In this document: positions 1 to 64,000 of the stretch, one piece after another | How positions within the stretch are numbered: position 1 is the stretch's first letter | How the letters are laid out: each line of letters starts with the position of its first letter | NCBI GenBank assembly: GCA_963727775.1 | Contig: CAVSHB010000001.1 | Span: 704,001-768,000 of the forward strand | Reading direction: 5' to 3' | Length of the DNA stretch: 64,000 nt | Source: an uncultured Nitrospiraceae bacterium | GTDB lineage: Bacteria > Nitrospirota > Thermodesulfovibrionia > Thermodesulfovibrionales > SM23-35 | Program-made: the position numbers and the translations under genes | Notes under the pieces: generated by a model | Told to the model about the DNA's origin: nothing | The model's input: only the letters and a program-made list of their open reading frames with translations | The model's database searches: none

Positions 1-114
1 CAACTCGGGATAGAAAGATGGTACAATCTTATGTGCGGAAAAAGTTACGAATTATCAGGGCCAGTAGTAAACACGCATCTTTCAGTTTTTAGTCAGTTTT
101 GTAAGGGAGTATAA

Positions 115-1785
115 ATGAATAATATTTACTCGCCACACCAAAATCTGTCAACATCCAGACTGCGTACATTTGCCGCATTTTCCGTATTGCTGGCATTGCT
201 TTGTTGCGCCCGCGAAGGTACTGGAGGAGAAAACGCCTTGCTCCAAAATAGTGATGCCCATCGTATTGATCAAAGCGCAACTGTACCCCGAGATTTTTTA
301 TTTGACGGTGACGTTAAGGAATGGCAAGGTACAACTCCAACGTTCGCTCTCTCTAAATATCAGTCTCTCGGGCGGGAGGGAAATATCTGGATCGGACAAA
401 CCGAACAAGGGCTCATTATCTCGGGAAAGATTCGGGGCGATAAGCCGCGCTGGCCCAAAGCGCCGGATAAAATGGCGGTGAGTGACCATGTCGAAGTCTG
501 GCTATCGGACGCGAACGAATTGGAGCTTCCACCGATCGGGTGGGGAAATCAGTTTGGTAATGAACTACTGACAGCGGAAACAGATTGTAACCGCTTCCAA
601 TCCGAGGACACGCGCAAGTCGAACAAAGATGCTGTCAAGGAATGCACATCTTGGTATAAAGCACAGCTCAAATACCGAAAATCCTTCAACAAGCTCTTCG
701 TCCGCCAGTGGCAAATTGCACCCGGGTTGGCAGTAGAAACGTACTCTTCCCCTGCCTTTCTTTCTTTTGATCAGGCCATCCAAAAAAAGCTTCGTTTGCT
801 GAAACCGTCTGGATCGCCAGACGTCAAAATACGGGAAGCTACCGGCAAGGATCATGCGTACAGTTTTGAAATAGTGATACCATGGAACGCATTCCCCCCG
901 CTGAAACCACTGCAGCTCAAGAATATCAGAATCATGGTAGACATATTCAGCCCCGGTCCTGGAAAACGCAAGTACGGTGCCTTTTCGTCGACGTCTCCCA
1001 ACCGGAAATACGGCGTGGTTCAAACATTCAATACACTTACGCTGAAACCGAGAGACTATTACCTGACCCCGTGCAAATACGATCTTCCGAACTCTGATCC
1101 CATTATATCGCTTGATCCGTCAGTTCGATACTTATCTGCTTCCGAAGCAGCACAATTATATTTTTTACCTGCTGAGGACTTGGACCTGCGCACGCTTCTT
1201 CTTCTGGACAATGAGGTGCAGGGTTACCAGTACAATGTGGACCCGAAAAGCAATTCTCCCATCGTCCATCCCGTAAACTTTTTTACCCTGCAGATAGCTC
1301 CACAAGAACTGATATGTGGACCTCGATTGGCATACGTACAGAACGGCACGGTCTACAAATGGGAGAATTTTGTTTTTGACTCTCAGAAGTTCTTTGAAGC
1401 GAGAAAGCTCAGCGATGGTTCGATTCTCATCAAGGAGGGACCGCGGGTTTTCTTTTCCTACTATGGTTCGGGGCAATGTGGCGCTTGCCCGCGTGTGCTG
1501 CTCAATATTATTCATATCGATACACGGAATAAAATAGCGTCCAAAGCTTACGTGTATGAAGGAATGACCCAAACTCAAATCAGCGATATTGACATCCATG
1601 TTCCCGATGATTGGAAGACGGTAACAATATTTGAGGAACACGTTGATAGAGGGAATGGCGGTGAAAATCGCCCGTGGTCAAAAAGCGACTATTGTCTTGA
1701 TCTGACAGCCGGAGAATACAACGCGTGCGGGAATCAAGACCTCTCGCTACCTCCTGCTCCACGGGTTCTGGAGCCTGAAAAATGA
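115..1785 (+). CDS. Secreted or lipoprotein-like hypothetical protein, possible CBM9/DOMON-like N-terminal domain
   Basis: 556-aa ORF with hydrophobic N-terminus ending LLCC; 'FDGDVKEW', 'DHVEVW' and 'YSFEIVIPW' resemble CBM9-like motifs; start uncertain. Confidence 0.6.
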   Translation: MNNIYSPHQNLSTSRLRTFAAFSVLLALLCCAREGTGGENALLQNSDAHRIDQSATVPRDFLFDGDVKEWQGTTPTFALSKYQSLGREGNIWIGQTEQGLIISGKIRGDKPRWPKAPDKMAVSDHVEVWLSDANELELPPIGWGNQFGNELLTAETDCNRFQSEDTRKSNKDAVKECTSWYKAQLKYRKSFNKLFVRQWQIAPGLAVETYSSPAFLSFDQAIQKKLRLLKPSGSPDVKIREATGKDHAYSFEIVIPWNAFPPLKPLQLKNIRIMVDIFSPGPGKRKYGAFSSTSPNRKYGVVQTFNTLTLKPRDYYLTPCKYDLPNSDPIISLDPSVRYLSASEAAQLYFLPAEDLDLRTLLLLDNEVQGYQYNVDPKSNSPIVHPVNFFTLQIAPQELICGPRLAYVQNGTVYKWENFVFDSQKFFEARKLSDGSILIKEGPRVFFSYYGSGQCGACPRVLLNIIHIDTRNKIASKAYVYEGMTQTQISDIDIHVPDDWKTVTIFEEHVDRGNGGENRPWSKSDYCLDLTAGEYNACGNQDLSLPPAPRVLEPEK

Positions 1786-1997
1786 AAAAGAGATTATAGA
1801 AGATAACCCGCAACAACAACGGCTTTAATCATTAATTGCCATTTATACTCCACACAATTATATCACGGTCTGTAGGTGTTGGCTTCAGGAAGAAAATGAA
1901 AAACAGATTTCCACCGTTTCTTTTGGTAATTGGGATATATTATCCTCACGGAATTTTAAGAACGCCTGTCCTAAGTGGGTACCCTAAACATATTATA

Positions 1998-2666
1998 TTA
2001 TTCTGAAAATATTCTTAATTTTTCCGGATCAGTGATAACGATTGTGTTATCTTTCTCGCTGATAAGTTTTTGCTGTTTGAGAAATGCCAGTGCCCTCGAC
2101 AGGGTTTCCGGGATTGTTCCAAGAAGTGAGGCAAGCTCTTTTTTCGAATATTTGAGCCTGCAAACCATATTATTATTTTCAACGGTGCCGTTTTCTATCA
2201 GATAGCCTGCAAGCCTTGCTTTAATATCTTTCAGAGATAATTCTTCAATTTTCGCAACAAATTGTCGTAACCTTTTTGAATAACCGCTCATCATCTTCAA
2301 TGACAGTTCAGGATGTTCTTTGATGAGATTGATAATTCCTTCCCGGGAAATACGCACCAATACCGTGTCTTCGAGAGCGGCGCAGGACGCGGGATAAACC
2401 ATGGAATCGAATATGGCAGCCTCTGCCACAAGGTCTCCGGGGCTGTGGATATGTAAGGTATGCTCCTTGCCGTCGGCGGAGATTTTATATATCTTGATCT
2501 TGCCTGTGACGACGATAAAAAATGCTGAGGCGTCGCGACCCTCTGAAAATATCTCTTCTCCTTTTTGGACGGATTTCAGGGAGGCCGATGTTAAGAGCAG
2601 GCCGATTTCATTGCCGGTGAATGAATGAAACAGAAATGTATTAGAAAGGAATGTGCGAATATCCAT
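1998..2666 (-). CDS. Crp/Fnr family transcriptional regulator
   Basis: cNMP-binding-like region (GEEIFSEG...GKIKIYK) and HTH 'ELASLLGTIPETLSRAL'; start moved to MDIRTFL because the longer ORF overlaps the divergent gene. Confidence 0.9.
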   Translation of the reverse strand: MDIRTFLSNTFLFHSFTGNEIGLLLTSASLKSVQKGEEIFSEGRDASAFFIVVTGKIKIYKISADGKEHTLHIHSPGDLVAEAAIFDSMVYPASCAALEDTVLVRISREGIINLIKEHPELSLKMMSGYSKRLRQFVAKIEELSLKDIKARLAGYLIENGTVENNNMVCRLKYSKKELASLLGTIPETLSRALAFLKQQKLISEKDNTIVITDPEKLRIFSE

Positions 2667-2733
2667 ATTGATCCATTTTATATTATTTCGATTATAATCA
2701 AAAGGCAAAGGAACTTCATTAAGTACAGCTACC

Positions 2734-3375
2734 ATGAAAAATAGAAAGGTATCAATACGCCTTCGCTTTCCGGAAGAGGAGAAGCATCTTCCGTGGCTCC
2801 CCTTATTATTGGACGCTTTTGCCATCATTGACAAAGGCGTCTCCATAGCCATAAAGGAACATGAAAAGAAATTAAAAACTAAGCTTGCCTGCACAAAAGG
2901 TTGTGGATCCTGCTGTCGCACTCATAGTGATATCCCACTTTACCCATTGGAAACGGTCGGAATTTACTGGTATACCATCGAAAAGTTGGGCCAACCCCTG
3001 CGCGAAATCTTAAAAAAACAACTTATGGAACACCGGAAAGGCCACCCCTGTCCTTTTCAAGTTGACAACGCCTGCTCTATTCATCCTTTCCGTCCCATAG
3101 CGTGCAGACAGTTCAATGTCTTTGCTGCGCCGTGCGCAGAAGGCGAAGACCCATACTATACGCGAAGGGAAGATGTCCTGACCCCGATTGAAAAATACGC
3201 TCACCAGGCGATTATGGTGATGCTCCCGTTTTATGACATCACTGATGAAGCAGCTAAAAGGCATGCTGTCAAAAGCGGTTTCATACACACACAAGTCCGC
3301 GTGCTTCCTGCTTGCGATTGGAAGGCACTGGCAATTAGGATGAACGAGTTCGACCTCTCCAAACAGCAGGGATGA
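2734..3375 (+). CDS. YkgJ family cysteine-cluster (CxxCxxCC) protein
   Basis: CTKGCGSCC, CPF, CSIHPFRPIACR motifs. Confidence 0.85.
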   Translation: MKNRKVSIRLRFPEEEKHLPWLPLLLDAFAIIDKGVSIAIKEHEKKLKTKLACTKGCGSCCRTHSDIPLYPLETVGIYWYTIEKLGQPLREILKKQLMEHRKGHPCPFQVDNACSIHPFRPIACRQFNVFAAPCAEGEDPYYTRREDVLTPIEKYAHQAIMVMLPFYDITDEAAKRHAVKSGFIHTQVRVLPACDWKALAIRMNEFDLSKQQG

Positions 3376-3417
3376 AAATAGAAAAAGGGACGAAAGAAAT
3401 CTAATTGCAGTTTTGGG

Positions 3418-5346
3418 TTAAATCGATATAGGATCAACGTCGACTTTGATTTTCACATCTTTTGAGGCTTTGAATGCTTTAGTAATGTTACGGGCGGCAG
3501 CATGCAGCAACCCGCGAACAGAAGATTTCAGAAGGACCTTGAATTCATTTTCTCCTTTGGTGTTTTTTGAAACGAACGGCCCAATTATTTCAACCTCGTT
3601 ATAAGTTGTTTTTATGATCCCGGACAGTTCTGTCAGCAGGTCCCTCCTGCTTGAAAATTTAATCAGTAAAAGCCTTGAAAACGGCGGATAGCAGAGCATC
3701 TTCCGACGGCCCAGTTCTTCATTAAAAAATGAAAGGTGATCATAATTTTTCAGGCATTGGAAAAGATAGTTTTGCGGCATTCTCGTCTGTATAAAGATAT
3801 CCCCCCCGGGTTCGATCGCATCTGTAATCGAAAGGATTTCCTGATATGCCTTCTCAGCAGACCTGAAATCAGGGATATTGAGCAATAGGTCTGTATTTAA
3901 GACAGCTGCCATTGAAAAACCCTTGGCAGCACCCAGTCTATGCGTCATAAGTTTTGTGCCGATGAATATCCTGTTATCATCCAAAAACATTGTCCCGACG
4001 AGCCGTTCTATCTCGGATTTTTTCTTTGCCCTGTCACTGTCAAGCCTGAGAGTTTTTATTCCCATGAGTTTCTCAAGGTCTTCCTGCACCCTCTGTGTTC
4101 CCGCTCCTATCAGTTTCAGATTATAGCCGGAACATTTGCTGCAATGCTCAGGAACCTTAGGCAGAGTGTGTCCGCAGTAATGACACTTCATCGACATGTC
4201 CTGTTTATGAAAGACCAAGGGGATCCTGCAAGCAGGACATTCTTCAACATGACTGCAGTCCATGCATTGAAGCGTCGAGTGCCCTCTTCTGTTTACGACA
4301 AACATGACCTTTTTATCGTTCCTGACATGCCTTTGCGCTGCATCGAAGACCTTCTTTGAAAGGTAAGGTCTGAGGCGGTTTTCATATCTCATGTCGATGA
4401 TTTTTACTTTAGGTTTTTTCGCGTCAACTGACGGGGCCAGTAAGGTGTATTTGCCTATTTTGCTGTTATAGGCAGACTCGATGGAGGGACATATGGATGA
4501 CAGGAGCACTGTCGCTTTTTCAATATATCCTCTCATTACTGCGACATCCCTGCCGTTATAGCAGATCCCCCCTTCCTGTTTGTATGAACCGCTGTGTTCA
4601 TGCAGTACGGCGATTAGTGCCACTCTCTTCATCGGCGCAAAAACAGCGGACCGCGTGCCGACTATAATATCGGAAACGCCGGAGGTTATCCTGTCTATCG
4701 CCTCAGACCTTTGCCCCCTGCTCAGATCGCCATGGAAAACGCAGACCCTTTCACCGAACTTCCCGGCCAAAAACGCGTAAAAATTATTGACGCCGGCGAC
4801 CTCCGGAATGAGAATGAGTACGTTTTTAGTCCCGCTAAGTATATGCGTCATAAACGAGTATTCATAGAAGACAGAGGGTGCGTGAAGAAGAAATGACCTG
4901 TATGTTTTATTTCTTATGGTTTCTATAATTTCATCTGACTTATCTTTATCATTATGAGTAATATCCCGGATATAGTCGAATCGGTTGTCCCCATGAAGTA
5001 CAGGACGGGCGGGTTTTCCCCTCCGTTTTACCTTTGTAAATGCCTCTTTGGGAAGCATATTCTTGAGGACGAGGCCATATTCGGCGAGATAGTATCCCGA
5101 CATCCATTTGAGGAGGCTCATCATCTTACTGCTCAATACAGGGGTATTACCATGAACTTCCTGAATGTCCTTTATTTTCCCGGACGGTATTCGCGTGGAT
5201 ATTCCAAAAACGACGCCCTTCGTGGTTTTGCTTCTTAAGGGCGCGCTGACAAGCATGCCCGGCCTTACGGACTCCACATATGGTTCAGGGCATCGATAGG
5301 TTAGAGGGCCGATGTTTACGGGAAAGATGACATCAAGAAAATCCAT
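3418..5346 (-). CDS. priA: Primosomal protein N'
   Basis: VGTRSAVFAP, NRRG, four CxxC Zn-finger pairs, GAGTQRV, PDFRSAE, IQT, YPPFSR, VDVDP. Confidence 0.92.
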   Translation of the reverse strand: MDFLDVIFPVNIGPLTYRCPEPYVESVRPGMLVSAPLRSKTTKGVVFGISTRIPSGKIKDIQEVHGNTPVLSSKMMSLLKWMSGYYLAEYGLVLKNMLPKEAFTKVKRRGKPARPVLHGDNRFDYIRDITHNDKDKSDEIIETIRNKTYRSFLLHAPSVFYEYSFMTHILSGTKNVLILIPEVAGVNNFYAFLAGKFGERVCVFHGDLSRGQRSEAIDRITSGVSDIIVGTRSAVFAPMKRVALIAVLHEHSGSYKQEGGICYNGRDVAVMRGYIEKATVLLSSICPSIESAYNSKIGKYTLLAPSVDAKKPKVKIIDMRYENRLRPYLSKKVFDAAQRHVRNDKKVMFVVNRRGHSTLQCMDCSHVEECPACRIPLVFHKQDMSMKCHYCGHTLPKVPEHCSKCSGYNLKLIGAGTQRVQEDLEKLMGIKTLRLDSDRAKKKSEIERLVGTMFLDDNRIFIGTKLMTHRLGAAKGFSMAAVLNTDLLLNIPDFRSAEKAYQEILSITDAIEPGGDIFIQTRMPQNYLFQCLKNYDHLSFFNEELGRRKMLCYPPFSRLLLIKFSSRRDLLTELSGIIKTTYNEVEIIGPFVSKNTKGENEFKVLLKSSVRGLLHAAARNITKAFKASKDVKIKVDVDPISI

Positions 5347-5398
5347 ATAAAATTTTATCACATTGTTCTCAATCTTATCTTTGTGTCATAATTTGGAT

Positions 5399-7111
5399 AT
5401 GCTGCTCAGAATATTGTCGCTGCTTATCATGACTGCTATAACAGTCTCATGCGCTACCTCAGAGGTAAGGGTGCGGGAGGAAAGGCCTTTGCCCCCAAAG
5501 GATTCCTACTACATGTTTATGCTCGGATACAATGCAGAAAAAGAGGGGAAGTGGGAAATTGCTGTTCAGCACTATAAGAAAGCTCTTGAGCTGGACCCTT
5601 CATCTGCTTACCTTAAAACGCAGATCAGTTATATGCTCCTCAGGAGCGGGAAGGTATCTGATGCAATATCTCTTGCCGAAGAGATCATTAAGACCGACCC
5701 GGACTATATACCGGCACTCACGCTTTTGGGCGAGCTCTACAACAGTCAGAAAAGGGCTGAACAGGCCATAAAAGTATACAGGAAAATTCTTCAGATACAG
5801 CCTGATAACCAGGATGCATCCCTGTTCCTCAGTCTTATTTATGCTTCCATGAAGGAATATGATAAAGCCATATCCATTCTCGATAATATCATTAAGTCCC
5901 ATCCTGATAATATAATGGGCATTTATTATATGGGTTCGATTTATATGGATAAGGGGGACCTTCAAAAGGCCTCGGAGTATTTTGAGAAGGTAATAACGCA
6001 GAGACCCGGCTTTGACACTGCGTATCTTAATTTGGGGCTGATCAACGAGATACAAGACAAATTGACAAAAGCTGAGGAATTTTATAATAAGGCGCTTGCC
6101 ATAAATCCCAACAATATCCAGGCCAGAGAAAGACTTGCAAAAATTTATTTCAAACAAAAAGCGACTGAAAAAGCAATCGATCAGTATAAAGAGATCAGCT
6201 CACAGGTCCCTGTAAATATTGAAGTGCATATAAATCTCGGCATGCTCTATTTTGAAGATATGCAATATGATAAGGCGATTGAGGAATTCAGGATTGTCCT
6301 TGAATCAAGGCCTAACAATACCTCGATAAGATATTACCTTGCTCTGGCGCTTGGAGAGATTGATAGAAACGAAGAGGCCATAGCGGAGTTAAAAAAGATA
6401 ATCCTGCAGGAACCAAAAAATCTGAGCGCGTTCCTTTTTTTAGGGGTCTTATACTCTAAGCTTGACCGGGAAGATGAAGCAATTTCCGTTTATGAAGAAA
6501 TACTGAGTTTCGAAAAGGAGAAAGCCGAGGTTTATCTATATCTTGCCGTAACATACCTCCACAAAAAAGACTATGGCAAGGCAGAGGCTGTATTGAAAGA
6601 CGCACTCAGCCGGTTTAAGGACAATGACGAATTGAATTTTAATCTCGCCGTAGTATTTGAAAAAACAGGCAGATTTGATGAGATGGTAAAGTATCTGGAA
6701 AAAGTGATCGAGCTCAATCCCCAGCATGCTGATGCGCTCAATTATTTAGGGTACAGTTACGCTGAAAAAGGTATTCATATCGAAGAAGCATTGTCGCTCA
6801 TTCAGAGGGCTGCCGCCCTTAAGCCTGATAACGGCTATATTATGGACAGCCTCGGATGGGTTTATTTTAAATCGGGGAAATACGATAAAGCGCTGAAGGT
6901 TTTATTGAACGCAGTCGAGATAGTAAAGGATGATCCTGTCTTATTGGAACATCTGGGGGATGTCTATAATGCTATGGGGATTAAAGATAAGGCCGGAGAA
7001 TATTGGAAAAAGGCGCTTGAGTTTCATAAGGAAAGCGATGAAGAAGGATTCAAAGAGAGAGTCGGAAAGAAAATAAAAGAACTCGGACACGGTGATAGGG
7101 AGACACGGTGA
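5399..7111 (+). CDS. Tetratricopeptide-repeat lipoprotein
   Basis: Lipobox-like 'TVSC', many TPR repeats, C-terminal 'ALNYLGYSYA...DSLGWVYF...EHLGDVY'. Confidence 0.88.
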   Translation: MLLRILSLLIMTAITVSCATSEVRVREERPLPPKDSYYMFMLGYNAEKEGKWEIAVQHYKKALELDPSSAYLKTQISYMLLRSGKVSDAISLAEEIIKTDPDYIPALTLLGELYNSQKRAEQAIKVYRKILQIQPDNQDASLFLSLIYASMKEYDKAISILDNIIKSHPDNIMGIYYMGSIYMDKGDLQKASEYFEKVITQRPGFDTAYLNLGLINEIQDKLTKAEEFYNKALAINPNNIQARERLAKIYFKQKATEKAIDQYKEISSQVPVNIEVHINLGMLYFEDMQYDKAIEEFRIVLESRPNNTSIRYYLALALGEIDRNEEAIAELKKIILQEPKNLSAFLFLGVLYSKLDREDEAISVYEEILSFEKEKAEVYLYLAVTYLHKKDYGKAEAVLKDALSRFKDNDELNFNLAVVFEKTGRFDEMVKYLEKVIELNPQHADALNYLGYSYAEKGIHIEEALSLIQRAAALKPDNGYIMDSLGWVYFKSGKYDKALKVLLNAVEIVKDDPVLLEHLGDVYNAMGIKDKAGEYWKKALEFHKESDEEGFKERVGKKIKELGHGDRETR

Positions 7112-8025
7112 CCCTGCGAGTTTCCTCTCCGAGTCCCTGTATCCCATGGTCTCCGAATCAAGGTTTCTCCCTAAGGGCCCCTGCAAAAATTAACTGGTTT
7201 CTTCAAATCCCGGGGCAAAGAGATGACGGTTACCACGATATTATAAGCCTCATGCAGTGTGTCGACCTGTATGATGACCTCGAATTTGAACATGCTGATT
7301 CTTTAACGGTGGTGTGTAATAACCCTGATATACCATTAAGCGATAACACCGTGTTTAAAGCTGCGTCTTTGCTCAGGAAATATACTTCGTACAGCGGTGG
7401 CGCCAGAGTAGTCTTACAGAAGAATATCCCGGTTAGCGCGGGTCTCGGAGGCGGCAGCAGTGACGCGGCTTATACTCTTTTAGGTCTTAACCTGTTATGG
7501 GGACTCGGCCTAAACAAAAAAAAATTAAGCTCTATAGCTATTGAAATAGGCTCGGATGTCCCTTTTTTTTTGAACGGACCGGCTGCCTTAGTTGAGGGCA
7601 AGGGCGAAAAGGTAAAGTCATTTAAAGTAAAAGGTTCTGTCGTTTTGCTTCTCGTAAAACCCCGGGTATCAGTTTCAACTGCGTGGGCCTACGCAGCTTT
7701 CGATGACCTGTATGCCGCCGAGTTGACAAAAAAAACGATTGATATTAAACTGTTTTGTCAGGCTCTGAACAGGAAGGATTTCGCCGTTCTCGGAAATGTG
7801 CTCACAAATGACCTTGAAGAGGCGGTCACTGAAAGATATCCGGTTGTAGGGAAGATTAAGCGTCGGCTGATTGAGATGGGCGCGTTGATTTCTGCGATGA
7901 GCGGCAGCGGGCCTACCGTTTTTGGTGTTTTTGACAGCAAGAATAGGGCAGAGAAGGCTGCTGAGGCAATGTACCTTTATTTGTGCCGCGTAGTTGAGAC
8001 CCTGGCAACAGTGAATAGCAAATAA
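7108..8025 (+). CDS. ispE: 4-diphosphocytidyl-2-C-methyl-D-erythritol kinase
   Basis: APAKIN, DGYH, KNIPVSAGLGGGSSDAA, GSDVPFF, MSGSG; start uncertain. Confidence 0.95.
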   Translation: MTLRVSSPSPCIPWSPNQGFSLRAPAKINWFLQIPGQRDDGYHDIISLMQCVDLYDDLEFEHADSLTVVCNNPDIPLSDNTVFKAASLLRKYTSYSGGARVVLQKNIPVSAGLGGGSSDAAYTLLGLNLLWGLGLNKKKLSSIAIEIGSDVPFFLNGPAALVEGKGEKVKSFKVKGSVVLLLVKPRVSVSTAWAYAAFDDLYAAELTKKTIDIKLFCQALNRKDFAVLGNVLTNDLEEAVTERYPVVGKIKRRLIEMGALISAMSGSGPTVFGVFDSKNRAEKAAEAMYLYLCRVVETLATVNSK

Positions 8026-8094
8026 CAGACGGTAACCAGTAGAGGGTATACAACGATTCTTAGTATATTCCCTGTTTGCTGTCTGCTGTCATGG

Positions 8095-8169
8095 TGGGGC
8101 GTCGACAAACGGCAAGTCAGGAGCCTTTGGAGCTCCCATCTGGAGGTTCGAATCCTCCCGCCCCAGCCA
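8095..8169 (+). tRNA. tRNA-Gln (TTG)
   Basis: Cloverleaf with anticodon loop CTTTGGA, GGTTCGAATCC T-arm and CCA end; usual position between ispE and prs. Confidence 0.95.
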
Positions 8170-8229
8170 GGAAAGCTGATAGGAGAGCAAAGATATATAT
8201 ATTGAGTATCAATTTGATGAGGAGGAAAA

Positions 8230-9174
8230 ATGCCTGAGGGGATTAAACTCTTTACCGGTAGCGCGCATACTGAGCTTGCAAAAGAAATTGCCGATTATAT
8301 GGACATGCCGGTCGGGGATGCAGTCGTAACGGAATTTAGTGACGGTGAAATTGCGGTACAGATAAACGAGAATGTTAGAGGTACGGATGTGTTTGTTCTG
8401 CAACCTACCTGCATGCCGGTTAACCGTCATATTATGGAACTCCTTTTGATGGTGGATGCGCTGAAGAGGTCGTCCGCAAGGAGAATAACAGCCGTTATCC
8501 CTTACTATGGCTATGCAAGACAGGACAGGAAGGTCCAGCCGAGGGTGCCGATATCGGCAAAGCTTGTTGCGGATTTGATAACCGCGGCAGGAACAAACAG
8601 GGTACTGACGATGGACTTGCACGCGGCCCAGATTCAGGGGTTTTTCAATATCCCCGTTGACAACCTGTATGCATCGCCTGTATTGCTGGATTATGTCCTG
8701 AAAAAATATGACTTTCATAACCTTGTTATCGTATCCCCTGATGCCGGCGGTGTTGAAAGGGCGAGGTCTTTCGCAAAAAAACTCGACTGTTCCATCGCTA
8801 TAATTGATAAAAGACGCGAGGTGGCCAATATCTCACAAATAATGAATGTTATCGGTGACGTCGAAAAAAAGGACACTATTATTCTTGATGATATGGTCGA
8901 TACCGGCGGGACAACAATACAGGCCGCCGCTGCTTTAAAGGAGAAAGGAGCAAGGCGTGTTCTTGCAGCGTGTACTCATGCCGTCCTTTCAGGTAATGCA
9001 ATCGAAAAGGTGAACGGCTCTGTGTTGGAAGAGTTGATTGTTACAAACACAATATCAATGGACAGCAAAAAAGAAAAGTGTAAAAAACTCACGGTTTTGA
9101 GCATAGCGTCTCTCATTGGAGAGGCGATCAAAAGGATTCATGAAGAATCTTCAATAAGTTCGCTTTTTGCATAA
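8230..9174 (+). CDS. prs: Ribose-phosphate pyrophosphokinase
   Basis: FSDGE, PYYGYARQDRK, VSPDAGG, DDMVDTGGT. Confidence 0.97.
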   Translation: MPEGIKLFTGSAHTELAKEIADYMDMPVGDAVVTEFSDGEIAVQINENVRGTDVFVLQPTCMPVNRHIMELLLMVDALKRSSARRITAVIPYYGYARQDRKVQPRVPISAKLVADLITAAGTNRVLTMDLHAAQIQGFFNIPVDNLYASPVLLDYVLKKYDFHNLVIVSPDAGGVERARSFAKKLDCSIAIIDKRREVANISQIMNVIGDVEKKDTIILDDMVDTGGTTIQAAAALKEKGARRVLAACTHAVLSGNAIEKVNGSVLEELIVTNTISMDSKKEKCKKLTVLSIASLIGEAIKRIHEESSISSLFA

Positions 9175-9184
9175 AGGAGGATAA

Positions 9185-9850
9185 ATGGAAAGGATAACCA
9201 TTAACGTTACTAAGAGAGAAGAGACCGGAAAAGGGGCAGCGCGCTCACTCCGCAGAAAGGAGATGATTCCCGCAATTCTCTATAGGGGTGGCGGATCAGT
9301 ATCGCTAAAAATTCCCAAGAAAGAACTTACTCAGTTCATCAATACGACCTCAGGTGAACAGGTTATGGTAAATCTTCAGTTCCAGGACGGCGAAAACAAG
9401 ATTGCCCTTATGAAGGAATTCCAGGTTGACCCGACAAGAAGGGAATTGATCCATGCGGATTTCTTTGAAGTTTTACTGACTGAAAAGATAAAGGTACATG
9501 TGCATATAAGCACCGTCGGAGAGCCTATCGGCGTGAAGAGGGACGCGGGTATCCTGCAGAATCTCCTCAGGGAGATTGAAATAGAATGCCTGCCGGATAA
9601 GATCCCCGGTCATGTTAAAATAGACATCTCAGGGCTGGAGATCGGTCAATCACTCCATGTAAGAGATCTGCAGCTCGGAGAAGACATAAAAGTCCTTAGC
9701 GACCCTGAAGGAGTGATAGTGAATATAATCGCGCCGTTGGTTGAAGAAGCCGCGCCTGCTGCTGAGGTTGCTGCGCCTGAGGCGGCAGAGCCCGAGGTAT
9801 TGAAGAAAGGCAAGAAGGAAGAGGAGAAAGCAGAGGAAGAGAAAAAATAG
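9185..9850 (+). CDS. rplY: 50S ribosomal protein L25/Ctc
   Basis: GKGAARSLRR, IPAILY, IHADF, acidic tail; between prs and pth. Confidence 0.96.
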   Translation: MERITINVTKREETGKGAARSLRRKEMIPAILYRGGGSVSLKIPKKELTQFINTTSGEQVMVNLQFQDGENKIALMKEFQVDPTRRELIHADFFEVLLTEKIKVHVHISTVGEPIGVKRDAGILQNLLREIEIECLPDKIPGHVKIDISGLEIGQSLHVRDLQLGEDIKVLSDPEGVIVNIIAPLVEEAAPAAEVAAPEAAEPEVLKKGKKEEEKAEEEKK

Positions 9851-9900
9851 TTATTTGTTTTCACCTGTAGATTATTTACTGTTAACTTATAACTTTTCAA

Positions 9901-10458
9901 ATGATCATGTGGCTTATCGCAGGCCTCGGAAATCCGGGGAGAAAATATTCCAGAACCAGACACAATGTCGGTTTCATGGCTGTAGAAGAAGTTGCCGGCA
10001 GGCATAAGATAGATTTAAAAGACAGAGACATGCATAAAATTGGAAGGGGTTCTATTGAAGGACGCGATGTCCTCCTTATAGAGCCCCTTCTTTATATGAA
10101 CAAAAGCGGCACTGTCATTCAATATTTATTCAAGAAATACACTATCCATCCTGAAAATCTTATTGTCATCCACGACGACCTTGATATGGATACTGGGAAA
10201 CTGAGAATCAGGAAAACGGGTTCGGCGGGCGGGCATAAAGGGGTCGAATCAATTATACAGAGCCTAGGTACCAGGGATTTCATACGGGTTAAGATCGGAA
10301 TTGGCAGAGAAGGAGGAATCCCGGCAGAGGAGTATGTCCTGAATAAATTCAGCAGGCAGGAAATTACAATTGTTAAAGATGCGGTGCAAAATGCAGCTGA
10401 TGCGATTTCTGTTGTCGTTTCGGCGGGAGTAGATAAGGCGATGAATAGGTTCAACTAA
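9901..10458 (+). CDS. pth: Peptidyl-tRNA hydrolase
   Basis: GLGNPG, TRHNVGF, YMNKSG, HDDLD, GGHKG. Confidence 0.96.
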   Translation: MIMWLIAGLGNPGRKYSRTRHNVGFMAVEEVAGRHKIDLKDRDMHKIGRGSIEGRDVLLIEPLLYMNKSGTVIQYLFKKYTIHPENLIVIHDDLDMDTGKLRIRKTGSAGGHKGVESIIQSLGTRDFIRVKIGIGREGGIPAEEYVLNKFSRQEITIVKDAVQNAADAISVVVSAGVDKAMNRFN

Positions 10459-11718
10459 TTGAAAATGCGCGACATGCTTGGCAGAGAGGAACTCATTACT
10501 GTAGAAAAGGCTCTTGAGCTTCTCTGCCGATACTCACCCTTCAAAAGGCCCCCCGAGATCAGCCTGCCCATCGATAAAACATATGGGATGATTATATCGA
10601 GAGATATAATTTCACCTGAAGACCTGCCTCCGTTTGACAGGTCTTCAGTTGACGGATTTGCGGTGAACTCTGCGGACACATTCGGCGCCACAGAGGGCTT
10701 ACCGGCTTACCTCCCCGTCAGGGCTGAAATATTAATGGGAGATATGCCTGACTTTGTTCTGAGAAAAGGTGAAGTCGCCAAGATAGCGACGGGAGGGATG
10801 CTCCCGGAAGGAGCTGATTCGGTCGTAATGTTTGAACATACCCAACGGATAGATGAGACGATGATAGAGGTGTTAAAGCCTGTTTCACCGGGCGAAAATG
10901 TCATTCAAACGGGCGAAGATGCAAGCAAGAACGAGTGCGTATTGCAATGCGGACACAGATTGAGGCCGCAGGATATCGGTGCACTTGCCGGACTCGGGAT
11001 ACCCGGGATATGGGTTTACGAAAAACCGAGGGTTTCAATAATTTCTACAGGAGATGAAATAGTTTCCGCTGATGAGCCTTTAAAGCCGGGCCAGGTAAGG
11101 GACATCAATTCGTATACGCTGGCAGGTCTCATTTCAAATGCCGGTGGGGTACCCTTGAAAAAAGGGATTTTTAGTGACAGGTACGAGATCATCAAAGATG
11201 TTGCCGAGCGTTCCCTGCAAGATTCGGAAATGGTTTTGATTACAGGCGGGAGTTCAGTAGGCGCCAAAGATATGACGGCAAAAGTAATAAACGATTTGGG
11301 AAGCCCGGGTGTCTTGTTTCACGGCGTATCATTAAAACCCGGCAAACCTATGATAGGGGGCATTGCAGGTTCTGTCCCCGTATTTGGTCTTCCGGGACAT
11401 CCGGCTGCAGTCAATGTATGCTTTGAAATTTTTGTCCGGCCTGTTCTGAATATTCAGTCCGGCTCAAATGAACAAAGGTCCGATAATGGGAAAAGGATTA
11501 TTAAAGCAAGGATTACAAAAAATATTTCCTCAAGTCCCGGAAGGGAAGAACATATAGGTGTTGCCCTTGAAGAAAGAAACGGAGAAATATGGGCCATCCC
11601 TTTGTTGGGCAAATCGGGTCTTATTACAACATTGACAAGGGCAGACGGAACTGCAGTGATCCCATTGCAGAAACTCGGCATACAGGAAGGGGAAATTGTA
11701 GAAGTCAGACTGTTTTAG
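10459..11718 (+). CDS. moeA: Molybdopterin molybdenumtransferase
   Basis: PPFDRSSVDGFA, IATGG, STGDE, GGSSVG, KPGKP, GLPGHP. Confidence 0.95.
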   Translation: MKMRDMLGREELITVEKALELLCRYSPFKRPPEISLPIDKTYGMIISRDIISPEDLPPFDRSSVDGFAVNSADTFGATEGLPAYLPVRAEILMGDMPDFVLRKGEVAKIATGGMLPEGADSVVMFEHTQRIDETMIEVLKPVSPGENVIQTGEDASKNECVLQCGHRLRPQDIGALAGLGIPGIWVYEKPRVSIISTGDEIVSADEPLKPGQVRDINSYTLAGLISNAGGVPLKKGIFSDRYEIIKDVAERSLQDSEMVLITGGSSVGAKDMTAKVINDLGSPGVLFHGVSLKPGKPMIGGIAGSVPVFGLPGHPAAVNVCFEIFVRPVLNIQSGSNEQRSDNGKRIIKARITKNISSSPGREEHIGVALEERNGEIWAIPLLGKSGLITTLTRADGTAVIPLQKLGIQEGEIVEVRLF

Positions 11719-12728
11719 TCAGGCGCTACCACGACCTTCAATGAATCTTTTGCCCCTGTAACCAACTTAAAGCCAAGCTTAATATCTGACAACGGAACCT
11801 TATGCGTCACCATTTTTTTTACATTAATTATCCCTCTGTCGATCAGTTTTACGGCCTTCCGAAGATCATCAGTAGCAGCGCCGTATGAAAAGGTTACAGT
11901 TATTTCATCCCTCCAGAATCTCGTAGACGGGATACTTATATCAAACTCAGGCGCCGCAAAAAAAAGGATTTTTCCTTTTCTTCCAACCGAGGATATTGCA
12001 TTATCTACAGCCTTTCTTGCTGCCGCGCAGACGATTACTACATCAGCTAATCTATTATCATTTATGCTTTGCAGTTCATCCGCTGAGTATTTATTTGCAT
12101 CGATCGTATGATCTGCGCCGAACTCCATGGCTTTGCTCAGTCTGTACCCATTGATATCTGTTGCGATGACCTTGGCCTTTTTTGTCTTTGCCAGTTGGAC
12201 ATGCAAAAGCCCTGAAACACCGGAGCCGATTATCAGGACCGTTTGTCCTTCATTTAGTCCCAACTGGTCCTGCCCCGCAACCGCACATGCCAAAGGCTCG
12301 ATCATGGTGCCGTCTTCGAAAGACAATCCGGCAGGAAGAAGAAATGTCCCGTATCTGACATTCTCCTCAGGGACCCTTATGAATTCCGCAAACCCCCCTG
12401 GGTCATAGTTCCCGGTATGGAGAGATTCGCACGCGGTATAATTGCGACGAATGCAGTGATAACATTTGTAGCATGGAACATGATGGGAAACGAAGACCCT
12501 GTCCCCTTTCTTGAATCTTTTGATTTTCTTGCCGACCTCTGTAATTTCTCCTGCCATTTCATGCCCGAGAATACGCGGGGCTTTCTTAATCCTATACCAT
12601 TCCATGACATCTGTCCCGCAGATTCCGCAGGCTTTCATCTTAACGAGGATCTCTCCGTCGGATATGGAGGGAACAGAACGTTCTTCAATCCTTATGTCAT
12701 CGTTCCTGTAATAAACAGCCACTTTCAT
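11715..12728 (-). CDS. Zinc-dependent medium-chain dehydrogenase (sorbitol/threonine dehydrogenase-like)
   Basis: CGICGTD, GHE, CYKCYHC...C structural Zn site, GSGVSG. Confidence 0.9.
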   Translation of the reverse strand: MKVAVYYRNDDIRIEERSVPSISDGEILVKMKACGICGTDVMEWYRIKKAPRILGHEMAGEITEVGKKIKRFKKGDRVFVSHHVPCYKCYHCIRRNYTACESLHTGNYDPGGFAEFIRVPEENVRYGTFLLPAGLSFEDGTMIEPLACAVAGQDQLGLNEGQTVLIIGSGVSGLLHVQLAKTKKAKVIATDINGYRLSKAMEFGADHTIDANKYSADELQSINDNRLADVVIVCAAARKAVDNAISSVGRKGKILFFAAPEFDISIPSTRFWRDEITVTFSYGAATDDLRKAVKLIDRGIINVKKMVTHKVPLSDIKLGFKLVTGAKDSLKVVVAPD

Positions 12729-12751
12729 AGTGTCCCTTTAACCTTTAGATG

Positions 12752-12879
12752 GGGAGGTAATGGTATTCGAGCGGATTCTTTTGTCGATAGTCGTATTAAA
12801 TAATCCGGTTAGTAAAGAGGCAAAAGCCTCGGAGGCCGCCTGAGGCGGACGAGAATGAGCGACAATACTATTACCTCCC
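12752..12879 (+). repeat. Structured intergenic element, copy A
   Basis: 16-bp closing stem with internal GAGCGG, CCTCGGAG and CGAGAATGAGCG, shared with copies at 28672 and 28845. Confidence 0.85.
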
Positions 12880-12912
12880 TGAGTTCTATATAATGATTCT
12901 ATCAAGACAATT

Positions 12913-13686
12913 CTATTTCTTTGTATATATCTCAAACGCTTCGTCGACTGAAGCGCCTTTATGGACGATTGCTCTTATTGCTTTTATCATGCCAACAGGG
13001 TTATCGCTCTGGAAAATATTTCTACCCATGTCAACGCCTGAGGCGCCTTCTTTTATGGCATTGAACGTCATCTGCAATGCTTCCTTTTCGGGTATCTTTT
13101 TGCCTCCGGCCATAACAATTGGTACGGGACATCCCTCTGCTATTTTGTGAAAATCCTCGCAATAATATGTCTTTACAAAGTGTGCTCCGATTTCCGCCGC
13201 TATCCTGCATGCCAACGCGAGATAGCGGGCATCTCTACCCATCTCTTTACCAACTGCCGTCACAGCCAGCACAGGCATGCCGTATCTCTCTGCTTCGCTT
13301 ACCAACCTGCCGAGATTTGATATTGTTCTGTCTTCATTCTTTGCTCCAACAAAAATGGACATCCCTACACCGGAAGCATTAAGTCTTATCGCTTCTTCCA
13401 TGGATGTTGTGATATCCTCATTCGACAATTCTCCAAGTATGCTCGGCCCGCCGGAAACCCTGAGACATATTGCAACGTTACTCCGTGGGTCAATAGCGTT
13501 CCTTACCATACCTCTTGTTATGAATAAACAATCTGCATAAGATACCAGAGGGGTGACCGTTTTTTTTAAGTCCTTTAACCCGGTCGTAGGTCCCTGAAAG
13601 TAGCCATGATCAACCGCGAGCATAACGGTCTTTCCCGTTCTCGGATTAATGATATTTGAAAGTCTGTTTTTGATTCCGAAATCCAT
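12913..13686 (-). CDS. lsrF: LsrF-like class I aldolase/thiolase (DeoC/FbaB family)
   Basis: MLAVDHGYFQGPT, VKTYY, AGGKK, GVDMGRNIFQS; start set at MDFGIKN, 9 nt after AAGGAG. Confidence 0.88.
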   Translation of the reverse strand: MDFGIKNRLSNIINPRTGKTVMLAVDHGYFQGPTTGLKDLKKTVTPLVSYADCLFITRGMVRNAIDPRSNVAICLRVSGGPSILGELSNEDITTSMEEAIRLNASGVGMSIFVGAKNEDRTISNLGRLVSEAERYGMPVLAVTAVGKEMGRDARYLALACRIAAEIGAHFVKTYYCEDFHKIAEGCPVPIVMAGGKKIPEKEALQMTFNAIKEGASGVDMGRNIFQSDNPVGMIKAIRAIVHKGASVDEAFEIYTKK

Positions 13687-13784
13687 AGATAAGTTCTCCT
13701 TGTTCATTTTTTGAAAGTATATAAAAAGATCTGTTATACTGTCAAAAGCTTTAAGTAAATTTATTTAATTTTTTTCTGAAGCTA

Positions 13785-13843
13785 TTGACAAAGTTTCGAG
13801 CATCAGTTATTATAATCTCTCTTACGTTATTGCTCTTTGAAAA
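13785..13843 (+). promoter_or_regulatory. sigma70 rRNA promoter and boxA
   Basis: TTGACA-N17-TATTAT followed by TGCTCTTTGAAAA. Confidence 0.75.
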
Positions 13844-13886
13844 ATCTAAAAAAGTGCGTAGCATACCCTGATTCAGTTTTAAGCTT

Positions 13887-15422
<1,536 letters not shown>

Positions 15423-15476
15423 ATTACGTTAGAGGGTAGCGCTACGCACTTTTTTAGCTTTTAGCAGAGAAAGCAG

Positions 15477-15553
15477 GGGCCTATAGCTCAGCTGGCTAGA
15501 GCGCACCCCTGATAAGGGTGAGGTCATTGGTTCGACTCCAATTAGGCCCACCA
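15477..15553 (+). tRNA. tRNA-Ile (GAT)
   Basis: GGGCCTATAGCTCAG...CTGATAA...AGGCCCACCA in the rRNA spacer. Confidence 0.97.
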
Positions 15554-15576
15554 TCCAATGCAGATTTTTTTTGCGA

Positions 15577-15652
15577 GGGGGTGTAGCTCAGTTGGGAGAG
15601 CGCCTGCTTTGCAAGCAGGAGGTCATCGGTTCGATCCCGTTCACCTCCACCA
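15577..15652 (+). tRNA. tRNA-Ala (TGC)
   Basis: GGGGGTGTAGCTCAG...TTTGCAA...CTCCACCA in the rRNA spacer. Confidence 0.97.
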
Positions 15653-15761
15653 AGGAAGTTCCGAGTTCAATGTTCAATAATCGAAGTTGATAATGGACGT
15701 TAACACGCGGACGTTGAAGTGGAAGTTTTTAGTTCTTTGACAACAGAAGGGAATAAGTAAG

Positions 15762-18790
<3,029 letters not shown>

Positions 18791-18871
18791 TTATTTAATT
18801 TCCCTCCTGTTGTCAAAGAGATGTTGAAATGATTGCTCTTTAAATGGTAAAATGTAAAATCGGAAATTAAA

Positions 18872-18992
18872 GTTTCCGGTGGCAATGCCGAGGGGGAAAC
18901 ACCCGTTCCCATACCGAACACGGAAGTTAAGCCCCTCAGGGCCGATGATACTATGATTGCTAAGGTTATGGGAAAGTAGGTCGCTGCCGGAT
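18872..18992 (+). rRNA. rrf: 5S rRNA
   Basis: CACCCGTTCCCATACCGAACACGGAAGTTAAG, GGGAAAGTAGG. Confidence 0.97.
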
Positions 18993-18998
18993 TAAGAT

Positions 18999-19032
18999 AA
19001 AAAAAGGCCTGATAATAGTCAGGCCTTTTTTT
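18999..19032. terminator. Bidirectional intrinsic terminator after 5S
   Basis: AAAAAAAGGCCTGA-loop-TCAGGCCTTTTTTT. Confidence 0.9.
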
Positions 19033-19053
19033 ATTTTCCATTTTCGATCTTCA

Positions 19054-19284
19054 TCAGATCATGCTGCTCTCGTCGTAAAGGGGAGATGACTTTGAGTAAT
19101 AAGGGACCTTTTCTCCGGACGTAATATATTGATAGACTCCTGCCGCCACAGAGCCCGCGACAATACCTGCTGTTGCGCCTAAAAGGATGCCTTTTGACGG
19201 ATTTTTCCGGCCAACGAGCATGCCGAGTGCCGTACCTGCAGCAGCGGCTATCCCGAGCCATATCAAATAATCAGATTTCTTCAT
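19054..19284 (-). CDS. Small membrane protein with two Gly/Ala-rich helices
   Basis: 76-aa ORF with glycine-zipper-like hydrophobic segments. Confidence 0.7.
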   Translation of the reverse strand: MKKSDYLIWLGIAAAAGTALGMLVGRKNPSKGILLGATAGIVAGSVAAGVYQYITSGEKVPYYSKSSPLYDESSMI

Positions 19285-19416
19285 AGTATAATAATCTTAA
19301 TAGCATTTTATAATACCACGAACTGCCGCGTTCAGCGGAATAGTTTTATATCAGAATAATCACCTGAAAAACGATAAAATGCTGTGGTAGTACGGAATGT
19401 AATGCAGTATAATTAT

Positions 19417-20040
19417 ATGAACATGGAACATTCTCTAATAATTCAGGACTTGAAAATCCGGTATCTTCAGAAGGGTACGGGCATTCCTGTAGTATTGCTG
19501 CATGGGTTTAGTTTTTCTGCCGAGACATGGAGTGAGATAGGACTGTTCGATCTATTGTCAGCCGACCACAGCGTTTATTCATTTGATATGCCTTACGGAA
19601 GTAAGAGCAGGTCGGACAAGTTCGACGCTGAAAACAGGGATGACTACGCGGATTTTTTAAACACTATGTTGAAGACGCTTAATATAAACAGCCCAATTCT
19701 AATAGGCGCGTCTATAAGCGGAGAGGTCACGTTAAGATATTTAATGCGTGGTTATAGCGCCCGATCCGCTATCGTTATCGGACCGGCCGGGATAAAAAGT
19801 CTTGATGATCGGTTCAGTAGTATTGCCGTACCTATGCTTGCTGTTTGGGGAGATAAAGATACCATATCGCCGCCCGCTAATTCGGAAATCCTGAAAGCCC
19901 ATGTGAAGAACTCTGAAGTACGCATCATTGAGGGAGCCGGTCATGCATGTTACCTGGATGCACCAAAGAAGTTTATAGAAATTGTCAAAGATTTTCTTCA
20001 CATTCGCCGTCATTCCCGCGCAGGCGGGAATCCAATTTAA
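19417..20040 (+). CDS. Alpha/beta hydrolase (ABHD14-like)
   Basis: VLLHG, GASISG nucleophile elbow, WGDKD, GAGHACY. Confidence 0.9.
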   Translation: MNMEHSLIIQDLKIRYLQKGTGIPVVLLHGFSFSAETWSEIGLFDLLSADHSVYSFDMPYGSKSRSDKFDAENRDDYADFLNTMLKTLNINSPILIGASISGEVTLRYLMRGYSARSAIVIGPAGIKSLDDRFSSIAVPMLAVWGDKDTISPPANSEILKAHVKNSEVRIIEGAGHACYLDAPKKFIEIVKDFLHIRRHSRAGGNPI

Positions 20041-20079
20041 CCCAGAATGGATGCCCGACTGAGGAACTCGGGCATGACG
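20008..20079. repeat. REP/RPE-like composite palindrome overlapping the hydrolase 3' end
   Basis: CGTCATTCCCGCGCAGGCGGGAATCCA ... TGGATGCCCGACTGAGGAACTCGGGCATGACG. Confidence 0.8.
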
Positions 20080-20125
20080 ATAAAGGAAAGAATCTGTGAA
20101 TACTATTATGAGACAGTAAAATATC

Positions 20126-20665
20126 TTACACTTTGAGGATGAAACTGTCTCTATGATGAAAATCGGGTTGTGGACCGGGATGGGTCAACGCCCAATAACT
20201 TATCTCGCCGTTTTTAAATTTGATGACGGCACTGACGGCAACCTTTAATGAATGATCTGCTGGGAGGATACTGCCCAAATCTATATTCAAAGATAAACGT
20301 AAAATTTCCGGATGTATCCCGATTCTGAGCGGGAGTGATGTGAATGCCGGCTCTTCCTGCATGCCTTGTCGATAGGATTTGAAGCTATAGGCGTTCCAAT
20401 GCCCACTTGGCGAGAGGTTGAATTCCCAGTATTTAGTGCGATCTTCCACAGCGAGAAAAAACTCGAAACATGTATCTTCCCAGAGTGCTTTCTTTCGAAC
20501 CGGGATATCCGCCTGCGCGGGAATTGCGATCTCCGACAACAGGCCGAGGAGTTCATAGCTGACGGCAAGCGTGCTGGAACTCCGTTCTATCTCACCTGTA
20601 ATTTTCGTAACCGGCAGAGGGCCGGCTGATGGGAACGGCTTAAGGGAAAAACTTTGTCCGTTCAT
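20126..20665 (-). CDS. DOMON-like domain protein
   Basis: LWEDTCFEFF, YWEFNLSPSGHW, YWALTH, PDFH. Confidence 0.85.
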   Translation of the reverse strand: MNGQSFSLKPFPSAGPLPVTKITGEIERSSSTLAVSYELLGLLSEIAIPAQADIPVRKKALWEDTCFEFFLAVEDRTKYWEFNLSPSGHWNAYSFKSYRQGMQEEPAFTSLPLRIGIHPEILRLSLNIDLGSILPADHSLKVAVSAVIKFKNGEISYWALTHPGPQPDFHHRDSFILKV

Positions 20666-21759
20666 CTGGTCTCCCGGATGATTTTGTGGATGGCACTTTC
20701 CTGGGATTCGATACTCTCGGTGAGTTTGAACTGTACCAAAGCCCTGGCAAGATTTTGTTCCGGGTGCCTGATTTTAAAGTAGACATTACCTTCCATGTAA
20801 TCCGTAAAAAATCTTACCCCAAGCTCAAAAGCTATCAAGCGGATCGAGTCGTATAAATAATAAAAATCATTTTCGGTGAGGAAGTTTATGGCTGTTGAGA
20901 GATAGCTTTGCAGGATGGCCTTGCAAAGATCTGTGTCGAAATAGATTTTCTCGAATAGTTCCGTTTCTTCTCCATTGGGATTACAGCCTGAGCGGAGGCA
21001 GTCGCCGATATCATAATGGACCAGGCCGGGCTTGACTGTGTCGAGGTCAATAATGCTGACGGCCTGCCCGGTAGCTGTGTCTATTAGGATGTTGTTGACC
21101 TTCGGATCACCGTGAATCGGGCGAAGACACAGCTTGCCGTACGTTTTTGCATCCTCAAGGATATGAGCCCAGGCGTTTCGTGCCTCCACAAACTTTATGC
21201 AATAATTGACTTCCGGCGATTTGGCCGCAGCGAATTTCGCCAGGACCGAGTCGTAGCGAAGCAGGTAAAAAGGCGTAATGTGAAATCCTTTTAGTGTATC
21301 GGACAGGCTCGTGGCAGGCAGATCGCTGAGGAGTGTATGAAATATACCGAGCGCGTAACCCACTTCTTTTGCATGTGAAATATCTTTGATCGTGTCAAAA
21401 GTCTGCGAGCCTTCAATAAAGCTGATAGCGCGCCAGAAAGATCCTCCGGAGTCAAGCCAGTGGTCCCGGCCATCCTGAGTCAAAAGCACGTCCGGTATTT
21501 CCCAGCGGCGGTCTGCGCCGAGTGGGCATTTCTGTAGATGCCGACGAATATGCTCAATGCAAACGCGCATATTGAGCATGACAAGTCCCGGCTCATGAAA
21601 GACCTGTGTATTGATGCGCTGGAGGATAAAGTCTTTCTGCTCACTGTCGTCCAATGTTACCAGGAAGGTATTATTGATATTTCCGTTCCCGAATTCCCGG
21701 ATATCAATAATCAGGCCCTGTTGTTTGAATTGTTCTGCAACATCAAAAAGATTGTCCAA
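20662..21759 (-). CDS. APH-family phosphotransferase (N-acetylhexosamine kinase-like)
   Basis: GNGNINNTF, LQRIN, HGDPKVNN, IDLDTV, RFFTDY. Confidence 0.9.
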   Translation of the reverse strand: MDNLFDVAEQFKQQGLIIDIREFGNGNINNTFLVTLDDSEQKDFILQRINTQVFHEPGLVMLNMRVCIEHIRRHLQKCPLGADRRWEIPDVLLTQDGRDHWLDSGGSFWRAISFIEGSQTFDTIKDISHAKEVGYALGIFHTLLSDLPATSLSDTLKGFHITPFYLLRYDSVLAKFAAAKSPEVNYCIKFVEARNAWAHILEDAKTYGKLCLRPIHGDPKVNNILIDTATGQAVSIIDLDTVKPGLVHYDIGDCLRSGCNPNGEETELFEKIYFDTDLCKAILQSYLSTAINFLTENDFYYLYDSIRLIAFELGVRFFTDYMEGNVYFKIRHPEQNLARALVQFKLTESIESQESAIHKIIRETR

Positions 21760-21904
21760 TAGATATCTCCCTCTTAATAAGTATAAACAAATTATACGAA
21801 TCGGAGCAGCCCTGTGATGGTTAGTGTGATGGTTAGATACTTGAGTTGCCGGGTTTTAGATTCTCTTGTTATACTTAAATATATCCGACTACAAACAAAT
21901 TATT

Positions 21905-22711
21905 ATGGACGAGAAAGAAAAAAAAGAAATTAAAAAGCTTGTGATAAAGACGTATGCGGCAGTCGCATCGTCAAAACAATCTTCGTGCATCCCTGTTTCG
22001 AGTTGCTGCGCTCCGGAAAATGATGCGGTAAGCCTTCTTGATGCAGGGAAGCGTCTCGGATACACTGACGAAGAGCTAAAAATAGGACTCGGCGAGGCAA
22101 ACCTCGGCCTTGGGTGCGGAAATCCGCATGCGATTGCGGATATAAAAGAAGGCGAGACAGTCCTCGACCTGGGAAGCGGCGCAGGGTTTGACGCCTTTCT
22201 ATCTTCTATGAAAACCGGACCGAATGGTCACGTAATCGGAATAGACATGACCCGGGAAATGGTTGCAAAAGCAAAGACCAACGCAGAAAAACTCGGGGTG
22301 AAGAATGTAGAATTCAGATTTGGCGAGATAGAACATCTTCCCGTAGAAGATTCTTTTATCGACGTGGTCATATCCAACTGTGTTATCAATCTTTCGCCTG
22401 ATAAGCAGGCTGTTTTCAATGAAGCGTTCAGAGTGTTAAAACCCAGGGGCAGGATTGCAATCTCGGACATCCTGAAAAAAGCCGAGTTCTCAGAGGCCAT
22501 CAGGCAGAATGAAAATGCATACAGCGGCTGAATTACCGGCTCTGTTCCCGTGGAGGAACTGCAAACCATCCTCAATAAAGCCGGGTTTATTAATATCGTT
22601 ATTGAAAATAAAGATAATAGCGATGAGATAATCAAAAGCTGGAACTTCGGCGCCGGTGTAGAAAAGATGGTCTTTTCAGCATATATCAAAGCAACAAAAC
22701 CAGTCGGGTAG
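21905..22711 (+). CDS. arsM: Arsenite methyltransferase, probable selenoprotein (in-frame TGA at 22529-22531)
   Basis: N-terminal CC, GLGCGNP, VLDLGSGAGFD, ISNCVINL; the frame continues 59 aa past the TGA (YSG*ITG...SAYIKATKP), matching the usual ArsM C-terminus. Confidence 0.88.
22532..22565 (+). promoter_or_regulatory. Candidate bacterial SECIS hairpin
   Basis: GTTCC-CGTGGA-GGAAC stem-loop; the G-containing loop begins 17 nt after the UGA. Confidence 0.55.
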
Positions 22712-22823
22712 ATGTACCACCAATTGGCACGTCGAACTGTGTCCAAAAATAAATATACAATGAATACACTCATAGGTATGAGTGGCAAGAGGTTTGTTAC
22801 TAAACCGGTAGGCATGAAAATCT

Positions 22824-23861
22824 ATGAATAATACATCATCAGGAAAAGGCAAATTAATAGAAAGGCATATTAAACGTTTAAAGAAAATTCATCGGCGTCC
22901 TATATGCCTTGCAAATGGCGAGTGTGGCGGGGTAATTGGTAGATCACACACTATTTCCGAAGCAATGAGTCTCAAATCTATATCTGAGAATGATCATGTA
23001 TTGGTAAGGCAAATAAATCTTTTTGGAAAAACAGAGGATGAGCTTCTCGCTTTTAAAAATCTGAGCGTCCATGAGGCATTAGCGTTTCCCGGATTTTGTA
23101 ATCACCATGATACCACGCTGTTTAAATCTCTTGATCAATCACCATTTATAGCCACGCCTGAACAACTCTTTATGCAGGCGTATAGATGCGCGTGCAGAGA
23201 GTATTATTTCAAGGCATGTCAAATAGAAGCGTTTCCGGATGCTAATCAAATAGCAGAACTTCAGGGTCTCCGAAAAGAAGATAAATACAAGCTGTCGCCC
23301 GAGGCGGAGATTATCAAAATTGCTATGAATAGAGGTTTTGCCGATGTTGCTTATCATAAGGATAAGTTTGAAAGCCTCCTTAGCAATAATGACTTCAGGA
23401 GACTACAATCCTACATTATTTACGGGAAGTCGTCACCAGTTTTAGCTTGTGCAGGCTCTTTCGCTCCAGATTTCATTTCAAATGGCGAGTGTCTTCAAGA
23501 TTTTTCTGATTTCAAGATTAATCTGCAAAGTCTATTCGTATCGGTTATCCCCGACAAGACTGGCATATTTGTTCTATTGTCATTCTTTGACGATGACGCT
23601 TTTGCCCCTACGCGATTTATTAACGACCTCATTGTAGGAGGCAATCTTACACATAGAGTAATATGGATGTGCATGACACGAATTGAAAATTTGGCTGTTA
23701 GACCCTCATGGTGGAATGGGCTCTCAGCGTCAATACAGCAAAAGGTCACGGCAGCAGTCAACTACAATGCAGATCCATTCGATAGCAGACTCCCAACTTT
23801 TGACAGAATGCCTAACTTAGAAATTGCAGATTGGCAGGTCAGCCATCAATTCTGGACTTAA
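22824..23861 (+). CDS. Hypothetical protein with Cys/His motifs
   Basis: 345-aa ORF; CLANGEC...SHTIS...GFCNHHD. Confidence 0.7.
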   Translation: MNNTSSGKGKLIERHIKRLKKIHRRPICLANGECGGVIGRSHTISEAMSLKSISENDHVLVRQINLFGKTEDELLAFKNLSVHEALAFPGFCNHHDTTLFKSLDQSPFIATPEQLFMQAYRCACREYYFKACQIEAFPDANQIAELQGLRKEDKYKLSPEAEIIKIAMNRGFADVAYHKDKFESLLSNNDFRRLQSYIIYGKSSPVLACAGSFAPDFISNGECLQDFSDFKINLQSLFVSVIPDKTGIFVLLSFFDDDAFAPTRFINDLIVGGNLTHRVIWMCMTRIENLAVRPSWWNGLSASIQQKVTAAVNYNADPFDSRLPTFDRMPNLEIADWQVSHQFWT

Positions 23862-24034
23862 ATGCCTAACACTTATAAGAAGAGCAATCAAAGGGGTCAA
23901 TTTCATTGTGACAGATTCTTCTTGATTCACATTATGAGGCTCCTTAGATAGCCTCAAATCTGATACGATATCATCATGAATCTAACTCTTTGTGATATCA
24001 TAATTTTATTGAATATGCACTGTGAGGTGAAAAA

Positions 24035-24232
24035 ATGAAAACTAAATTAAAAATGATTTACTGGAAAGGTGACAAGTTTTGGTTGGGGAAACTCCTTGCA
24101 CATCCTGAAATAATGACACAAGGTGAGACACTGGAAGAACTTGAAGAAAACATGAAAGATGCATACATGCTTATGACGATGGAGGATGTTCCGGAAAAAC
24201 ATAAAGTTAAAGAGCTCACCCTCTCGTTTTGA
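24035..24232 (+). CDS. hicB: HicB-family antitoxin, short form without DNA-binding domain
   Basis: PEIMTQGETLEELEENMKDA. Confidence 0.88.
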   Translation: MKTKLKMIYWKGDKFWLGKLLAHPEIMTQGETLEELEENMKDAYMLMTMEDVPEKHKVKELTLSF

Positions 24233-24402
24233 AAAGAAAAGAATTGATAAAAAGAATCACATCTGCCGGCTGTCTTCTCATTAGGCACGGGCATTGTCAC
24301 GATCTTTACATAAACCACAAAACCGGTAAGAAGCAACCTGTCCCTCGCCATAATGAAATAGATGAAAACCTCGCAAGACATATAATAAAGGAATTGACAT
24401 AA
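24229..24402 (+). CDS. hicA: HicA-family toxin, 57 aa (not in the ORF track)
   Basis: TTG start overlapping the hicB stop; MKRKELIKRITSAGCLLIRHGHCHDLYINHKTGKKQPVPRHNEIDENLARHIIKELT. Confidence 0.88.
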   Translation: MKRKELIKRITSAGCLLIRHGHCHDLYINHKTGKKQPVPRHNEIDENLARHIIKELT

Positions 24403-24472
24403 TCGGGTAAGGGACGGTAATTAACCGTACCTTACCACACCATCCTGCATGCGGGTCCATACGGGGCGGTTC
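24402..24472 (-). mobile_element. Group II intron 3' remnant (domains V-VI, class IIC-like)
   Basis: Minus strand GAACCGCCCCGTATGGACCCGCATGCAGGATGGTGTGG...CCCTTACCCGAT. Confidence 0.75.
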
Positions 24473-24504
24473 GCAGAAAGCCGCGAGGCCGTTTAAATGG
24501 AGTC

Positions 24505-26340
24505 TTATTTCGAAAAATAAATATCTTCTTCGACAGCGCCATGGAGCCCACGCGTATCCGTCCAGACCACATAAGGTTTGCCGTTATTAACTGTGACCCA
24601 GATATAGTCACCGAGAAACCCCGCCTGGATGGGATTATTAGCAGGCGTCAAATTAGGCATTGAAGAGGTTGTGATTCGTTTATACGTTATCTTGGGTGAA
24701 ATAGAAATGGGCTTTTTAACCGTTGCCAGTGTAATGTCGTTACATCCTGTAAATTCACAGTTACCGTAAGAACGGTCGTAGTAGACCAAAAAAAGGCTGG
24801 AGCCATCCGGCGCTATGGCGCTCCAGGACTGCCACTGTGCAGTTGGTCCGAACTTGGAGGCAGGTGTGACGTTGATGGGGTTATTCCAGTTGATGCCGCC
24901 ATCTGTCGAAAAAGTAAAGAACACGTCATTGTCACAGGGAGGTGTTGCACTCGAAGCCTGGCCATCTGCGGCATTATTCCAGTCACAGCTTCCGCCGACA
25001 CCATTGCGGAAATCCGCCCAAACAAAATAGAGGTCGCCCTTTTTATCGACGGACAAAGACCCGGTAGTATCGTCCCCTACGCGATAACCGTTTGGTGGAA
25101 GGCATTGGTCTCCGGAAGAGCAGCCGGTTACTGAACTGGGACCGAACGGTTGCTTGCTGATGTCATCGGTGATCTTGATAGGCGCTGTCCAGTTTGCTGC
25201 GAGACTGCAGTCTTTTGTTGACGGGCAGGAGACAATCAAAAACTGATTAACGCCATCGAGGGGGGTGTTCGTATTATTAAATGATACATATATCGTTCCA
25301 TCCGGGTCGACTATCGGGTCAGATCCCTGGTCCTGGTCGCACTGATTTGCATTTGCCGAACCGCTGAAAGCAGTGCAGGCCGGGCTTGCGCCGCTGATCT
25401 CTACGCCGGGCGACCATGTAGCGCCGCCATCTGTGGATTGGCTGAAATATATAGGGCTGTTAAATCCTGTGCCGTTTCCTGTGGCTGAGTTAAACCGTGT
25501 CCATGTTGCATATACGTTATTTTTTTTCGGACTGGCCGGGTTGCTGTCGGCTATGGCAAAATCTTTGTCGTTGAGGACATTAGGATCGTTGTCATTTGCT
25601 ATAACCCCGAGGGTTTCGGTGTCATAAGTCTGGAAGGGGATAGTTGAATCCGGACTATGATAAAAAGCTCCGCCTATGGGGAAGTTTGATTTGGCGACGA
25701 CAAGCGCGCTTGCGGGTGAGACAATGTCAAAGAGCAGCCCTACGATATACGCATTGCCGCCGGCGTCGAATGTAACAGTAGGGTCGCTGCACGCGTCCGC
25801 TGTATGATCATCTGCCATCAGGAATTGGTAGAAGGGCGGGATTAGGTCTCCCCACGTATTGCCGCCGTCGAAAGACCAGGCATAGCCGCATCGGTTGTAC
25901 CCGAGACGGGAATCATTTGCTCCAGCGATAAGATTCCGGGAATTTAAAGGATTGACGGCAATTACCGTCTCAGCTTGCCGACGCAGTGAGCAGTCCTGAT
26001 TTACCCGAATGTTCTTGATCCCACCTTTATTAAAGACATTTTGGCATCCTTGAGTGTGGTCAAGGGATTTAATGACGGGGAGCGATTGTTGTAAAGAAAT
26101 GCCCCCGATATCGGCTTTACTGACGGATTTTCCCGCAGTCTCAAGAAAAGTACGAAGCGGGGCCGATGAAATTAAATGTTCATGTGAAGCTCGGTGCACA
26201 GATCCCAGGTGGATACTAATAGCGCGGCGCAAAACCTGATTTTCACTTTTTATTGTATCCGCTTGACCTGCACAAAGCGCAGGAGCTGTAAAGATAAGGA
26301 CAAATAGGGAAGCCACAAACAAATAAATCTTTGCTTTCAT
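24505..26340 (-). CDS. Secreted BNR/Asp-box (sialidase-like beta-propeller) protein
   Basis: Signal peptide MKAKIYLF...; Asp-boxes SFDGGNTW, STDGGATW, STDGGINW; FLGDY. Confidence 0.85.
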   Translation of the reverse strand: MKAKIYLFVASLFVLIFTAPALCAGQADTIKSENQVLRRAISIHLGSVHRASHEHLISSAPLRTFLETAGKSVSKADIGGISLQQSLPVIKSLDHTQGCQNVFNKGGIKNIRVNQDCSLRRQAETVIAVNPLNSRNLIAGANDSRLGYNRCGYAWSFDGGNTWGDLIPPFYQFLMADDHTADACSDPTVTFDAGGNAYIVGLLFDIVSPASALVVAKSNFPIGGAFYHSPDSTIPFQTYDTETLGVIANDNDPNVLNDKDFAIADSNPASPKKNNVYATWTRFNSATGNGTGFNSPIYFSQSTDGGATWSPGVEISGASPACTAFSGSANANQCDQDQGSDPIVDPDGTIYVSFNNTNTPLDGVNQFLIVSCPSTKDCSLAANWTAPIKITDDISKQPFGPSSVTGCSSGDQCLPPNGYRVGDDTTGSLSVDKKGDLYFVWADFRNGVGGSCDWNNAADGQASSATPPCDNDVFFTFSTDGGINWNNPINVTPASKFGPTAQWQSWSAIAPDGSSLFLVYYDRSYGNCEFTGCNDITLATVKKPISISPKITYKRITTSSMPNLTPANNPIQAGFLGDYIWVTVNNGKPYVVWTDTRGLHGAVEEDIYFSK

Positions 26341-26502
26341 TTTATCTTCCTCCTTTATAGTCAAAATAATATCATCAAAATCAAAGTCTGCATAGCGCAA
26401 CAAAAAAGCACGCATTTTTTTTAATACGGGTTATATGTACAAACCCGGAAATATCTACTATACTTTGAATGTATTTTAATGAAACTATTAGGAATGTTAG
26501 GA

Positions 26503-28638
26503 ATGGCTTGCGATCTTGTCCATAAGACGAACAGGAAAATCTCAAACGGCAGATATTATCCTTTGGGCGCCACAGTATATGATGACGGCGTAAATTTTGC
26601 GCTTTATTCCCGGAACGCAACTGAAGTATTCCTCCTCCTTTTCGATAAAGCGGACAGCGGTCCGACAGATGTCATAAAACTTGAGAACCGTACAAAATAT
26701 ATATGGTACACATTTGTTCACGGTATAAAGTCAGGACAGTTGTATGGATATAAGGTCAGAGGAGATTTCAGGCCTGAATACGGCCTGCGCTTTAATGAAA
26801 ACAAACTTCTTATGGACCCCTATGCAAAGGCCCTGACGGGCAAGTTTATTAACAGGGATAACCTTCTCCTTGCATATAATCCCGATCATTCTGCAAAAGA
26901 CCTGACATACGACGAACGCGACAACACACTTATTGTGCCGAAGTCCATAGTCATAGATGACAAGTTTGACTGGAAGGGGGATGTGCATCCGGACATTCCT
27001 TTGGAAAAAGTATTTATTTATGAAGTCCATCTAAAAGGTTTTACTGCACACAAGTCTTCCGGCGTTACCTGTCCCGGAACTTATCTCGGTTTCATAAAAA
27101 AAATCCCTTATCTCAAAGACCTGGGAATAAACGCTGTCGAGATTTTGCCTGTTCATGAATTCTATGTCGATGATTTTCTGCTGAATAAGGGACTGACGAA
27201 TTACTGGGGCTATAACACTATAGGTTTCTTTGCGCCTGAATCATCATACAGCACGAACAGCAGTCCGGGCTGTCAGGTGAATGAGTTCAAAACGCTCGTT
27301 CGGGAACTCCATAAAGCCGGCATCGAGGTAATACTGGATGTGGTATACAACCATACCTGCGAAGGCAATGAACTCGGTCCGACAATCTGCTTTAAGGGCA
27401 TAGATAACCCTACCTATTATGCCCTTACGGGAACGCCTTCGAATCCGTACCGGTATTATATGAACTATACGGGTTGCGGCAACACGGTCAATCTTGCAAA
27501 TGCTCATGTCATAAGATTTGTAATGGACTCGCTGAGATACTGGGTGGAGCAGATGCACGTCGACGGATTCAGATTTGACCTTGCTTCAGTCCTGGGGCGC
27601 GAGGGGGGGATATTCCAAAATTCAGCAAGCTTTTTCGACGCTGTCTCGCAGGACCCTGTATTAAACAGGATAAAGCTGATTGCCGAGCCATGGGACCTCG
27701 GTACCTATCAGGTTGGGAATTTCCCCATAGACTGGTCTGAATGGAATGGAAGATTCAGAGATACCATAAGGAAATTCGGGAAAGGTGACGGCGGGCTGAT
27801 ATGCGATCTCGGATGGAGATTAACAGGCTCCGCTGATTTATATAAGGACGACGGCAGGTCTGCATATAACAGCATAAATTTTATAACCTGCCATGACGGT
27901 TTTACACTGAAAGATCTCGTCTCCTATAATTACAAGCATAATGAGGCCAATCTTGAAAACAATAACGACGGGACCAATGACAATAATTCATGGAACTGCG
28001 GGGCTGAGGGAGAGACGGACGATCCCGACATCATCAGATTGAGGAAACAGCTTGTAAAGAATTATATCTGCTGGCTACTGTTTTCCTCCGGTACCCCGAT
28101 GATACTCGGAGGCGACGAATTCTTGAGAACGCAGGAGGGCAATAACAACGCTTACTGTCAGGACAATGAGATAAGCTGGTTTAACTGGGGCGATATAAAG
28201 AAGAACTCCGATATCCGGGAATTTTTTAAAAAAGCAATTGCGTTTACCAATAAATATACCGTCCTTCAGCAAAGGAAGTTTTTTTCAGGAAAGGACATGG
28301 ACGGTGACACAATACCCGATATCTCATGGTTTGGAAAAGACCTTGATAAGCCTTCATGGGATGATTACGAACTGCGTACTCTGGCCTATTTGCTCGATCC
28401 CGATGAAGGCGCTTCGGGGTCTGACGATTATTTTCTCTTCATTATACTTAATGCTGATTTCAATCCCCGGACAGTGAAGATACCCCGGCTTCCGGGAGAA
28501 AGAAAATGGCACAGGGTAATCGACACAAGCCTTAACAGCGGCGATGATTTTCTTGATAAAGGCAGGGAGATGCTGCTTGCCCCCCAGGATTATTATCCGG
28601 CAAAGCCACGGAGCACGGTCGTCCTTCTTGGCGTTTGA
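26503..28638 (+). CDS. glgX: Glycogen debranching enzyme (GH13)
   Basis: GVNFALYS, NYWGY, DVVYNHT, DGFRFDLA, IAEPWD, CHDGFTL. Confidence 0.97.
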   Translation: MACDLVHKTNRKISNGRYYPLGATVYDDGVNFALYSRNATEVFLLLFDKADSGPTDVIKLENRTKYIWYTFVHGIKSGQLYGYKVRGDFRPEYGLRFNENKLLMDPYAKALTGKFINRDNLLLAYNPDHSAKDLTYDERDNTLIVPKSIVIDDKFDWKGDVHPDIPLEKVFIYEVHLKGFTAHKSSGVTCPGTYLGFIKKIPYLKDLGINAVEILPVHEFYVDDFLLNKGLTNYWGYNTIGFFAPESSYSTNSSPGCQVNEFKTLVRELHKAGIEVILDVVYNHTCEGNELGPTICFKGIDNPTYYALTGTPSNPYRYYMNYTGCGNTVNLANAHVIRFVMDSLRYWVEQMHVDGFRFDLASVLGREGGIFQNSASFFDAVSQDPVLNRIKLIAEPWDLGTYQVGNFPIDWSEWNGRFRDTIRKFGKGDGGLICDLGWRLTGSADLYKDDGRSAYNSINFITCHDGFTLKDLVSYNYKHNEANLENNNDGTNDNNSWNCGAEGETDDPDIIRLRKQLVKNYICWLLFSSGTPMILGGDEFLRTQEGNNNAYCQDNEISWFNWGDIKKNSDIREFFKKAIAFTNKYTVLQQRKFFSGKDMDGDTIPDISWFGKDLDKPSWDDYELRTLAYLLDPDEGASGSDDYFLFIILNADFNPRTVKIPRLPGERKWHRVIDTSLNSGDDFLDKGREMLLAPQDYYPAKPRSTVVLLGV

Positions 28639-28671
28639 ACATTTACCCCACTTAATTCCTATAATTTGCGG

Positions 28672-28786
28672 TTGCCGACAGATACAGTATTTGCGCTCAT
28701 TCTCGGCCCAGTACGAATCGGGCCTCCGAGGTAAATTCTTTCTTCGAAAGAATTTAAAACCGCGCAAATACTGTATCTGTCGGCAA
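28672..28786 (-). repeat. Structured intergenic element, copy B (inverted)
   Basis: Terminal IR TTGCCGACAGATACAGTATTTG; minus strand carries GCGG, CCTCGGAG and CGAGAATGAGCG. Confidence 0.85.
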
Positions 28787-28844
28787 TTTTATGGATAGTG
28801 ATAGCGCAGGCTAACTCATATTATTCATAAATATTTTGTTCGAC

Positions 28845-28968
28845 CAGAGCAGATGCAGTATCAGAGCGGCTTTACAGAGTGTTCGACGCCTTAAAGCGAC
28901 GGACACTCTGTACCTCGGAGGTCCGCAAAAGCGGACCGAGAATGAGCGATGATACTGCATCTGCTCTG
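28845..28968 (+). repeat. Structured intergenic element, copy C
   Basis: 19-bp terminal IR CAGAGCAGATGCAGTATCA with the same three junction motifs. Confidence 0.85.
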
Positions 28969-28996
28969 ACTGCCAATACGTTCTGAATAATCTGCG

Positions 28997-29704
28997 CTAA
29001 TGTCTTTTTACCCATGCAATTGCTTTTTCGTAACAATCAAATAGCCGCTCACGCCTTTTGAATTCTGCGGAATGTATCAGTCTCCTTCCGTTTTTCTTTT
29101 CCTCCTGCATATCACTATGGAGCATCTCGTGGTACAGGATAAACTTGAGAAAAAATTTCGGGACATGTTTTCTGTCCAAACAGGTATGAATCCTTATGGT
29201 CTTTGTCTGAATGCTGTAACTGCCCAGAGTGCGCCATCTCACCGCCCAACGCGGACTCTTATTCCCCCAGGTGATTGAGGCTGTAATTCTACCCCCGAAA
29301 TATTCGTTATTAACAGAGTCAAAAAGCGCCTTCAGGTCATGATACTTCCCGATCGTACGCGCACTGATTGTTCTTGAGGGTTTCTTTCTGAGACAATGCC
29401 GGTTTTCTTTTATAAAGTTTCCGATGAGACGAGTCCTGTATTTCCTATTTATTATGAATTCGGCAATCTCTTTGATAACGTCGCCTCCGGCCCGGAGGAA
29501 CATCCAGTGGAGTCTCACAAAAACCGATTTACCTTTTGTCTTTATTGAAAGCATGCTCGTGGAATTGTCTGTAATAAACAGGGAGAGGGGTTTACCGGTC
29601 TTTGTTATAAGATAGTCCTCAAGAGTATTCCTGTCGTGCGTGATAAGCAGGCTTAACTGACCCGATGAACTCAGATTCTCATGTCTCCGGTTTATCAAGG
29701 ACAT
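28997..29704 (-). CDS. SprT-like zinc metalloprotease domain protein
   Basis: NNEYF, LGSY, HEMLH, HSAEF; start uncertain. Confidence 0.8.
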   Translation of the reverse strand: MSLINRRHENLSSSGQLSLLITHDRNTLEDYLITKTGKPLSLFITDNSTSMLSIKTKGKSVFVRLHWMFLRAGGDVIKEIAEFIINRKYRTRLIGNFIKENRHCLRKKPSRTISARTIGKYHDLKALFDSVNNEYFGGRITASITWGNKSPRWAVRWRTLGSYSIQTKTIRIHTCLDRKHVPKFFLKFILYHEMLHSDMQEEKKNGRRLIHSAEFKRRERLFDCYEKAIAWVKRH

Positions 29705-29942
29705 CTGCGAGAAACGGCAGAAGAAAAAAACCGCCGGGAAGTAAAAATATCGCGATTATCGGAACCACCTTGGATATATTTTTCAGGTGTATTTTTATCT
29801 TTTTTTTCTCGTCTTTTGTCCAGGATTGTTCGGTGTTTCTATACTTCAACATAAGCTCCATAAACCCTTTGATCTCAAGGACCTCTTTCATAATGAAGTC
29901 CCTGTTTTGCAGAAGTAGCCGTTTAAAGTAGTTCATTTTCAT
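29679..29942 (-). CDS. Small hypothetical protein (LETM1-like motif)
   Basis: 'KVVPIIAIFLLPGGFFLLP'. Confidence 0.7.
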   Translation of the reverse strand: MKMNYFKRLLLQNRDFIMKEVLEIKGFMELMLKYRNTEQSWTKDEKKKIKIHLKNISKVVPIIAIFLLPGGFFLLPFLADVLDKPET

Positions 29943-30055
29943 TTGCAGCGGTCTCTATATCTTAATCTTTATATTGTAATCATGGAACAGTACTAAATAA
30001 AGAGATATTTTTGGAATTGCAGTTTTTTGGGTATTGCGGTCTGCCGGGCATATCA

Positions 30056-30104
30056 TAACCCCACCCTTCCTCCCCTTATCTTAAGGGGAGGTGAGGAGGG
30101 GTTA
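30056..30104. repeat. GC-rich palindromic repeat, copy 1
   Basis: TAACCCC...CCCCTTA-TCT-TAAGGGG...GGGGTTA; related copy at 59488. Confidence 0.7.
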
Positions 30105-30187
30105 CATCTGCTACCGCGTGTATCAAAATTAAATCCTGTCGATTTGCAGGAGTTTTTCAGCACATCTTACTTCTGACCAATGAAACA

Positions 30188-30979
30188 TTAAGGTTGTTTT
30201 TCTTTAAATATCTCTTTGAAAAAGGTCTTCATTGACTCCCAGGAACGTTTGTCGGCTTTCTCGTTATAAGCCACTCCTTTAATACCGAGGCTATCCGCTT
30301 CCGGGTTGGTAAAGCTGTGTTCGGCGTTGCCGTAAATATTCACTTCCCAGTCAACTCCTGCATTGCGCATCTCATCCTGAAGTGCCTCAACCTTTTCGCG
30401 GGTCTGGAACGGATCATTTGCACCGTGCAGAACGAGCACAGATCCCTTAATATTTTTTGCGTCAGCCGGATTCGGCGTATCAAGACCGCCATGAAAACTT
30501 ACAACGCCGTTAAGACTTGCGCCGCTCCTGGCCAGCTCAAGGACGGTTGTACCTCCAAAACAGTAACCGATAGCGGCAATCCGCCCTGTATCGACGAGCT
30601 TATTTTTCCTGAGGACATCGAGTCCCGCCTTTGCGCGTGAGCGCATCAATTGCCTGTCTTTCACATAAACGCCTGACAGTTCTCCCGCTTTCTTAGGGTC
30701 CTGCGTGTTTTTCCCTTTTCCATACATATCGATTGCAAAAGCTATATACCCGAGTTTTGCCAGAGTTTCTGCGCGTTCTTCGATATGCTTGTTAAGTCCC
30801 CACCATTCGTGTACAACAACTACACCCGGGCGCTTCTCTTTGATTGAATCATCATACGCCAGGTACCCTTGGAGTAATACATCTCCGTCTTTATAATCGA
30901 TATGCTCAGTGCGCAAGGCAGCGTATGCGTTTGTAAATATCATCATGCTGATCATCACGATAAATAAACATGTTTTCAT
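30188..30979 (-). CDS. Dienelactone hydrolase family protein with signal peptide
   Basis: HEWWG, GYCFGG, HGAND, HSFTNP. Confidence 0.93.
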   Translation of the reverse strand: MKTCLFIVMISMMIFTNAYAALRTEHIDYKDGDVLLQGYLAYDDSIKEKRPGVVVVHEWWGLNKHIEERAETLAKLGYIAFAIDMYGKGKNTQDPKKAGELSGVYVKDRQLMRSRAKAGLDVLRKNKLVDTGRIAAIGYCFGGTTVLELARSGASLNGVVSFHGGLDTPNPADAKNIKGSVLVLHGANDPFQTREKVEALQDEMRNAGVDWEVNIYGNAEHSFTNPEADSLGIKGVAYNEKADKRSWESMKTFFKEIFKEKQP

Positions 30980-31108
30980 CTTGACCTCCTTTTCGGTTTG
31001 TTCTCAAAATTACTGGTTTGTCGTATAATAACTCTCTCTGCCATAATGCCTCCTTTGTTTTATGTGCTGTTCAATTCTGTATTAAATATTATAAAGTCTA
31101 CCTTAAAT

Positions 31109-32954
31109 CGTATTTTCTTTTATGAAAACACCCATAAATGCTTATATTACAATAGATTACCGTGTATTTGGCTTTCAAATGTAGCCATATAATATAGCAT
31201 TTTATAGTTGACATAGTGGTAATCATATCCTATAATAGTAGCCATGCCATTTAAAAAGAAGCCACGCCCCCATCTCGAAATACAGACTTCCGGCAATAAG
31301 CACTACGGCGTTATTCGCACTACCTTCCGTGAGAAGGGCGAAATCAGGCACACGACACATGGGACCATTAAGGATATGAGTCTTGAACAACTAAAGCTCA
31401 TACAGGCCGCCTTCAGGGGCAATGTGCTGGTAAAGGGTTCAGCCGACGCTCACAAAATCGCGGAATCGAAAGAGTACGGCGCTTCCTATGCGGTATTGCA
31501 GTTGGCGAAGGAATTAGAGTTGGACAAGATGATTTATTCGAGATATTCCGAGCAGTGGGTTAAAGACTGTCTTGCCATGATAATCGGCCGTTTAGTATAT
31601 AGCGGCAGCAAGCTGGCTTTATCGCACAGATGGGAGGACACGGCATTATGGGAACTCTGCGGGATAGAAGGGCCGGTTGACGTAGATAAGCATTGTTATG
31701 AGCCTATGGATCGTCTTTTACAGAGGCAGGATGCCATCCAAAGTACATTGGCGAAAAAGCATCTCCGAAACGGCGCGCTTGTGCTTTACGATATAACCAG
31801 CAGTTATTTTGAGGGCGAGTATGAAGACAGTGAGATCGTTAAATTCGGATATAACCGGGACGGCAAGCGGGGGCATGAACAGATGGTGATAGGGCTGCTT
31901 TGCAGTCCCGAGGGGTGCCCTGTGGGTGTGGAAGTTTTCCCTGGGAATACTCAGGATGCTCAAACGGTACCCGATAAAATAGCTGAGGTGCAGAAAAAAT
32001 ATGGGATCCAGGAGATAATCTTTGTAGGTGATCGTGGAATGGTTACTCATGCCAATTACGAAAAGGTTAAGGATGTAAAAGGGCTCAATATAATATCGGC
32101 ATTAACACACCACCAGATAAAAGAGCTACTGGAACGCAAGGTGATTCAGATCGATATGTTTGATGAAAAGGAGATTATTGAAGTAGTGGATCCTGAGGCG
32201 ATAGGACGGCGATACTGCTTATGCCGCAATCCAAAGACCGCTACAAGGGAAGCTGTGACACGCAAAGGCTTGATTGAGGTCACCAGAAAGGCATTGGATA
32301 GCATAGCCCAATCAAAACGGAAGTCGTCAAACGAGAAGATAGCGGCAAGGGTGGGGAAGGTTCTGGGAAAGTGGAAGACAGGTAAATTTGTAGAGTGGTC
32401 AGTACAGGATGGACGTCTCACATGGAAATTAAAAACAGAGAAGATCGAGACTGAGGAATTGATTGACGGCTGTTACATCATTGCCTCCGATGTTCCTGCC
32501 GGGCTGATGGCAAAGCAGGCAATAGTGGCATCATATAAAAAGCTTGCTCTTGTAGAACAGGCGTTTCGGAACTTAAAGAGCGTACAGCTTGAGGTGCGGC
32601 CCGTTTATCACAAGACCGACGACCGAATCCGCTGTCATGTGTTTCTTTGCATGCTTGCCTACTACTTGCAGTGGCATATGAATCAGAGACTAAAGCCTCT
32701 GTTTCAGTCTGACGGAAAAAATAAACACCGCAGATGGACATTTGAGTATGTGATTGAGAGATTAAAGAGCCTGAGAAGGCAGAGACTTCAAGTGCAGGGC
32801 TCTTCGTGCCGAATTGTTTGCACCCCGGATAACAGTCAGCAAAAGATTCTTGATCTGCTCAAGGTAAAATTGTAGCCATTTTCTTGAAATTAGAAATCGC
32901 CTTCAAATCATTGCAGCATATGGAGTTCCTCGTAGTTTTTAAAAAGAAAATACG
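31109..32954 (+). mobile_element. IS1634-family element, complete
   Basis: Terminal IRs CGTATTTTCTTTT / AAAAGAAAATACG flanked by 6-bp direct repeat TTAAAT (31103-31108 and 32955-32960). Confidence 0.92.
31244..32875 (+). CDS. IS1634-family DDE transposase
   Basis: YDITSSYFEG, GYNRD, VGDRG, VEQAFRNLK, RPVYH, HVFLCMLAY. Confidence 0.93.
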   Translation: MPFKKKPRPHLEIQTSGNKHYGVIRTTFREKGEIRHTTHGTIKDMSLEQLKLIQAAFRGNVLVKGSADAHKIAESKEYGASYAVLQLAKELELDKMIYSRYSEQWVKDCLAMIIGRLVYSGSKLALSHRWEDTALWELCGIEGPVDVDKHCYEPMDRLLQRQDAIQSTLAKKHLRNGALVLYDITSSYFEGEYEDSEIVKFGYNRDGKRGHEQMVIGLLCSPEGCPVGVEVFPGNTQDAQTVPDKIAEVQKKYGIQEIIFVGDRGMVTHANYEKVKDVKGLNIISALTHHQIKELLERKVIQIDMFDEKEIIEVVDPEAIGRRYCLCRNPKTATREAVTRKGLIEVTRKALDSIAQSKRKSSNEKIAARVGKVLGKWKTGKFVEWSVQDGRLTWKLKTEKIETEELIDGCYIIASDVPAGLMAKQAIVASYKKLALVEQAFRNLKSVQLEVRPVYHKTDDRIRCHVFLCMLAYYLQWHMNQRLKPLFQSDGKNKHRRWTFEYVIERLKSLRRQRLQVQGSSCRIVCTPDNSQQKILDLLKVKL

Positions 32955-33108
32955 TTAAATGAGAGTAATAGTTAAGGAATCTGATGACGAATATTATTAT
33001 CTGCAATTAAGCCTGGACTTATGGTTAGATTTCTGTTAACAATCAATTGAGAACATAAAATGAGCCGTGAACCGCCGGATAAACGGTATCTGAGGTGAAG
33101 TTTTTACG

Positions 33109-33915
33109 ATGAATATGTTCATAATTGACAAAGAGATTTATTTAAGGCTTGGCTTCTTTTTCAGCATTTTATTTATTATGGCAATGTGGGAAATCGCTGC
33201 GCCGAGACGGGTATTGACAACAGAAAAAAAGAAGAGATGGTTTATCAACCTTTTTGTAACTTTTTCCAATGCTGTTATGCTGCGCCTGATTTTTCCAGTT
33301 GCCCCGGCGGGGATCGCCTTAATGGCAGAAAAGCACGGCTGGGGGGTATTTAATATAACCGGCACGCACGGTATCCTATCTATTATTTTTCCCATATTCA
33401 TGCTCGACTTAACTATCTGGTTCCAGCATCTATCATTTCACCGGATACGGTTATTCTGGAGATTCCACATGATACACCATATGGACCTTGATATTGATGT
33501 AACAACCGGCGCGAGATTTCATCCTGTTGAGATCGTTCTCTCTGTGATAATCAAAATGATTATGATTATACTGATAGGTCCGCCTGTTTTGTCTGTAATA
33601 GTTTTTGAGATATTGCTTAACGGCTCGTCAATGTTCAATCACAGCAATGCCCTTATACCCCGGAACCTTGACGGAATATTGAGAAGATTTGTGGTTACAC
33701 CTGACATGCATCGTGTTCACCATTCTATTCAAACAAGGGAGACAAACAGCAACTTTGGGTTCAATTTTCCATGGTGGGACCGTCTTTTCGGAACTTATAT
33801 TGAGCAGCCGTCAGCCGGACATGAAGGCATGAAGATCGGTCTGGCAGACTACAGAGACGGAGAGTATCTCACTCTCCTGAATATCTTATCTTTGCCGTTT
33901 TACAGACAAAAATAA
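33109..33915 (+). CDS. Sterol desaturase / fatty acid hydroxylase family protein
   Basis: His boxes HLSFH, HMIHH, FNHSN, HRVHH; WDRLFGT. Confidence 0.92.
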   Translation: MNMFIIDKEIYLRLGFFFSILFIMAMWEIAAPRRVLTTEKKKRWFINLFVTFSNAVMLRLIFPVAPAGIALMAEKHGWGVFNITGTHGILSIIFPIFMLDLTIWFQHLSFHRIRLFWRFHMIHHMDLDIDVTTGARFHPVEIVLSVIIKMIMIILIGPPVLSVIVFEILLNGSSMFNHSNALIPRNLDGILRRFVVTPDMHRVHHSIQTRETNSNFGFNFPWWDRLFGTYIEQPSAGHEGMKIGLADYRDGEYLTLLNILSLPFYRQK

Positions 33916-33936
33916 TCTTCAGGTAAGTTCATCTTC

Positions 33937-35325
33937 TTATAGCCCGATTGTCTGAGGCGCTCTCGGGCATGGTATAACATCCCGGATATTTACCATACCG
34001 GTTATATACTGCACTAACCGTTCAAACCCAAGTCCAAACCCTGCATGCGGGGCTGAACCGAACCTGCGCAGGTCGAGATACCATTGCAGGTTTTCAGCAG
34101 GCACATTTGTCTGCAGCATCCTCTCTTCAAGTATCGATAGCCTTTCTTCACGCTGGCTTCCGCCGATGATCTCGCCGATCTTAGGGACCAATACATCCAT
34201 TGCCGCAACTGTTATTTCGTCCGGGTTCAGTCTCATGTAAAAGGCCTTTATCTCTTTTGGATAATCCGTCACAATGACAGGCGTTTTAAAAACCTTGTCT
34301 GTCAGATAACGCTCATGTTCGGACTGCAGATCGGAACCCCATGCCACAGGGAATTCAAAGTTCTCTTTCGCGGTTTTTAATTCTTTTATTGCTTCTGTAT
34401 AGGTGATATGGACAAAGGGTTTTTCAGCGAGATTGTTCAGCTCTTCGAAGGAGATCCTTTGGTACTGCTTCTCTAAAAATGCGAGTTCACTTTTTCCACT
34501 ATCCAGGACCTTTCTGCAGAGGAAGCGTAAAAAATCTTCGGCCAGACGCATATCGTCTGTTAGGTCCGCAAAGGCCATCTCAGGTTCGATCATCCAGAAC
34601 TCGGACAGGTGGCGCGTTGTATTTGAATTCTCTGCCCTGAAGGTGGGGCCGAAGGTATAAACGTTTCCGAGCGCCATGGCAAGGAACTCTGCTTCAAGCT
34701 GGCCGCTTACCGTCAAAAAGGCCCGCTTTCCGAAAAAATCCTGAGTGAAATCTATCTCACCATTTTCTTTTCTCGGCAGGTTCTTGAGATCGAGAGAGGT
34801 CACAGAAAAAAGCTCTCCGGCCCCCTCGCAGTCGCTTGATGTAATAATCGGCGTATGTACCCAAACAAAGCCGCAGTCCTGGAAAAATTCATGCACCGCA
34901 TCCGCAAGGATATTCCTCACCCTGAAGACAGCTCCAAAGGTATTGGTGCGGGGCCTTAAATGGCCGATCTCTCTAAGGAATTCAAGAGTATGTCCTTTCT
35001 TCTGTAAAGGATATCTGTCAGGATCAGCTTCGCCGAATACCTTTATATCCGAGACCTCCACTTCAAATCTCTGGCCTTTTGCAGGCGACTCCTTAAGAAT
35101 CCCTTTTGATTTTATGGCTGTGCCGGTATTGCAGCGGTGCAGCTCTTTAAAAGCAGTAGTTTGATCAGAGACGACGAGCTGTAATGTCTCCTGAGAAGAA
35201 CCGTCGTTAAGGACAATGAAAGCAAAACCTTTCGATTCACGTTTTGTTCTTACCCACCCGCATACGTTAACCTGCTGTCCGGTATTTCCAGCTCTAAGAA
35301 TATCTTTTATCAGTGAACGTTCCAA
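33937..35325 (-). CDS. asnS: Asparagine--tRNA ligase
   Basis: GWVRTKR, LTVSGQL, GPTFRAENS, EFWMIEPE, GGSQREER, GFGLGFER. Confidence 0.97.
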   Translation of the reverse strand: MERSLIKDILRAGNTGQQVNVCGWVRTKRESKGFAFIVLNDGSSQETLQLVVSDQTTAFKELHRCNTGTAIKSKGILKESPAKGQRFEVEVSDIKVFGEADPDRYPLQKKGHTLEFLREIGHLRPRTNTFGAVFRVRNILADAVHEFFQDCGFVWVHTPIITSSDCEGAGELFSVTSLDLKNLPRKENGEIDFTQDFFGKRAFLTVSGQLEAEFLAMALGNVYTFGPTFRAENSNTTRHLSEFWMIEPEMAFADLTDDMRLAEDFLRFLCRKVLDSGKSELAFLEKQYQRISFEELNNLAEKPFVHITYTEAIKELKTAKENFEFPVAWGSDLQSEHERYLTDKVFKTPVIVTDYPKEIKAFYMRLNPDEITVAAMDVLVPKIGEIIGGSQREERLSILEERMLQTNVPAENLQWYLDLRRFGSAPHAGFGLGFERLVQYITGMVNIRDVIPCPRAPQTIGL

Positions 35326-35477
35326 ATTTGCCTCAAATAAATTATATCAGTTCGCGCAGAAGACAATCTATTTAGAATTAATAGTGTAACAAAACAAAAT
35401 CGGGCAATATGCCCTGTCAAATGACAATTTGCTATCGGCAAAAATAAGAAATCTCAATAAATTTAATACTATAGAAC

Positions 35478-35492
35478 TGGCATTGAAATTGC
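35478..35492 (+). promoter_or_regulatory. sigma54 (-24/-12) promoter
   Basis: TGGCAT-TGAAA-TTGC upstream of the 35547 ORF. Confidence 0.7.
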
Positions 35493-35546
35493 TTTATTAA
35501 AATTATTAATGTAAAAATAGGCTTGTTCAGAAAGGAGAATCAATAT

Positions 35547-35825
35547 ATGAAGGTAAACCATCTTGCAGAAGCCATTATCATGCAGTCGATTGAGGACTTA
35601 TGGGCCGAGAATCACAGAGAGGATTGTATAAGGTTTTTTACGGGTGAGGATTTCAGGACATGCGCTGCAATCGCAGGAATGGATACTTGTGAGCAAATAA
35701 AGGTACTCACCATGCTCAGCCGGATGATAAAAGATTTGAGCAAGCCGGGGAAAGACAAAAAGAAAACAACTTATGGACACATTTCTCCACGATACAATTA
35801 CAGCAGGGAATTAGTCGGGATATAA
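35547..35825 (+). CDS. Hypothetical protein
   Basis: RBS AAGGAG, then MKVNHLAEAIIMQSIEDLW...CIRFFTGEDFRTCA. Confidence 0.75.
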   Translation: MKVNHLAEAIIMQSIEDLWAENHREDCIRFFTGEDFRTCAAIAGMDTCEQIKVLTMLSRMIKDLSKPGKDKKKTTYGHISPRYNYSRELVGI

Positions 35826-35922
35826 GGTTTCAAGTACAAATGAAGTGTATTGACAGGTTCTGCCCGGCATATTAACCGTGCAAGTTTTGATTGTGTTTTG
35901 GTGTTTTTCGCATTAATTTAAA

Positions 35923-36135
35923 ATGATAGATAAAGAACAAAAGGAATTGCGAAATTTGCTCGAAGAGGGCATCGCTGCCCTGGTTGCGATGAGAAAGGGC
36001 ATCGAACATTCCTGCGCCGAACTGAGGGATATGTATGCTGGGACAATGCTATGCGGCACCCAGCCTATGGAACCCAAAAGAAGAGAAAAATACATTAACC
36101 CGAAAAATGCAGATATTGTCCAAAAAATTATTTAA
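35923..36135 (+). CDS. Small hypothetical protein
   Basis: 70-aa ORF, no recognised motif. Confidence 0.4.
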   Translation: MIDKEQKELRNLLEEGIAALVAMRKGIEHSCAELRDMYAGTMLCGTQPMEPKRREKYINPKNADIVQKII

Positions 36136-36340
36136 CTCGATGAATTTATTGAGAATATTGTTATGTTGGTAATCAATAAATATTATCGGGATCATTTGTT
36201 AAAGGTACAGTAAGGTATCGAAAAATAATTTTTTTCACAACACCCGCATTTTTCTAATTGCATTTTTTGTGGTAAGAATAAATTTTGACTTGAAGAAATA
36301 TCTTGCATTATTTAAATAAATCAGTTACTATAAAAATAGG

Positions 36341-36721
36341 GTGAAAAGTATGATAAAACAAATTGTTAAAATCAGTGCTTTTCTTTTTCTGTTTGGTTTA
36401 TGCCTTTCTTTTATTGTTCAGGGTGCTATCGCGGCTCAATCAGAGGAAAATCCTGCAGGCGGTCTTGTAACGAGAATGAATTTAAACACAACGGGCATTT
36501 CCGTACAGGAACAAAGGACCGGTGCGATGGATAAAAAGGACAGCAACGATGATTCTGCGGTGTTATCTCAGGTTTCATTGAGCCAGCGTCTGAAGGCTTT
36601 CTTCTCTTTAAAATCACCTTCTACGGTAGATAAAATGGACCTTGTTGAAAATCAAAAAAATAACGAAAAGCAGAAGTTCAATTATCGCCGTGCTCTGTTA
36701 GGCCTCAATATATCTTTCTGA
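36341..36721 (+). CDS. Secreted hypothetical protein
   Basis: Signal peptide; C-terminal 'LGLNISF' resembles a beta-signal. Confidence 0.6.
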   Translation: MKSMIKQIVKISAFLFLFGLCLSFIVQGAIAAQSEENPAGGLVTRMNLNTTGISVQEQRTGAMDKKDSNDDSAVLSQVSLSQRLKAFFSLKSPSTVDKMDLVENQKNNEKQKFNYRRALLGLNISF

Positions 36722-36832
36722 GACTTATTTCCTTTTCAATCTCCTTATTACTTAAATTACTTTCAATCTACTGAAATCTCTGTGTACTTTCTTTAGCTAT
36801 TTCCCCATAATATTTTATGGGGAGTCTCTAAA

Positions 36833-38077
36833 ATGCATTTTCAAGGAATAATCGGGTTAATAATATTAACGGGAATTGCCTGGATTATAAGTGAAAACAG
36901 GAGAGGAATTAATCGTAAAGAGGTAATAATAGGGGTAATCCTTCAAATTATAATTGCCGCGATATTGCTTAATGTCCCTGCGTTCAAAAAAATATTTTTG
37001 CTTCTTAACAGTATCGTAATGTCTCTCGATACAGCGACAAAAGCAGGGACATCGTTTGTATTCGGCTATTTAGGCGGAAGTCCTTTACCTTTTGTTGAAA
37101 AGAATCATGGCTCAAGCTTTATTTTAGCCTTACAGTCGCTCCCTCTGGTGCTAGTAGTGGGAGCTTTATCTTCCCTCCTTTTTTACTGGCGTATTTTGCC
37201 GTTTATAGTAAGGATATTTTCCATTCTTTTTCAAAAAACGCTGCGTATCGGAGGCGTGCTCAGTCTCGGCGCGTCATCGACTATTTTTCTGGGGATGATT
37301 GAGGCGCCGTTGATCATAAAGCCTTATTTGAAGGAGATGACAAAAAGTGAGCTTTTTTCATTAATGGTGTGTGGTATGTCATCTATAGCAGGCACGGTTA
37401 TGGTTTTGTATTCAACGCTTTTGAAAGGCATTATACCTGATCCATTGGGACATATTTTAACCGCATCGTTGATTCATATTCCTGCAGCTTTGACAATTTC
37501 GAGGATAATGATCCCCGAGGCGGACAAACAAACAGCGGGGACTTTGGTCCCGCAACAGACATCCACAAGCTCTGTAGACGCCATTACTAAAGGTACAATC
37601 GATGGTCTCAGCCTTTTTATTAACATCGTAGCCATGCTCATAGTAATGGTCGCATTGGTTAATCTTGTGAATCAGTGCCTTTATTTGTTGCCTGAGATCG
37701 GGGGTAAGGCCGTTACCCTGCAAATGCTTCTGGGTTATGTTATGGCCCCGATCGTATGGCTTTTCGGCATTCCATGGAATGAAGCGCAGACCGCAGGTTA
37801 TCTGATGGGCACAAAGACAATACTGAATGAACTGCTTGCATTCCTTGACCTTTCAAATTTGCCGCCTAATGCGCTGAGTCCGCGGAGTAGGTTAATCATG
37901 ACATATGCCTTAACCAGCTTTGCCAATTTCGGGAGTCTTGGAATAATGATCGGCGGCCTCGGCAGCTTGGTGCCCGAGCGGAGAACCGAGATAGTTTCAC
38001 TCGGCATTAAATCAGTTATTGCCGGAACATTAGCTACATGTATGACCGGAGCCGTTGTGAGTCTGTTTATATTATAG
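36833..38077 (+). CDS. Concentrative nucleoside transporter (NupC/CNT family)
   Basis: SENRR, GTSFVFG, FLGMIEAPL, KTILNE, FANFGSLGI. Confidence 0.92.
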   Translation: MHFQGIIGLIILTGIAWIISENRRGINRKEVIIGVILQIIIAAILLNVPAFKKIFLLLNSIVMSLDTATKAGTSFVFGYLGGSPLPFVEKNHGSSFILALQSLPLVLVVGALSSLLFYWRILPFIVRIFSILFQKTLRIGGVLSLGASSTIFLGMIEAPLIIKPYLKEMTKSELFSLMVCGMSSIAGTVMVLYSTLLKGIIPDPLGHILTASLIHIPAALTISRIMIPEADKQTAGTLVPQQTSTSSVDAITKGTIDGLSLFINIVAMLIVMVALVNLVNQCLYLLPEIGGKAVTLQMLLGYVMAPIVWLFGIPWNEAQTAGYLMGTKTILNELLAFLDLSNLPPNALSPRSRLIMTYALTSFANFGSLGIMIGGLGSLVPERRTEIVSLGIKSVIAGTLATCMTGAVVSLFIL

Positions 38078-38241
38078 ACTCAGGGAGATACAAAATGGCT
38101 TGACAACTGGTGAATTTTACTGTTAGCAATTTTTTAAAAGTGAACTCTTTAAGAATTAAAAGTGAACCCTTGTTAAAGGACGGAATAGGAAGGAAATGAA
38201 CGAAGTGAAAGAGTGCGTTTTTCACTTCGTTCATTTTTGCT

Positions 38242-39498
38242 TTACCATATCGGCAAATTCAAATCCTTATTTTTAGCTCGTTGGACGTCAACGAGGTGGC
38301 CGTTGCACCAGAATCTGACTTCAGAGAGAATCTTGTTCATGGGATAAATGCGGATATTCACCTTTTCACCTGGGGTAACATGATTAATTTTCAGGACCAG
38401 GTTATTGATGGATATTCTACGGTGAGAATCAACAGTTCTGTTAAGCCTTAGACAAAATATATCTTTGGGGGATTGATAGGGAGGGATAACTTTGAACCGT
38501 CTAAAAAGGGACGTACCTTCTTTTAATGCTTTTTGGAATCTGAAATATGGGACTTCCTGAATTGTGGAATGTACCTGACGGTAATTATATCTGTGGATTT
38601 CCTGATTGAGTATAGTTTGCGCTCGACTTATATCAGCCACATCTTCTCTGACACATGTTCTGACAAGTCTATCTTGGAGCCATTGATAAGGCCGTTCAAT
38701 CTTCCCTTTTGCTTGGAGAGATAATGCATAGATGATTTTTACGTTGCAGTCATATAGAACCTGCTTCCATTGAGGGTCTGCTTCATCAGTTATCTTATGA
38801 TGCTTGCGCCAGAAAGAGTCTCTGCCCTGCACAAACCGGAAGATAGAGTGTGAATCAACATAATAGGAGAAGGGTAAGCCGTGTGTAAGGATCAGGCTTT
38901 CCAGAGCGAGGATATGTGCCCACGAGGTTTCCTTCTTCAGCAATTTTGCGTAGAGGATATAACGGCTGTAATCATCCAGAGAAGTGATCAAATACCATTT
39001 CTCTTGCGCGTTCGGTGCCCAAAGGTGATAGGAGGAATCATGCTGGATCAATTCCCCGGCATAGTTGGTCAATACTTCCCGGTCATGAACGGTTCTTTTT
39101 GGCTTCCTCAGATAAAAGTCGTTCTTCTTGGCTCTGTCAATGATCGTAGATAGAGCCACCGTCTGCTTATATTGCCTTTCCAGACGATCTTTGATATAGC
39201 TGTAGTTGTAAGAGCGGACGGGTACATCTTTGTCCTCTATCAACTTCTTCTCAATTACTAATTCTTTTAAAATATTGAATTCTACCGCTTCGGGTATCGC
39301 TCGGGTTTTGCCTTTCCGTACATACTGTATCGTGAATGCGGAAGGATTATAACGATATGCTTTTACTAAAGCAAAGAACCTTGTTTTGTTAATCCCAAGA
39401 ATCTCTTGGAGATATTTTCTCCCTACCTCTTCCCTTAGATATTTCTCGATCAGTTCCTTGACTTGTTCATCGGTGAACTTCCTGTGTAACTGTGTCAA
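38242..39498 (-). CDS. IS1202/IS481-like DDE transposase
   Basis: AAGGAGG RBS then TTG start (MTQLHRKFTDEQ); GELIQHDSS, LDDYSR, YVDSHS, QAKGKIER, LQDRL. Confidence 0.88.
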   Translation of the reverse strand: MTQLHRKFTDEQVKELIEKYLREEVGRKYLQEILGINKTRFFALVKAYRYNPSAFTIQYVRKGKTRAIPEAVEFNILKELVIEKKLIEDKDVPVRSYNYSYIKDRLERQYKQTVALSTIIDRAKKNDFYLRKPKRTVHDREVLTNYAGELIQHDSSYHLWAPNAQEKWYLITSLDDYSRYILYAKLLKKETSWAHILALESLILTHGLPFSYYVDSHSIFRFVQGRDSFWRKHHKITDEADPQWKQVLYDCNVKIIYALSLQAKGKIERPYQWLQDRLVRTCVREDVADISRAQTILNQEIHRYNYRQVHSTIQEVPYFRFQKALKEGTSLFRRFKVIPPYQSPKDIFCLRLNRTVDSHRRISINNLVLKINHVTPGEKVNIRIYPMNKILSEVRFWCNGHLVDVQRAKNKDLNLPIW

Positions 39499-39517
39499 AA
39501 TACGAGCCTCCTTTTTT

Positions 39518-40900
39518 GACAGTGTCAAGTCTTTTCTGTAAATTCTCTTCAGGGCTTTATTCTCAAGGGTTTTCATTGATACGATTATGCCGCAACCCTT
39601 TGCATCCTTGATGCCCGGATCCTCGTAAGGATTGCCTTTGCCTCCTTGGTCATGCTTACACCGTTCCATCTAAGTTCGTGGAGCTGCCAGTAAACCATGG
39701 TGAGCGCACGCTCCTCCTTCTGAAACCGGCCTGCTACCTTTACCCTTCGCTTCACCTCCTTGAAGCTCCTCTCCACTATATTGGTCGTCCGAATTCTAAG
39801 CCAGTGCTGGTAAGGATATTTGTAATAGGTCAGACAGTCTTCTATATTTTCAGTCAGGCATTCCACTGCCGAAGGATATTTCATGCGCCACTTCTTCTTG
39901 AACATTTCCACGGCCTCCTTTGCGTGCTCATAGGTCGAGGCGTAAAACACCTTCCTTACTGACTCTTTTACTGATGCCTTGTCCTGTTCCAGTACTTTAT
40001 CCAGCACGTTTTCAGTCCTGTGCTTCGTGCAGCGCTGTTTGTCTGATTCAGGGAAGACTTCATCCACCGCCTTGATAAGGCCGGGACAGCCATCGATAAC
40101 CGTGAGCATTGGTTCACTTATGCCCCGTTTCGTGAGATCCTCCAGAAAACCTTTCCACGCATTGTACGATTCACTGTTGCCAAGGGACACGCCCACGAGC
40201 TCCCGGCTGCCGTCCTCCAGAAACGCCCAGGCCACCAGCACCGCCTCTTTCTCCTTGGTCCCGGCCCTTACTCCCATCCGTACGCCGTCCAGAACAAGAT
40301 ACACCACCTGCAGCATCGATAAGTCCCGCTTCTTCCATGCATTGAACTCATCGACGATCCTGCCGCTGATCCTTATGACATTCTGATGGCTCAGGCCTTT
40401 CTTGCCTATGAGTTTACCCACAGCTTTCTTTACCTTCCTGCTGGACAGGCCGTTCATATACAAAAGAGGGATGATTTCCTGTATTTCATCCATCTGGGTC
40501 ATCCGTGGCGGCAATATCCGGGAATGAAATGGGCCACCGGCATTCCTTACCTGCGGCATCTTTAGCCCTATATCACCGCTACCGATCTTCACGGTTCTGG
40601 GCTTCGATCCACTCCGGCTTCCTTTAGCGCAGGCATTCCTCTCATAATAGTCTCTCTGAAGATATGCCGTCACTTCTTCTTCCATCGCCGACTCTAACAT
40701 CATCCTCGCTCCGATCCTCGTCAACTCCGCTAACGGGGGCATCGCCATAAACTCCTGCACTCCATCCTCAATGACTTTTTTCGCCTTCTTTGATAAAATT
40801 CTTCTCATGGGTATAATTCTCCTTTCTCTCTTTGAGAGATTGCTTTTTCCATTGAGAATTATACCCTGATTCATATTTGCAGAATTGATCTTACGCTATC
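39518..40900 (-). mobile_element. IS256-family element, complete
   Basis: Imperfect terminal IRs GACAGTGTCAAG...TTCTGTAAAT and GATAGCGTAAGA...TTCTGCAAAT; 8-bp direct repeat CCTTTTTT at 39510-39517 and 40901-40908. Confidence 0.92.
39585..40808 (-). CDS. IS256-family transposase
   Basis: LYMNGLS, YLVLDG, DGCPGL, QRCTKH, TTNIVERSFKEVKRR. Confidence 0.95.
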   Translation of the reverse strand: MRRILSKKAKKVIEDGVQEFMAMPPLAELTRIGARMMLESAMEEEVTAYLQRDYYERNACAKGSRSGSKPRTVKIGSGDIGLKMPQVRNAGGPFHSRILPPRMTQMDEIQEIIPLLYMNGLSSRKVKKAVGKLIGKKGLSHQNVIRISGRIVDEFNAWKKRDLSMLQVVYLVLDGVRMGVRAGTKEKEAVLVAWAFLEDGSRELVGVSLGNSESYNAWKGFLEDLTKRGISEPMLTVIDGCPGLIKAVDEVFPESDKQRCTKHRTENVLDKVLEQDKASVKESVRKVFYASTYEHAKEAVEMFKKKWRMKYPSAVECLTENIEDCLTYYKYPYQHWLRIRTTNIVERSFKEVKRRVKVAGRFQKEERALTMVYWQLHELRWNGVSMTKEAKAILTRIRASRMQRVAA

Positions 40901-41039
40901 CCTTTTTTGATGCTCATATTACACTTTCTCAGGTGTTCACTTTTAATTCGTAACTGACAACTGGTGAATTTTACTTGACAAAAATATAAAAAAGTTTTTA
41001 TGGTAATTAACATAGATCTTTGACATTGCTTTATTAGAC

Positions 41040-41143
41040 GTTTCCGAAAAGGTAAACTCTGGGTAACCAGGGGGCACAAAGCCAGTGGATCCTTTCTTGG
41101 TCCTGAGTGGGAGGGAGAAGGATAGCCAGGCTGCCGAAGAAAC
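41040..41143 (+). ncRNA. c-di-GMP-I (GEMM-I) riboswitch
   Basis: GGTAAAC-stem-GGCACAAAGCC...GATAGCC..GCTGCCGAA; G at the position-20 equivalent favours c-di-GMP over 3',3'-cGAMP. Confidence 0.88.
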
Positions 41144-41171
41144 AGTGCTTGCCCGGAATTTTACCTTTTTG

Positions 41172-41211
41172 AAAAAAGCCTGTTTCCCTTTGAGGAAACA
41201 GGTTTTTTTTT
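41172..41211 (+). terminator. Intrinsic terminator (riboswitch expression platform)
   Basis: GCCTGTTTCC-CTTTGA-GGAAACAGGT followed by a T run. Confidence 0.85.
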
Positions 41212-41256
41212 GCTTTTTTGTTTTCAAAAAGATTATGTGATAACCGGAGGTGGAAC

Positions 41257-42666
41257 ATGAAAAACAGTGATCTATTTGCAGAGGTTACAGATACAGGTAA
41301 TGAGGTAGGATTGCTTCCCTGTGATACCATAGACGTTACCTTTGCGTCGGAGATTGTACTTGCGGATGAGCTTGAAGACCAGATGGATCTTCTGCAGGAC
41401 CTCGGTATTGACGAAGAGGAAATTGAAGAACACGATGTCCTTGAGGAGCCGCTCATAGAAGATAAGAGGGAAGGAAGACAGGAAAAAACAGGAGACCTTG
41501 TCCAGACATATTTTTGCTCGATTAAAGATACTTCAGTTCTTACAAAAGGTGAAGAAACAGCGCTTGCAAAGAGACTGGAAAAAGGTAGACGGGTCATTAA
41601 AGGAATAATTACAAACATGCCTTTATACAAAAAAGTGGAATCTGCTTTAGACGTGCAGGAAGAAGAGAAAGATGAAAAAGCCGATAAGGCACTGGATCTG
41701 AGTTTGAAGGCACTTGAAGACCTCATGGATAAAATAGAGTCAACGGCAAAAAGCGCTGAGGGATACGGAGAAACAAACGGCGCCGGCAGATCAGCTGATG
41801 AAAAGAAAAATGGTAATGGTGTGGTACGGCATATAAGCATAAAAAAAGAGATTGAAGAGAAACGCAGACGAGTCGAAACAGAAATTGGCATGAAGATAGA
41901 GGATTTCAAGTATCTGTGGAGCAGGATTCGGAGAGAGACAGCTGTTATCGCGGACGCCCGGAATGAACTGATAACCCGGAATCTCAGGCTGGTAATTCAT
42001 ATGGCTAAACACTATCTCGGGAAAGGACTCCCTTTGCTCGACCTTATTCAGGAAGGTAATATAGGCCTTATGAAGGCCGTCGACAGATTCAAACATGAAA
42101 AGGGCTGCAAGTTCAGCACATACGCAAAGTGGTGGATCAAACAGGCGATAGCAAGGGCCGTCATAAACCAGGCTAAAACCATCAGAGTTCCCATTCATGT
42201 TATGGATTATTACCGGACCCTTACCCAAACATCCAGGGAATTAACCCAGCGGCTTGGAAGGGAGCCTGAGTATGAGGAAATTGCTCAGGAGTTAGGGATA
42301 ACCTCAAAAAAGGTTGAAGAACATTTTAAAGTCATGCAAAAGACCATATCACTTCAAAACGGGATAGGAGATGAAGATTCAAAGCTCGAAGATTTTATTG
42401 AGGACCGGAGCACACCTACACCCGAAGCCTGTTTTGAAGAAAAAGAAATAAGTGAAAAGATCTCCAAAATATTAAAAACTCTTACAAGGAGAGAAGAGAA
42501 AATAATAAGGATGAGATTCGGTATCGGAGTAAAGAAGGACTACACACTTGAAGAAATAGGGAAGCAGTTTTTTATCACACGCGAGGGGGTCAGGCAGTTA
42601 GAGGTAAAAGCACTGAGGAGACTCAGGCATCCGAGCAGGCAAATGGTGTTCAAGGCTTTGACTTAG
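41257..42666 (+). CDS. RpoD-like sigma70-family sigma factor, divergent paralog
   Basis: [51 protein letters not shown]. Confidence 0.92.
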
Positions 42667-42969
42667 GATCGATAACCTTTCTCAATCCTAAGTTGATCTT
42701 ATCTTTTGAAAGTTAATTGTTTTCAATACCTCTTCAATTTCTTTTCTTACAGAAATCCATATCGGATGGATCCTGCACGTTTTGCTCAGGTCGCAACTTC
42801 TTTATGTAGCGCCACTATAAAACTTATTGATTTATTGTGGAAGTTTTTAAAAAGTCATGAAGTAATATTCGGGTAATTTTCTTGTCCTTGAGGAAATATG
42901 GGATTATTCATTCATCAGCAGATTTACGCTAAAATAGAGGGACACAAAATTCGGCTGAGAGGAGATACT

Positions 42970-44229
42970 GTGAAAATATACGCTGTTATTGTTCTGTTCC
43001 TTTACTTGTTTAAGGAAGGTTTTGAATATTCCATGCAATATCTCAATCTCAGATACATGAAGAGCTTCGGTTTATCCGTACCTCCGGAATTTGAAGGGCA
43101 TATAGACGAAAGCCTGCTGAAAAAGACGCTGGCTTATGAAGTGGAAAAGACCGGGTTCAGTCTTATTTCATCAATGTTCGGCAATGTGATCACGATCTTA
43201 TTCTTCTTCGGAGGAATTCTGGATATGTATAATTCGTGGGATGTATCCTTAAACTTGTCATTTATATTATCAGGTATAATATTTTCCATACTTTTGAGCT
43301 ATGCGAGCACTCTGCTTTCAGTACCGTTAGACCTTTACAATACATTTAAAATCGAAAACAAATACGGGTTTAATACAATGACGCCGAAATTGTGGACAGC
43401 CGATTTCTTTAAATCCCTTTTCCTTTCAACCGTTCTTACAGTCATTTTGGTTTCGATAGGTTTGTGGTTGGTCCAATCAACCCTGAATTACTGGTGGATA
43501 TGGGTCTGGGGATTTTTCCTTGTCTTCAGTCTGTTCATGATGTATATTTCGCCCTATGTCATTGAACCGCTATTCAATAAATTCACGCCGATTGAAGAAA
43601 AAGGGCTGGAAGATAAAATCAAAGACCTTATGCAGAAAGCAGACATAAAGATAAGCCGGGTTTTCAGGATGGATGCGTCCAAAAGGAGCCGGCATACCAA
43701 CGCATATTTTTCAGGAATAGGCAGGGTGAAAAGGATAATTCTTTATGATACCCTACTTGAAAGAATGGATGAAGCTGAGATACTTTCGGTACTGGCGCAC
43801 GAAGCGGGCCACTGGAAGAAAAAGCATGTTTTGAAAATGATCATCATCATGGAGATTGTTTCTTTGGCCGGGATTTATATTTCTTTCAGGGTCCTTCATA
43901 CAGATTTTCTCGCGGATCTCTTCAACATCAAGCAGGGGACCTTCTTTGCCAAGATAGTTATCCTTGGTTTTATCGGAGGTATTGTTTCTTTGCCGTTTAT
44001 TCCTTTGGGCAGCTATATTTCAAGACGGTTCGAAAACGAGGCAGACAGGTTTGCATGTCAGCTTACCGAAAATGCGGAGGCAATGGCGAGTGCGCTGATA
44101 AAACTCTCAAAAGATAACCTCTCAAATCTCCATCCCCATCCCTTGTATGCAGCGTTTTATTATTCCCATCCGCCTGTTCTGCAGAGGATAAGGAATATAA
44201 GAAAACAATTAAATCTTCACGGAATTTAA
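42970..44229 (+). CDS. M48 (Ste24-like) membrane zinc metallopeptidase
   Basis: PLFNKF, NAYFSG, HEAGH, ENEAD, YSHPP; GTG start after GGAG. Confidence 0.93.
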   Translation: MKIYAVIVLFLYLFKEGFEYSMQYLNLRYMKSFGLSVPPEFEGHIDESLLKKTLAYEVEKTGFSLISSMFGNVITILFFFGGILDMYNSWDVSLNLSFILSGIIFSILLSYASTLLSVPLDLYNTFKIENKYGFNTMTPKLWTADFFKSLFLSTVLTVILVSIGLWLVQSTLNYWWIWVWGFFLVFSLFMMYISPYVIEPLFNKFTPIEEKGLEDKIKDLMQKADIKISRVFRMDASKRSRHTNAYFSGIGRVKRIILYDTLLERMDEAEILSVLAHEAGHWKKKHVLKMIIIMEIVSLAGIYISFRVLHTDFLADLFNIKQGTFFAKIVILGFIGGIVSLPFIPLGSYISRRFENEADRFACQLTENAEAMASALIKLSKDNLSNLHPHPLYAAFYYSHPPVLQRIRNIRKQLNLHGI

Positions 44230-44255
44230 AGCCGCTCGAAACTGCGGCTCTATTA

Positions 44256-44741
44256 TTAATAAAATCTGTTTCTGAAAACAGCGCCGTATATTTTTGATTT
44301 TCCAAGACTGATTACGGCCAGGGTATAATTGACGGTTTTCCAAAGGCCTGATCGCATATTTATAAACCTTATTCTGTCTCCTGTAATTTTCTTTTCAATC
44401 ACGCAAACCTTTCCGATAATATTATGTTCTGATACGGGCTCGTCCATGCTCAGGAGGGCGTCGCCTTTTGTTTGAAAGATATGGATATTACTATTAAATC
44501 GTTTTCCGACAATCCTGTGTATTAAAGGCAAGCCGTCATGGGTTTTGAAGAATATCAGGTCTCCTGTCCGCAAAGAACAGGAAGGGACTTTTTGTATGAT
44601 CAGTATTTCTCCTCCCCGCAGGAAAGGGGACATGCTTCTGCCTGTTGCCTTAACGCGGAGACTAAGCCCGCTGTTCAGTATATCTTCAAAAAGCTTAAAT
44701 TCCCGAGGCGCTGATATTTCCGGTTCCAAGATGAAATCCAT
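44256..44741 (-). CDS. S26/S24-like signal-peptidase-family protein
   Basis: GRSMSPFL (catalytic Ser), LIHRIV, TKGD. Confidence 0.85.
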   Translation of the reverse strand: MDFILEPEISAPREFKLFEDILNSGLSLRVKATGRSMSPFLRGGEILIIQKVPSCSLRTGDLIFFKTHDGLPLIHRIVGKRFNSNIHIFQTKGDALLSMDEPVSEHNIIGKVCVIEKKITGDRIRFINMRSGLWKTVNYTLAVISLGKSKIYGAVFRNRFY

Positions 44742-44745
44742 TTTT

Positions 44746-45651
44746 CTATCCTGTAATAAATTTTTCGAATAAATCCGCTATTCCGGTATCAGGCTTAAAA
44801 TACAGTTCATATGCAGGAATTCCGGAAGTCAGGTTTTCACACACAACGAGAATATTAGTCATTATTTCCCTGTCATACCATGGTATGGATACAACAGGCA
44901 ATAATTTTTCCAGTGCTTTCTGAGTGCTGATTTCGGATATCCTGTTATAATCACCGTGTGATATGAAAAAAATGCCCGCAAGCGGGACGTTTTTATTGAT
45001 CGCTATTTTTCCTTCTCCCGGCCACGGCGTCCCGAATGCTTTAAAAGCAGTGTCTGTTTTTCTGACGGCAATACGGTCGTCACTGAGAATCTCCAAATAT
45101 TGTAAGGCAGCGAATTGTTTTGACAGAGTGCTTTTGCCTGCCCCCGACTTCCCGGGAAATATATATCCTTTTCCATATACGTTAGCGCCGGCGGCATGGA
45201 CCAGAGCGCCATCTCTGTGAGCTAAAAAATACATAAGTATAATCTGATCAAGAGGATAACAAAAAGGGCTCGAAACCTCAGTATTGTGATTTGTCTTTTT
45301 GATAAGTCTTTCGCCGCAATAAACAGTGATGTCGGTAAAGTTATGATTGGCTCTCGCTAAAAAAAGTGGGTTATTTTCAGCCCCTGTTTGTCTGAACTCG
45401 ATATAATAACCATTGTCATTACGGTACATTGACCATGACTCGCTGCTGTCGAATTCTTTTGAGAGACTGCCGGTCTGAGGGAGATTTCCTAATTCAAGGT
45501 TGATTTTTATATCTGCCGAGAATGTTAGGGGGTCTTTAATGGTTTTTAAAAATGCCTTGTAAGATGGATCATGATAAGGAAGAATAATTGCATCTGTACA
45601 GCGAACGGCAATATTGATGTCGGCAATTTCAAGGTTCATCAAATTTGCCAT
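44746..45651 (-). CDS. HPr-kinase-like P-loop protein
   Basis: VHAAG, Walker A GKSGAGKST, LSDDR, FGTPWPG. Confidence 0.85.
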   Translation of the reverse strand: MANLMNLEIADINIAVRCTDAIILPYHDPSYKAFLKTIKDPLTFSADIKINLELGNLPQTGSLSKEFDSSESWSMYRNDNGYYIEFRQTGAENNPLFLARANHNFTDITVYCGERLIKKTNHNTEVSSPFCYPLDQIILMYFLAHRDGALVHAAGANVYGKGYIFPGKSGAGKSTLSKQFAALQYLEILSDDRIAVRKTDTAFKAFGTPWPGEGKIAINKNVPLAGIFFISHGDYNRISEISTQKALEKLLPVVSIPWYDREIMTNILVVCENLTSGIPAYELYFKPDTGIADLFEKFITG

Positions 45652-45683
45652 CTGGTGTTTTTGTCAGAAAAACGGCCGGTCTG

Positions 45684-45860
45684 TCAAGACCCTTTTTTTG
45701 ATGAACAAACTCCCGTCAGACATCCATTACCGGCAACGTTCGGATCGGAAAACTTTGTTTTACAGCCCACAGCCAGTACTTCTTCCGCAGCCAGTTCTAT
45801 TGCCCTCAGCTTCGGTTTTTCATAGACCTGCGTGCCTTTTTTGTCTTTTTCCTGCTGCAT
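45684..45860 (-). CDS. Putative RiPP precursor peptide, 58 aa
   Basis: AAGGAG RBS; MQQEKDKKGTQVYEKPKLRAIELAAEEVLAVGCKTKFSDPNVAGNGCLTGVCSSKKGS with YxxPxL leader motif and three Cys. Confidence 0.85.
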   Translation of the reverse strand: MQQEKDKKGTQVYEKPKLRAIELAAEEVLAVGCKTKFSDPNVAGNGCLTGVCSSKKGS

Positions 45861-45870
45861 TCTTAACTCC

Positions 45871-46953
45871 TTATACAACGCCTTTATTGATGAGTTGTAA
45901 CCTGCAACGGCCCATAGAGCAGAGATATTCAGAATAAATATCTTCCGCGCCGTTTTCCCATTTGAAAAAAGCCGGGCAAAAACCACATATGTGGTAACTT
46001 TCACATTTATTGCAACCGGCTATGTTGTCCGTTTTCCTGTCTCTTATGCCTGATATGATACCATACCAGCCTGATTCGAAACTACCCGATGAAAGGTTGT
46101 GTTGTATAAAATTTGTCATAATGCATGGCTGAAGATTGCCGTATGGGTCGATGTGGAATCCGGTGAGCCCCGCTCCGCAGTTGTAAAGCTTATTGTTCGG
46201 TAATTTCTCTTGAGACCTTTGGAAATACTTTACCCATTGCTGTGCTCTTTCAGCATCCAAAAATTCCTTTTCTATGGCCTCCGCTGCTGAAACTCTCAAA
46301 CTAATTGGAGATTTATCGCCGTTTATGCGCGGGAATATTGCAGCGTCAAAACGGAATTTTACGCCGAAGTTTTTTGCTATACCTTCGATATCGAAAAATT
46401 CGTGCCGGTTAAAGGTCATGAGGATAGTTTTCAATCCCACGGGTATTTTTCGTTCCACGAGCTTTGTGATGGCGTTTAAGCATTTTTCATAAGAACCGGG
46501 CACGCCTGTGATTTTTTCGTATGTAGAGGCAGTTGCTCCGTAAAGACTAATCTCAACGAGCTGGGGGGGCATATCCTCAAAAAGTTCAAGTATCCCGTCG
46601 GTGATCAAAGTCCCGTTTGTAAAAACAGTGATAACAAGGCCGCGTTTTTTTGCGTGGCTGTAAATCTCCGGGAAATCCTTCCTCAACAAAGGTTCGCCGC
46701 CTGTGATCAGGAGATAGAGGCATCCAGCTTCGGTAATTTCATCAATGAGGTCCAATATGCGGCCGGCGCTCATCTCATTGTGGTAGTTTATATGGCGCTC
46801 AGAATTGCCGGAAAGATAACAGTGCACACACCTGAGGTTACAGCGGTGGGTCAGATCGATGCTGCCGGAAATAGGTATGCGCAGGCGTTCTGTCTTCTCA
46901 TTAAACGCCCGGATGAAGTCCAGATCACTTTTCCATTTTTCTTCGCATTGCAT
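45871..46953 (-). CDS. Radical SAM/SPASM peptide maturase-like protein
   Basis: CNLRCVHC, TGGEPLLR, TNGT; SPASM cysteines CGAG...PC...CNKC...CGFC...C. Confidence 0.93.
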   Translation of the reverse strand: MQCEEKWKSDLDFIRAFNEKTERLRIPISGSIDLTHRCNLRCVHCYLSGNSERHINYHNEMSAGRILDLIDEITEAGCLYLLITGGEPLLRKDFPEIYSHAKKRGLVITVFTNGTLITDGILELFEDMPPQLVEISLYGATASTYEKITGVPGSYEKCLNAITKLVERKIPVGLKTILMTFNRHEFFDIEGIAKNFGVKFRFDAAIFPRINGDKSPISLRVSAAEAIEKEFLDAERAQQWVKYFQRSQEKLPNNKLYNCGAGLTGFHIDPYGNLQPCIMTNFIQHNLSSGSFESGWYGIISGIRDRKTDNIAGCNKCESYHICGFCPAFFKWENGAEDIYSEYLCSMGRCRLQLINKGVV

Positions 46954-46957
46954 TCAG

Positions 46958-47248
46958 TTACTCTCTGATTAACTCTGCTTCCAGAAGCTCGGCAATAAAT
47001 TCGCTGATATCGGCGTCTGCCCTTTCTTTTTCAACATCAAACTGTGCAAGTATCCCTTTGCGTATTTCATTAAGGCTTTGCTTATCGATCTGCTGCCATA
47101 CATATTCGGCAACAGGATTTAGAGTGAATATCCTTTGCATGTCGGCTACCTTCCCCCTAATCGGAACAAGGAAAAGCTCGCCTGCAATCTTGCGTGTGAC
47201 GATATCTTCATTGCGTCTATAAATCTTCTCTCCTATGTTGTCGCTCAT
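46958..47248 (-). CDS. PqqD-family RiPP recognition element
   Basis: RKIAGELFLVP, FTLNPVAEYVW, FDV...DISEFIAEL. Confidence 0.92.
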   Translation of the reverse strand: MSDNIGEKIYRRNEDIVTRKIAGELFLVPIRGKVADMQRIFTLNPVAEYVWQQIDKQSLNEIRKGILAQFDVEKERADADISEFIAELLEAELIRE

Positions 47249-47256
47249 ATCTTCAT

Positions 47257-50200
47257 CTACCTCAGTTTCAAAGCAGGGTCGCCGAGGAGGTTATAGATAT
47301 CCATCATGAAGTCCTGGCCGCCTGCTTTGTTAAAGCCGTTAAGCGCCTTAAGGATAACGTCGCCGAGCACCGCTTTTTTGGCTTTGAACCCCGCCTTGAA
47401 GAACTCTTCATCGAGTATCAGGGCCTCTGAGTCGAATGACATCCCCGTGGGAGACCAGACAGCCGCCGCCCCGCCGCCGTTTTGCAGCACCAGCACTTCG
47501 CTCAGTGAGTTATAACCCGGTATGCCATACTCTCCCACAACACACGTCATGGCCGCCATTACAGGCAGTTTCGTGCTGTTGGTCATGTGGAAAACAACAT
47601 CGTCTTCTGTGAGAACGGGTTGCATGGCAAGGTGGTCTACCCCTCCGTGCCCTATGTAGTTTAAGAACACGATCCCCTTATTATTTATCCAGTCCATGAG
47701 CGTGTCGTGAGCTGTACCGACAGGCTGCCCGGCCAGGTAGATTGTCTCTGCGCTGTAGCTTTTAGTTAATAGAGCTAACACAGCATTGCTGTCCTTCGTG
47801 AAAGCCCCCGCGTCATCGGGCACATCGGCCAGCATGATGACCTTATTGCCGGTAGCGCCCTCGTATACGGCGATCTTGTTGATTACATTTGTCAGGTCCG
47901 AGGCTGTCAGCACAGGCAGCCTGCCTATGGCGATCCTCGGGACATGATCGTTTTCCACCTCTGCAAAGAGGTTGTCCGAAGGATAAACTCCAGATGGTGT
48001 GGAGGTCATAAGCGTCGGGATCAGGTTATCATTCTTGCCAAGGTTGTTTTTGTAGTCAAATGTGCCGTTGCCTGCGAGAACTACGTAACCGGGCGCTTTT
48101 TTCCAGCTATGATAGGCGTAGCTGAGAAAGTCTCTGATCGCCTCCGGACTGTATATGCCGTAATTGAATTCATTGAGGATCTCTTCAAGCAATACGGTTT
48201 GAACGGTAAGCCCCTGGTTGCTCCGGTAGGCGGCCAGTGTATTTGCCGCGTCACTGAGCTCGGCCGTGGTAATGATGATATAGTCTGCCTTGTTTTTATT
48301 GTCTTTGAGCCAGGGAACTGTGCCAGCCCTGACATTTGCCGTCGGAATAGGAATAACAGCGTCCTGCTTTAAGGCCAGATAAACGGCACCAGACGATGCG
48401 GGATTGAAGCTTAGGGCATAACCGCCGCCTGTAGAGGTTATCTTCGCGGCTGTTACGTTCCTGGGGTTCAGAGGGTCTGTGATATCGAAAAGCGATAAGT
48501 CAGGTCCTGTGAACCCGGTAATGGTCACCACCGGGTTTGTATTGTCGTGGCAGACCAGACTGTTGTTTGTGGCATGGTAAAGCCTCTGGTATGTCAGGTC
48601 GAATGAGTTTAAATAGAAGATGCTGTAATCCGTGTCCGGATTATCCAGCAAGCCTGTGATTTCAACTGTATTGCTGCCTTCATAAAGCTGGCCGGGACTG
48701 TAATTAATGGTGATTGTTTTGGGGTTCGGGCCGTACCATACTTTATCTGCTGTATCGGCTATCTGTGTGCCGTTGAGTTTGAATGAAGCATGGTGTTTGG
48801 TATTGGTGAACCCCTGCAGGTTTATACTCAGGCTGCCTGAGGCATTGGCCACACCGTTTGCCTGGATTGTGAAGGTCTTGACGCCATCGTCAGGGTCTCC
48901 GGCTACAATATAGTCCCAGAACCAGTAGTCTGATTCAGGGTCAGTGGTTATGACCGGCACTATGATGTTGTCCTGCTCCACATGGATAGTCTCTGTAAAG
49001 GTGTTATTTCCGGCAACGGGCTGGGGTCCTTTGCCTTTTACATTGACCATCTGAACTCCGTTACCCACGGCTAACCAGTAGATGTTTTCGTCTGTATAGT
49101 TATCATTGCTTATGCCTGTGCCGTAAAACAGTATGCCTGCGTTTCCGGCGTCGGGCATATAGGCTGCTTTTTGGTCTTTGTTCGTCAGCTGCAATCCATT
49201 GTTTTTTATCAGCTGTATTATTTTTTGCTCTGATATCCCCAATAGTGTTGCTATGGTCGAGGACGACAGAGAATAAAGACCATTTGTGCTTACGGGTATC
49301 TTTATCGATGTCCCGGTCTGTATCGAAGCGCTTCCGGTGCTTGCCGCTAAAGCTCTTATATGCACTGCCTGGGTTGCTTTGGGGACTGTGTTCTCTTTGG
49401 CCTTCCTTACATAGTTGGAATAAAGGTCCTGACCTGAATCGACGGTTGTTTTGTACGGGTCGTTACGGACGCTTATGTTGGAACTTCCGTCTGAGGCAAA
49501 AGACCTGACTACTGTGTTTGTAGATACCTTCGGAGGATTAAGCAATAGCTCGGGGTTTATCGCATTTGACCTGCCAAGGTTATTGATAGCGGTACCTGTT
49601 GTGCTAACAGTGAACGGTCCGTGTATGTTCTTTGCGCCGCCGGCTTCTACTTCCATGAGTAAGTAGGTGTAGCTTTGCTCCGGAGATGCCCCCTTGTCGA
49701 TAAGGCTGTAGGTGCCTCCCTGTAACGATGTAAGCAATGCAGGCAAAAGCCTCCGGTTTATGCGCTGGTACCCTCCGGTTGAGGCGTCCTTCCTGAATAG
49801 ATAAAACCCTGCCGTGCCTGACTCTGAGGAGGTTGTCCATTCGATTACCATGCTGCCGTTGTCTTCGTATGCGCGGAAATCAGATAGTACTACATGAGTC
49901 GGAGAGATGCTTGTACAACTCGTATTGTTATTGGAGTTGGAATCAGCTGGTGTGGATGAAGCCAGATTCGCGCAGTTTTGTATGGTCGTTTCCGTCTGCT
50001 GCACAATTGTTGTAAGGGTCAGGGTAACGGAACTCCCCCCCGTGATTGATGATGCTACTGTCCATGTGAGTGTGCCGCCGCCGGTGCTGTTGCAGCCGGA
50101 ACATGTAGCTGTGCCGGCGGTCGCTGTGTATGAGCTATATGCCAGGTTAGCAGGCAATGCGTCTGTAACCTGCGCCGCAGTGACAGTGGTTGTCCCGACA

Positions 50201-53200
50201 TTCTTTAAGGTGATAAGAAAGACAGCATGGCATGTGCCATCTGCATAACAAGGGGCGTCAATGCTCTGCACCGCCTTTGTTACCTGAAGATCGGTCGGAT
50301 AGGTAACAGGATTGCCTACAGATGCTTTAGTTGTGGCCGACTGGGCACTCGATACCGCCGCTTCGTTAAATATCTGAGTGACACCCGATGGCAATGAACT
50401 ATTAACCTGTACTTGGTAGGTTACTGTCATCGATTCGCCCGGGTTTAGAGAAAAGCCGTCAGCAGGCATTAACAGGTTAGGGGATACTCCGTTTGTAAGA
50501 GGGTTCGGATCTCCAACTCTGTTGGTCTTAGTGTCGTATCTAACTGTAAGTCGTTCGTCATTTGCCGAGGACCGGCTGTTTATGGCGGCTGTCTGATTAG
50601 CACCAGCTGTTCCTATAAGTATCACGCCGTGGTTATTGGCAGGGGTAGTTACCCAATTCTGAACGCTAGTAAGAAGATTGGCGGTATTTATCCCACGATA
50701 ACCGACAGGGCTTACAATGAACGACCCAAGAAGAGTAGGACTGTAATCTCCTCCTCCAGTGGTCCAGGTATTCGCACAGTTGTACTGATTCCAGGTTGCG
50801 CCATTACCGGTTCCTGCGCTGCAGACAGCACCAGGGTTTCTTGTGCCTTCATTCCAGTCACGGGTCAGGCCATATGCGTTGGCCGTAAGGTTTGCGTTGG
50901 CAGTTGAAACGTTAAATTCCATCAATGCGGACCCAACCCTTGCCGTAGAAAGAATGGATGATAGATCGAACTGCACGAGCGGCTGCCTCATCCTGCCGGC
51001 TCTGTACTGAATACTCATCGGTTCCACGCTGCCATAATTGTATGTCGGGTTCTGCTGATCGAGATATGTGTCTTTTACAGCATATAAGATAACTGACGAA
51101 ATTGTATTATTTGAGGGCGCGCCTTTGACAACGGTGCTGTTGTTTACATATGTCGTATAGGTCGGCAGCAAGTCGTAAACGGTTATGCCTGTCTGTGTTG
51201 TTGTGGCGCTATTATTGGTAATCGTGATGGTATAGGTTATAGTGTCTCCCGGGGCCACGTTGCCTGTACCTGCACTGCTGACTTTTGTCACCACCAAGTT
51301 AGAAACAGCAGCGGCGGCAAACCCGAAGTTGTTATTTGGATAAGTCGCATTCAATTGGGTGACAGACACCGTCTTTTGATCGCCCGGGGCAAGGGGCCAG
51401 TCATCGGTGGTCGTCAGCGTCTTGGAGATGAGTGGAGACTGAGTGTCGTCGATGCTCACAAAATACTTTCCGATTGAGGACACCTGGAAACTGTAATATC
51501 CGCCGGAGTCGGTGGTAGTGGTTGCGACAAGTGTATCCGTAGACGGATCGAAGATGTTATTACTGTTTGTATCACTGTACAGCTGAACCGTGACGCCGGA
51601 AATGCCGGCTTCTCCGGTATCCTGGCTTTTGTTGCTGTTCAGGTCGTTCCAGACAAGCCCGGTTATGGCCGATGTGCCCGGCGCGTTATAGCCGAAATCG
51701 GCGGTGAGGTCGCTTGTATTTAGATTGAGGAAAAGGACCGTTCTCTGGGCACCGGCAACCGAAGGCTGGTCGTCATTTGTTGTCAATACCAATCCGCTGA
51801 GAGGTGTCTGGCCATCGTCAATGCTCACAAAAAACCTTCCCTCTTCCGATACCTGAAACATATATTTGCCGTCTGCATCAGTGGTAGTGGTTGCAACAAG
51901 CTGGTCCGTTCCCGTATCGAGCAGTCCGTTCCCATTTGTATCTTTGTAAAGTTTAACGGTCACTCCCGCGATGCCCGGTTCCCCGATCTCCTGGATGCCG
52001 TTCCTGTTATAATCACTCCAAATCGTGTCGCCGATTTTACCCGGAGCGTTGTACCCGAAATTTGTACCGGAAACATTTGCGTTTAATACAGTCACCGCAA
52101 GATTACCCGCTTGCGCGGCAGTGGTAGTGCCGGCAAATCCGATCAGCTTTCCGTTGGCATCCTCAATGCTGATCGTGTAAGATCCGTTCGGGACGCCGGT
52201 GAAAGAGAAATTTCCGTATACATCGCTGGTAGTTACCGCCGCTACTACGTTGCCGGCTTTAAGAAGTGTAATCGTAACGCCTTTAATTCCCGGCTCACCC
52301 GGATCGAGCGCTGCGTTGTCATTTAAATCGAACCATACACGGTCGCTGATTGTATAAAGAGATGGGTTATAGTAACCGAAATCCATCATAACATAGCTGT
52401 TCCCGCCTGTTACGGTTATGGGGGCGCTGTTATTGGCGCCTATGCTCTGCGGTCCGACGGTCGGTGAATATCCTGACAATATTCCGGCGGTATCCGACTT
52501 AACCACATATGTTCCGGGAGAGACATTCGTAAAGAGATATATCCCGAAGGCATTGGTAGTCGCCCAAGCAACATGAACATTGCCGGGAGAGGTCACCAGT
52601 TCCATGGTAACGCCTCCAAGCCCCAATTCGCCCGGTTCCTGGATTCCGTTGTTATTTGCGTCGCTCCAGACGTAGTCGCCTATTATGGCTACATTTGATC
52701 CGGCATTCTTATAGCCAAAGTCGTTATTGAGAAACTGCTCCTGTCCGGTAATCACTATTGGGGAAGTTGGGTTATTGTTCGTGGAGATCGTTAACCCCGG
52801 AGGGAGCGTAGTCTCATCTACATAGACCCTGTATGTTCCCGGGAGGAGGCCGTCAAAGACATATTTCCCGTCTGTACCCGTGCGGGTCTCGAGATCCCCG
52901 GCATCAAAGACCCCGTTATTGTTGGTATCAAGCCACACTCTGACATTATAGAGGCCGGGCTCTCCGGTGTCATGGACCCCGTTAGGGACCGTGTCCAGCC
53001 AGACAAGATCTCCGATAGCACCGCCTGTACTCACCGGATCAATCGTTGTTGAGGAGGCAGGAGGAGCTTTTTCGTAACTCGTTGCGGTCGCCGTGTTCAC
53101 GATCCGTGTCTCATTTATAGGATTCTTGGCCTGGACGGTGTATGTTATCGTCATCGTTTCACCGGCAGCTAGGGCAAAGCCGTCGGCAGGCATGACGAGA

Positions 53201-55881
53201 TTTGGTGGAACTCCGTTTATCAGGTCAGGATTGCTCCCGCCGGTAATGTTATCTTTGGTTACAGTAACGGGCAGCTCATTTGTTTTTATCGCGACATTAT
53301 CTGCGTAGAAGTAATCGCCGGCATAGCCGTTAGAAACACTGAAACGCACAGTCGTATCCGATCCGATATAAGATGAGATATCATAGCTTTTTGTGCCCGT
53401 AGTCTGTCCGGTAATGTTATTGATAGTATCAATGACTGTGAGGCCGTGCCCGTTCCCGGACATTATTACCTGCACTGCATCTGCGGCAGCAACACTCGGA
53501 CTTGTGCGAAAGTCGAAACTTAATGTTGCGGACGTAAAATTCTGGGCCGGTATCCCTGTTGTCAGGTTTGCAGTTCTGGATGCCCATGATCCGGCGGCTG
53601 TCAGACGCAGCGAACCATTGATTACCTGGACATTCCCCGTCAATGGGTCCTGTGGGTTTCCGGCCGCGTCATTCTCACTCCAGTTTGCAGCCCAATTTTC
53701 CGGACCGTCATTATTGCTGTATAAAAGCTGATTAAATTTTTCCTTGACGAGTTTCTGCCTGTGACCTGTGACAGAAGTGCTGCTTGCAATGTAGTTCGTG
53801 CCGTCAGGTAACGGATCGTTTAACTGAATTCCTGTTTGAGATGTACTTGAAGCATTTGTTACGGTGATAGTGTAAGTAATATTGTCGCCGGGTTTTACTT
53901 TGTTCGGGGCTATACTTGAGGTCTTAAGAGTTTGAAGGACCCCCTGCTGGACAACGGAGTCGCGCGTATTAAGAAAAATCTCTGCCACTGAAGTGACCTT
54001 CGCATTATTGATTATATCGGTAGTGGTAGTGGGGGACAATGGATTATTCACCGTTGCCTGAAAAGTAAATAGTATGTCCTGCCCTGGTTGCAATGTGGAA
54101 GGGATAGGATATCCCGTCTCGTCGAGAGGGAAACGTGTGCCCGACGCATTGTCCGATAAGGCAGAGCCGTCCATAGTGGTTGTATTGGCAACATAGGTAG
54201 TATTCGTGTCGAGCGTGTCCAGGAGGTTGATACTGGATATCGGGACTATGCCGCTGTTATGCACCCTTATTGTATATTCCAATAATTCACCGGGATCTAT
54301 TCCTCCGTTACTGTTAAAGTCTCCTATAAGTTCGGCATATTTATAAGCGACTAAGGAAGGAAACGGCAGCACGGTTGTCCCGAGATCGAGTTCTGTCGGT
54401 TGGTTTGCAGAAGAGCTTCCGCCATCCTGTCCATAGGCAACGGCAATCCTCGTATTGTCGGTTGTATAGACCCTCCAGCCTGTATGATCGTAAGAGCCTG
54501 CAGGACCCGGTGAGAATATCTTTTGAGCTTCCAATGCCTGGACATTGATTGCAACATCGCAGTGGTTGCCTAACGAGTCAAGTATCGGACCGGTTGTGGG
54601 ATCTCCGTCATAGTCCACATAAACTGTAGTGGTGGTAACAGCTGTTACCCATATCGGGTTTGCATCTCTCTGTTTATCGGTAGTTCCAGGAGACCAGCCA
54701 ACGACTGCGGAAGTCGTCAGCGATGTCTCGGGGATCATATTAAAGCCCCAATTATGGACTGTATTGTTTATGTCGATTGCGGCAATCGCATAGAAGCTTT
54801 CACCACCTGTGGTGGTAAGCTTGGCGCCTGTTAAGTTACCTGGCGATGTCGGTGATAAGGGCAATTGAAAGAATCCGGCAGTATGAGCTAAGAGGGTTTG
54901 AGATACGGGACATCCGGCGGTACCTGCCATGCAGGTGACATTCACAGTGATTGAGGCGCTGTTTGGGTTGTAGGCGATTATGTTGTTATATACCATGGTG
55001 CCGCCTGTCTCCCTGGTCGTCGAAACCGGACTGTAGTAAGTGTTTCCCAAATTAGAAATAGGAAGCAAGCTATATAGTCTGCCATCGTATCCTGACGGCG
55101 ATTGTGCAGTTAACATATCGACTTGGACAGGACCGCCTGTAGATGTGACGGTGGCCCCCACTTTTATTCCTTCGACATAGAAGGTCTGGCCCTCATTCAA
55201 CGTCTGTGTGACATTGACGGAAAGGTCCCTGTTTTGCACAGTCACACTTGTGCCGTTCTTCTGCGCCGAAATAGAAAGCGCAGTATAATTGAAAGAGACC
55301 GAACCGTTATTAATTCCAACGGGCACTTCGAAATTGCTTCCCCATTTGTTCGTTTCGAATACCTCAACCGCTCCGGCCATCTGCGCGCCTATTGTCTGTG
55401 GCGCTCCATTCGGCCAGAAAGCACGGGTGACGACGATCTGCTGGGTCGCGCTTATCTTGTCCATGCCGTCATGATATAAGTTGCCCTGGTCACGAATTCC
55501 ATTTGCAACCGGAATATCGTCTGCGAAGGTGATGACCTGACCGGCATTAATGGTAATGACCTGTGTTGTGCTTTGTTGAGGGTTTGTTATGTCATCTTCG
55601 TAGCCATCTTCCCAGTGGTCATAGTAGATGGTTGTGCCGTCATATGTGCCGGTGATCGAGATAACGGAATGTATAGTGTCGGCTTCAGCTGTTGCAGTCT
55701 GCGCCCTCATCCATGTCCTGGCCTGGGGTTCGGTGATAGGGACATAAAACGTCTGGACAATTTGATTGGCTGCTTTAGCGTCGTGCGTACCGTAGAACGC
55801 AAAGATTATCAATGCCGCGACGGCGAAAAGTATTACGCGAAGGTTGATGCCAGGTGAGACATACTGGTCCATCTTTTTCAT
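47257..55881 (-). CDS. Giant secreted multidomain protein: DUF11 repeats, five SdrD-B-like repeats, DNRLRE-like domain, C-terminal peptidase C25 domain
   Basis: GGGAGG RBS and signal peptide; PGDxITYTIT repeats; IGDxVWxD...GEPG repeats; DTYLDQQNPTYNYG; DYIII, AIGRLPV, YIGHG, MTC, NLLGDP. Confidence 0.9.
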   Translation of the reverse strand: MKKMDQYVSPGINLRVILFAVAALIIFAFYGTHDAKAANQIVQTFYVPITEPQARTWMRAQTATAEADTIHSVISITGTYDGTTIYYDHWEDGYEDDITNPQQSTTQVITINAGQVITFADDIPVANGIRDQGNLYHDGMDKISATQQIVVTRAFWPNGAPQTIGAQMAGAVEVFETNKWGSNFEVPVGINNGSVSFNYTALSISAQKNGTSVTVQNRDLSVNVTQTLNEGQTFYVEGIKVGATVTSTGGPVQVDMLTAQSPSGYDGRLYSLLPISNLGNTYYSPVSTTRETGGTMVYNNIIAYNPNSASITVNVTCMAGTAGCPVSQTLLAHTAGFFQLPLSPTSPGNLTGAKLTTTGGESFYAIAAIDINNTVHNWGFNMIPETSLTTSAVVGWSPGTTDKQRDANPIWVTAVTTTTVYVDYDGDPTTGPILDSLGNHCDVAINVQALEAQKIFSPGPAGSYDHTGWRVYTTDNTRIAVAYGQDGGSSSANQPTELDLGTTVLPFPSLVAYKYAELIGDFNSNGGIDPGELLEYTIRVHNSGIVPISSINLLDTLDTNTTYVANTTTMDGSALSDNASGTRFPLDETGYPIPSTLQPGQDILFTFQATVNNPLSPTTTTDIINNAKVTSVAEIFLNTRDSVVQQGVLQTLKTSSIAPNKVKPGDNITYTITVTNASSTSQTGIQLNDPLPDGTNYIASSTSVTGHRQKLVKEKFNQLLYSNNDGPENWAANWSENDAAGNPQDPLTGNVQVINGSLRLTAAGSWASRTANLTTGIPAQNFTSATLSFDFRTSPSVAAADAVQVIMSGNGHGLTVIDTINNITGQTTGTKSYDISSYIGSDTTVRFSVSNGYAGDYFYADNVAIKTNELPVTVTKDNITGGSNPDLINGVPPNLVMPADGFALAAGETMTITYTVQAKNPINETRIVNTATATSYEKAPPASSTTIDPVSTGGAIGDLVWLDTVPNGVHDTGEPGLYNVRVWLDTNNNGVFDAGDLETRTGTDGKYVFDGLLPGTYRVYVDETTLPPGLTISTNNNPTSPIVITGQEQFLNNDFGYKNAGSNVAIIGDYVWSDANNNGIQEPGELGLGGVTMELVTSPGNVHVAWATTNAFGIYLFTNVSPGTYVVKSDTAGILSGYSPTVGPQSIGANNSAPITVTGGNSYVMMDFGYYNPSLYTISDRVWFDLNDNAALDPGEPGIKGVTITLLKAGNVVAAVTTSDVYGNFSFTGVPNGSYTISIEDANGKLIGFAGTTTAAQAGNLAVTVLNANVSGTNFGYNAPGKIGDTIWSDYNRNGIQEIGEPGIAGVTVKLYKDTNGNGLLDTGTDQLVATTTTDADGKYMFQVSEEGRFFVSIDDGQTPLSGLVLTTNDDQPSVAGAQRTVLFLNLNTSDLTADFGYNAPGTSAITGLVWNDLNSNKSQDTGEAGISGVTVQLYSDTNSNNIFDPSTDTLVATTTTDSGGYYSFQVSSIGKYFVSIDDTQSPLISKTLTTTDDWPLAPGDQKTVSVTQLNATYPNNNFGFAAAAVSNLVVTKVSSAGTGNVAPGDTITYTITITNNSATTTQTGITVYDLLPTYTTYVNNSTVVKGAPSNNTISSVILYAVKDTYLDQQNPTYNYGSVEPMSIQYRAGRMRQPLVQFDLSSILSTARVGSALMEFNVSTANANLTANAYGLTRDWNEGTRNPGAVCSAGTGNGATWNQYNCANTWTTGGGDYSPTLLGSFIVSPVGYRGINTANLLTSVQNWVTTPANNHGVILIGTAGANQTAAINSRSSANDERLTVRYDTKTNRVGDPNPLTNGVSPNLLMPADGFSLNPGESMTVTYQVQVNSSLPSGVTQIFNEAAVSSAQSATTKASVGNPVTYPTDLQVTKAVQSIDAPCYADGTCHAVFLITLKNVGTTTVTAAQVTDALPANLAYSSYTATAGTATCSGCNSTGGGTLTWTVASSITGGSSVTLTLTTIVQQTETTIQNCANLASSTPADSNSNNNTSCTSISPTHVVLSDFRAYEDNGSMVIEWTTSSESGTAGFYLFRKDASTGGYQRINRRLLPALLTSLQGGTYSLIDKGASPEQSYTYLLMEVEAGGAKNIHGPFTVSTTGTAINNLGRSNAINPELLLNPPKVSTNTVVRSFASDGSSNISVRNDPYKTTVDSGQDLYSNYVRKAKENTVPKATQAVHIRALAASTGSASIQTGTSIKIPVSTNGLYSLSSSTIATLLGISEQKIIQLIKNNGLQLTNKDQKAAYMPDAGNAGILFYGTGISNDNYTDENIYWLAVGNGVQMVNVKGKGPQPVAGNNTFTETIHVEQDNIIVPVITTDPESDYWFWDYIVAGDPDDGVKTFTIQANGVANASGSLSINLQGFTNTKHHASFKLNGTQIADTADKVWYGPNPKTITINYSPGQLYEGSNTVEITGLLDNPDTDYSIFYLNSFDLTYQRLYHATNNSLVCHDNTNPVVTITGFTGPDLSLFDITDPLNPRNVTAAKITSTGGGYALSFNPASSGAVYLALKQDAVIPIPTANVRAGTVPWLKDNKNKADYIIITTAELSDAANTLAAYRSNQGLTVQTVLLEEILNEFNYGIYSPEAIRDFLSYAYHSWKKAPGYVVLAGNGTFDYKNNLGKNDNLIPTLMTSTPSGVYPSDNLFAEVENDHVPRIAIGRLPVLTASDLTNVINKIAVYEGATGNKVIMLADVPDDAGAFTKDSNAVLALLTKSYSAETIYLAGQPVGTAHDTLMDWINNKGIVFLNYIGHGGVDHLAMQPVLTEDDVVFHMTNSTKLPVMAAMTCVVGEYGIPGYNSLSEVLVLQNGGGAAAVWSPTGMSFDSEALILDEEFFKAGFKAKKAVLGDVILKALNGFNKAGGQDFMMDIYNLLGDPALKLR

Positions 55882-56067
55882 TTTATCCTCCCAATTAGAG
55901 GGCAAGGAATTATGCGCATGTTAATAGGCCATGATGAGTGCATGGTCATTTCGATTATCAATTTGTTCTGCATAAAATTCTCCCTTCTTTCATCATAATC
56001 GGATGAAAGATATTTATATATTATATTCTAAATAATTTAGATTATAATTTCTATACATTAATATATA

Positions 56068-56082
56068 GCAATTATTATGCCC
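56068..56082 (-). promoter_or_regulatory. sigma54 (-24/-12) promoter of the giant-protein operon
   Basis: Minus strand GGGCAT-AATAA-TTGC. Confidence 0.7.
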
Positions 56083-56177
56083 CATATCTTATTGGGATTA
56101 CGCCGAATGTTTGTATTTTTCTTGTCTGTTGAGGTAAGTAAGTTCAATTTTTATTGTAAATCTTAAAAACATATTTA

Positions 56178-56190
56178 AATCAATTAGTTG
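56178..56190. promoter_or_regulatory. IHF-binding site
   Basis: AATCAATTAGTTG matches WATCAANNNNTTR. Confidence 0.65.
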
Positions 56191-56299
56191 CGAACAAAAA
56201 ACAGATGTTCGAATCCTGTTGCCTTCACTAATCCGTAGAATTGACGATTTTATTATTAGGTCCCGCTACAATAAGTCTGCTAATTTTTGTGACTTCTTT

Positions 56300-56336
56300 T
56301 GTTACGCAGATTACATATTTTGTTACTTGTTTTACA
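56300..56336. promoter_or_regulatory. Tandem enhancer-binding-protein sites (TGT-N10-ACA x2)
   Basis: TGTTACGCAGATTACA and TGTTACTTGTTTTACA, starts 21 bp apart. Confidence 0.6.
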
Positions 56337-56443
56337 TATTTTGTTGTCGGTTTTCAAATAAAAAAGAAAATCCTTTAATCTTTTATAAAGCAAAAAACCG
56401 GGAAACTTTTTTGATATACTGTAAAAGGAGAATAAGAGAAAGA

Positions 56444-57337
56444 ATGAAAAAATATTCCACCAGATTTTTATCGGTAGTCTTTATCCTATTTTTCCTATGC
56501 ATGTCTGTTTTTCTTCGGGATGTTTCTGCGGACAAAAAAAACTTCTTATGGAAGGTCCGGTCTGAGACAGGCACTGTTTATATTCTGGGTTCCATCCACT
56601 TCATGAAAAAGGAGATTTACCCGCTAGACAAAAAAATCGAGGACGCTTTTGATAAATCCGACATCCTGTCTGTTGAAGCTGATGTCAATGATATAAGCCG
56701 GATTGACCTTCAGAAATTAATGGAATCCTCTCTCTACGCAGGCGATGATACCCTCGCAAATCATGTCTCCGGAGAGACCTATAGACTTGTAAAAAAAGAA
56801 GTTGAAAGAAACGGTATTCCTGTCTGGATTGTCGATAAGCAGAGACCGTGGATTCTGGCTTTGACATTGACGTCACTGGAACTTGCAAAGTTGGGGTTTG
56901 AGCCTGACTATGGGATAGACATTCATTTCCTGTCAAAGGCTTCAGGTAAAAAGAAGATCAAAGAACTCGAGAGCGTTGATTACCAGATAAATCTCCTGTC
57001 GGGGTTTTCCGACAAAGAACAGGAAGCGTTTTTGTTATATACGTTGAAGGACTTAAACTTGATCGAGAAAGAAGTTGACACTGCTCTCCGCGCATGGACG
57101 ACCGGGGACGTAAAAGGGATGGAGTCTATAATGGGAAGTCTTCAGGACGACCGGGGAATGTCTTCGATATATGAAAAACTCATCTATGAAAGAAACAAGA
57201 ATATGGCGGCAAAAATTGAAGGCTATCTCAAAACAAAGGAAAGCTATTTTGTCGTGGTGGGAGCAGGCCATGTCGTTGGAGAAAAGGGGATTGTCGAGAT
57301 CCTCAGAAGAAAGGGATATCGTGTCGCGCAATTGTAA
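56444..57337 (+). CDS. TraB/GumN family protein
   Basis: FLWKV, YILGSIH, GID, ELES, RNKNM, VVGAGH; signal peptide from MKKYS. Confidence 0.92.
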   Translation: MKKYSTRFLSVVFILFFLCMSVFLRDVSADKKNFLWKVRSETGTVYILGSIHFMKKEIYPLDKKIEDAFDKSDILSVEADVNDISRIDLQKLMESSLYAGDDTLANHVSGETYRLVKKEVERNGIPVWIVDKQRPWILALTLTSLELAKLGFEPDYGIDIHFLSKASGKKKIKELESVDYQINLLSGFSDKEQEAFLLYTLKDLNLIEKEVDTALRAWTTGDVKGMESIMGSLQDDRGMSSIYEKLIYERNKNMAAKIEGYLKTKESYFVVVGAGHVVGEKGIVEILRRKGYRVAQL

Positions 57338-57363
57338 AATAATTATAAATATAGGGAGGTCCC

Positions 57364-57855
57364 ATTTCTTTTCTTATTATTGACGGGTATAACCTTATCG
57401 GTATCCATCACAAGGACCTTAAAAAACAGAGGGAGATGCTCATTAATGCTCTAATTGAATACAGGAAGAAAAAAGGCCATGATATAACAATCGTTTTTGA
57501 CGGCTGGAAATCAGGGGAGGGCAAGGAAAATAAATCCATGACAGGAGGTATAACTGTCGTCTATTCAAGAATCGGAGATAAAGCGGATGCAGTAATAAAA
57601 CGTACGATCTCTTCAATAAGGCGTGAATGGATTGTTGTGACATCGGACAGGGATATTGCAGACCATGCGTGGGCATCAGGCTCTGTCCCCGTGTCGTCAG
57701 AGGATTTCTTAAATGCGATTGAGAGAAAAAATATGCGTAGGGATATCGATGACGAAGAATATGATGAGGAAGACGATATTTACCCCAGAAAAGGTAATCC
57801 GAGAAAGCTTTCTAAAAAGGAAAAAGCGGTTGTGAGGGCTTTAAGCAAGCTTTGA
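57364..57855 (+). CDS. NYN-domain (YacP/Rae1-like) ribonuclease, probable ATT start
   Basis: In-frame IIDGYNLIG lies upstream of the first ATG; VFDG, AD, VTSD motifs. Confidence 0.85.
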   Translation: MSFLIIDGYNLIGIHHKDLKKQREMLINALIEYRKKKGHDITIVFDGWKSGEGKENKSMTGGITVVYSRIGDKADAVIKRTISSIRREWIVVTSDRDIADHAWASGSVPVSSEDFLNAIERKNMRRDIDDEEYDEEDDIYPRKGNPRKLSKKEKAVVRALSKL

Positions 57856-58736
57856 TGCGGGGTTTTATCGGAATCATAATCAAGCAACGACCCGCGGATA
57901 CGATAACTGTCGTTTTCCTTTTGTTCCTTACCGCGCTGACTTTTATTTTTTATCAGGCTGTCCCAAAAGCGTTTTTCTTAATAAGTCTTTATTCGTCCCT
58001 TATTTTTGCCCAGGTAATTCTCATTATGTACAAAAATAAAGGCAGGTTCATGCAATTTTTTTATGATCTGATTTTTCCGGTTATTTGCGTCCTGCTTATC
58101 TTTGACAGCCTCGAATGGCTTGTGCATTATATCAATCCCAAAGACATAGACCCGGTGCTTATCAGGCTTGATTATTTGTTGTTCAGCAACTATCCCACGG
58201 TAATGCTCGAAAGGATTATGAACCCGTACTTGACCGATATACTCCAGGCGGCTTATTCGACTTATTATTTTATTCCTGTTAGTTTTGGAGCTTTCCTTCT
58301 GTTAAATAGGCATAGGGCGGCATTCAATAAATCATTGTTTATGATTTTGTTCTGTTTTTATTTATCTTATCTCGGGTATATACTTATGCCCGCGCTCGGA
58401 CCGAGGTTTACGATCAATAATCTGCAGACGAAAGAACTGCAAGGTTTTATCATTGCCGGACCGATTCAAGAGTTTTTGAACAGACTTGAAGGAATAAAAA
58501 GGGACGCCTTCCCGAGCGGACATACAGGTATTGCCTTAATTGTGCTCTACCTTGCATACAGGTTTAATCGAAGATTCTTTTGGATATGCCTGCCTGTTGT
58601 AGCGGCTCTAATATTTTCAACGGTATACTGCCGGTATCATTATGTTGTCGACGTAATAGCCGGGCTCGGATTGACAATAGTAACTATTTTGCTGGGAGAG
58701 CGGTATTATGAGTGGTGGCTGCAAAGGGAGCTGTAA
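57855..58736 (+). CDS. PAP2-family membrane phosphatase/transferase
   Basis: PALGPR, AFPSGH, RYHYVVD, several TM helices. Confidence 0.9.
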   Translation: MRGFIGIIIKQRPADTITVVFLLFLTALTFIFYQAVPKAFFLISLYSSLIFAQVILIMYKNKGRFMQFFYDLIFPVICVLLIFDSLEWLVHYINPKDIDPVLIRLDYLLFSNYPTVMLERIMNPYLTDILQAAYSTYYFIPVSFGAFLLLNRHRAAFNKSLFMILFCFYLSYLGYILMPALGPRFTINNLQTKELQGFIIAGPIQEFLNRLEGIKRDAFPSGHTGIALIVLYLAYRFNRRFFWICLPVVAALIFSTVYCRYHYVVDVIAGLGLTIVTILLGERYYEWWLQREL

Positions 58737-58744
58737 AAGCTATT

Positions 58745-58912
58745 TTATCTGATCTTCGCCGCCTTCATCTTCTGAAAGTTCGATTTGTTGCCGCTTTTCA
58801 AGAGGTCTTTAAGCTCCAGAGACATTGCAGACAACCCTAATTTGCACAAGACACAAACACCGTCTGCCTGATGCGTCTCATTAAGGCACTTGGTGCATTT
58901 TTTTGTCTTCAT
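58745..58912 (-). CDS. Small CxxC/CxxC protein, 55 aa (not in the ORF track)
   Basis: MKTKKCTKCLNETHQADGVCVLCKLGL...; AAGGCGG upstream. Confidence 0.65.
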   Translation of the reverse strand: MKTKKCTKCLNETHQADGVCVLCKLGLSAMSLELKDLLKSGNKSNFQKMKAAKIR

Positions 58913-59080
58913 ATATATACCGCCTTTATTGTTTTATTTATTATTAAATTAGCTGAAAATTGTGAAGAAGTCATTAAGAAAATGTGAAAAAAGGTTGAAT
59001 TTACGGCTGCATACATAAAATTTTATTAATAATCAGCCAGTTTTCCCATGTCGTAGAAAAATAAATTATAACAGTAAATG

Positions 59081-59121
59081 ATATGGCAGGCATGTATTTC
59101 AATCATACAGTGCCTGCCATA
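59081..59121. terminator. Stem-loop, possible terminator
   Basis: ATGGCAGGCA-TGTAT...ATACA-GTGCCTGCCAT. Confidence 0.55.
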
Positions 59122-59173
59122 TCTGAATTGTGAGTTCGTTGCTTGACCAGCAACTTTAGCTTTTTCAGCTCTT

Positions 59174-59278
59174 TCACTTGTGGCATATCTTAGCGGGATT
59201 CTCCCTTAAAACTTTCTTGAGATTGTCCCAGAAAGCAGCCTCTTTCTCGATTGACTTATTGTTTAAAGGTCTCTTCAT
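59174..59278 (-). CDS. Small protein, 34 aa (not in the ORF track)
   Basis: Strong RBS AAAGGAGGTGA; MKRPLNNKSIEKEAAFWDNLKKVLRENPAKICHK. Confidence 0.6.
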   Translation of the reverse strand: MKRPLNNKSIEKEAAFWDNLKKVLRENPAKICHK

Positions 59279-59487
59279 CCTCTCTCACCTCCTTTCATGT
59301 TCGGATTAATGCAGTCTATCTATATCTGAACAACGATAGCTTTTGTCTATGAGTCAATAATAGCATTTATTAGAGGTTTGTCAAGGGGGCTATTTAAAAA
59401 ATTATTATAGATTTGTTTTGAAGGAAATAAGGATTCCGTTTTCACAGGAATCGACACGAGCCTTCGGCTCACAAAGGAGTACGAAAA

Positions 59488-59536
59488 TAACTCCCCCTCG
59501 CCCCCTCTTAGTTTAAGAGGGGGTTGGGGGGAGTTA
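59488..59536. repeat. GC-rich palindromic repeat, copy 2
   Basis: TAACTCCCCC...CCTCTTA-GTT-TAAGAGG...GGGGAGTTA. Confidence 0.7.
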
Positions 59537-59778
59537 ATAAAATAAATAGAATCATTTTCGGGTAAAGGCCCCTTTCTGACGGAATTAACGGAATTAACAG
59601 TTTAGCATTCTTGCCTTAATATGTTTGTTCTTGTGTTTCAGTTCAAAGTCTGTTGATTTTGAATATCTCTTGAATCGTCTGTTGTCTTTTGTCCACATCG
59701 ACCATTTTAATAAAAGTATCATTGAAATATAAAGTTTTTTTATTGACATAAAATAAATTCATCATTACAATTCTATCG

Positions 59779-60147
59779 ATGAAAAATAAGATCCTGCTGG
59801 TTGATGACTCCAAAATTGTCCAGCAGATGTATGTTAACAAGCTGGTTTCGGAACAGTTCACCGTGCTTACCGCGGATAACGGGATAGAAGCTATTAAAAT
59901 ACTCTCCCGGGAACTGCCGGATATTATCCTCCTTGATCTTGTTATGCCTGTATTAGACGGATACAAAGTGCTTCAGGTCCTTAAAAAAGATCAGAGATTC
60001 TCATCCATCCCCGTATTAGTCTTTTCTGCAAGGGGCCGCCCTGAAGAAATAGAGAAAGCTTTGGCGCTCGGAGCATCAGGATACATTGTAAAATCGACCA
60101 CCAAGCCGAATGAGGTCATTGAACAGATAAGGAAGGTCCTCGGATAA
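59779..60147 (+). CDS. Single-domain response regulator (CheY-like)
   Basis: LLVDDS, LLDLVMP, YIVK. Confidence 0.93.
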   Translation: MKNKILLVDDSKIVQQMYVNKLVSEQFTVLTADNGIEAIKILSRELPDIILLDLVMPVLDGYKVLQVLKKDQRFSSIPVLVFSARGRPEEIEKALALGASGYIVKSTTKPNEVIEQIRKVLG

Positions 60148-60229
60148 CTAATCCGTCTGTCGCTATATTAATAAAATAACCTGTCTTTAAGTCCCGCGAC
60201 ATATAATAATATTATTACTGAAAGAAAGG

Positions 60230-62137
60230 GTGTTGTATATGCCTCGGGATAACGGCAACGGGACTGCGGGTTCAAAACTGGCAAAGGCAGCGGAAATATT
60301 CTTGACCGGGACTGTCGGCGGGTCTATGGACAATTATGAGATAAGGCCTTCACAGATGGAATTGATGAACGCCTGCTCACGTACGATTGAAGAAGGCGGG
60401 AAACTGATGGCAGAGGCCGGTACAGGCACGGGGAAGACATTTGCTTACCTCGTCCCGATTATTATCTCAGGCAAAAAGTCTATCGTGTCTACAAAAACGA
60501 TCAACCTCCAGGAGCAGATCATAACCAAAGACTTGAGCTTTTTGTCAGGCTTGAAAGACTTCTCTTATGCGATAGCGAAGGGCAGGGGTAACTATCTCTG
60601 CCTCAGGCGTCTTAATGCCTTTAGGTCTGAAGATCGCGAGGAAGCCGAAGAATGCAGGAATATGGTGATCTGGGCGTCCGAAACCGATGCAGGAGATATT
60701 GAAGACCTTAATGCGAAGAATGTCCGTATATGGAGCAGGATAAGTTCCGATCCGGATGCGTGTAAAGGAATGCAGTGTAGTTATTACAGGCAGTGTTTTT
60801 ATTTCAAAGCGAGGCAGAAATGGGAAAGGTCCCAAATAATTGTAGCCAATCACTCTTTGGTCGGAATAAACAGCGCGCTCACAGAAAAATCAAAGATATT
60901 GCCCGAGGCGGAGGTCCTGATAATAGATGAAGCGCATACATTGGACCACGTCCTTTCAGAAGTAATCGGAAACACTTTGTCAAACAAAGGGTTTGAAAGC
61001 ATATTGAACAAGTTGCTGAGAATTGATGAACGCGGTATTTACAAGGGGCTGCTTTCAAAGTCACCCAACCTGTTTACCGCAATCGAATCTATCAGGTCGG
61101 AGATGAGACTGTTTTGGACAACCGTAAAAAATGAATTCAAAGGCAGGGACAAATATACGGTAAAGGGTCTTTTTAAATATTCGGAAACAGCGGCCGGGCT
61201 CTCGGAAGCAACAGAAGCATTGATTACCGACATAAACACATCAGTAAAAGGACTTTTCAAAGAGGATGAAGAGGTTGAATTAATTGCAGCTATAATAAAA
61301 CTTAAGGCGTTTTCAGAGGGGCTTGGAGAGTTTGTGCATGGGTTGGACGGACATGTGAGATGGATCGAAATAGAGAAAGAAAAAATCGCCCTCCGCATGC
61401 TGCCTGTATATCCCAGAGATTTTGTTCTTAACAGTATTGTGCCGGCGTATAAGTCCATCATACTTACTTCCGCGACGCTTTCTGTTTCAGGGGATTTCAG
61501 CTTTCTTTCAAATGTGATTGGTTTAAGGGAGGCCGATAAAGTGACCCTGCCGTCGCCCTTTGATCTCAGGGACCAGGTTACGATCGAAGTCAAGAATGGT
61601 ATAGACCTTAAGAATGAGGATGGAGTCGAAAAGCTCGCCGGAGTGATACTTGATGAAGCATCAAAAAAAGACGGGGGAATGCTTGTCCTATTTACGTCCA
61701 GAGAAGTGATGAAAAAGACATGGGACATCTGTTATGAAGATTTAAAAGATATGGACCTTAACCCCATGATTCAAGGGGAACTGCCAAATAAAGCCATGCT
61801 TCGGACTATGCGAGGAAGTGAGAATAGTATTATTTTCGGACTGGATTCGTTCTGGGAAGGCGTTGATGTTAGAGGGGATTCTCTTAAATGCCTGATAATC
61901 ACGAAATTGCCGTTCGAAGTCCCGACCGAGCCGATAGTTATGGCAAGAACAGAGATAATCGAGAGGGAAGGCGGCTCCCCGTTTTACGAATATAGTCTTC
62001 CCCGTGCCGTGCTGAAATTCAAACAGGGATTCGGAAGATTGATAAGGTCCAAAACCGACAGAGGTAGGATTGTTATCTGCGATGATAGGATCGATACAAA
62101 GACATACGGGCATGTATTCAGGAAAAGCCTTTTGTAA
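60230..62137 (+). CDS. dinG: DinG/YoaA-family ATP-dependent helicase
   Basis: EAGTGTGKT, KGRGNYLC, Fe-S cysteines, DEAH, TSATL, FWEGVD, QGFGRLIR; start uncertain. Confidence 0.92.
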   Translation: MLYMPRDNGNGTAGSKLAKAAEIFLTGTVGGSMDNYEIRPSQMELMNACSRTIEEGGKLMAEAGTGTGKTFAYLVPIIISGKKSIVSTKTINLQEQIITKDLSFLSGLKDFSYAIAKGRGNYLCLRRLNAFRSEDREEAEECRNMVIWASETDAGDIEDLNAKNVRIWSRISSDPDACKGMQCSYYRQCFYFKARQKWERSQIIVANHSLVGINSALTEKSKILPEAEVLIIDEAHTLDHVLSEVIGNTLSNKGFESILNKLLRIDERGIYKGLLSKSPNLFTAIESIRSEMRLFWTTVKNEFKGRDKYTVKGLFKYSETAAGLSEATEALITDINTSVKGLFKEDEEVELIAAIIKLKAFSEGLGEFVHGLDGHVRWIEIEKEKIALRMLPVYPRDFVLNSIVPAYKSIILTSATLSVSGDFSFLSNVIGLREADKVTLPSPFDLRDQVTIEVKNGIDLKNEDGVEKLAGVILDEASKKDGGMLVLFTSREVMKKTWDICYEDLKDMDLNPMIQGELPNKAMLRTMRGSENSIIFGLDSFWEGVDVRGDSLKCLIITKLPFEVPTEPIVMARTEIIEREGGSPFYEYSLPRAVLKFKQGFGRLIRSKTDRGRIVICDDRIDTKTYGHVFRKSLL

Positions 62138-62237
62138 ATGACATTGATCTCCGCCTGTTGTCCTGATAGAATCTGTAATTATGGAATATAGAGCTATGTT
62201 TTTTGCGGTTCCTTATCAAGGTATTCAACCATAAAAT

Positions 62238-63686
62238 ATGGCGGGTTATGATTTTGATATAGGGGTTTTGGGAGGAGGCGCAGCGGGGCTCACCATCGCA
62301 TCAGGGGCTTCACAGTTCGGCGCAAAGACCCTCCTCATCGAAAAGGAGAATGAACTGGGCGGAGACTGTCTCCATTTCGGCTGCGTCCCGAGCAAGACGC
62401 TTATCCGGACTGCGAATATTTATCACCTCATGAGGAATGCCGGAAAATATGGTCTTCCCCGCGTTGACCTCAAGCCTGTCGATTATCAGGAAGTAACAAG
62501 AAGAATACGGTCGGTCATAAGCGTTATACAGGAGCATGATTCAAAGGAGAGATTTTGTTCGCTCGGCGCAAGGGTCGAATTCGGCAATGCCGAATTTATT
62601 GACGAGCATTCCGTCCGCTTGAACGGAGAAATATATTCCGCCAAAAATTGGGTCATTTCCACGGGTTCTTCACCGTTTATCCCTCCGATAGAAGGAATTG
62701 ATAAAACACCTTACATCACCAATAAAGAAATCTTTTCGCTGGACAGACTGCCGGTATCCATGGTCTGTATCGGCGGCGGCCCCATCTCGATCGAGATGGC
62801 ACAGGCATTTGCCCGTCTGGGCACTAAGGTGACTGTGGTTGAGCTCGCCAACCAAATCCTCGGGGCCGAGGACAAAGATATGGCCGACCAGCTCATGAAT
62901 GTCCTTATTTCTGAGGGTATAACATTCCATTTGAATGCTGCTACCCTCAATGTGAAAGACCTTGGAAATGAAAAAGAGGTTGTTATCAAAAATAGTGAAG
63001 GCAACGTTGTGAATCTCAAGGCGGAGACCATCCTTGTTGCAGTCGGCAGGCAAGCAAACCTGAAAGGCCTCGGGCTTGAAAACATTTCAGTCGAATTCGA
63101 TAAGAAAGGCTTAAAGCTGGACAGGCGGCTCAGGACAAACCATAAGCATATCTATGCTGCCGGAGACGTAACAGGAACTTATCAATTTACCCATGCCGCA
63201 GGATATGAGGGCGGCATTGTACTTAGCAATGCGATCCTCCGACTGCCGAGGAAAGTGGACTACACAAATCTTCCTTGGTGCACTTATACAACGCCAGAGC
63301 TCGCAAGCATAGGGTTGAACGAAAAACGGGCCGCTGCAGCGGGTATCCGTTATTCTGTCTGGACAGAGGAGTTTAAAGCCAATGACAGAAGCCTTGCGGA
63401 AGGAGAAGAAGAAGGTAAAGTTAAACTTCTACTCGATGACAAAGAAAAACCCATAGGCATTCAGATTCTCGGTCCGAGCGCCGGAGAATTAATCAGCGAG
63501 TGGGTTGCCGTTATGAATGGCGGGGTCAAACTCTCGACTCTTGCATCGTCCGTTCATTCATATCCTACTCTCGCTGAGATCAATAAAAAGGTTGCGGGGA
63601 ATTTCTTTTCCGGCAAGATTTTTTCTAAAAAAGTAAAAAAAGCGCTGAGATTTTTCTTCAACCTTAAAGGTCGAGCATGCGGATAA
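62238..63686 (+). CDS. Pyridine nucleotide-disulfide oxidoreductase (MerA/LpdA-like)
   Basis: GGGAAG, GGDCLHFGCVPSK, AAGDV, HSYPT. Confidence 0.9.
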   Translation: MAGYDFDIGVLGGGAAGLTIASGASQFGAKTLLIEKENELGGDCLHFGCVPSKTLIRTANIYHLMRNAGKYGLPRVDLKPVDYQEVTRRIRSVISVIQEHDSKERFCSLGARVEFGNAEFIDEHSVRLNGEIYSAKNWVISTGSSPFIPPIEGIDKTPYITNKEIFSLDRLPVSMVCIGGGPISIEMAQAFARLGTKVTVVELANQILGAEDKDMADQLMNVLISEGITFHLNAATLNVKDLGNEKEVVIKNSEGNVVNLKAETILVAVGRQANLKGLGLENISVEFDKKGLKLDRRLRTNHKHIYAAGDVTGTYQFTHAAGYEGGIVLSNAILRLPRKVDYTNLPWCTYTTPELASIGLNEKRAAAAGIRYSVWTEEFKANDRSLAEGEEEGKVKLLLDDKEKPIGIQILGPSAGELISEWVAVMNGGVKLSTLASSVHSYPTLAEINKKVAGNFFSGKIFSKKVKKALRFFFNLKGRACG

Positions 63687-63772
63687 GTGAAGTCTGTTTT
63701 ATTGACTCGACCACGTTCTGTTTTCCCGTCACCCAATCCCCGGTCGGCTGGATGAATTCGTTAGCCCCTCTC

Positions 63773-64000
63773 TTAATAAATGTCTAATTGTATCTTAATG
63801 GCCTCACCTATCCTGAGCATATCTTCTTCTGAAAGTACGCCTGCACGTTTGAATAAGCGCAACTTGCTTACAGTAGCAAGTTGATCAGCCATGGCCTTGC
63901 TTTCATTGCCGTTAAATATGACAAGTGCTTCACTAGGATACAGACGATCTGTCTTACTGGTTAGAGGAACAACCTGAACTCGATTGAGGAACTTGTTTGA
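63773..64000 (-). CDS. MazF/PemK-family toxin, 5' end outside the window
   Basis: Minus strand ...SNKFLNRVQVVPLTSKTDRLYPSEA...KAMADQLATVSKLRL...IQLDIY*. Confidence 0.88.
   Translation of the reverse strand, partial: SNKFLNRVQVVPLTSKTDRLYPSEALVIFNGNESKAMADQLATVSKLRLFKRAGVLSEEDMLRIGEAIKIQLDIY

Follow-up and report, generated by a model that had tools for sequence, protein, structure and literature searches.

A conserved radical SAM peptide cassette is co-inherited across phyla with a PorU-like module of giant exported proteins

Introduction

In the genome of an uncultured Nitrospiraceae bacterium, the gene of a giant exported protein ending in a C25 peptidase domain shares an operon with a set of genes of RiPP type. 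The question raised by this locus is what the operon makes, and whether the giant protein takes part in it or is simply encoded beside it. The analysis described here started from a 64,000-nucleotide stretch of one contig, referred to below as the window, and was extended to related loci in other genomes.

Results

Organization of the operon

The six co-directional open reading frames described in the first-pass annotation, with gaps of 4 to 32 nt, were all confirmed with their coordinates on the minus strand between positions 44256 and 55905. In the 5′ to 3′ direction the genes encode the giant exported protein, a PqqD protein, a radical SAM enzyme, a 58-aa peptide, an HPr-kinase-like protein, and a SipW-type S26 peptidase, and the intergenic gaps computed from the coordinates are 8, 4, 10, 32, and 4 nt. 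The genes and the two hairpins found near them are as follows.

47257-55905, minus strand: gene of the giant exported protein as the longest open reading frame (TTG start, 2882 aa); from the ATG at 55881 the gene spans 47257..55881 (2874 aa)
46958..47248, minus strand: discrete PqqD-family protein (PF05402), 96 aa, predicted RiPP recognition element (RRE)
45871..46953, minus strand: radical SAM enzyme with a SPASM-type C-terminal half, 360 aa
45684..45860, minus strand: precursor peptide, 58 aa
45678..45691, minus strand: stem-loop of five pairs followed by a T-run, overlapping the precursor stop codon (pattern match only)
44746..45651, minus strand: HPr-kinase-like P-loop protein, 301 aa, predicted peptide Ser kinase
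44256..44741, minus strand: SipW/archaeal-type S26 peptidase, 161 aa, predicted leader peptidase
44230..44249, no strand assigned: GC-rich hairpin with a terminator-like pattern, between a converging M48 gene and the end of the operon

The sequence AAGGAG is found 6 nt upstream of the precursor ATG. Judging by its pattern, the stem-loop at 45678..45691 is a possible partial terminator between the precursor and the downstream enzymes.

Lasso cyclase, B2 protease, and ABC exporter genes, which the first-pass annotation had reported to be missing, were indeed absent among the 16 flanking proteins scanned (24.5-63.7 kb). The operon itself contains no peptide exporter or transporter, and neither a PF14907 nucleotidyltransferase (NTase) nor an MsbA-like exporter is encoded in the operon or in the scanned flanks. 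The genome carries one cassette, and its single PF14907 gene lies about 167 kb from it. The neighboring M48 (Ste24-like), TraB/PrgY, and PAP2 genes were also weighed as possible components and rejected: their recurrence is confined to L007, L009, and L013, three closely related Nitrospirota loci, and is ordinary synteny.

The precursor peptide

The precursor consists of a Lys-rich N-terminus, the leader motif Y13-x-K-P16-x-L, the segment EEVLAVG-C33-K34, a variable stretch, C47, C52, and a C-terminal G-S58. In an alignment of 31 precursors, Y13, P16, and C33 are invariant, L23, K34, C47, and C52 are each at least 90% conserved, and the C-terminal residue is Ser in all 31. A search with the precursor profile retrieved 2109 cluster representatives (50% identity) at E ≤ 0.001. 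The YxxP motif is present in 149 of the top 149 short representatives, with three Cys following it in 146, [GASTN]CK in 142, and a GS end in 134; the last residue is Ser in 145 and Thr in 4. The profile and the alignment bear out the earlier view that this is a RiPP-type cassette with a conserved precursor.

The precursors of cassettes with and without a linked C25 protein look alike, with the GCK motif in both, and hence nothing in the peptide tracks with the protease. In a predicted complex of the PorU-like module of the giant protein with the precursor, which was run without controls, the score was 0.01 against a mark of 0.32. The LAVG-C segment was also considered as a lipobox, as defined by the general lipobox pattern, and rejected, as it is preceded by charged residues (IELAAEE) and lacks a hydrophobic signal segment.

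The putative tailoring enzymes

The catalytic residues are intact in all four enzymes (the radical SAM enzyme, the kinase, the S26 peptidase, and the C25 module). The PqqD protein matches PF05402 at 3.1e-15, and its best PDB sequence matches are PqqD and TbiB1; its NCBIfam matches to ScmD, lasso B1, and the GeoRSP PqqD are weak and all under the cut-off. The radical SAM enzyme matches Radical_SAM at 7.7e-26 and has the CX3CX2C motif at C38/C42/C45, which is invariant in 20 sequences, as are seven C-terminal Cys (259, 277, 314, 317, 323, 326, and 345). The Pfam SPASM model gave no match to it at E ≤ 0.01, and the enzyme is called SPASM-type because of these seven Cys, in a layout that we take to be the SPASM pattern, together with its full-length alignment to radical SAM/SPASM families of NCBIfam.

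The kinase has a P-loop and weak profile matches only (TIGR04355 at 4.1e-07, ScmC at 5.4e-05, and PF07475 at 1.5e-3), all of which are under the cut-off. Among its residues H152, G172-K173-S-T175, D191, and D192, the first and the lysine are conserved in 65/65 sequences, as is T175, while D191 is found in 54/65 and D192 in 55/65. H152, K173, D191, and D192 fit the His-Lys-Asp-Asp motif that the available text on lasso-tailoring kinases reports for these enzymes (PMC9266682).

The S26 peptidase matches the archaeal-type signal peptidase I family TIGR02228 with 57.8 bits, over the cut-off of 51.85, and its S36 and H75 are conserved in 40/40 sequences and D94 in 38/40. The spacing from Ser to His is 39 both in this enzyme and in LppS (S29/H68). 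No membrane segment was predicted for it in a simple Kyte-Doolittle scan over 19 residues (maximum KD19 1.01), and among the relatives listed most are below 1.6 in the same scan.

In terms of known families, no NCBIfam equivalog cut-off was reached by the precursor or cassette, the radical SAM enzyme, the PqqD protein, or the kinase. The equivalogs SCM, GeoRSP, lasso B1, PqqD/PqqE, MftC, PapB, AlbA, and SkfB were rejected as assignments, with scores far under the cut-off.

The giant protein and its PorU-like module

The giant protein has a hydrophobic, signal-like segment at its N-terminus (maximum KD15 2.92), an adhesin-like passenger with five SdrD_B and four DUF11 domains and a DNRLRE domain, and a Peptidase_C25 domain at aa 2542-2881 (2.4e-74; 251.2 bits against a Pfam gathering score of 23). 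The features within and upstream of its gene are given below.

47260..49338, minus strand: PorU-like module, 693 aa, kept beside the cassette in other phyla
47647..47649, minus strand: codon of His2753 (TTG numbering, GHG motif), putative catalytic His of the C25 dyad
47542..47544, minus strand: codon of Cys2788 (TTG numbering, MTC motif), putative catalytic Cys of the C25 dyad
47258..49886, minus strand: 3′ 2.6 kb of the giant gene, comprising a beta-sandwich domain, a linker, and the PorU-like module
55971..56300, minus strand: AT-rich stretch upstream of the giant gene that shares 81% identity with the sequence upstream of a paralogue on contig C4

The first-pass annotation had called this protein gingipain-like, a description that has to be corrected, since in both sequence and fold the module resembles the T9SS sortase PorU more than it does gingipains. 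The AlphaFold2 model of the module (pLDDT 91.7) has latent PorU (6za2) as its best structural match over the whole length (Foldseek 3.6e-32, 796 columns, TM 0.57), and its catalytic domain also matches RgpB and Kgp in structure. In sequence, the module matches 6za2 at 8.5e-12 versus 3.5e-4 for RgpB. It matches positions 3-732 of the 1095 positions of the PorU profile NF033707 at 3.6e-74, with 250.1 bits, which is under the cut-off of 420. The GH and C of the C25 dyad are invariant in 19/19 aligned modules. Between phyla the linker that precedes the module shows little conservation, and therefore no cleavage motif can be named.

The paralogue on contig C4 is a second giant gene of the same genome, whose 3′ end has 98.4% DNA identity to 47258..49886. 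The identity between the two genes ends at the stop codon, and the two proteins have different passengers and a near-identical module. The second gene has no cassette and is flanked by the genes of ribonucleotide reductase and of an OYE-type reductase. In the window, the sequence upstream of the giant gene gave no Rfam match at E ≤ 1. Searches of this genome, which is 96.8% complete, gave no match to the T9SS markers SprA (TIGR04189) and CTD (TIGR04183), and none of the control genomes gave one either.

Distribution of the cassette and its pairing with the module

The search with the radical SAM enzyme returned 3591 proteins at E ≤ 1e-20, and at least 606 relatives in species genomes were confirmed by tblastn. 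They occur in Nitrospirota, Chloroflexota, Planctomycetota, Verrucomicrobiota, Actinomycetota, Acidobacteriota, Omnitrophota, and other phyla. The related loci are the best 80 of these at least 606, and the set consequently leans to close relatives. Co-occurrence was counted in 39 related loci with a single radical SAM gene and at least 1.5 kb of upstream and at least 3 kb of downstream flank. In this set an HprK-like protein is present in 38 loci, PqqD in 38, the precursor in 36, and S26 in 32. All six families occur together in 13/39 loci, which makes the arrangement far beyond chance. The first-pass annotation had proposed a profile search with the precursor and an analysis of gene neighborhoods, and together these found the peptide to be conserved and the C25 module to adjoin the cassette in 19 of the 39 loci, the module being missing in the other 20. 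With at least 8 kb upstream and at least 6 kb downstream, the module is present in 13/24 loci, and 5 of these 24 have neither C25 nor NTase. The cassettes without C25, which make up about half, mostly have a PF14907 nucleotidyltransferase together with Wza, Wzz, Wzy, ABC-2, and glycosyltransferase genes; Wzz, Wza, or Wzy_C genes also adjoin some C25-linked cassettes. S26 remains with the cassette in loci without any C25 protein. The more distant loci of the radical SAM search are multi-rSAM cassettes, which also encode PqqD, an HprK-like domain, and S26 and have no C25 partner.

On the radical SAM tree, built by a quick method and rooted at the midpoint, one clade with SH-aLRT support of 98 spans about nine phyla and includes the window. 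In this clade 17/21 rows are C25-linked, and the module adjoins the cassette in 16/19 loci; L022 and L023 fall within it and have no module despite about 10 kb of upstream flank. The C25 label changes 7 times on the tree against a mean of 15.3 for shuffled labels, and this was matched in 0/500 shuffles. Among 251 genomes of the phylum, all 8 with a module at E ≤ 1e-230 have a kinase at E ≤ 1e-68, and in 7 of the 8 the kinase lies on the same contig, 1.57-1.79 kb from the module end, with the order kept. The same sample contains 9 genomes with a weaker C25 module and no kinase and 26 with a kinase match and no module. The pairing is also found in Actinomycetota, Acidobacteriota, Verrucomicrobiota, Planctomycetota, Chloroflexota, and others with differing passengers, and in Anaerolineae the module is kept with its position shifted to downstream of the kinase. 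The cassette and the PorU-like module are thus co-inherited across phyla. The functional tie to the C25 protein that was first put forward is upheld by the conserved neighborhood, the radical SAM clade, and the phyletic profile, but the tie is not universal, as about half of the cassettes carry PF14907 instead.

Comparison with known systems

The closest characterized system is in part the linear polyphosphorylated peptide (LPP) pathway of Bacillota (LppA/K/B/S/D/N), for which the experimental characterization was published in 2026 (Popov et al., Nat Commun; PMC13381572). As described in the available sections of that paper, the core of LPP is an RRE that is discrete, an HprK-like kinase, and a SipW-type leader peptidase acting on a YxxP leader; LppK phosphorylates the core Ser3 rather than a C-terminal Ser, (poly)phosphorylation of the core being the primary modification, LppS removes the leader and requires the RRE LppB, and the pathway is restricted to Bacillota. 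The operon therefore has in common with LPP, so far as those sections describe it, the discrete PqqD-type RRE, the HprK-like kinase, and the SipW/archaeal-type signal peptidase I with its Ser-His-Asp triad. The precursors share only YxxPx[LIV]; the motif YxxPxVLxHQxIxFETxxS given for LPP in the same sections is not found in the precursor of the window, which reads YEKPKLRAIELAAEEVLAVGCK. On the same source, polysaccharide loci are a frequent location in both systems, and many relatives have a PF14907-type NTase.

Both a radical SAM enzyme and a C25 protein, which LPP lacks, are present in the operon, and the main text of the LPP paper nowhere uses the words radical, SPASM, C25, or gingipain (PMC13381572). 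The LPP cores in its available sections are variable, do not have three Cys, and are phosphorylated at Ser3, whereas the core here has the form GCK...C...C...GS. The LPP cluster, as presented there, contains an NTP transferase together with an MsbA-like exporter and has no further enzyme that modifies the core, while the operon contains neither and has one radical SAM/SPASM enzyme in addition, and the present cassette family is found in many phyla other than Bacillota. In the total domain matrix of that paper, Peptidase_C25, Radical_SAM, and DUF11 each appear once as column heads (PMC13381572), so that at least one of its 199 SpI neighborhoods may be of the present kind and not be discussed. 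The first-pass annotation had found no match to a characterized pathway. It was right in that no equivalog cut-off is reached and LPP lacks the radical SAM enzyme and the C25 protein, but the trio of RRE, kinase, and SipW-type peptidase is the LPP core, and the first reading is for these reasons partly supported.

The paeninodin- and pseudomycoidin-type lasso peptides share with the operon an HprK-like kinase acting on the precursor and a discrete RRE (PMC9266682). According to the available text, PadeK and PsmK phosphorylate a conserved C-terminal Ser of the lasso precursor, this Ser is strictly conserved in lasso precursors that travel with a kinase, as it is in the operon precursors, and the pseudomycoidin NTase homologue PsmN attaches hexoses to the C-terminal Ser once it is phosphorylated (PMC9266682). 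Because LppK, in the LPP sections cited above, targets Ser3 of the core, the phosphosite proposed below follows, by analogy, one of the two patterns known. The operon differs from the phosphorylated lasso peptides in having a serine S26 leader peptidase, a radical SAM enzyme, and three conserved Cys, with no lasso cyclase (C) or B2 cysteine protease among the 16 flanking proteins.

SynChlorMet (SCM, TIGR04248-TIGR04251), a system defined in silico, provides in ScmD, ScmC, and ScmE/ScmF the best or near-best NCBIfam neighbors of three operon proteins. However, the scores are far below the cut-offs (ScmC 22.7/125, ScmD 29.1/100, ScmE 87.9/400, and ScmF 69.9/400 bits), and SynChlorMet has two or three radical SAM enzymes where the operon has one. 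The scores for GeoRSP (TIGR04302, TIGR04303) are likewise below the cut-offs (PqqD 26.3/100 and rSAM 72.2/400 bits). The sacti- and ranthipeptide maturases (AlbA, SkfB, StsB, and PapB) resemble the operon in that a radical SAM/SPASM enzyme and an RRE act on a Cys-bearing peptide, and the radical SAM enzyme shows a weak full-length likeness to the PapB profile (residues 32-335). Here, in contrast, the RRE is a separate protein, and the profile matches are far under the cut-off. To our knowledge, the Cys pattern of the precursor, with one at the leader/core junction and two near the C-terminus, matches no described class.

The module shares with PorU, the T9SS sortase of Bacteroidota (6za2), beta-sandwich domains plus a C25 catalytic domain over a 693-aa model, and the His/Cys dyad. 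Unlike PorU, the module sits at the C-terminus of adhesin-like proteins that are 1100-3200 aa long; nothing in it matches profile positions 733-1095, the C-terminal part of PorU itself, and it is found in phyla not known for T9SS. The available parts of the PorU literature describe the enzyme as a transpeptidase that replaces the C-terminal domain of cargo with A-LPS (PMC8545088, PMC4560394), the C-terminus of T9SS cargo being amide-bonded to a seryl- or glycyl-substituted sugar (PMC7468200). In the literature searches, no experimental study of the present gene set was found, nor anything combining radical SAM, PqqD, and HPr kinase, or SPASM and HprK. Among papers on radical SAM, RiPP, and C25, screened mainly from titles, no relevant C25 peptidase paper was recognized; in PMC13635244 the term c25 labels a sample.

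Discussion

Taken together, these results lead us to consider it likely that the operon makes a modified ribosomal peptide through the PqqD protein, the radical SAM enzyme, the kinase, and the S26 peptidase, and that this peptide works together with the PorU-like module of the giant protein. By analogy to lasso peptides and LPP, the PqqD protein would bind the precursor through the YxKPxL leader. The radical SAM/SPASM enzyme would modify the three conserved Cys, with Cys-based cross-links expected from the sacti- or ranthipeptide-type SPASM enzymes, and the HPr-kinase-like protein would phosphorylate the invariant C-terminal Ser, as PadeK and PsmK do, with LppK and its core Ser as a further model. 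The S26 enzyme may then remove the leader in an RRE-dependent manner, as LppS does, with the cut probably just before Cys33. The mature peptide would act together with the cysteine-protease module of the exported giant protein. Since S26 has no membrane segment, the giant protein is exported, and the operon has no transporter, the peptide and the protease are not obviously in one compartment.

It is conceivable that the giant gene and the cassette have no functional tie and are independent, travelling as a mobile block or sharing only a promoter. The missing module in 20/39 related loci, the second giant gene that stands alone, and the related modules without a kinase in 9 genomes of the phylum sample are all in keeping with this explanation. 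We nevertheless regard it as unlikely, because order and spacing are kept in 7 genomes of the phylum and the pairing recurs across several phyla though the passenger parts differ; furthermore, the relocated module of Anaerolineae is not what pure hitch-hiking predicts. It would be more improbable still that the C25 module serves as a further processing protease, acting outside the cytoplasm, that trims the exported peptide, for example after Lys34, and releases an active surface product. The intact dyad in every aligned module, the gingipain-type fold of the catalytic domain, the near-invariant C33-K34 of the precursor, and the conserved neighborhood would agree with such a role, but a dedicated leader peptidase is already part of the cassette, the same GCK motif is found in the half of related cassettes that have no C25, and an adhesin-like carrier of 2874 aa is odd for a maturation protease. 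The proposal that the modified peptide is a latency factor or inhibitor, silencing the cysteine protease until export, appears very unlikely. Operon-encoded inhibitors of secreted cysteine proteases are a known precedent, the peptide cassette is co-inherited with a protease that appears from its sequence to be active, and the closest solved structure is that of latent PorU. Against it, about half of the loci carry this peptide family but no C25 protein at all, and inhibition in the cytoplasm seems unnecessary for a giant protein that would cross the membrane unfolded via Sec. We give hardly any credence to the possibility that S26 is the dedicated signal peptidase of the giant protein and that the small open reading frame is not its substrate. 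SipW serves TasA as a signal peptidase, the enzyme matches TIGR02228 and SipW-type profiles, and it shares an operon with a Sec-type exported protein. The lack of a membrane segment, seen also in the low scan values of most listed relatives, makes this role unlikely; S26 also stays with cassettes that have no C25 protein, and for the homologous LppS the available sections of the LPP paper describe RRE-assisted cleavage of a RiPP leader (PMC13381572).

Sortase-type anchoring, in which the PorU-like module would cleave the giant adhesin upstream of its own position and link the resulting C-terminus to an amine of the matured peptide (N-terminal Cys33 or Lys34) and the phospho-Ser would be coupled to polysaccharide, is an explanation to which we assign a low probability. 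The peptide would in that case be a linker and not a free natural product. The better match of the module to PorU than to gingipains (NF033707, 6za2, and Foldseek) speaks for it, as do the PorU transpeptidase precedent with A-LPS attachment (PMC8545088, PMC4560394, PMC7468200) and the hexoses that PsmN puts on phospho-Ser in pseudomycoidin (PMC9266682), as far as the available texts of these papers go. It would also suit the C25-less cassettes with PF14907 NTase and polysaccharide genes, the C25-linked cassettes near Wzz, Wza, or Wzy_C, and the two giants with differing passengers and a near-identical module in a genome with a single cassette. However, the module scores under the PorU cut-off (250 vs 420 bits), the operon has no peptide exporter, the only PF14907 gene of the genome is far from the cassette, and the linker offers no nameable cleavage motif. 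A detailed form of this idea, T9SS-independent surface anchoring with a stapled, Ser-phosphorylated peptide as the linker between the adhesin C-terminus and polysaccharide, has in our view only a slim chance of being correct. The module would cut itself off the giant adhesin and ligate the new C-terminus to a peptide amine (Cys33 or Lys34), the phospho-Ser end would be coupled to polysaccharide, with the PF14907 transferase doing so in loci that have one, and one cassette would serve several adhesins with the same module.

If the preferred reading of a modified peptide acting together with the PorU-like module holds, the cassette represents one of the largest unstudied RiPP families. It would bring together two chemistries not yet seen together, radical SAM modification of Cys and HprK-type phosphorylation of Ser, with a SipW-type leader peptidase. 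The steady pairing with either PorU-like giant adhesins or NTase and polysaccharide-export genes suggests that the peptides serve cell-surface or matrix assembly rather than antibiosis. If true, PorU-type enzymes outside Bacteroidota would thereby gain a function, and there would be a lead to the role of LPP and paeninodin-type peptides.

Organization of the six-gene operon

Inspection of the ORFs in the window showed six co-directional genes on the minus strand at 44256-55905. The first-pass annotation, which had described a RiPP-like radical SAM (rSAM) cassette closely spaced behind a giant C25-protease gene, was correct as to ORFs, gaps and domain calls.

Genes of the six-gene block
47257-55905, minus: giant protein, TTG start; counting from the ATG at 55881 yields the 2874 aa of the first-pass annotation
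46958-47248, minus: PqqD protein, 96 aa (PqqD profile, 3.1e-15)
45871-46953, minus: rSAM protein, 360 aa (Radical_SAM profile, 7.7e-26)
45684-45860, minus: precursor peptide, 58 aa, with AAGGAG ahead of the ORF; no match in profile scans
44746-45651, minus: HprK-like protein, 301 aa (HprK-type profile matches, weak ones only)
44256-44741, minus: S26 protein, 161 aa (archaeal/SipW-type signal peptidase I, 57.8 bits against a cut-off of 51.85)

From the giant gene to the S26 gene, the coordinates give gaps of 8, 4, 10, 32 and 4 nt. Plus-strand genes flank the block, with a sigma-70 factor and an M48 peptidase on the converging side and a TraB/PrgY-family gene on the diverging side. A pattern match placed a five-pair stem-loop with a T-run at 45678-45691 (minus strand), overlapping the precursor stop codon, and this structure could tune the precursor-to-enzyme transcript ratio.

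In the profile scan, the giant protein matched Peptidase_C25 (aa 2542-2881, 2.4e-74) and also carried five SdrD_B domains, one DNRLRE domain and four DUF11 repeats. Its N-terminus is hydrophobic and signal-like (15-residue hydropathy ≥2.1), a property shared by 11 of 15 related C25 proteins in the hydropathy scan. The SPASM model of Pfam did not match the 360-aa rSAM protein, and the SPASM assignment comes from seven cysteines that are invariant in the C-terminal part of 20 homologues, together with alignments to rSAM/SPASM families that span the full length.

Judged by their conserved residues, the rSAM, S26, kinase and C25 enzymes all look active. The CX3CX2C motif of the rSAM (C38, C42, C45) and C259, C277, C314, C317, C323, C326 and C345 are invariant in the 20 homologues; the S26 residues S36, H75 and D94 are conserved in 40/40, 40/40 and 38/40 proteins; and in the kinase H152, G172, K173 and T175 are each present in 65/65, D191 in 54/65 and D192 in 55/65. 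The GH and C of the C25 dyad, His2753 and Cys2788 in the 2882-aa protein counted from the TTG start, are invariant in 19/19 modules. The hydropathy scan found no convincing membrane segment in the S26 proteins, the maximum 19-residue value for that of the window being 1.01.

The precursor peptide

The 58-aa ORF is a real, conserved gene. Across 31 aligned precursors, a Lys-rich start is followed by (P)Y-x-K-P-x-[LIV] and ..L..EE.L..G-C-K; next come 8-20 variable residues in which Gly, Pro, Ser and Thr are common, and then C-x3-7-C and a short tail with a terminal Ser (31/31). Y13, P16 and C33 are invariant, and conservation is 90% or more at L23, K34, C47 and C52. A precursor profile search, proposed in the first-pass annotation, gave 2109 matches at E ≤ 0.001, 179 of them at E ≤ 1e-10, among 1.84 billion cluster representatives. 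The 150 best matches comprised 149 short proteins and one unrelated 1823-aa repeat protein. YxxP was found in all 149 short matches, exactly three cysteines after YxxP in 146 and [GASTN]CK in 142, and the last residue was Ser in 145 and Thr in four, with 134 ending in GS; these matches lean to the consensus because they were taken from the top of the list. In the repeat protein, P0146, eight repeats reading PYKSPEIEGISL match the leader-motif region (profile positions 11-27), which could be a chance resemblance or could mark a repeat protein that imitates an RRE-binding motif.

The C25 module

Conservation among related loci is confined to the C-terminal end of the giant protein, namely a domain of ~100 aa (~aa 1990-2095) and a module of ~690 aa (~2190-2882), while the passenger parts differ among loci and the whole lengths range from 1099 to 3216 aa. 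By sequence and predicted structure, the module resembles PorU more closely than it does the gingipains. It matched NCBIfam NF033707 at 3.6e-74 (profile positions 3-732 of 1095; 250 bits, with a cut-off of 420), and in the PDB sequence search 6za2 scored 8.5e-12 and RgpB 3.5e-4. The AlphaFold2 model of the module (pLDDT 91.7, pTM 0.91) aligned with latent PorU over 796 columns (E 3.6e-32, TM 0.57), while RgpB and Kgp matched the catalytic domain only.

Spread of the cassette and its association with the C25 module

The protein collection held 3591 rSAM relatives at E ≤ 1e-20, and the best 120 share 56-91% identity. A one-genome-per-species scan for the rSAM gave at least 634 pattern matches, with at least 606 confirmed, and the best 80 loci, which are biased to close relatives, were analysed by calling ORFs mechanically and searching them with the window proteins and then with profiles from the first matches. 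Single-rSAM cassettes like that of the window made up 51 of these 80 loci (L006-L055 and L057); the remaining 29 are more distant and mostly multi-rSAM cassettes of the SynChlorMet type. Proteins of 650-690 aa in the multi-rSAM loci L056, L059, L060, L068, L069, L081 and L085 match the rSAM profile as well as the HprK-like one and appear to be fusions of the two.

Co-occurrence was counted in 39 single-rSAM loci, those flanked by 1.5 kb or more upstream and 3 kb or more downstream. The kinase and PqqD were each present in 38/39, the precursor in 36/39, S26 in 32/39 and all six families in 13/39, and the commonest gene order was that of the window: C25 protein, PqqD, rSAM, precursor, kinase, S26. 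Gene neighbourhood, rSAM phylogeny and phyletic profile each tie the C25 module to the cassette. The module is present in 19 of the 39 loci and absent from the other 20. In the 24 loci whose flanks reach 8 kb or more upstream and 6 kb or more downstream, 11 had C25 only, six had the PF14907 nucleotidyltransferase (NTase) only, two had both and five had neither.

In a quick maximum-likelihood, midpoint-rooted rSAM tree, 17 of the 21 rows of one clade (SH-aLRT 98) are C25-linked, including the window. This clade spans Nitrospirota, Chloroflexota, Planctomycetota, Verrucomicrobiota, Kiritimatiellota, Actinomycetota, Acidobacteriota, Aminicenantes and Thermodesulfobacteriota; among the four rows without the link, upstream flank is missing for L006, and L012, L022 and L023 have the flank and no module. 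The C25 label requires seven changes on the tree compared with a shuffled mean of 15.3, a value equalled in 0/500 shuffles. Four Anaerolineae loci located elsewhere in the tree have retained the module but carry it downstream of the kinase. The rSAM tree and local synteny place Nitrospirota nearest to the window's organism.

Among 251 genomes of the window's phylum, the module (E ≤ 1e-30) was found in 18, a kinase match (E ≤ 1e-10) in 35 and both in nine; these genomes are related and hence not independent. The module reached E ≤ 1e-230 in eight genomes, all with a kinase at E ≤ 1e-68, and in seven of these, including the window's own, a distance of 1.57-1.79 kb on one contig separates the kinase from the module. 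In the eighth, G267, the two are on separate contigs and the module is at a contig end. Nine genomes carry weaker modules, in proteins of 738-993 aa, and no kinase. Kinase matches without a module occurred in 26 genomes and were weak (E 5e-16 to 2e-35) in all except G230, where a strong match lies 1.8 kb from a contig end.

Where C25 is absent, the loci mostly have the PF14907 NTase, together with ABC-2 transporters, Wza, Wzz/GNVR, Wzy_C and glycosyltransferases, and Wzz, Wza or Wzy_C-TPR genes also adjoin some C25-linked loci. In Omnitrophota, S24/S26 is fused to PF14907 at L017:3892-5973 (693 aa), L027:12138-13748 (536 aa) and L028:3845-6070 (741 aa), with a GNAT acetyltransferase domain also present in the first and third. 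The only PF14907 gene of the window's genome (L095:9453-10613, plus strand; contig C1, ~581.5 kb) is ~167 kb from the cassette, where it ends a polysaccharide locus with heparinase II/III-like, GT1, UDP-GlcNAc 2-epimerase, DegT, Bac_transf and Polysacc_synt_2 genes.

Several module proteins per cassette

The window's genome encodes a 2624-aa paralogue of the giant protein on contig C4 (L093:4756-12630, plus strand). Over the final 2629 bp its gene shares 98.4% DNA identity with window 47258-49886, the identity ending at the stop codon, and the 330 bp upstream are 81% identical to window 55971-56300. The passengers of the two proteins are unrelated in detail, that of the paralogue having DUF11-like repeats, and this pattern suggests recent gene conversion or module swapping. 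There is no cassette beside the paralogue, which on C4 has a ribonucleotide reductase and an OYE-type reductase as neighbours, and the genome has one kinase copy. Since another phylum genome, G003, likewise has two modules and one kinase, and a pair of tandem C25 genes precedes a single cassette in both L026 and L057, it appears that one cassette serves, or at least accompanies, several proteins with a common module. In the Aminicenantes locus L015, two precursor genes (5420-5602 and 13089-13271) and two C25 genes surround a single enzyme set, with the second precursor directly after the second C25 gene.

Neighbouring genes

Other features of the window
13887-18992, plus: complete rRNA operon (16S, two spacer tRNAs, 23S, 5S)
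31244-32875: transposase gene, DDE_Tnp_1
39585-40874: transposase gene, Mutator family
41041-41138, plus: c-di-GMP-I riboswitch aptamer (58 bits, gathering score 35)
41218-42666: sigma-70-family gene, 482 aa
56219-57337, plus: TraB/PrgY/GumN-family gene, divergent from the giant gene and followed by NYN and PAP2 genes

The aptamer lies 80 nt upstream of the sigma-70-family gene, two genes from the operon end, and was not found in the syntenic loci L007, L008, L009 and L013. A sigma factor under a c-di-GMP riboswitch beside a giant-adhesin operon may deserve its own study. The TraB/PrgY, NYN and PAP2 neighbours recur only in the close relatives L007, L009 and L013. PrgY-type proteins are tied to peptide-pheromone control, and for this reason the TraB/PrgY/GumN-family gene may have a part in the system. 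The rRNA operon lies a few kb past the cassette in the same three loci; in the window ~25 kb, including both transposase genes, separate the two.

Relation to known systems

The LPP clusters of Bacillota, as described by Popov et al. (Nat Commun 2026, PMC13381572), consist of LppA, the RRE protein LppB, the HprK-like LppK, the SipW-like LppS, an MsbA-like pump and an NTP transferase. The LppA leader motif is YxxPxVLxHQxIxFETxxS; LppK adds one to four phosphates at core Ser3; and LppS (catalytic S29, H68, D93) cuts off the leader, for which LppB is required and the unphosphorylated precursor is a poor substrate. The PadeK kinase is described in PMC9266682 as phosphorylating the precursor's C-terminal Ser, a residue strictly conserved in every case where a kinase of this type is encoded. 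Given the LPP trio and the PadeK-type kinases, the window's PqqD, kinase and S26 resemble a known working module and would therefore be expected to work like one. The S36-to-H75 spacing of the window's S26 is 39, equal to that of LppS when compared via the published residues. However, the cassette falls outside LPP because its precursor motif departs beyond YxxP, its operon includes an rSAM enzyme, and the NTase and pump are missing from that operon.

Popov et al. describe LPP as restricted to Bacillota, and a term search found 'radical', 'SPASM', 'C25' and 'gingipain' absent from the main text. In the six supplementary files, Peptidase_C25, Radical_SAM and DUF11 occur once each as column heads of a 'total domain matrix', so some of the 199 neighbourhoods in that study may be of the present kind, though not discussed there. 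Membership of SCM or GeoRSP was rejected on scores below cut-off, and no equivalog cut-off of NCBIfam release 20 was reached by the rSAM, PqqD or kinase proteins. No paper on the rSAM-plus-kinase cassette or its C25 tie was found in the literature searched, which misses most subscription journals.

Proposed maturation and function

From homology, motif conservation and the published analogues, we infer that the PqqD protein would bind the YxKPxL leader, that the rSAM/SPASM enzyme would modify the core at the three conserved cysteines, with thioether cross-links as the likeliest chemistry, that the kinase would phosphorylate the invariant C-terminal Ser, and that S26, given its substrate by PqqD, would remove the leader, probably between the small residue 32 and Cys33. 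Co-inheritance suggests that the mature peptide then acts together with the PorU-like module. The simple form of this picture is challenged by the predicted location of the partners, because peptide maturation would be cytoplasmic whereas the giant protein is exported and the operon has no transporter, and by the resemblance between precursors from C25-linked and unlinked cassettes. A complex prediction for the module and precursor gave no support.

In the boldest interpretation, the peptide would be a linker joining the adhesin C-terminus to polysaccharide, as in sortase-type anchoring. In its favor, PorU is reported to be a transpeptidase (PMC8545088, PMC4560394), and T9SS cargo is described as amide-bonded to a seryl- or glycyl-sugar (PMC7468200). 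The large degree to which C25 and NTase/polysaccharide genes alternate as cassette partners in the 24 fully flanked loci also favors such anchoring, which we nevertheless consider quite improbable.

In summary, the window's system is a predicted RiPP pathway whose core of recognition, kinase and peptidase functions resembles that of LPP, and to this the window contributes a complete cassette copy, the paralogue observation and the phylum-level profile.
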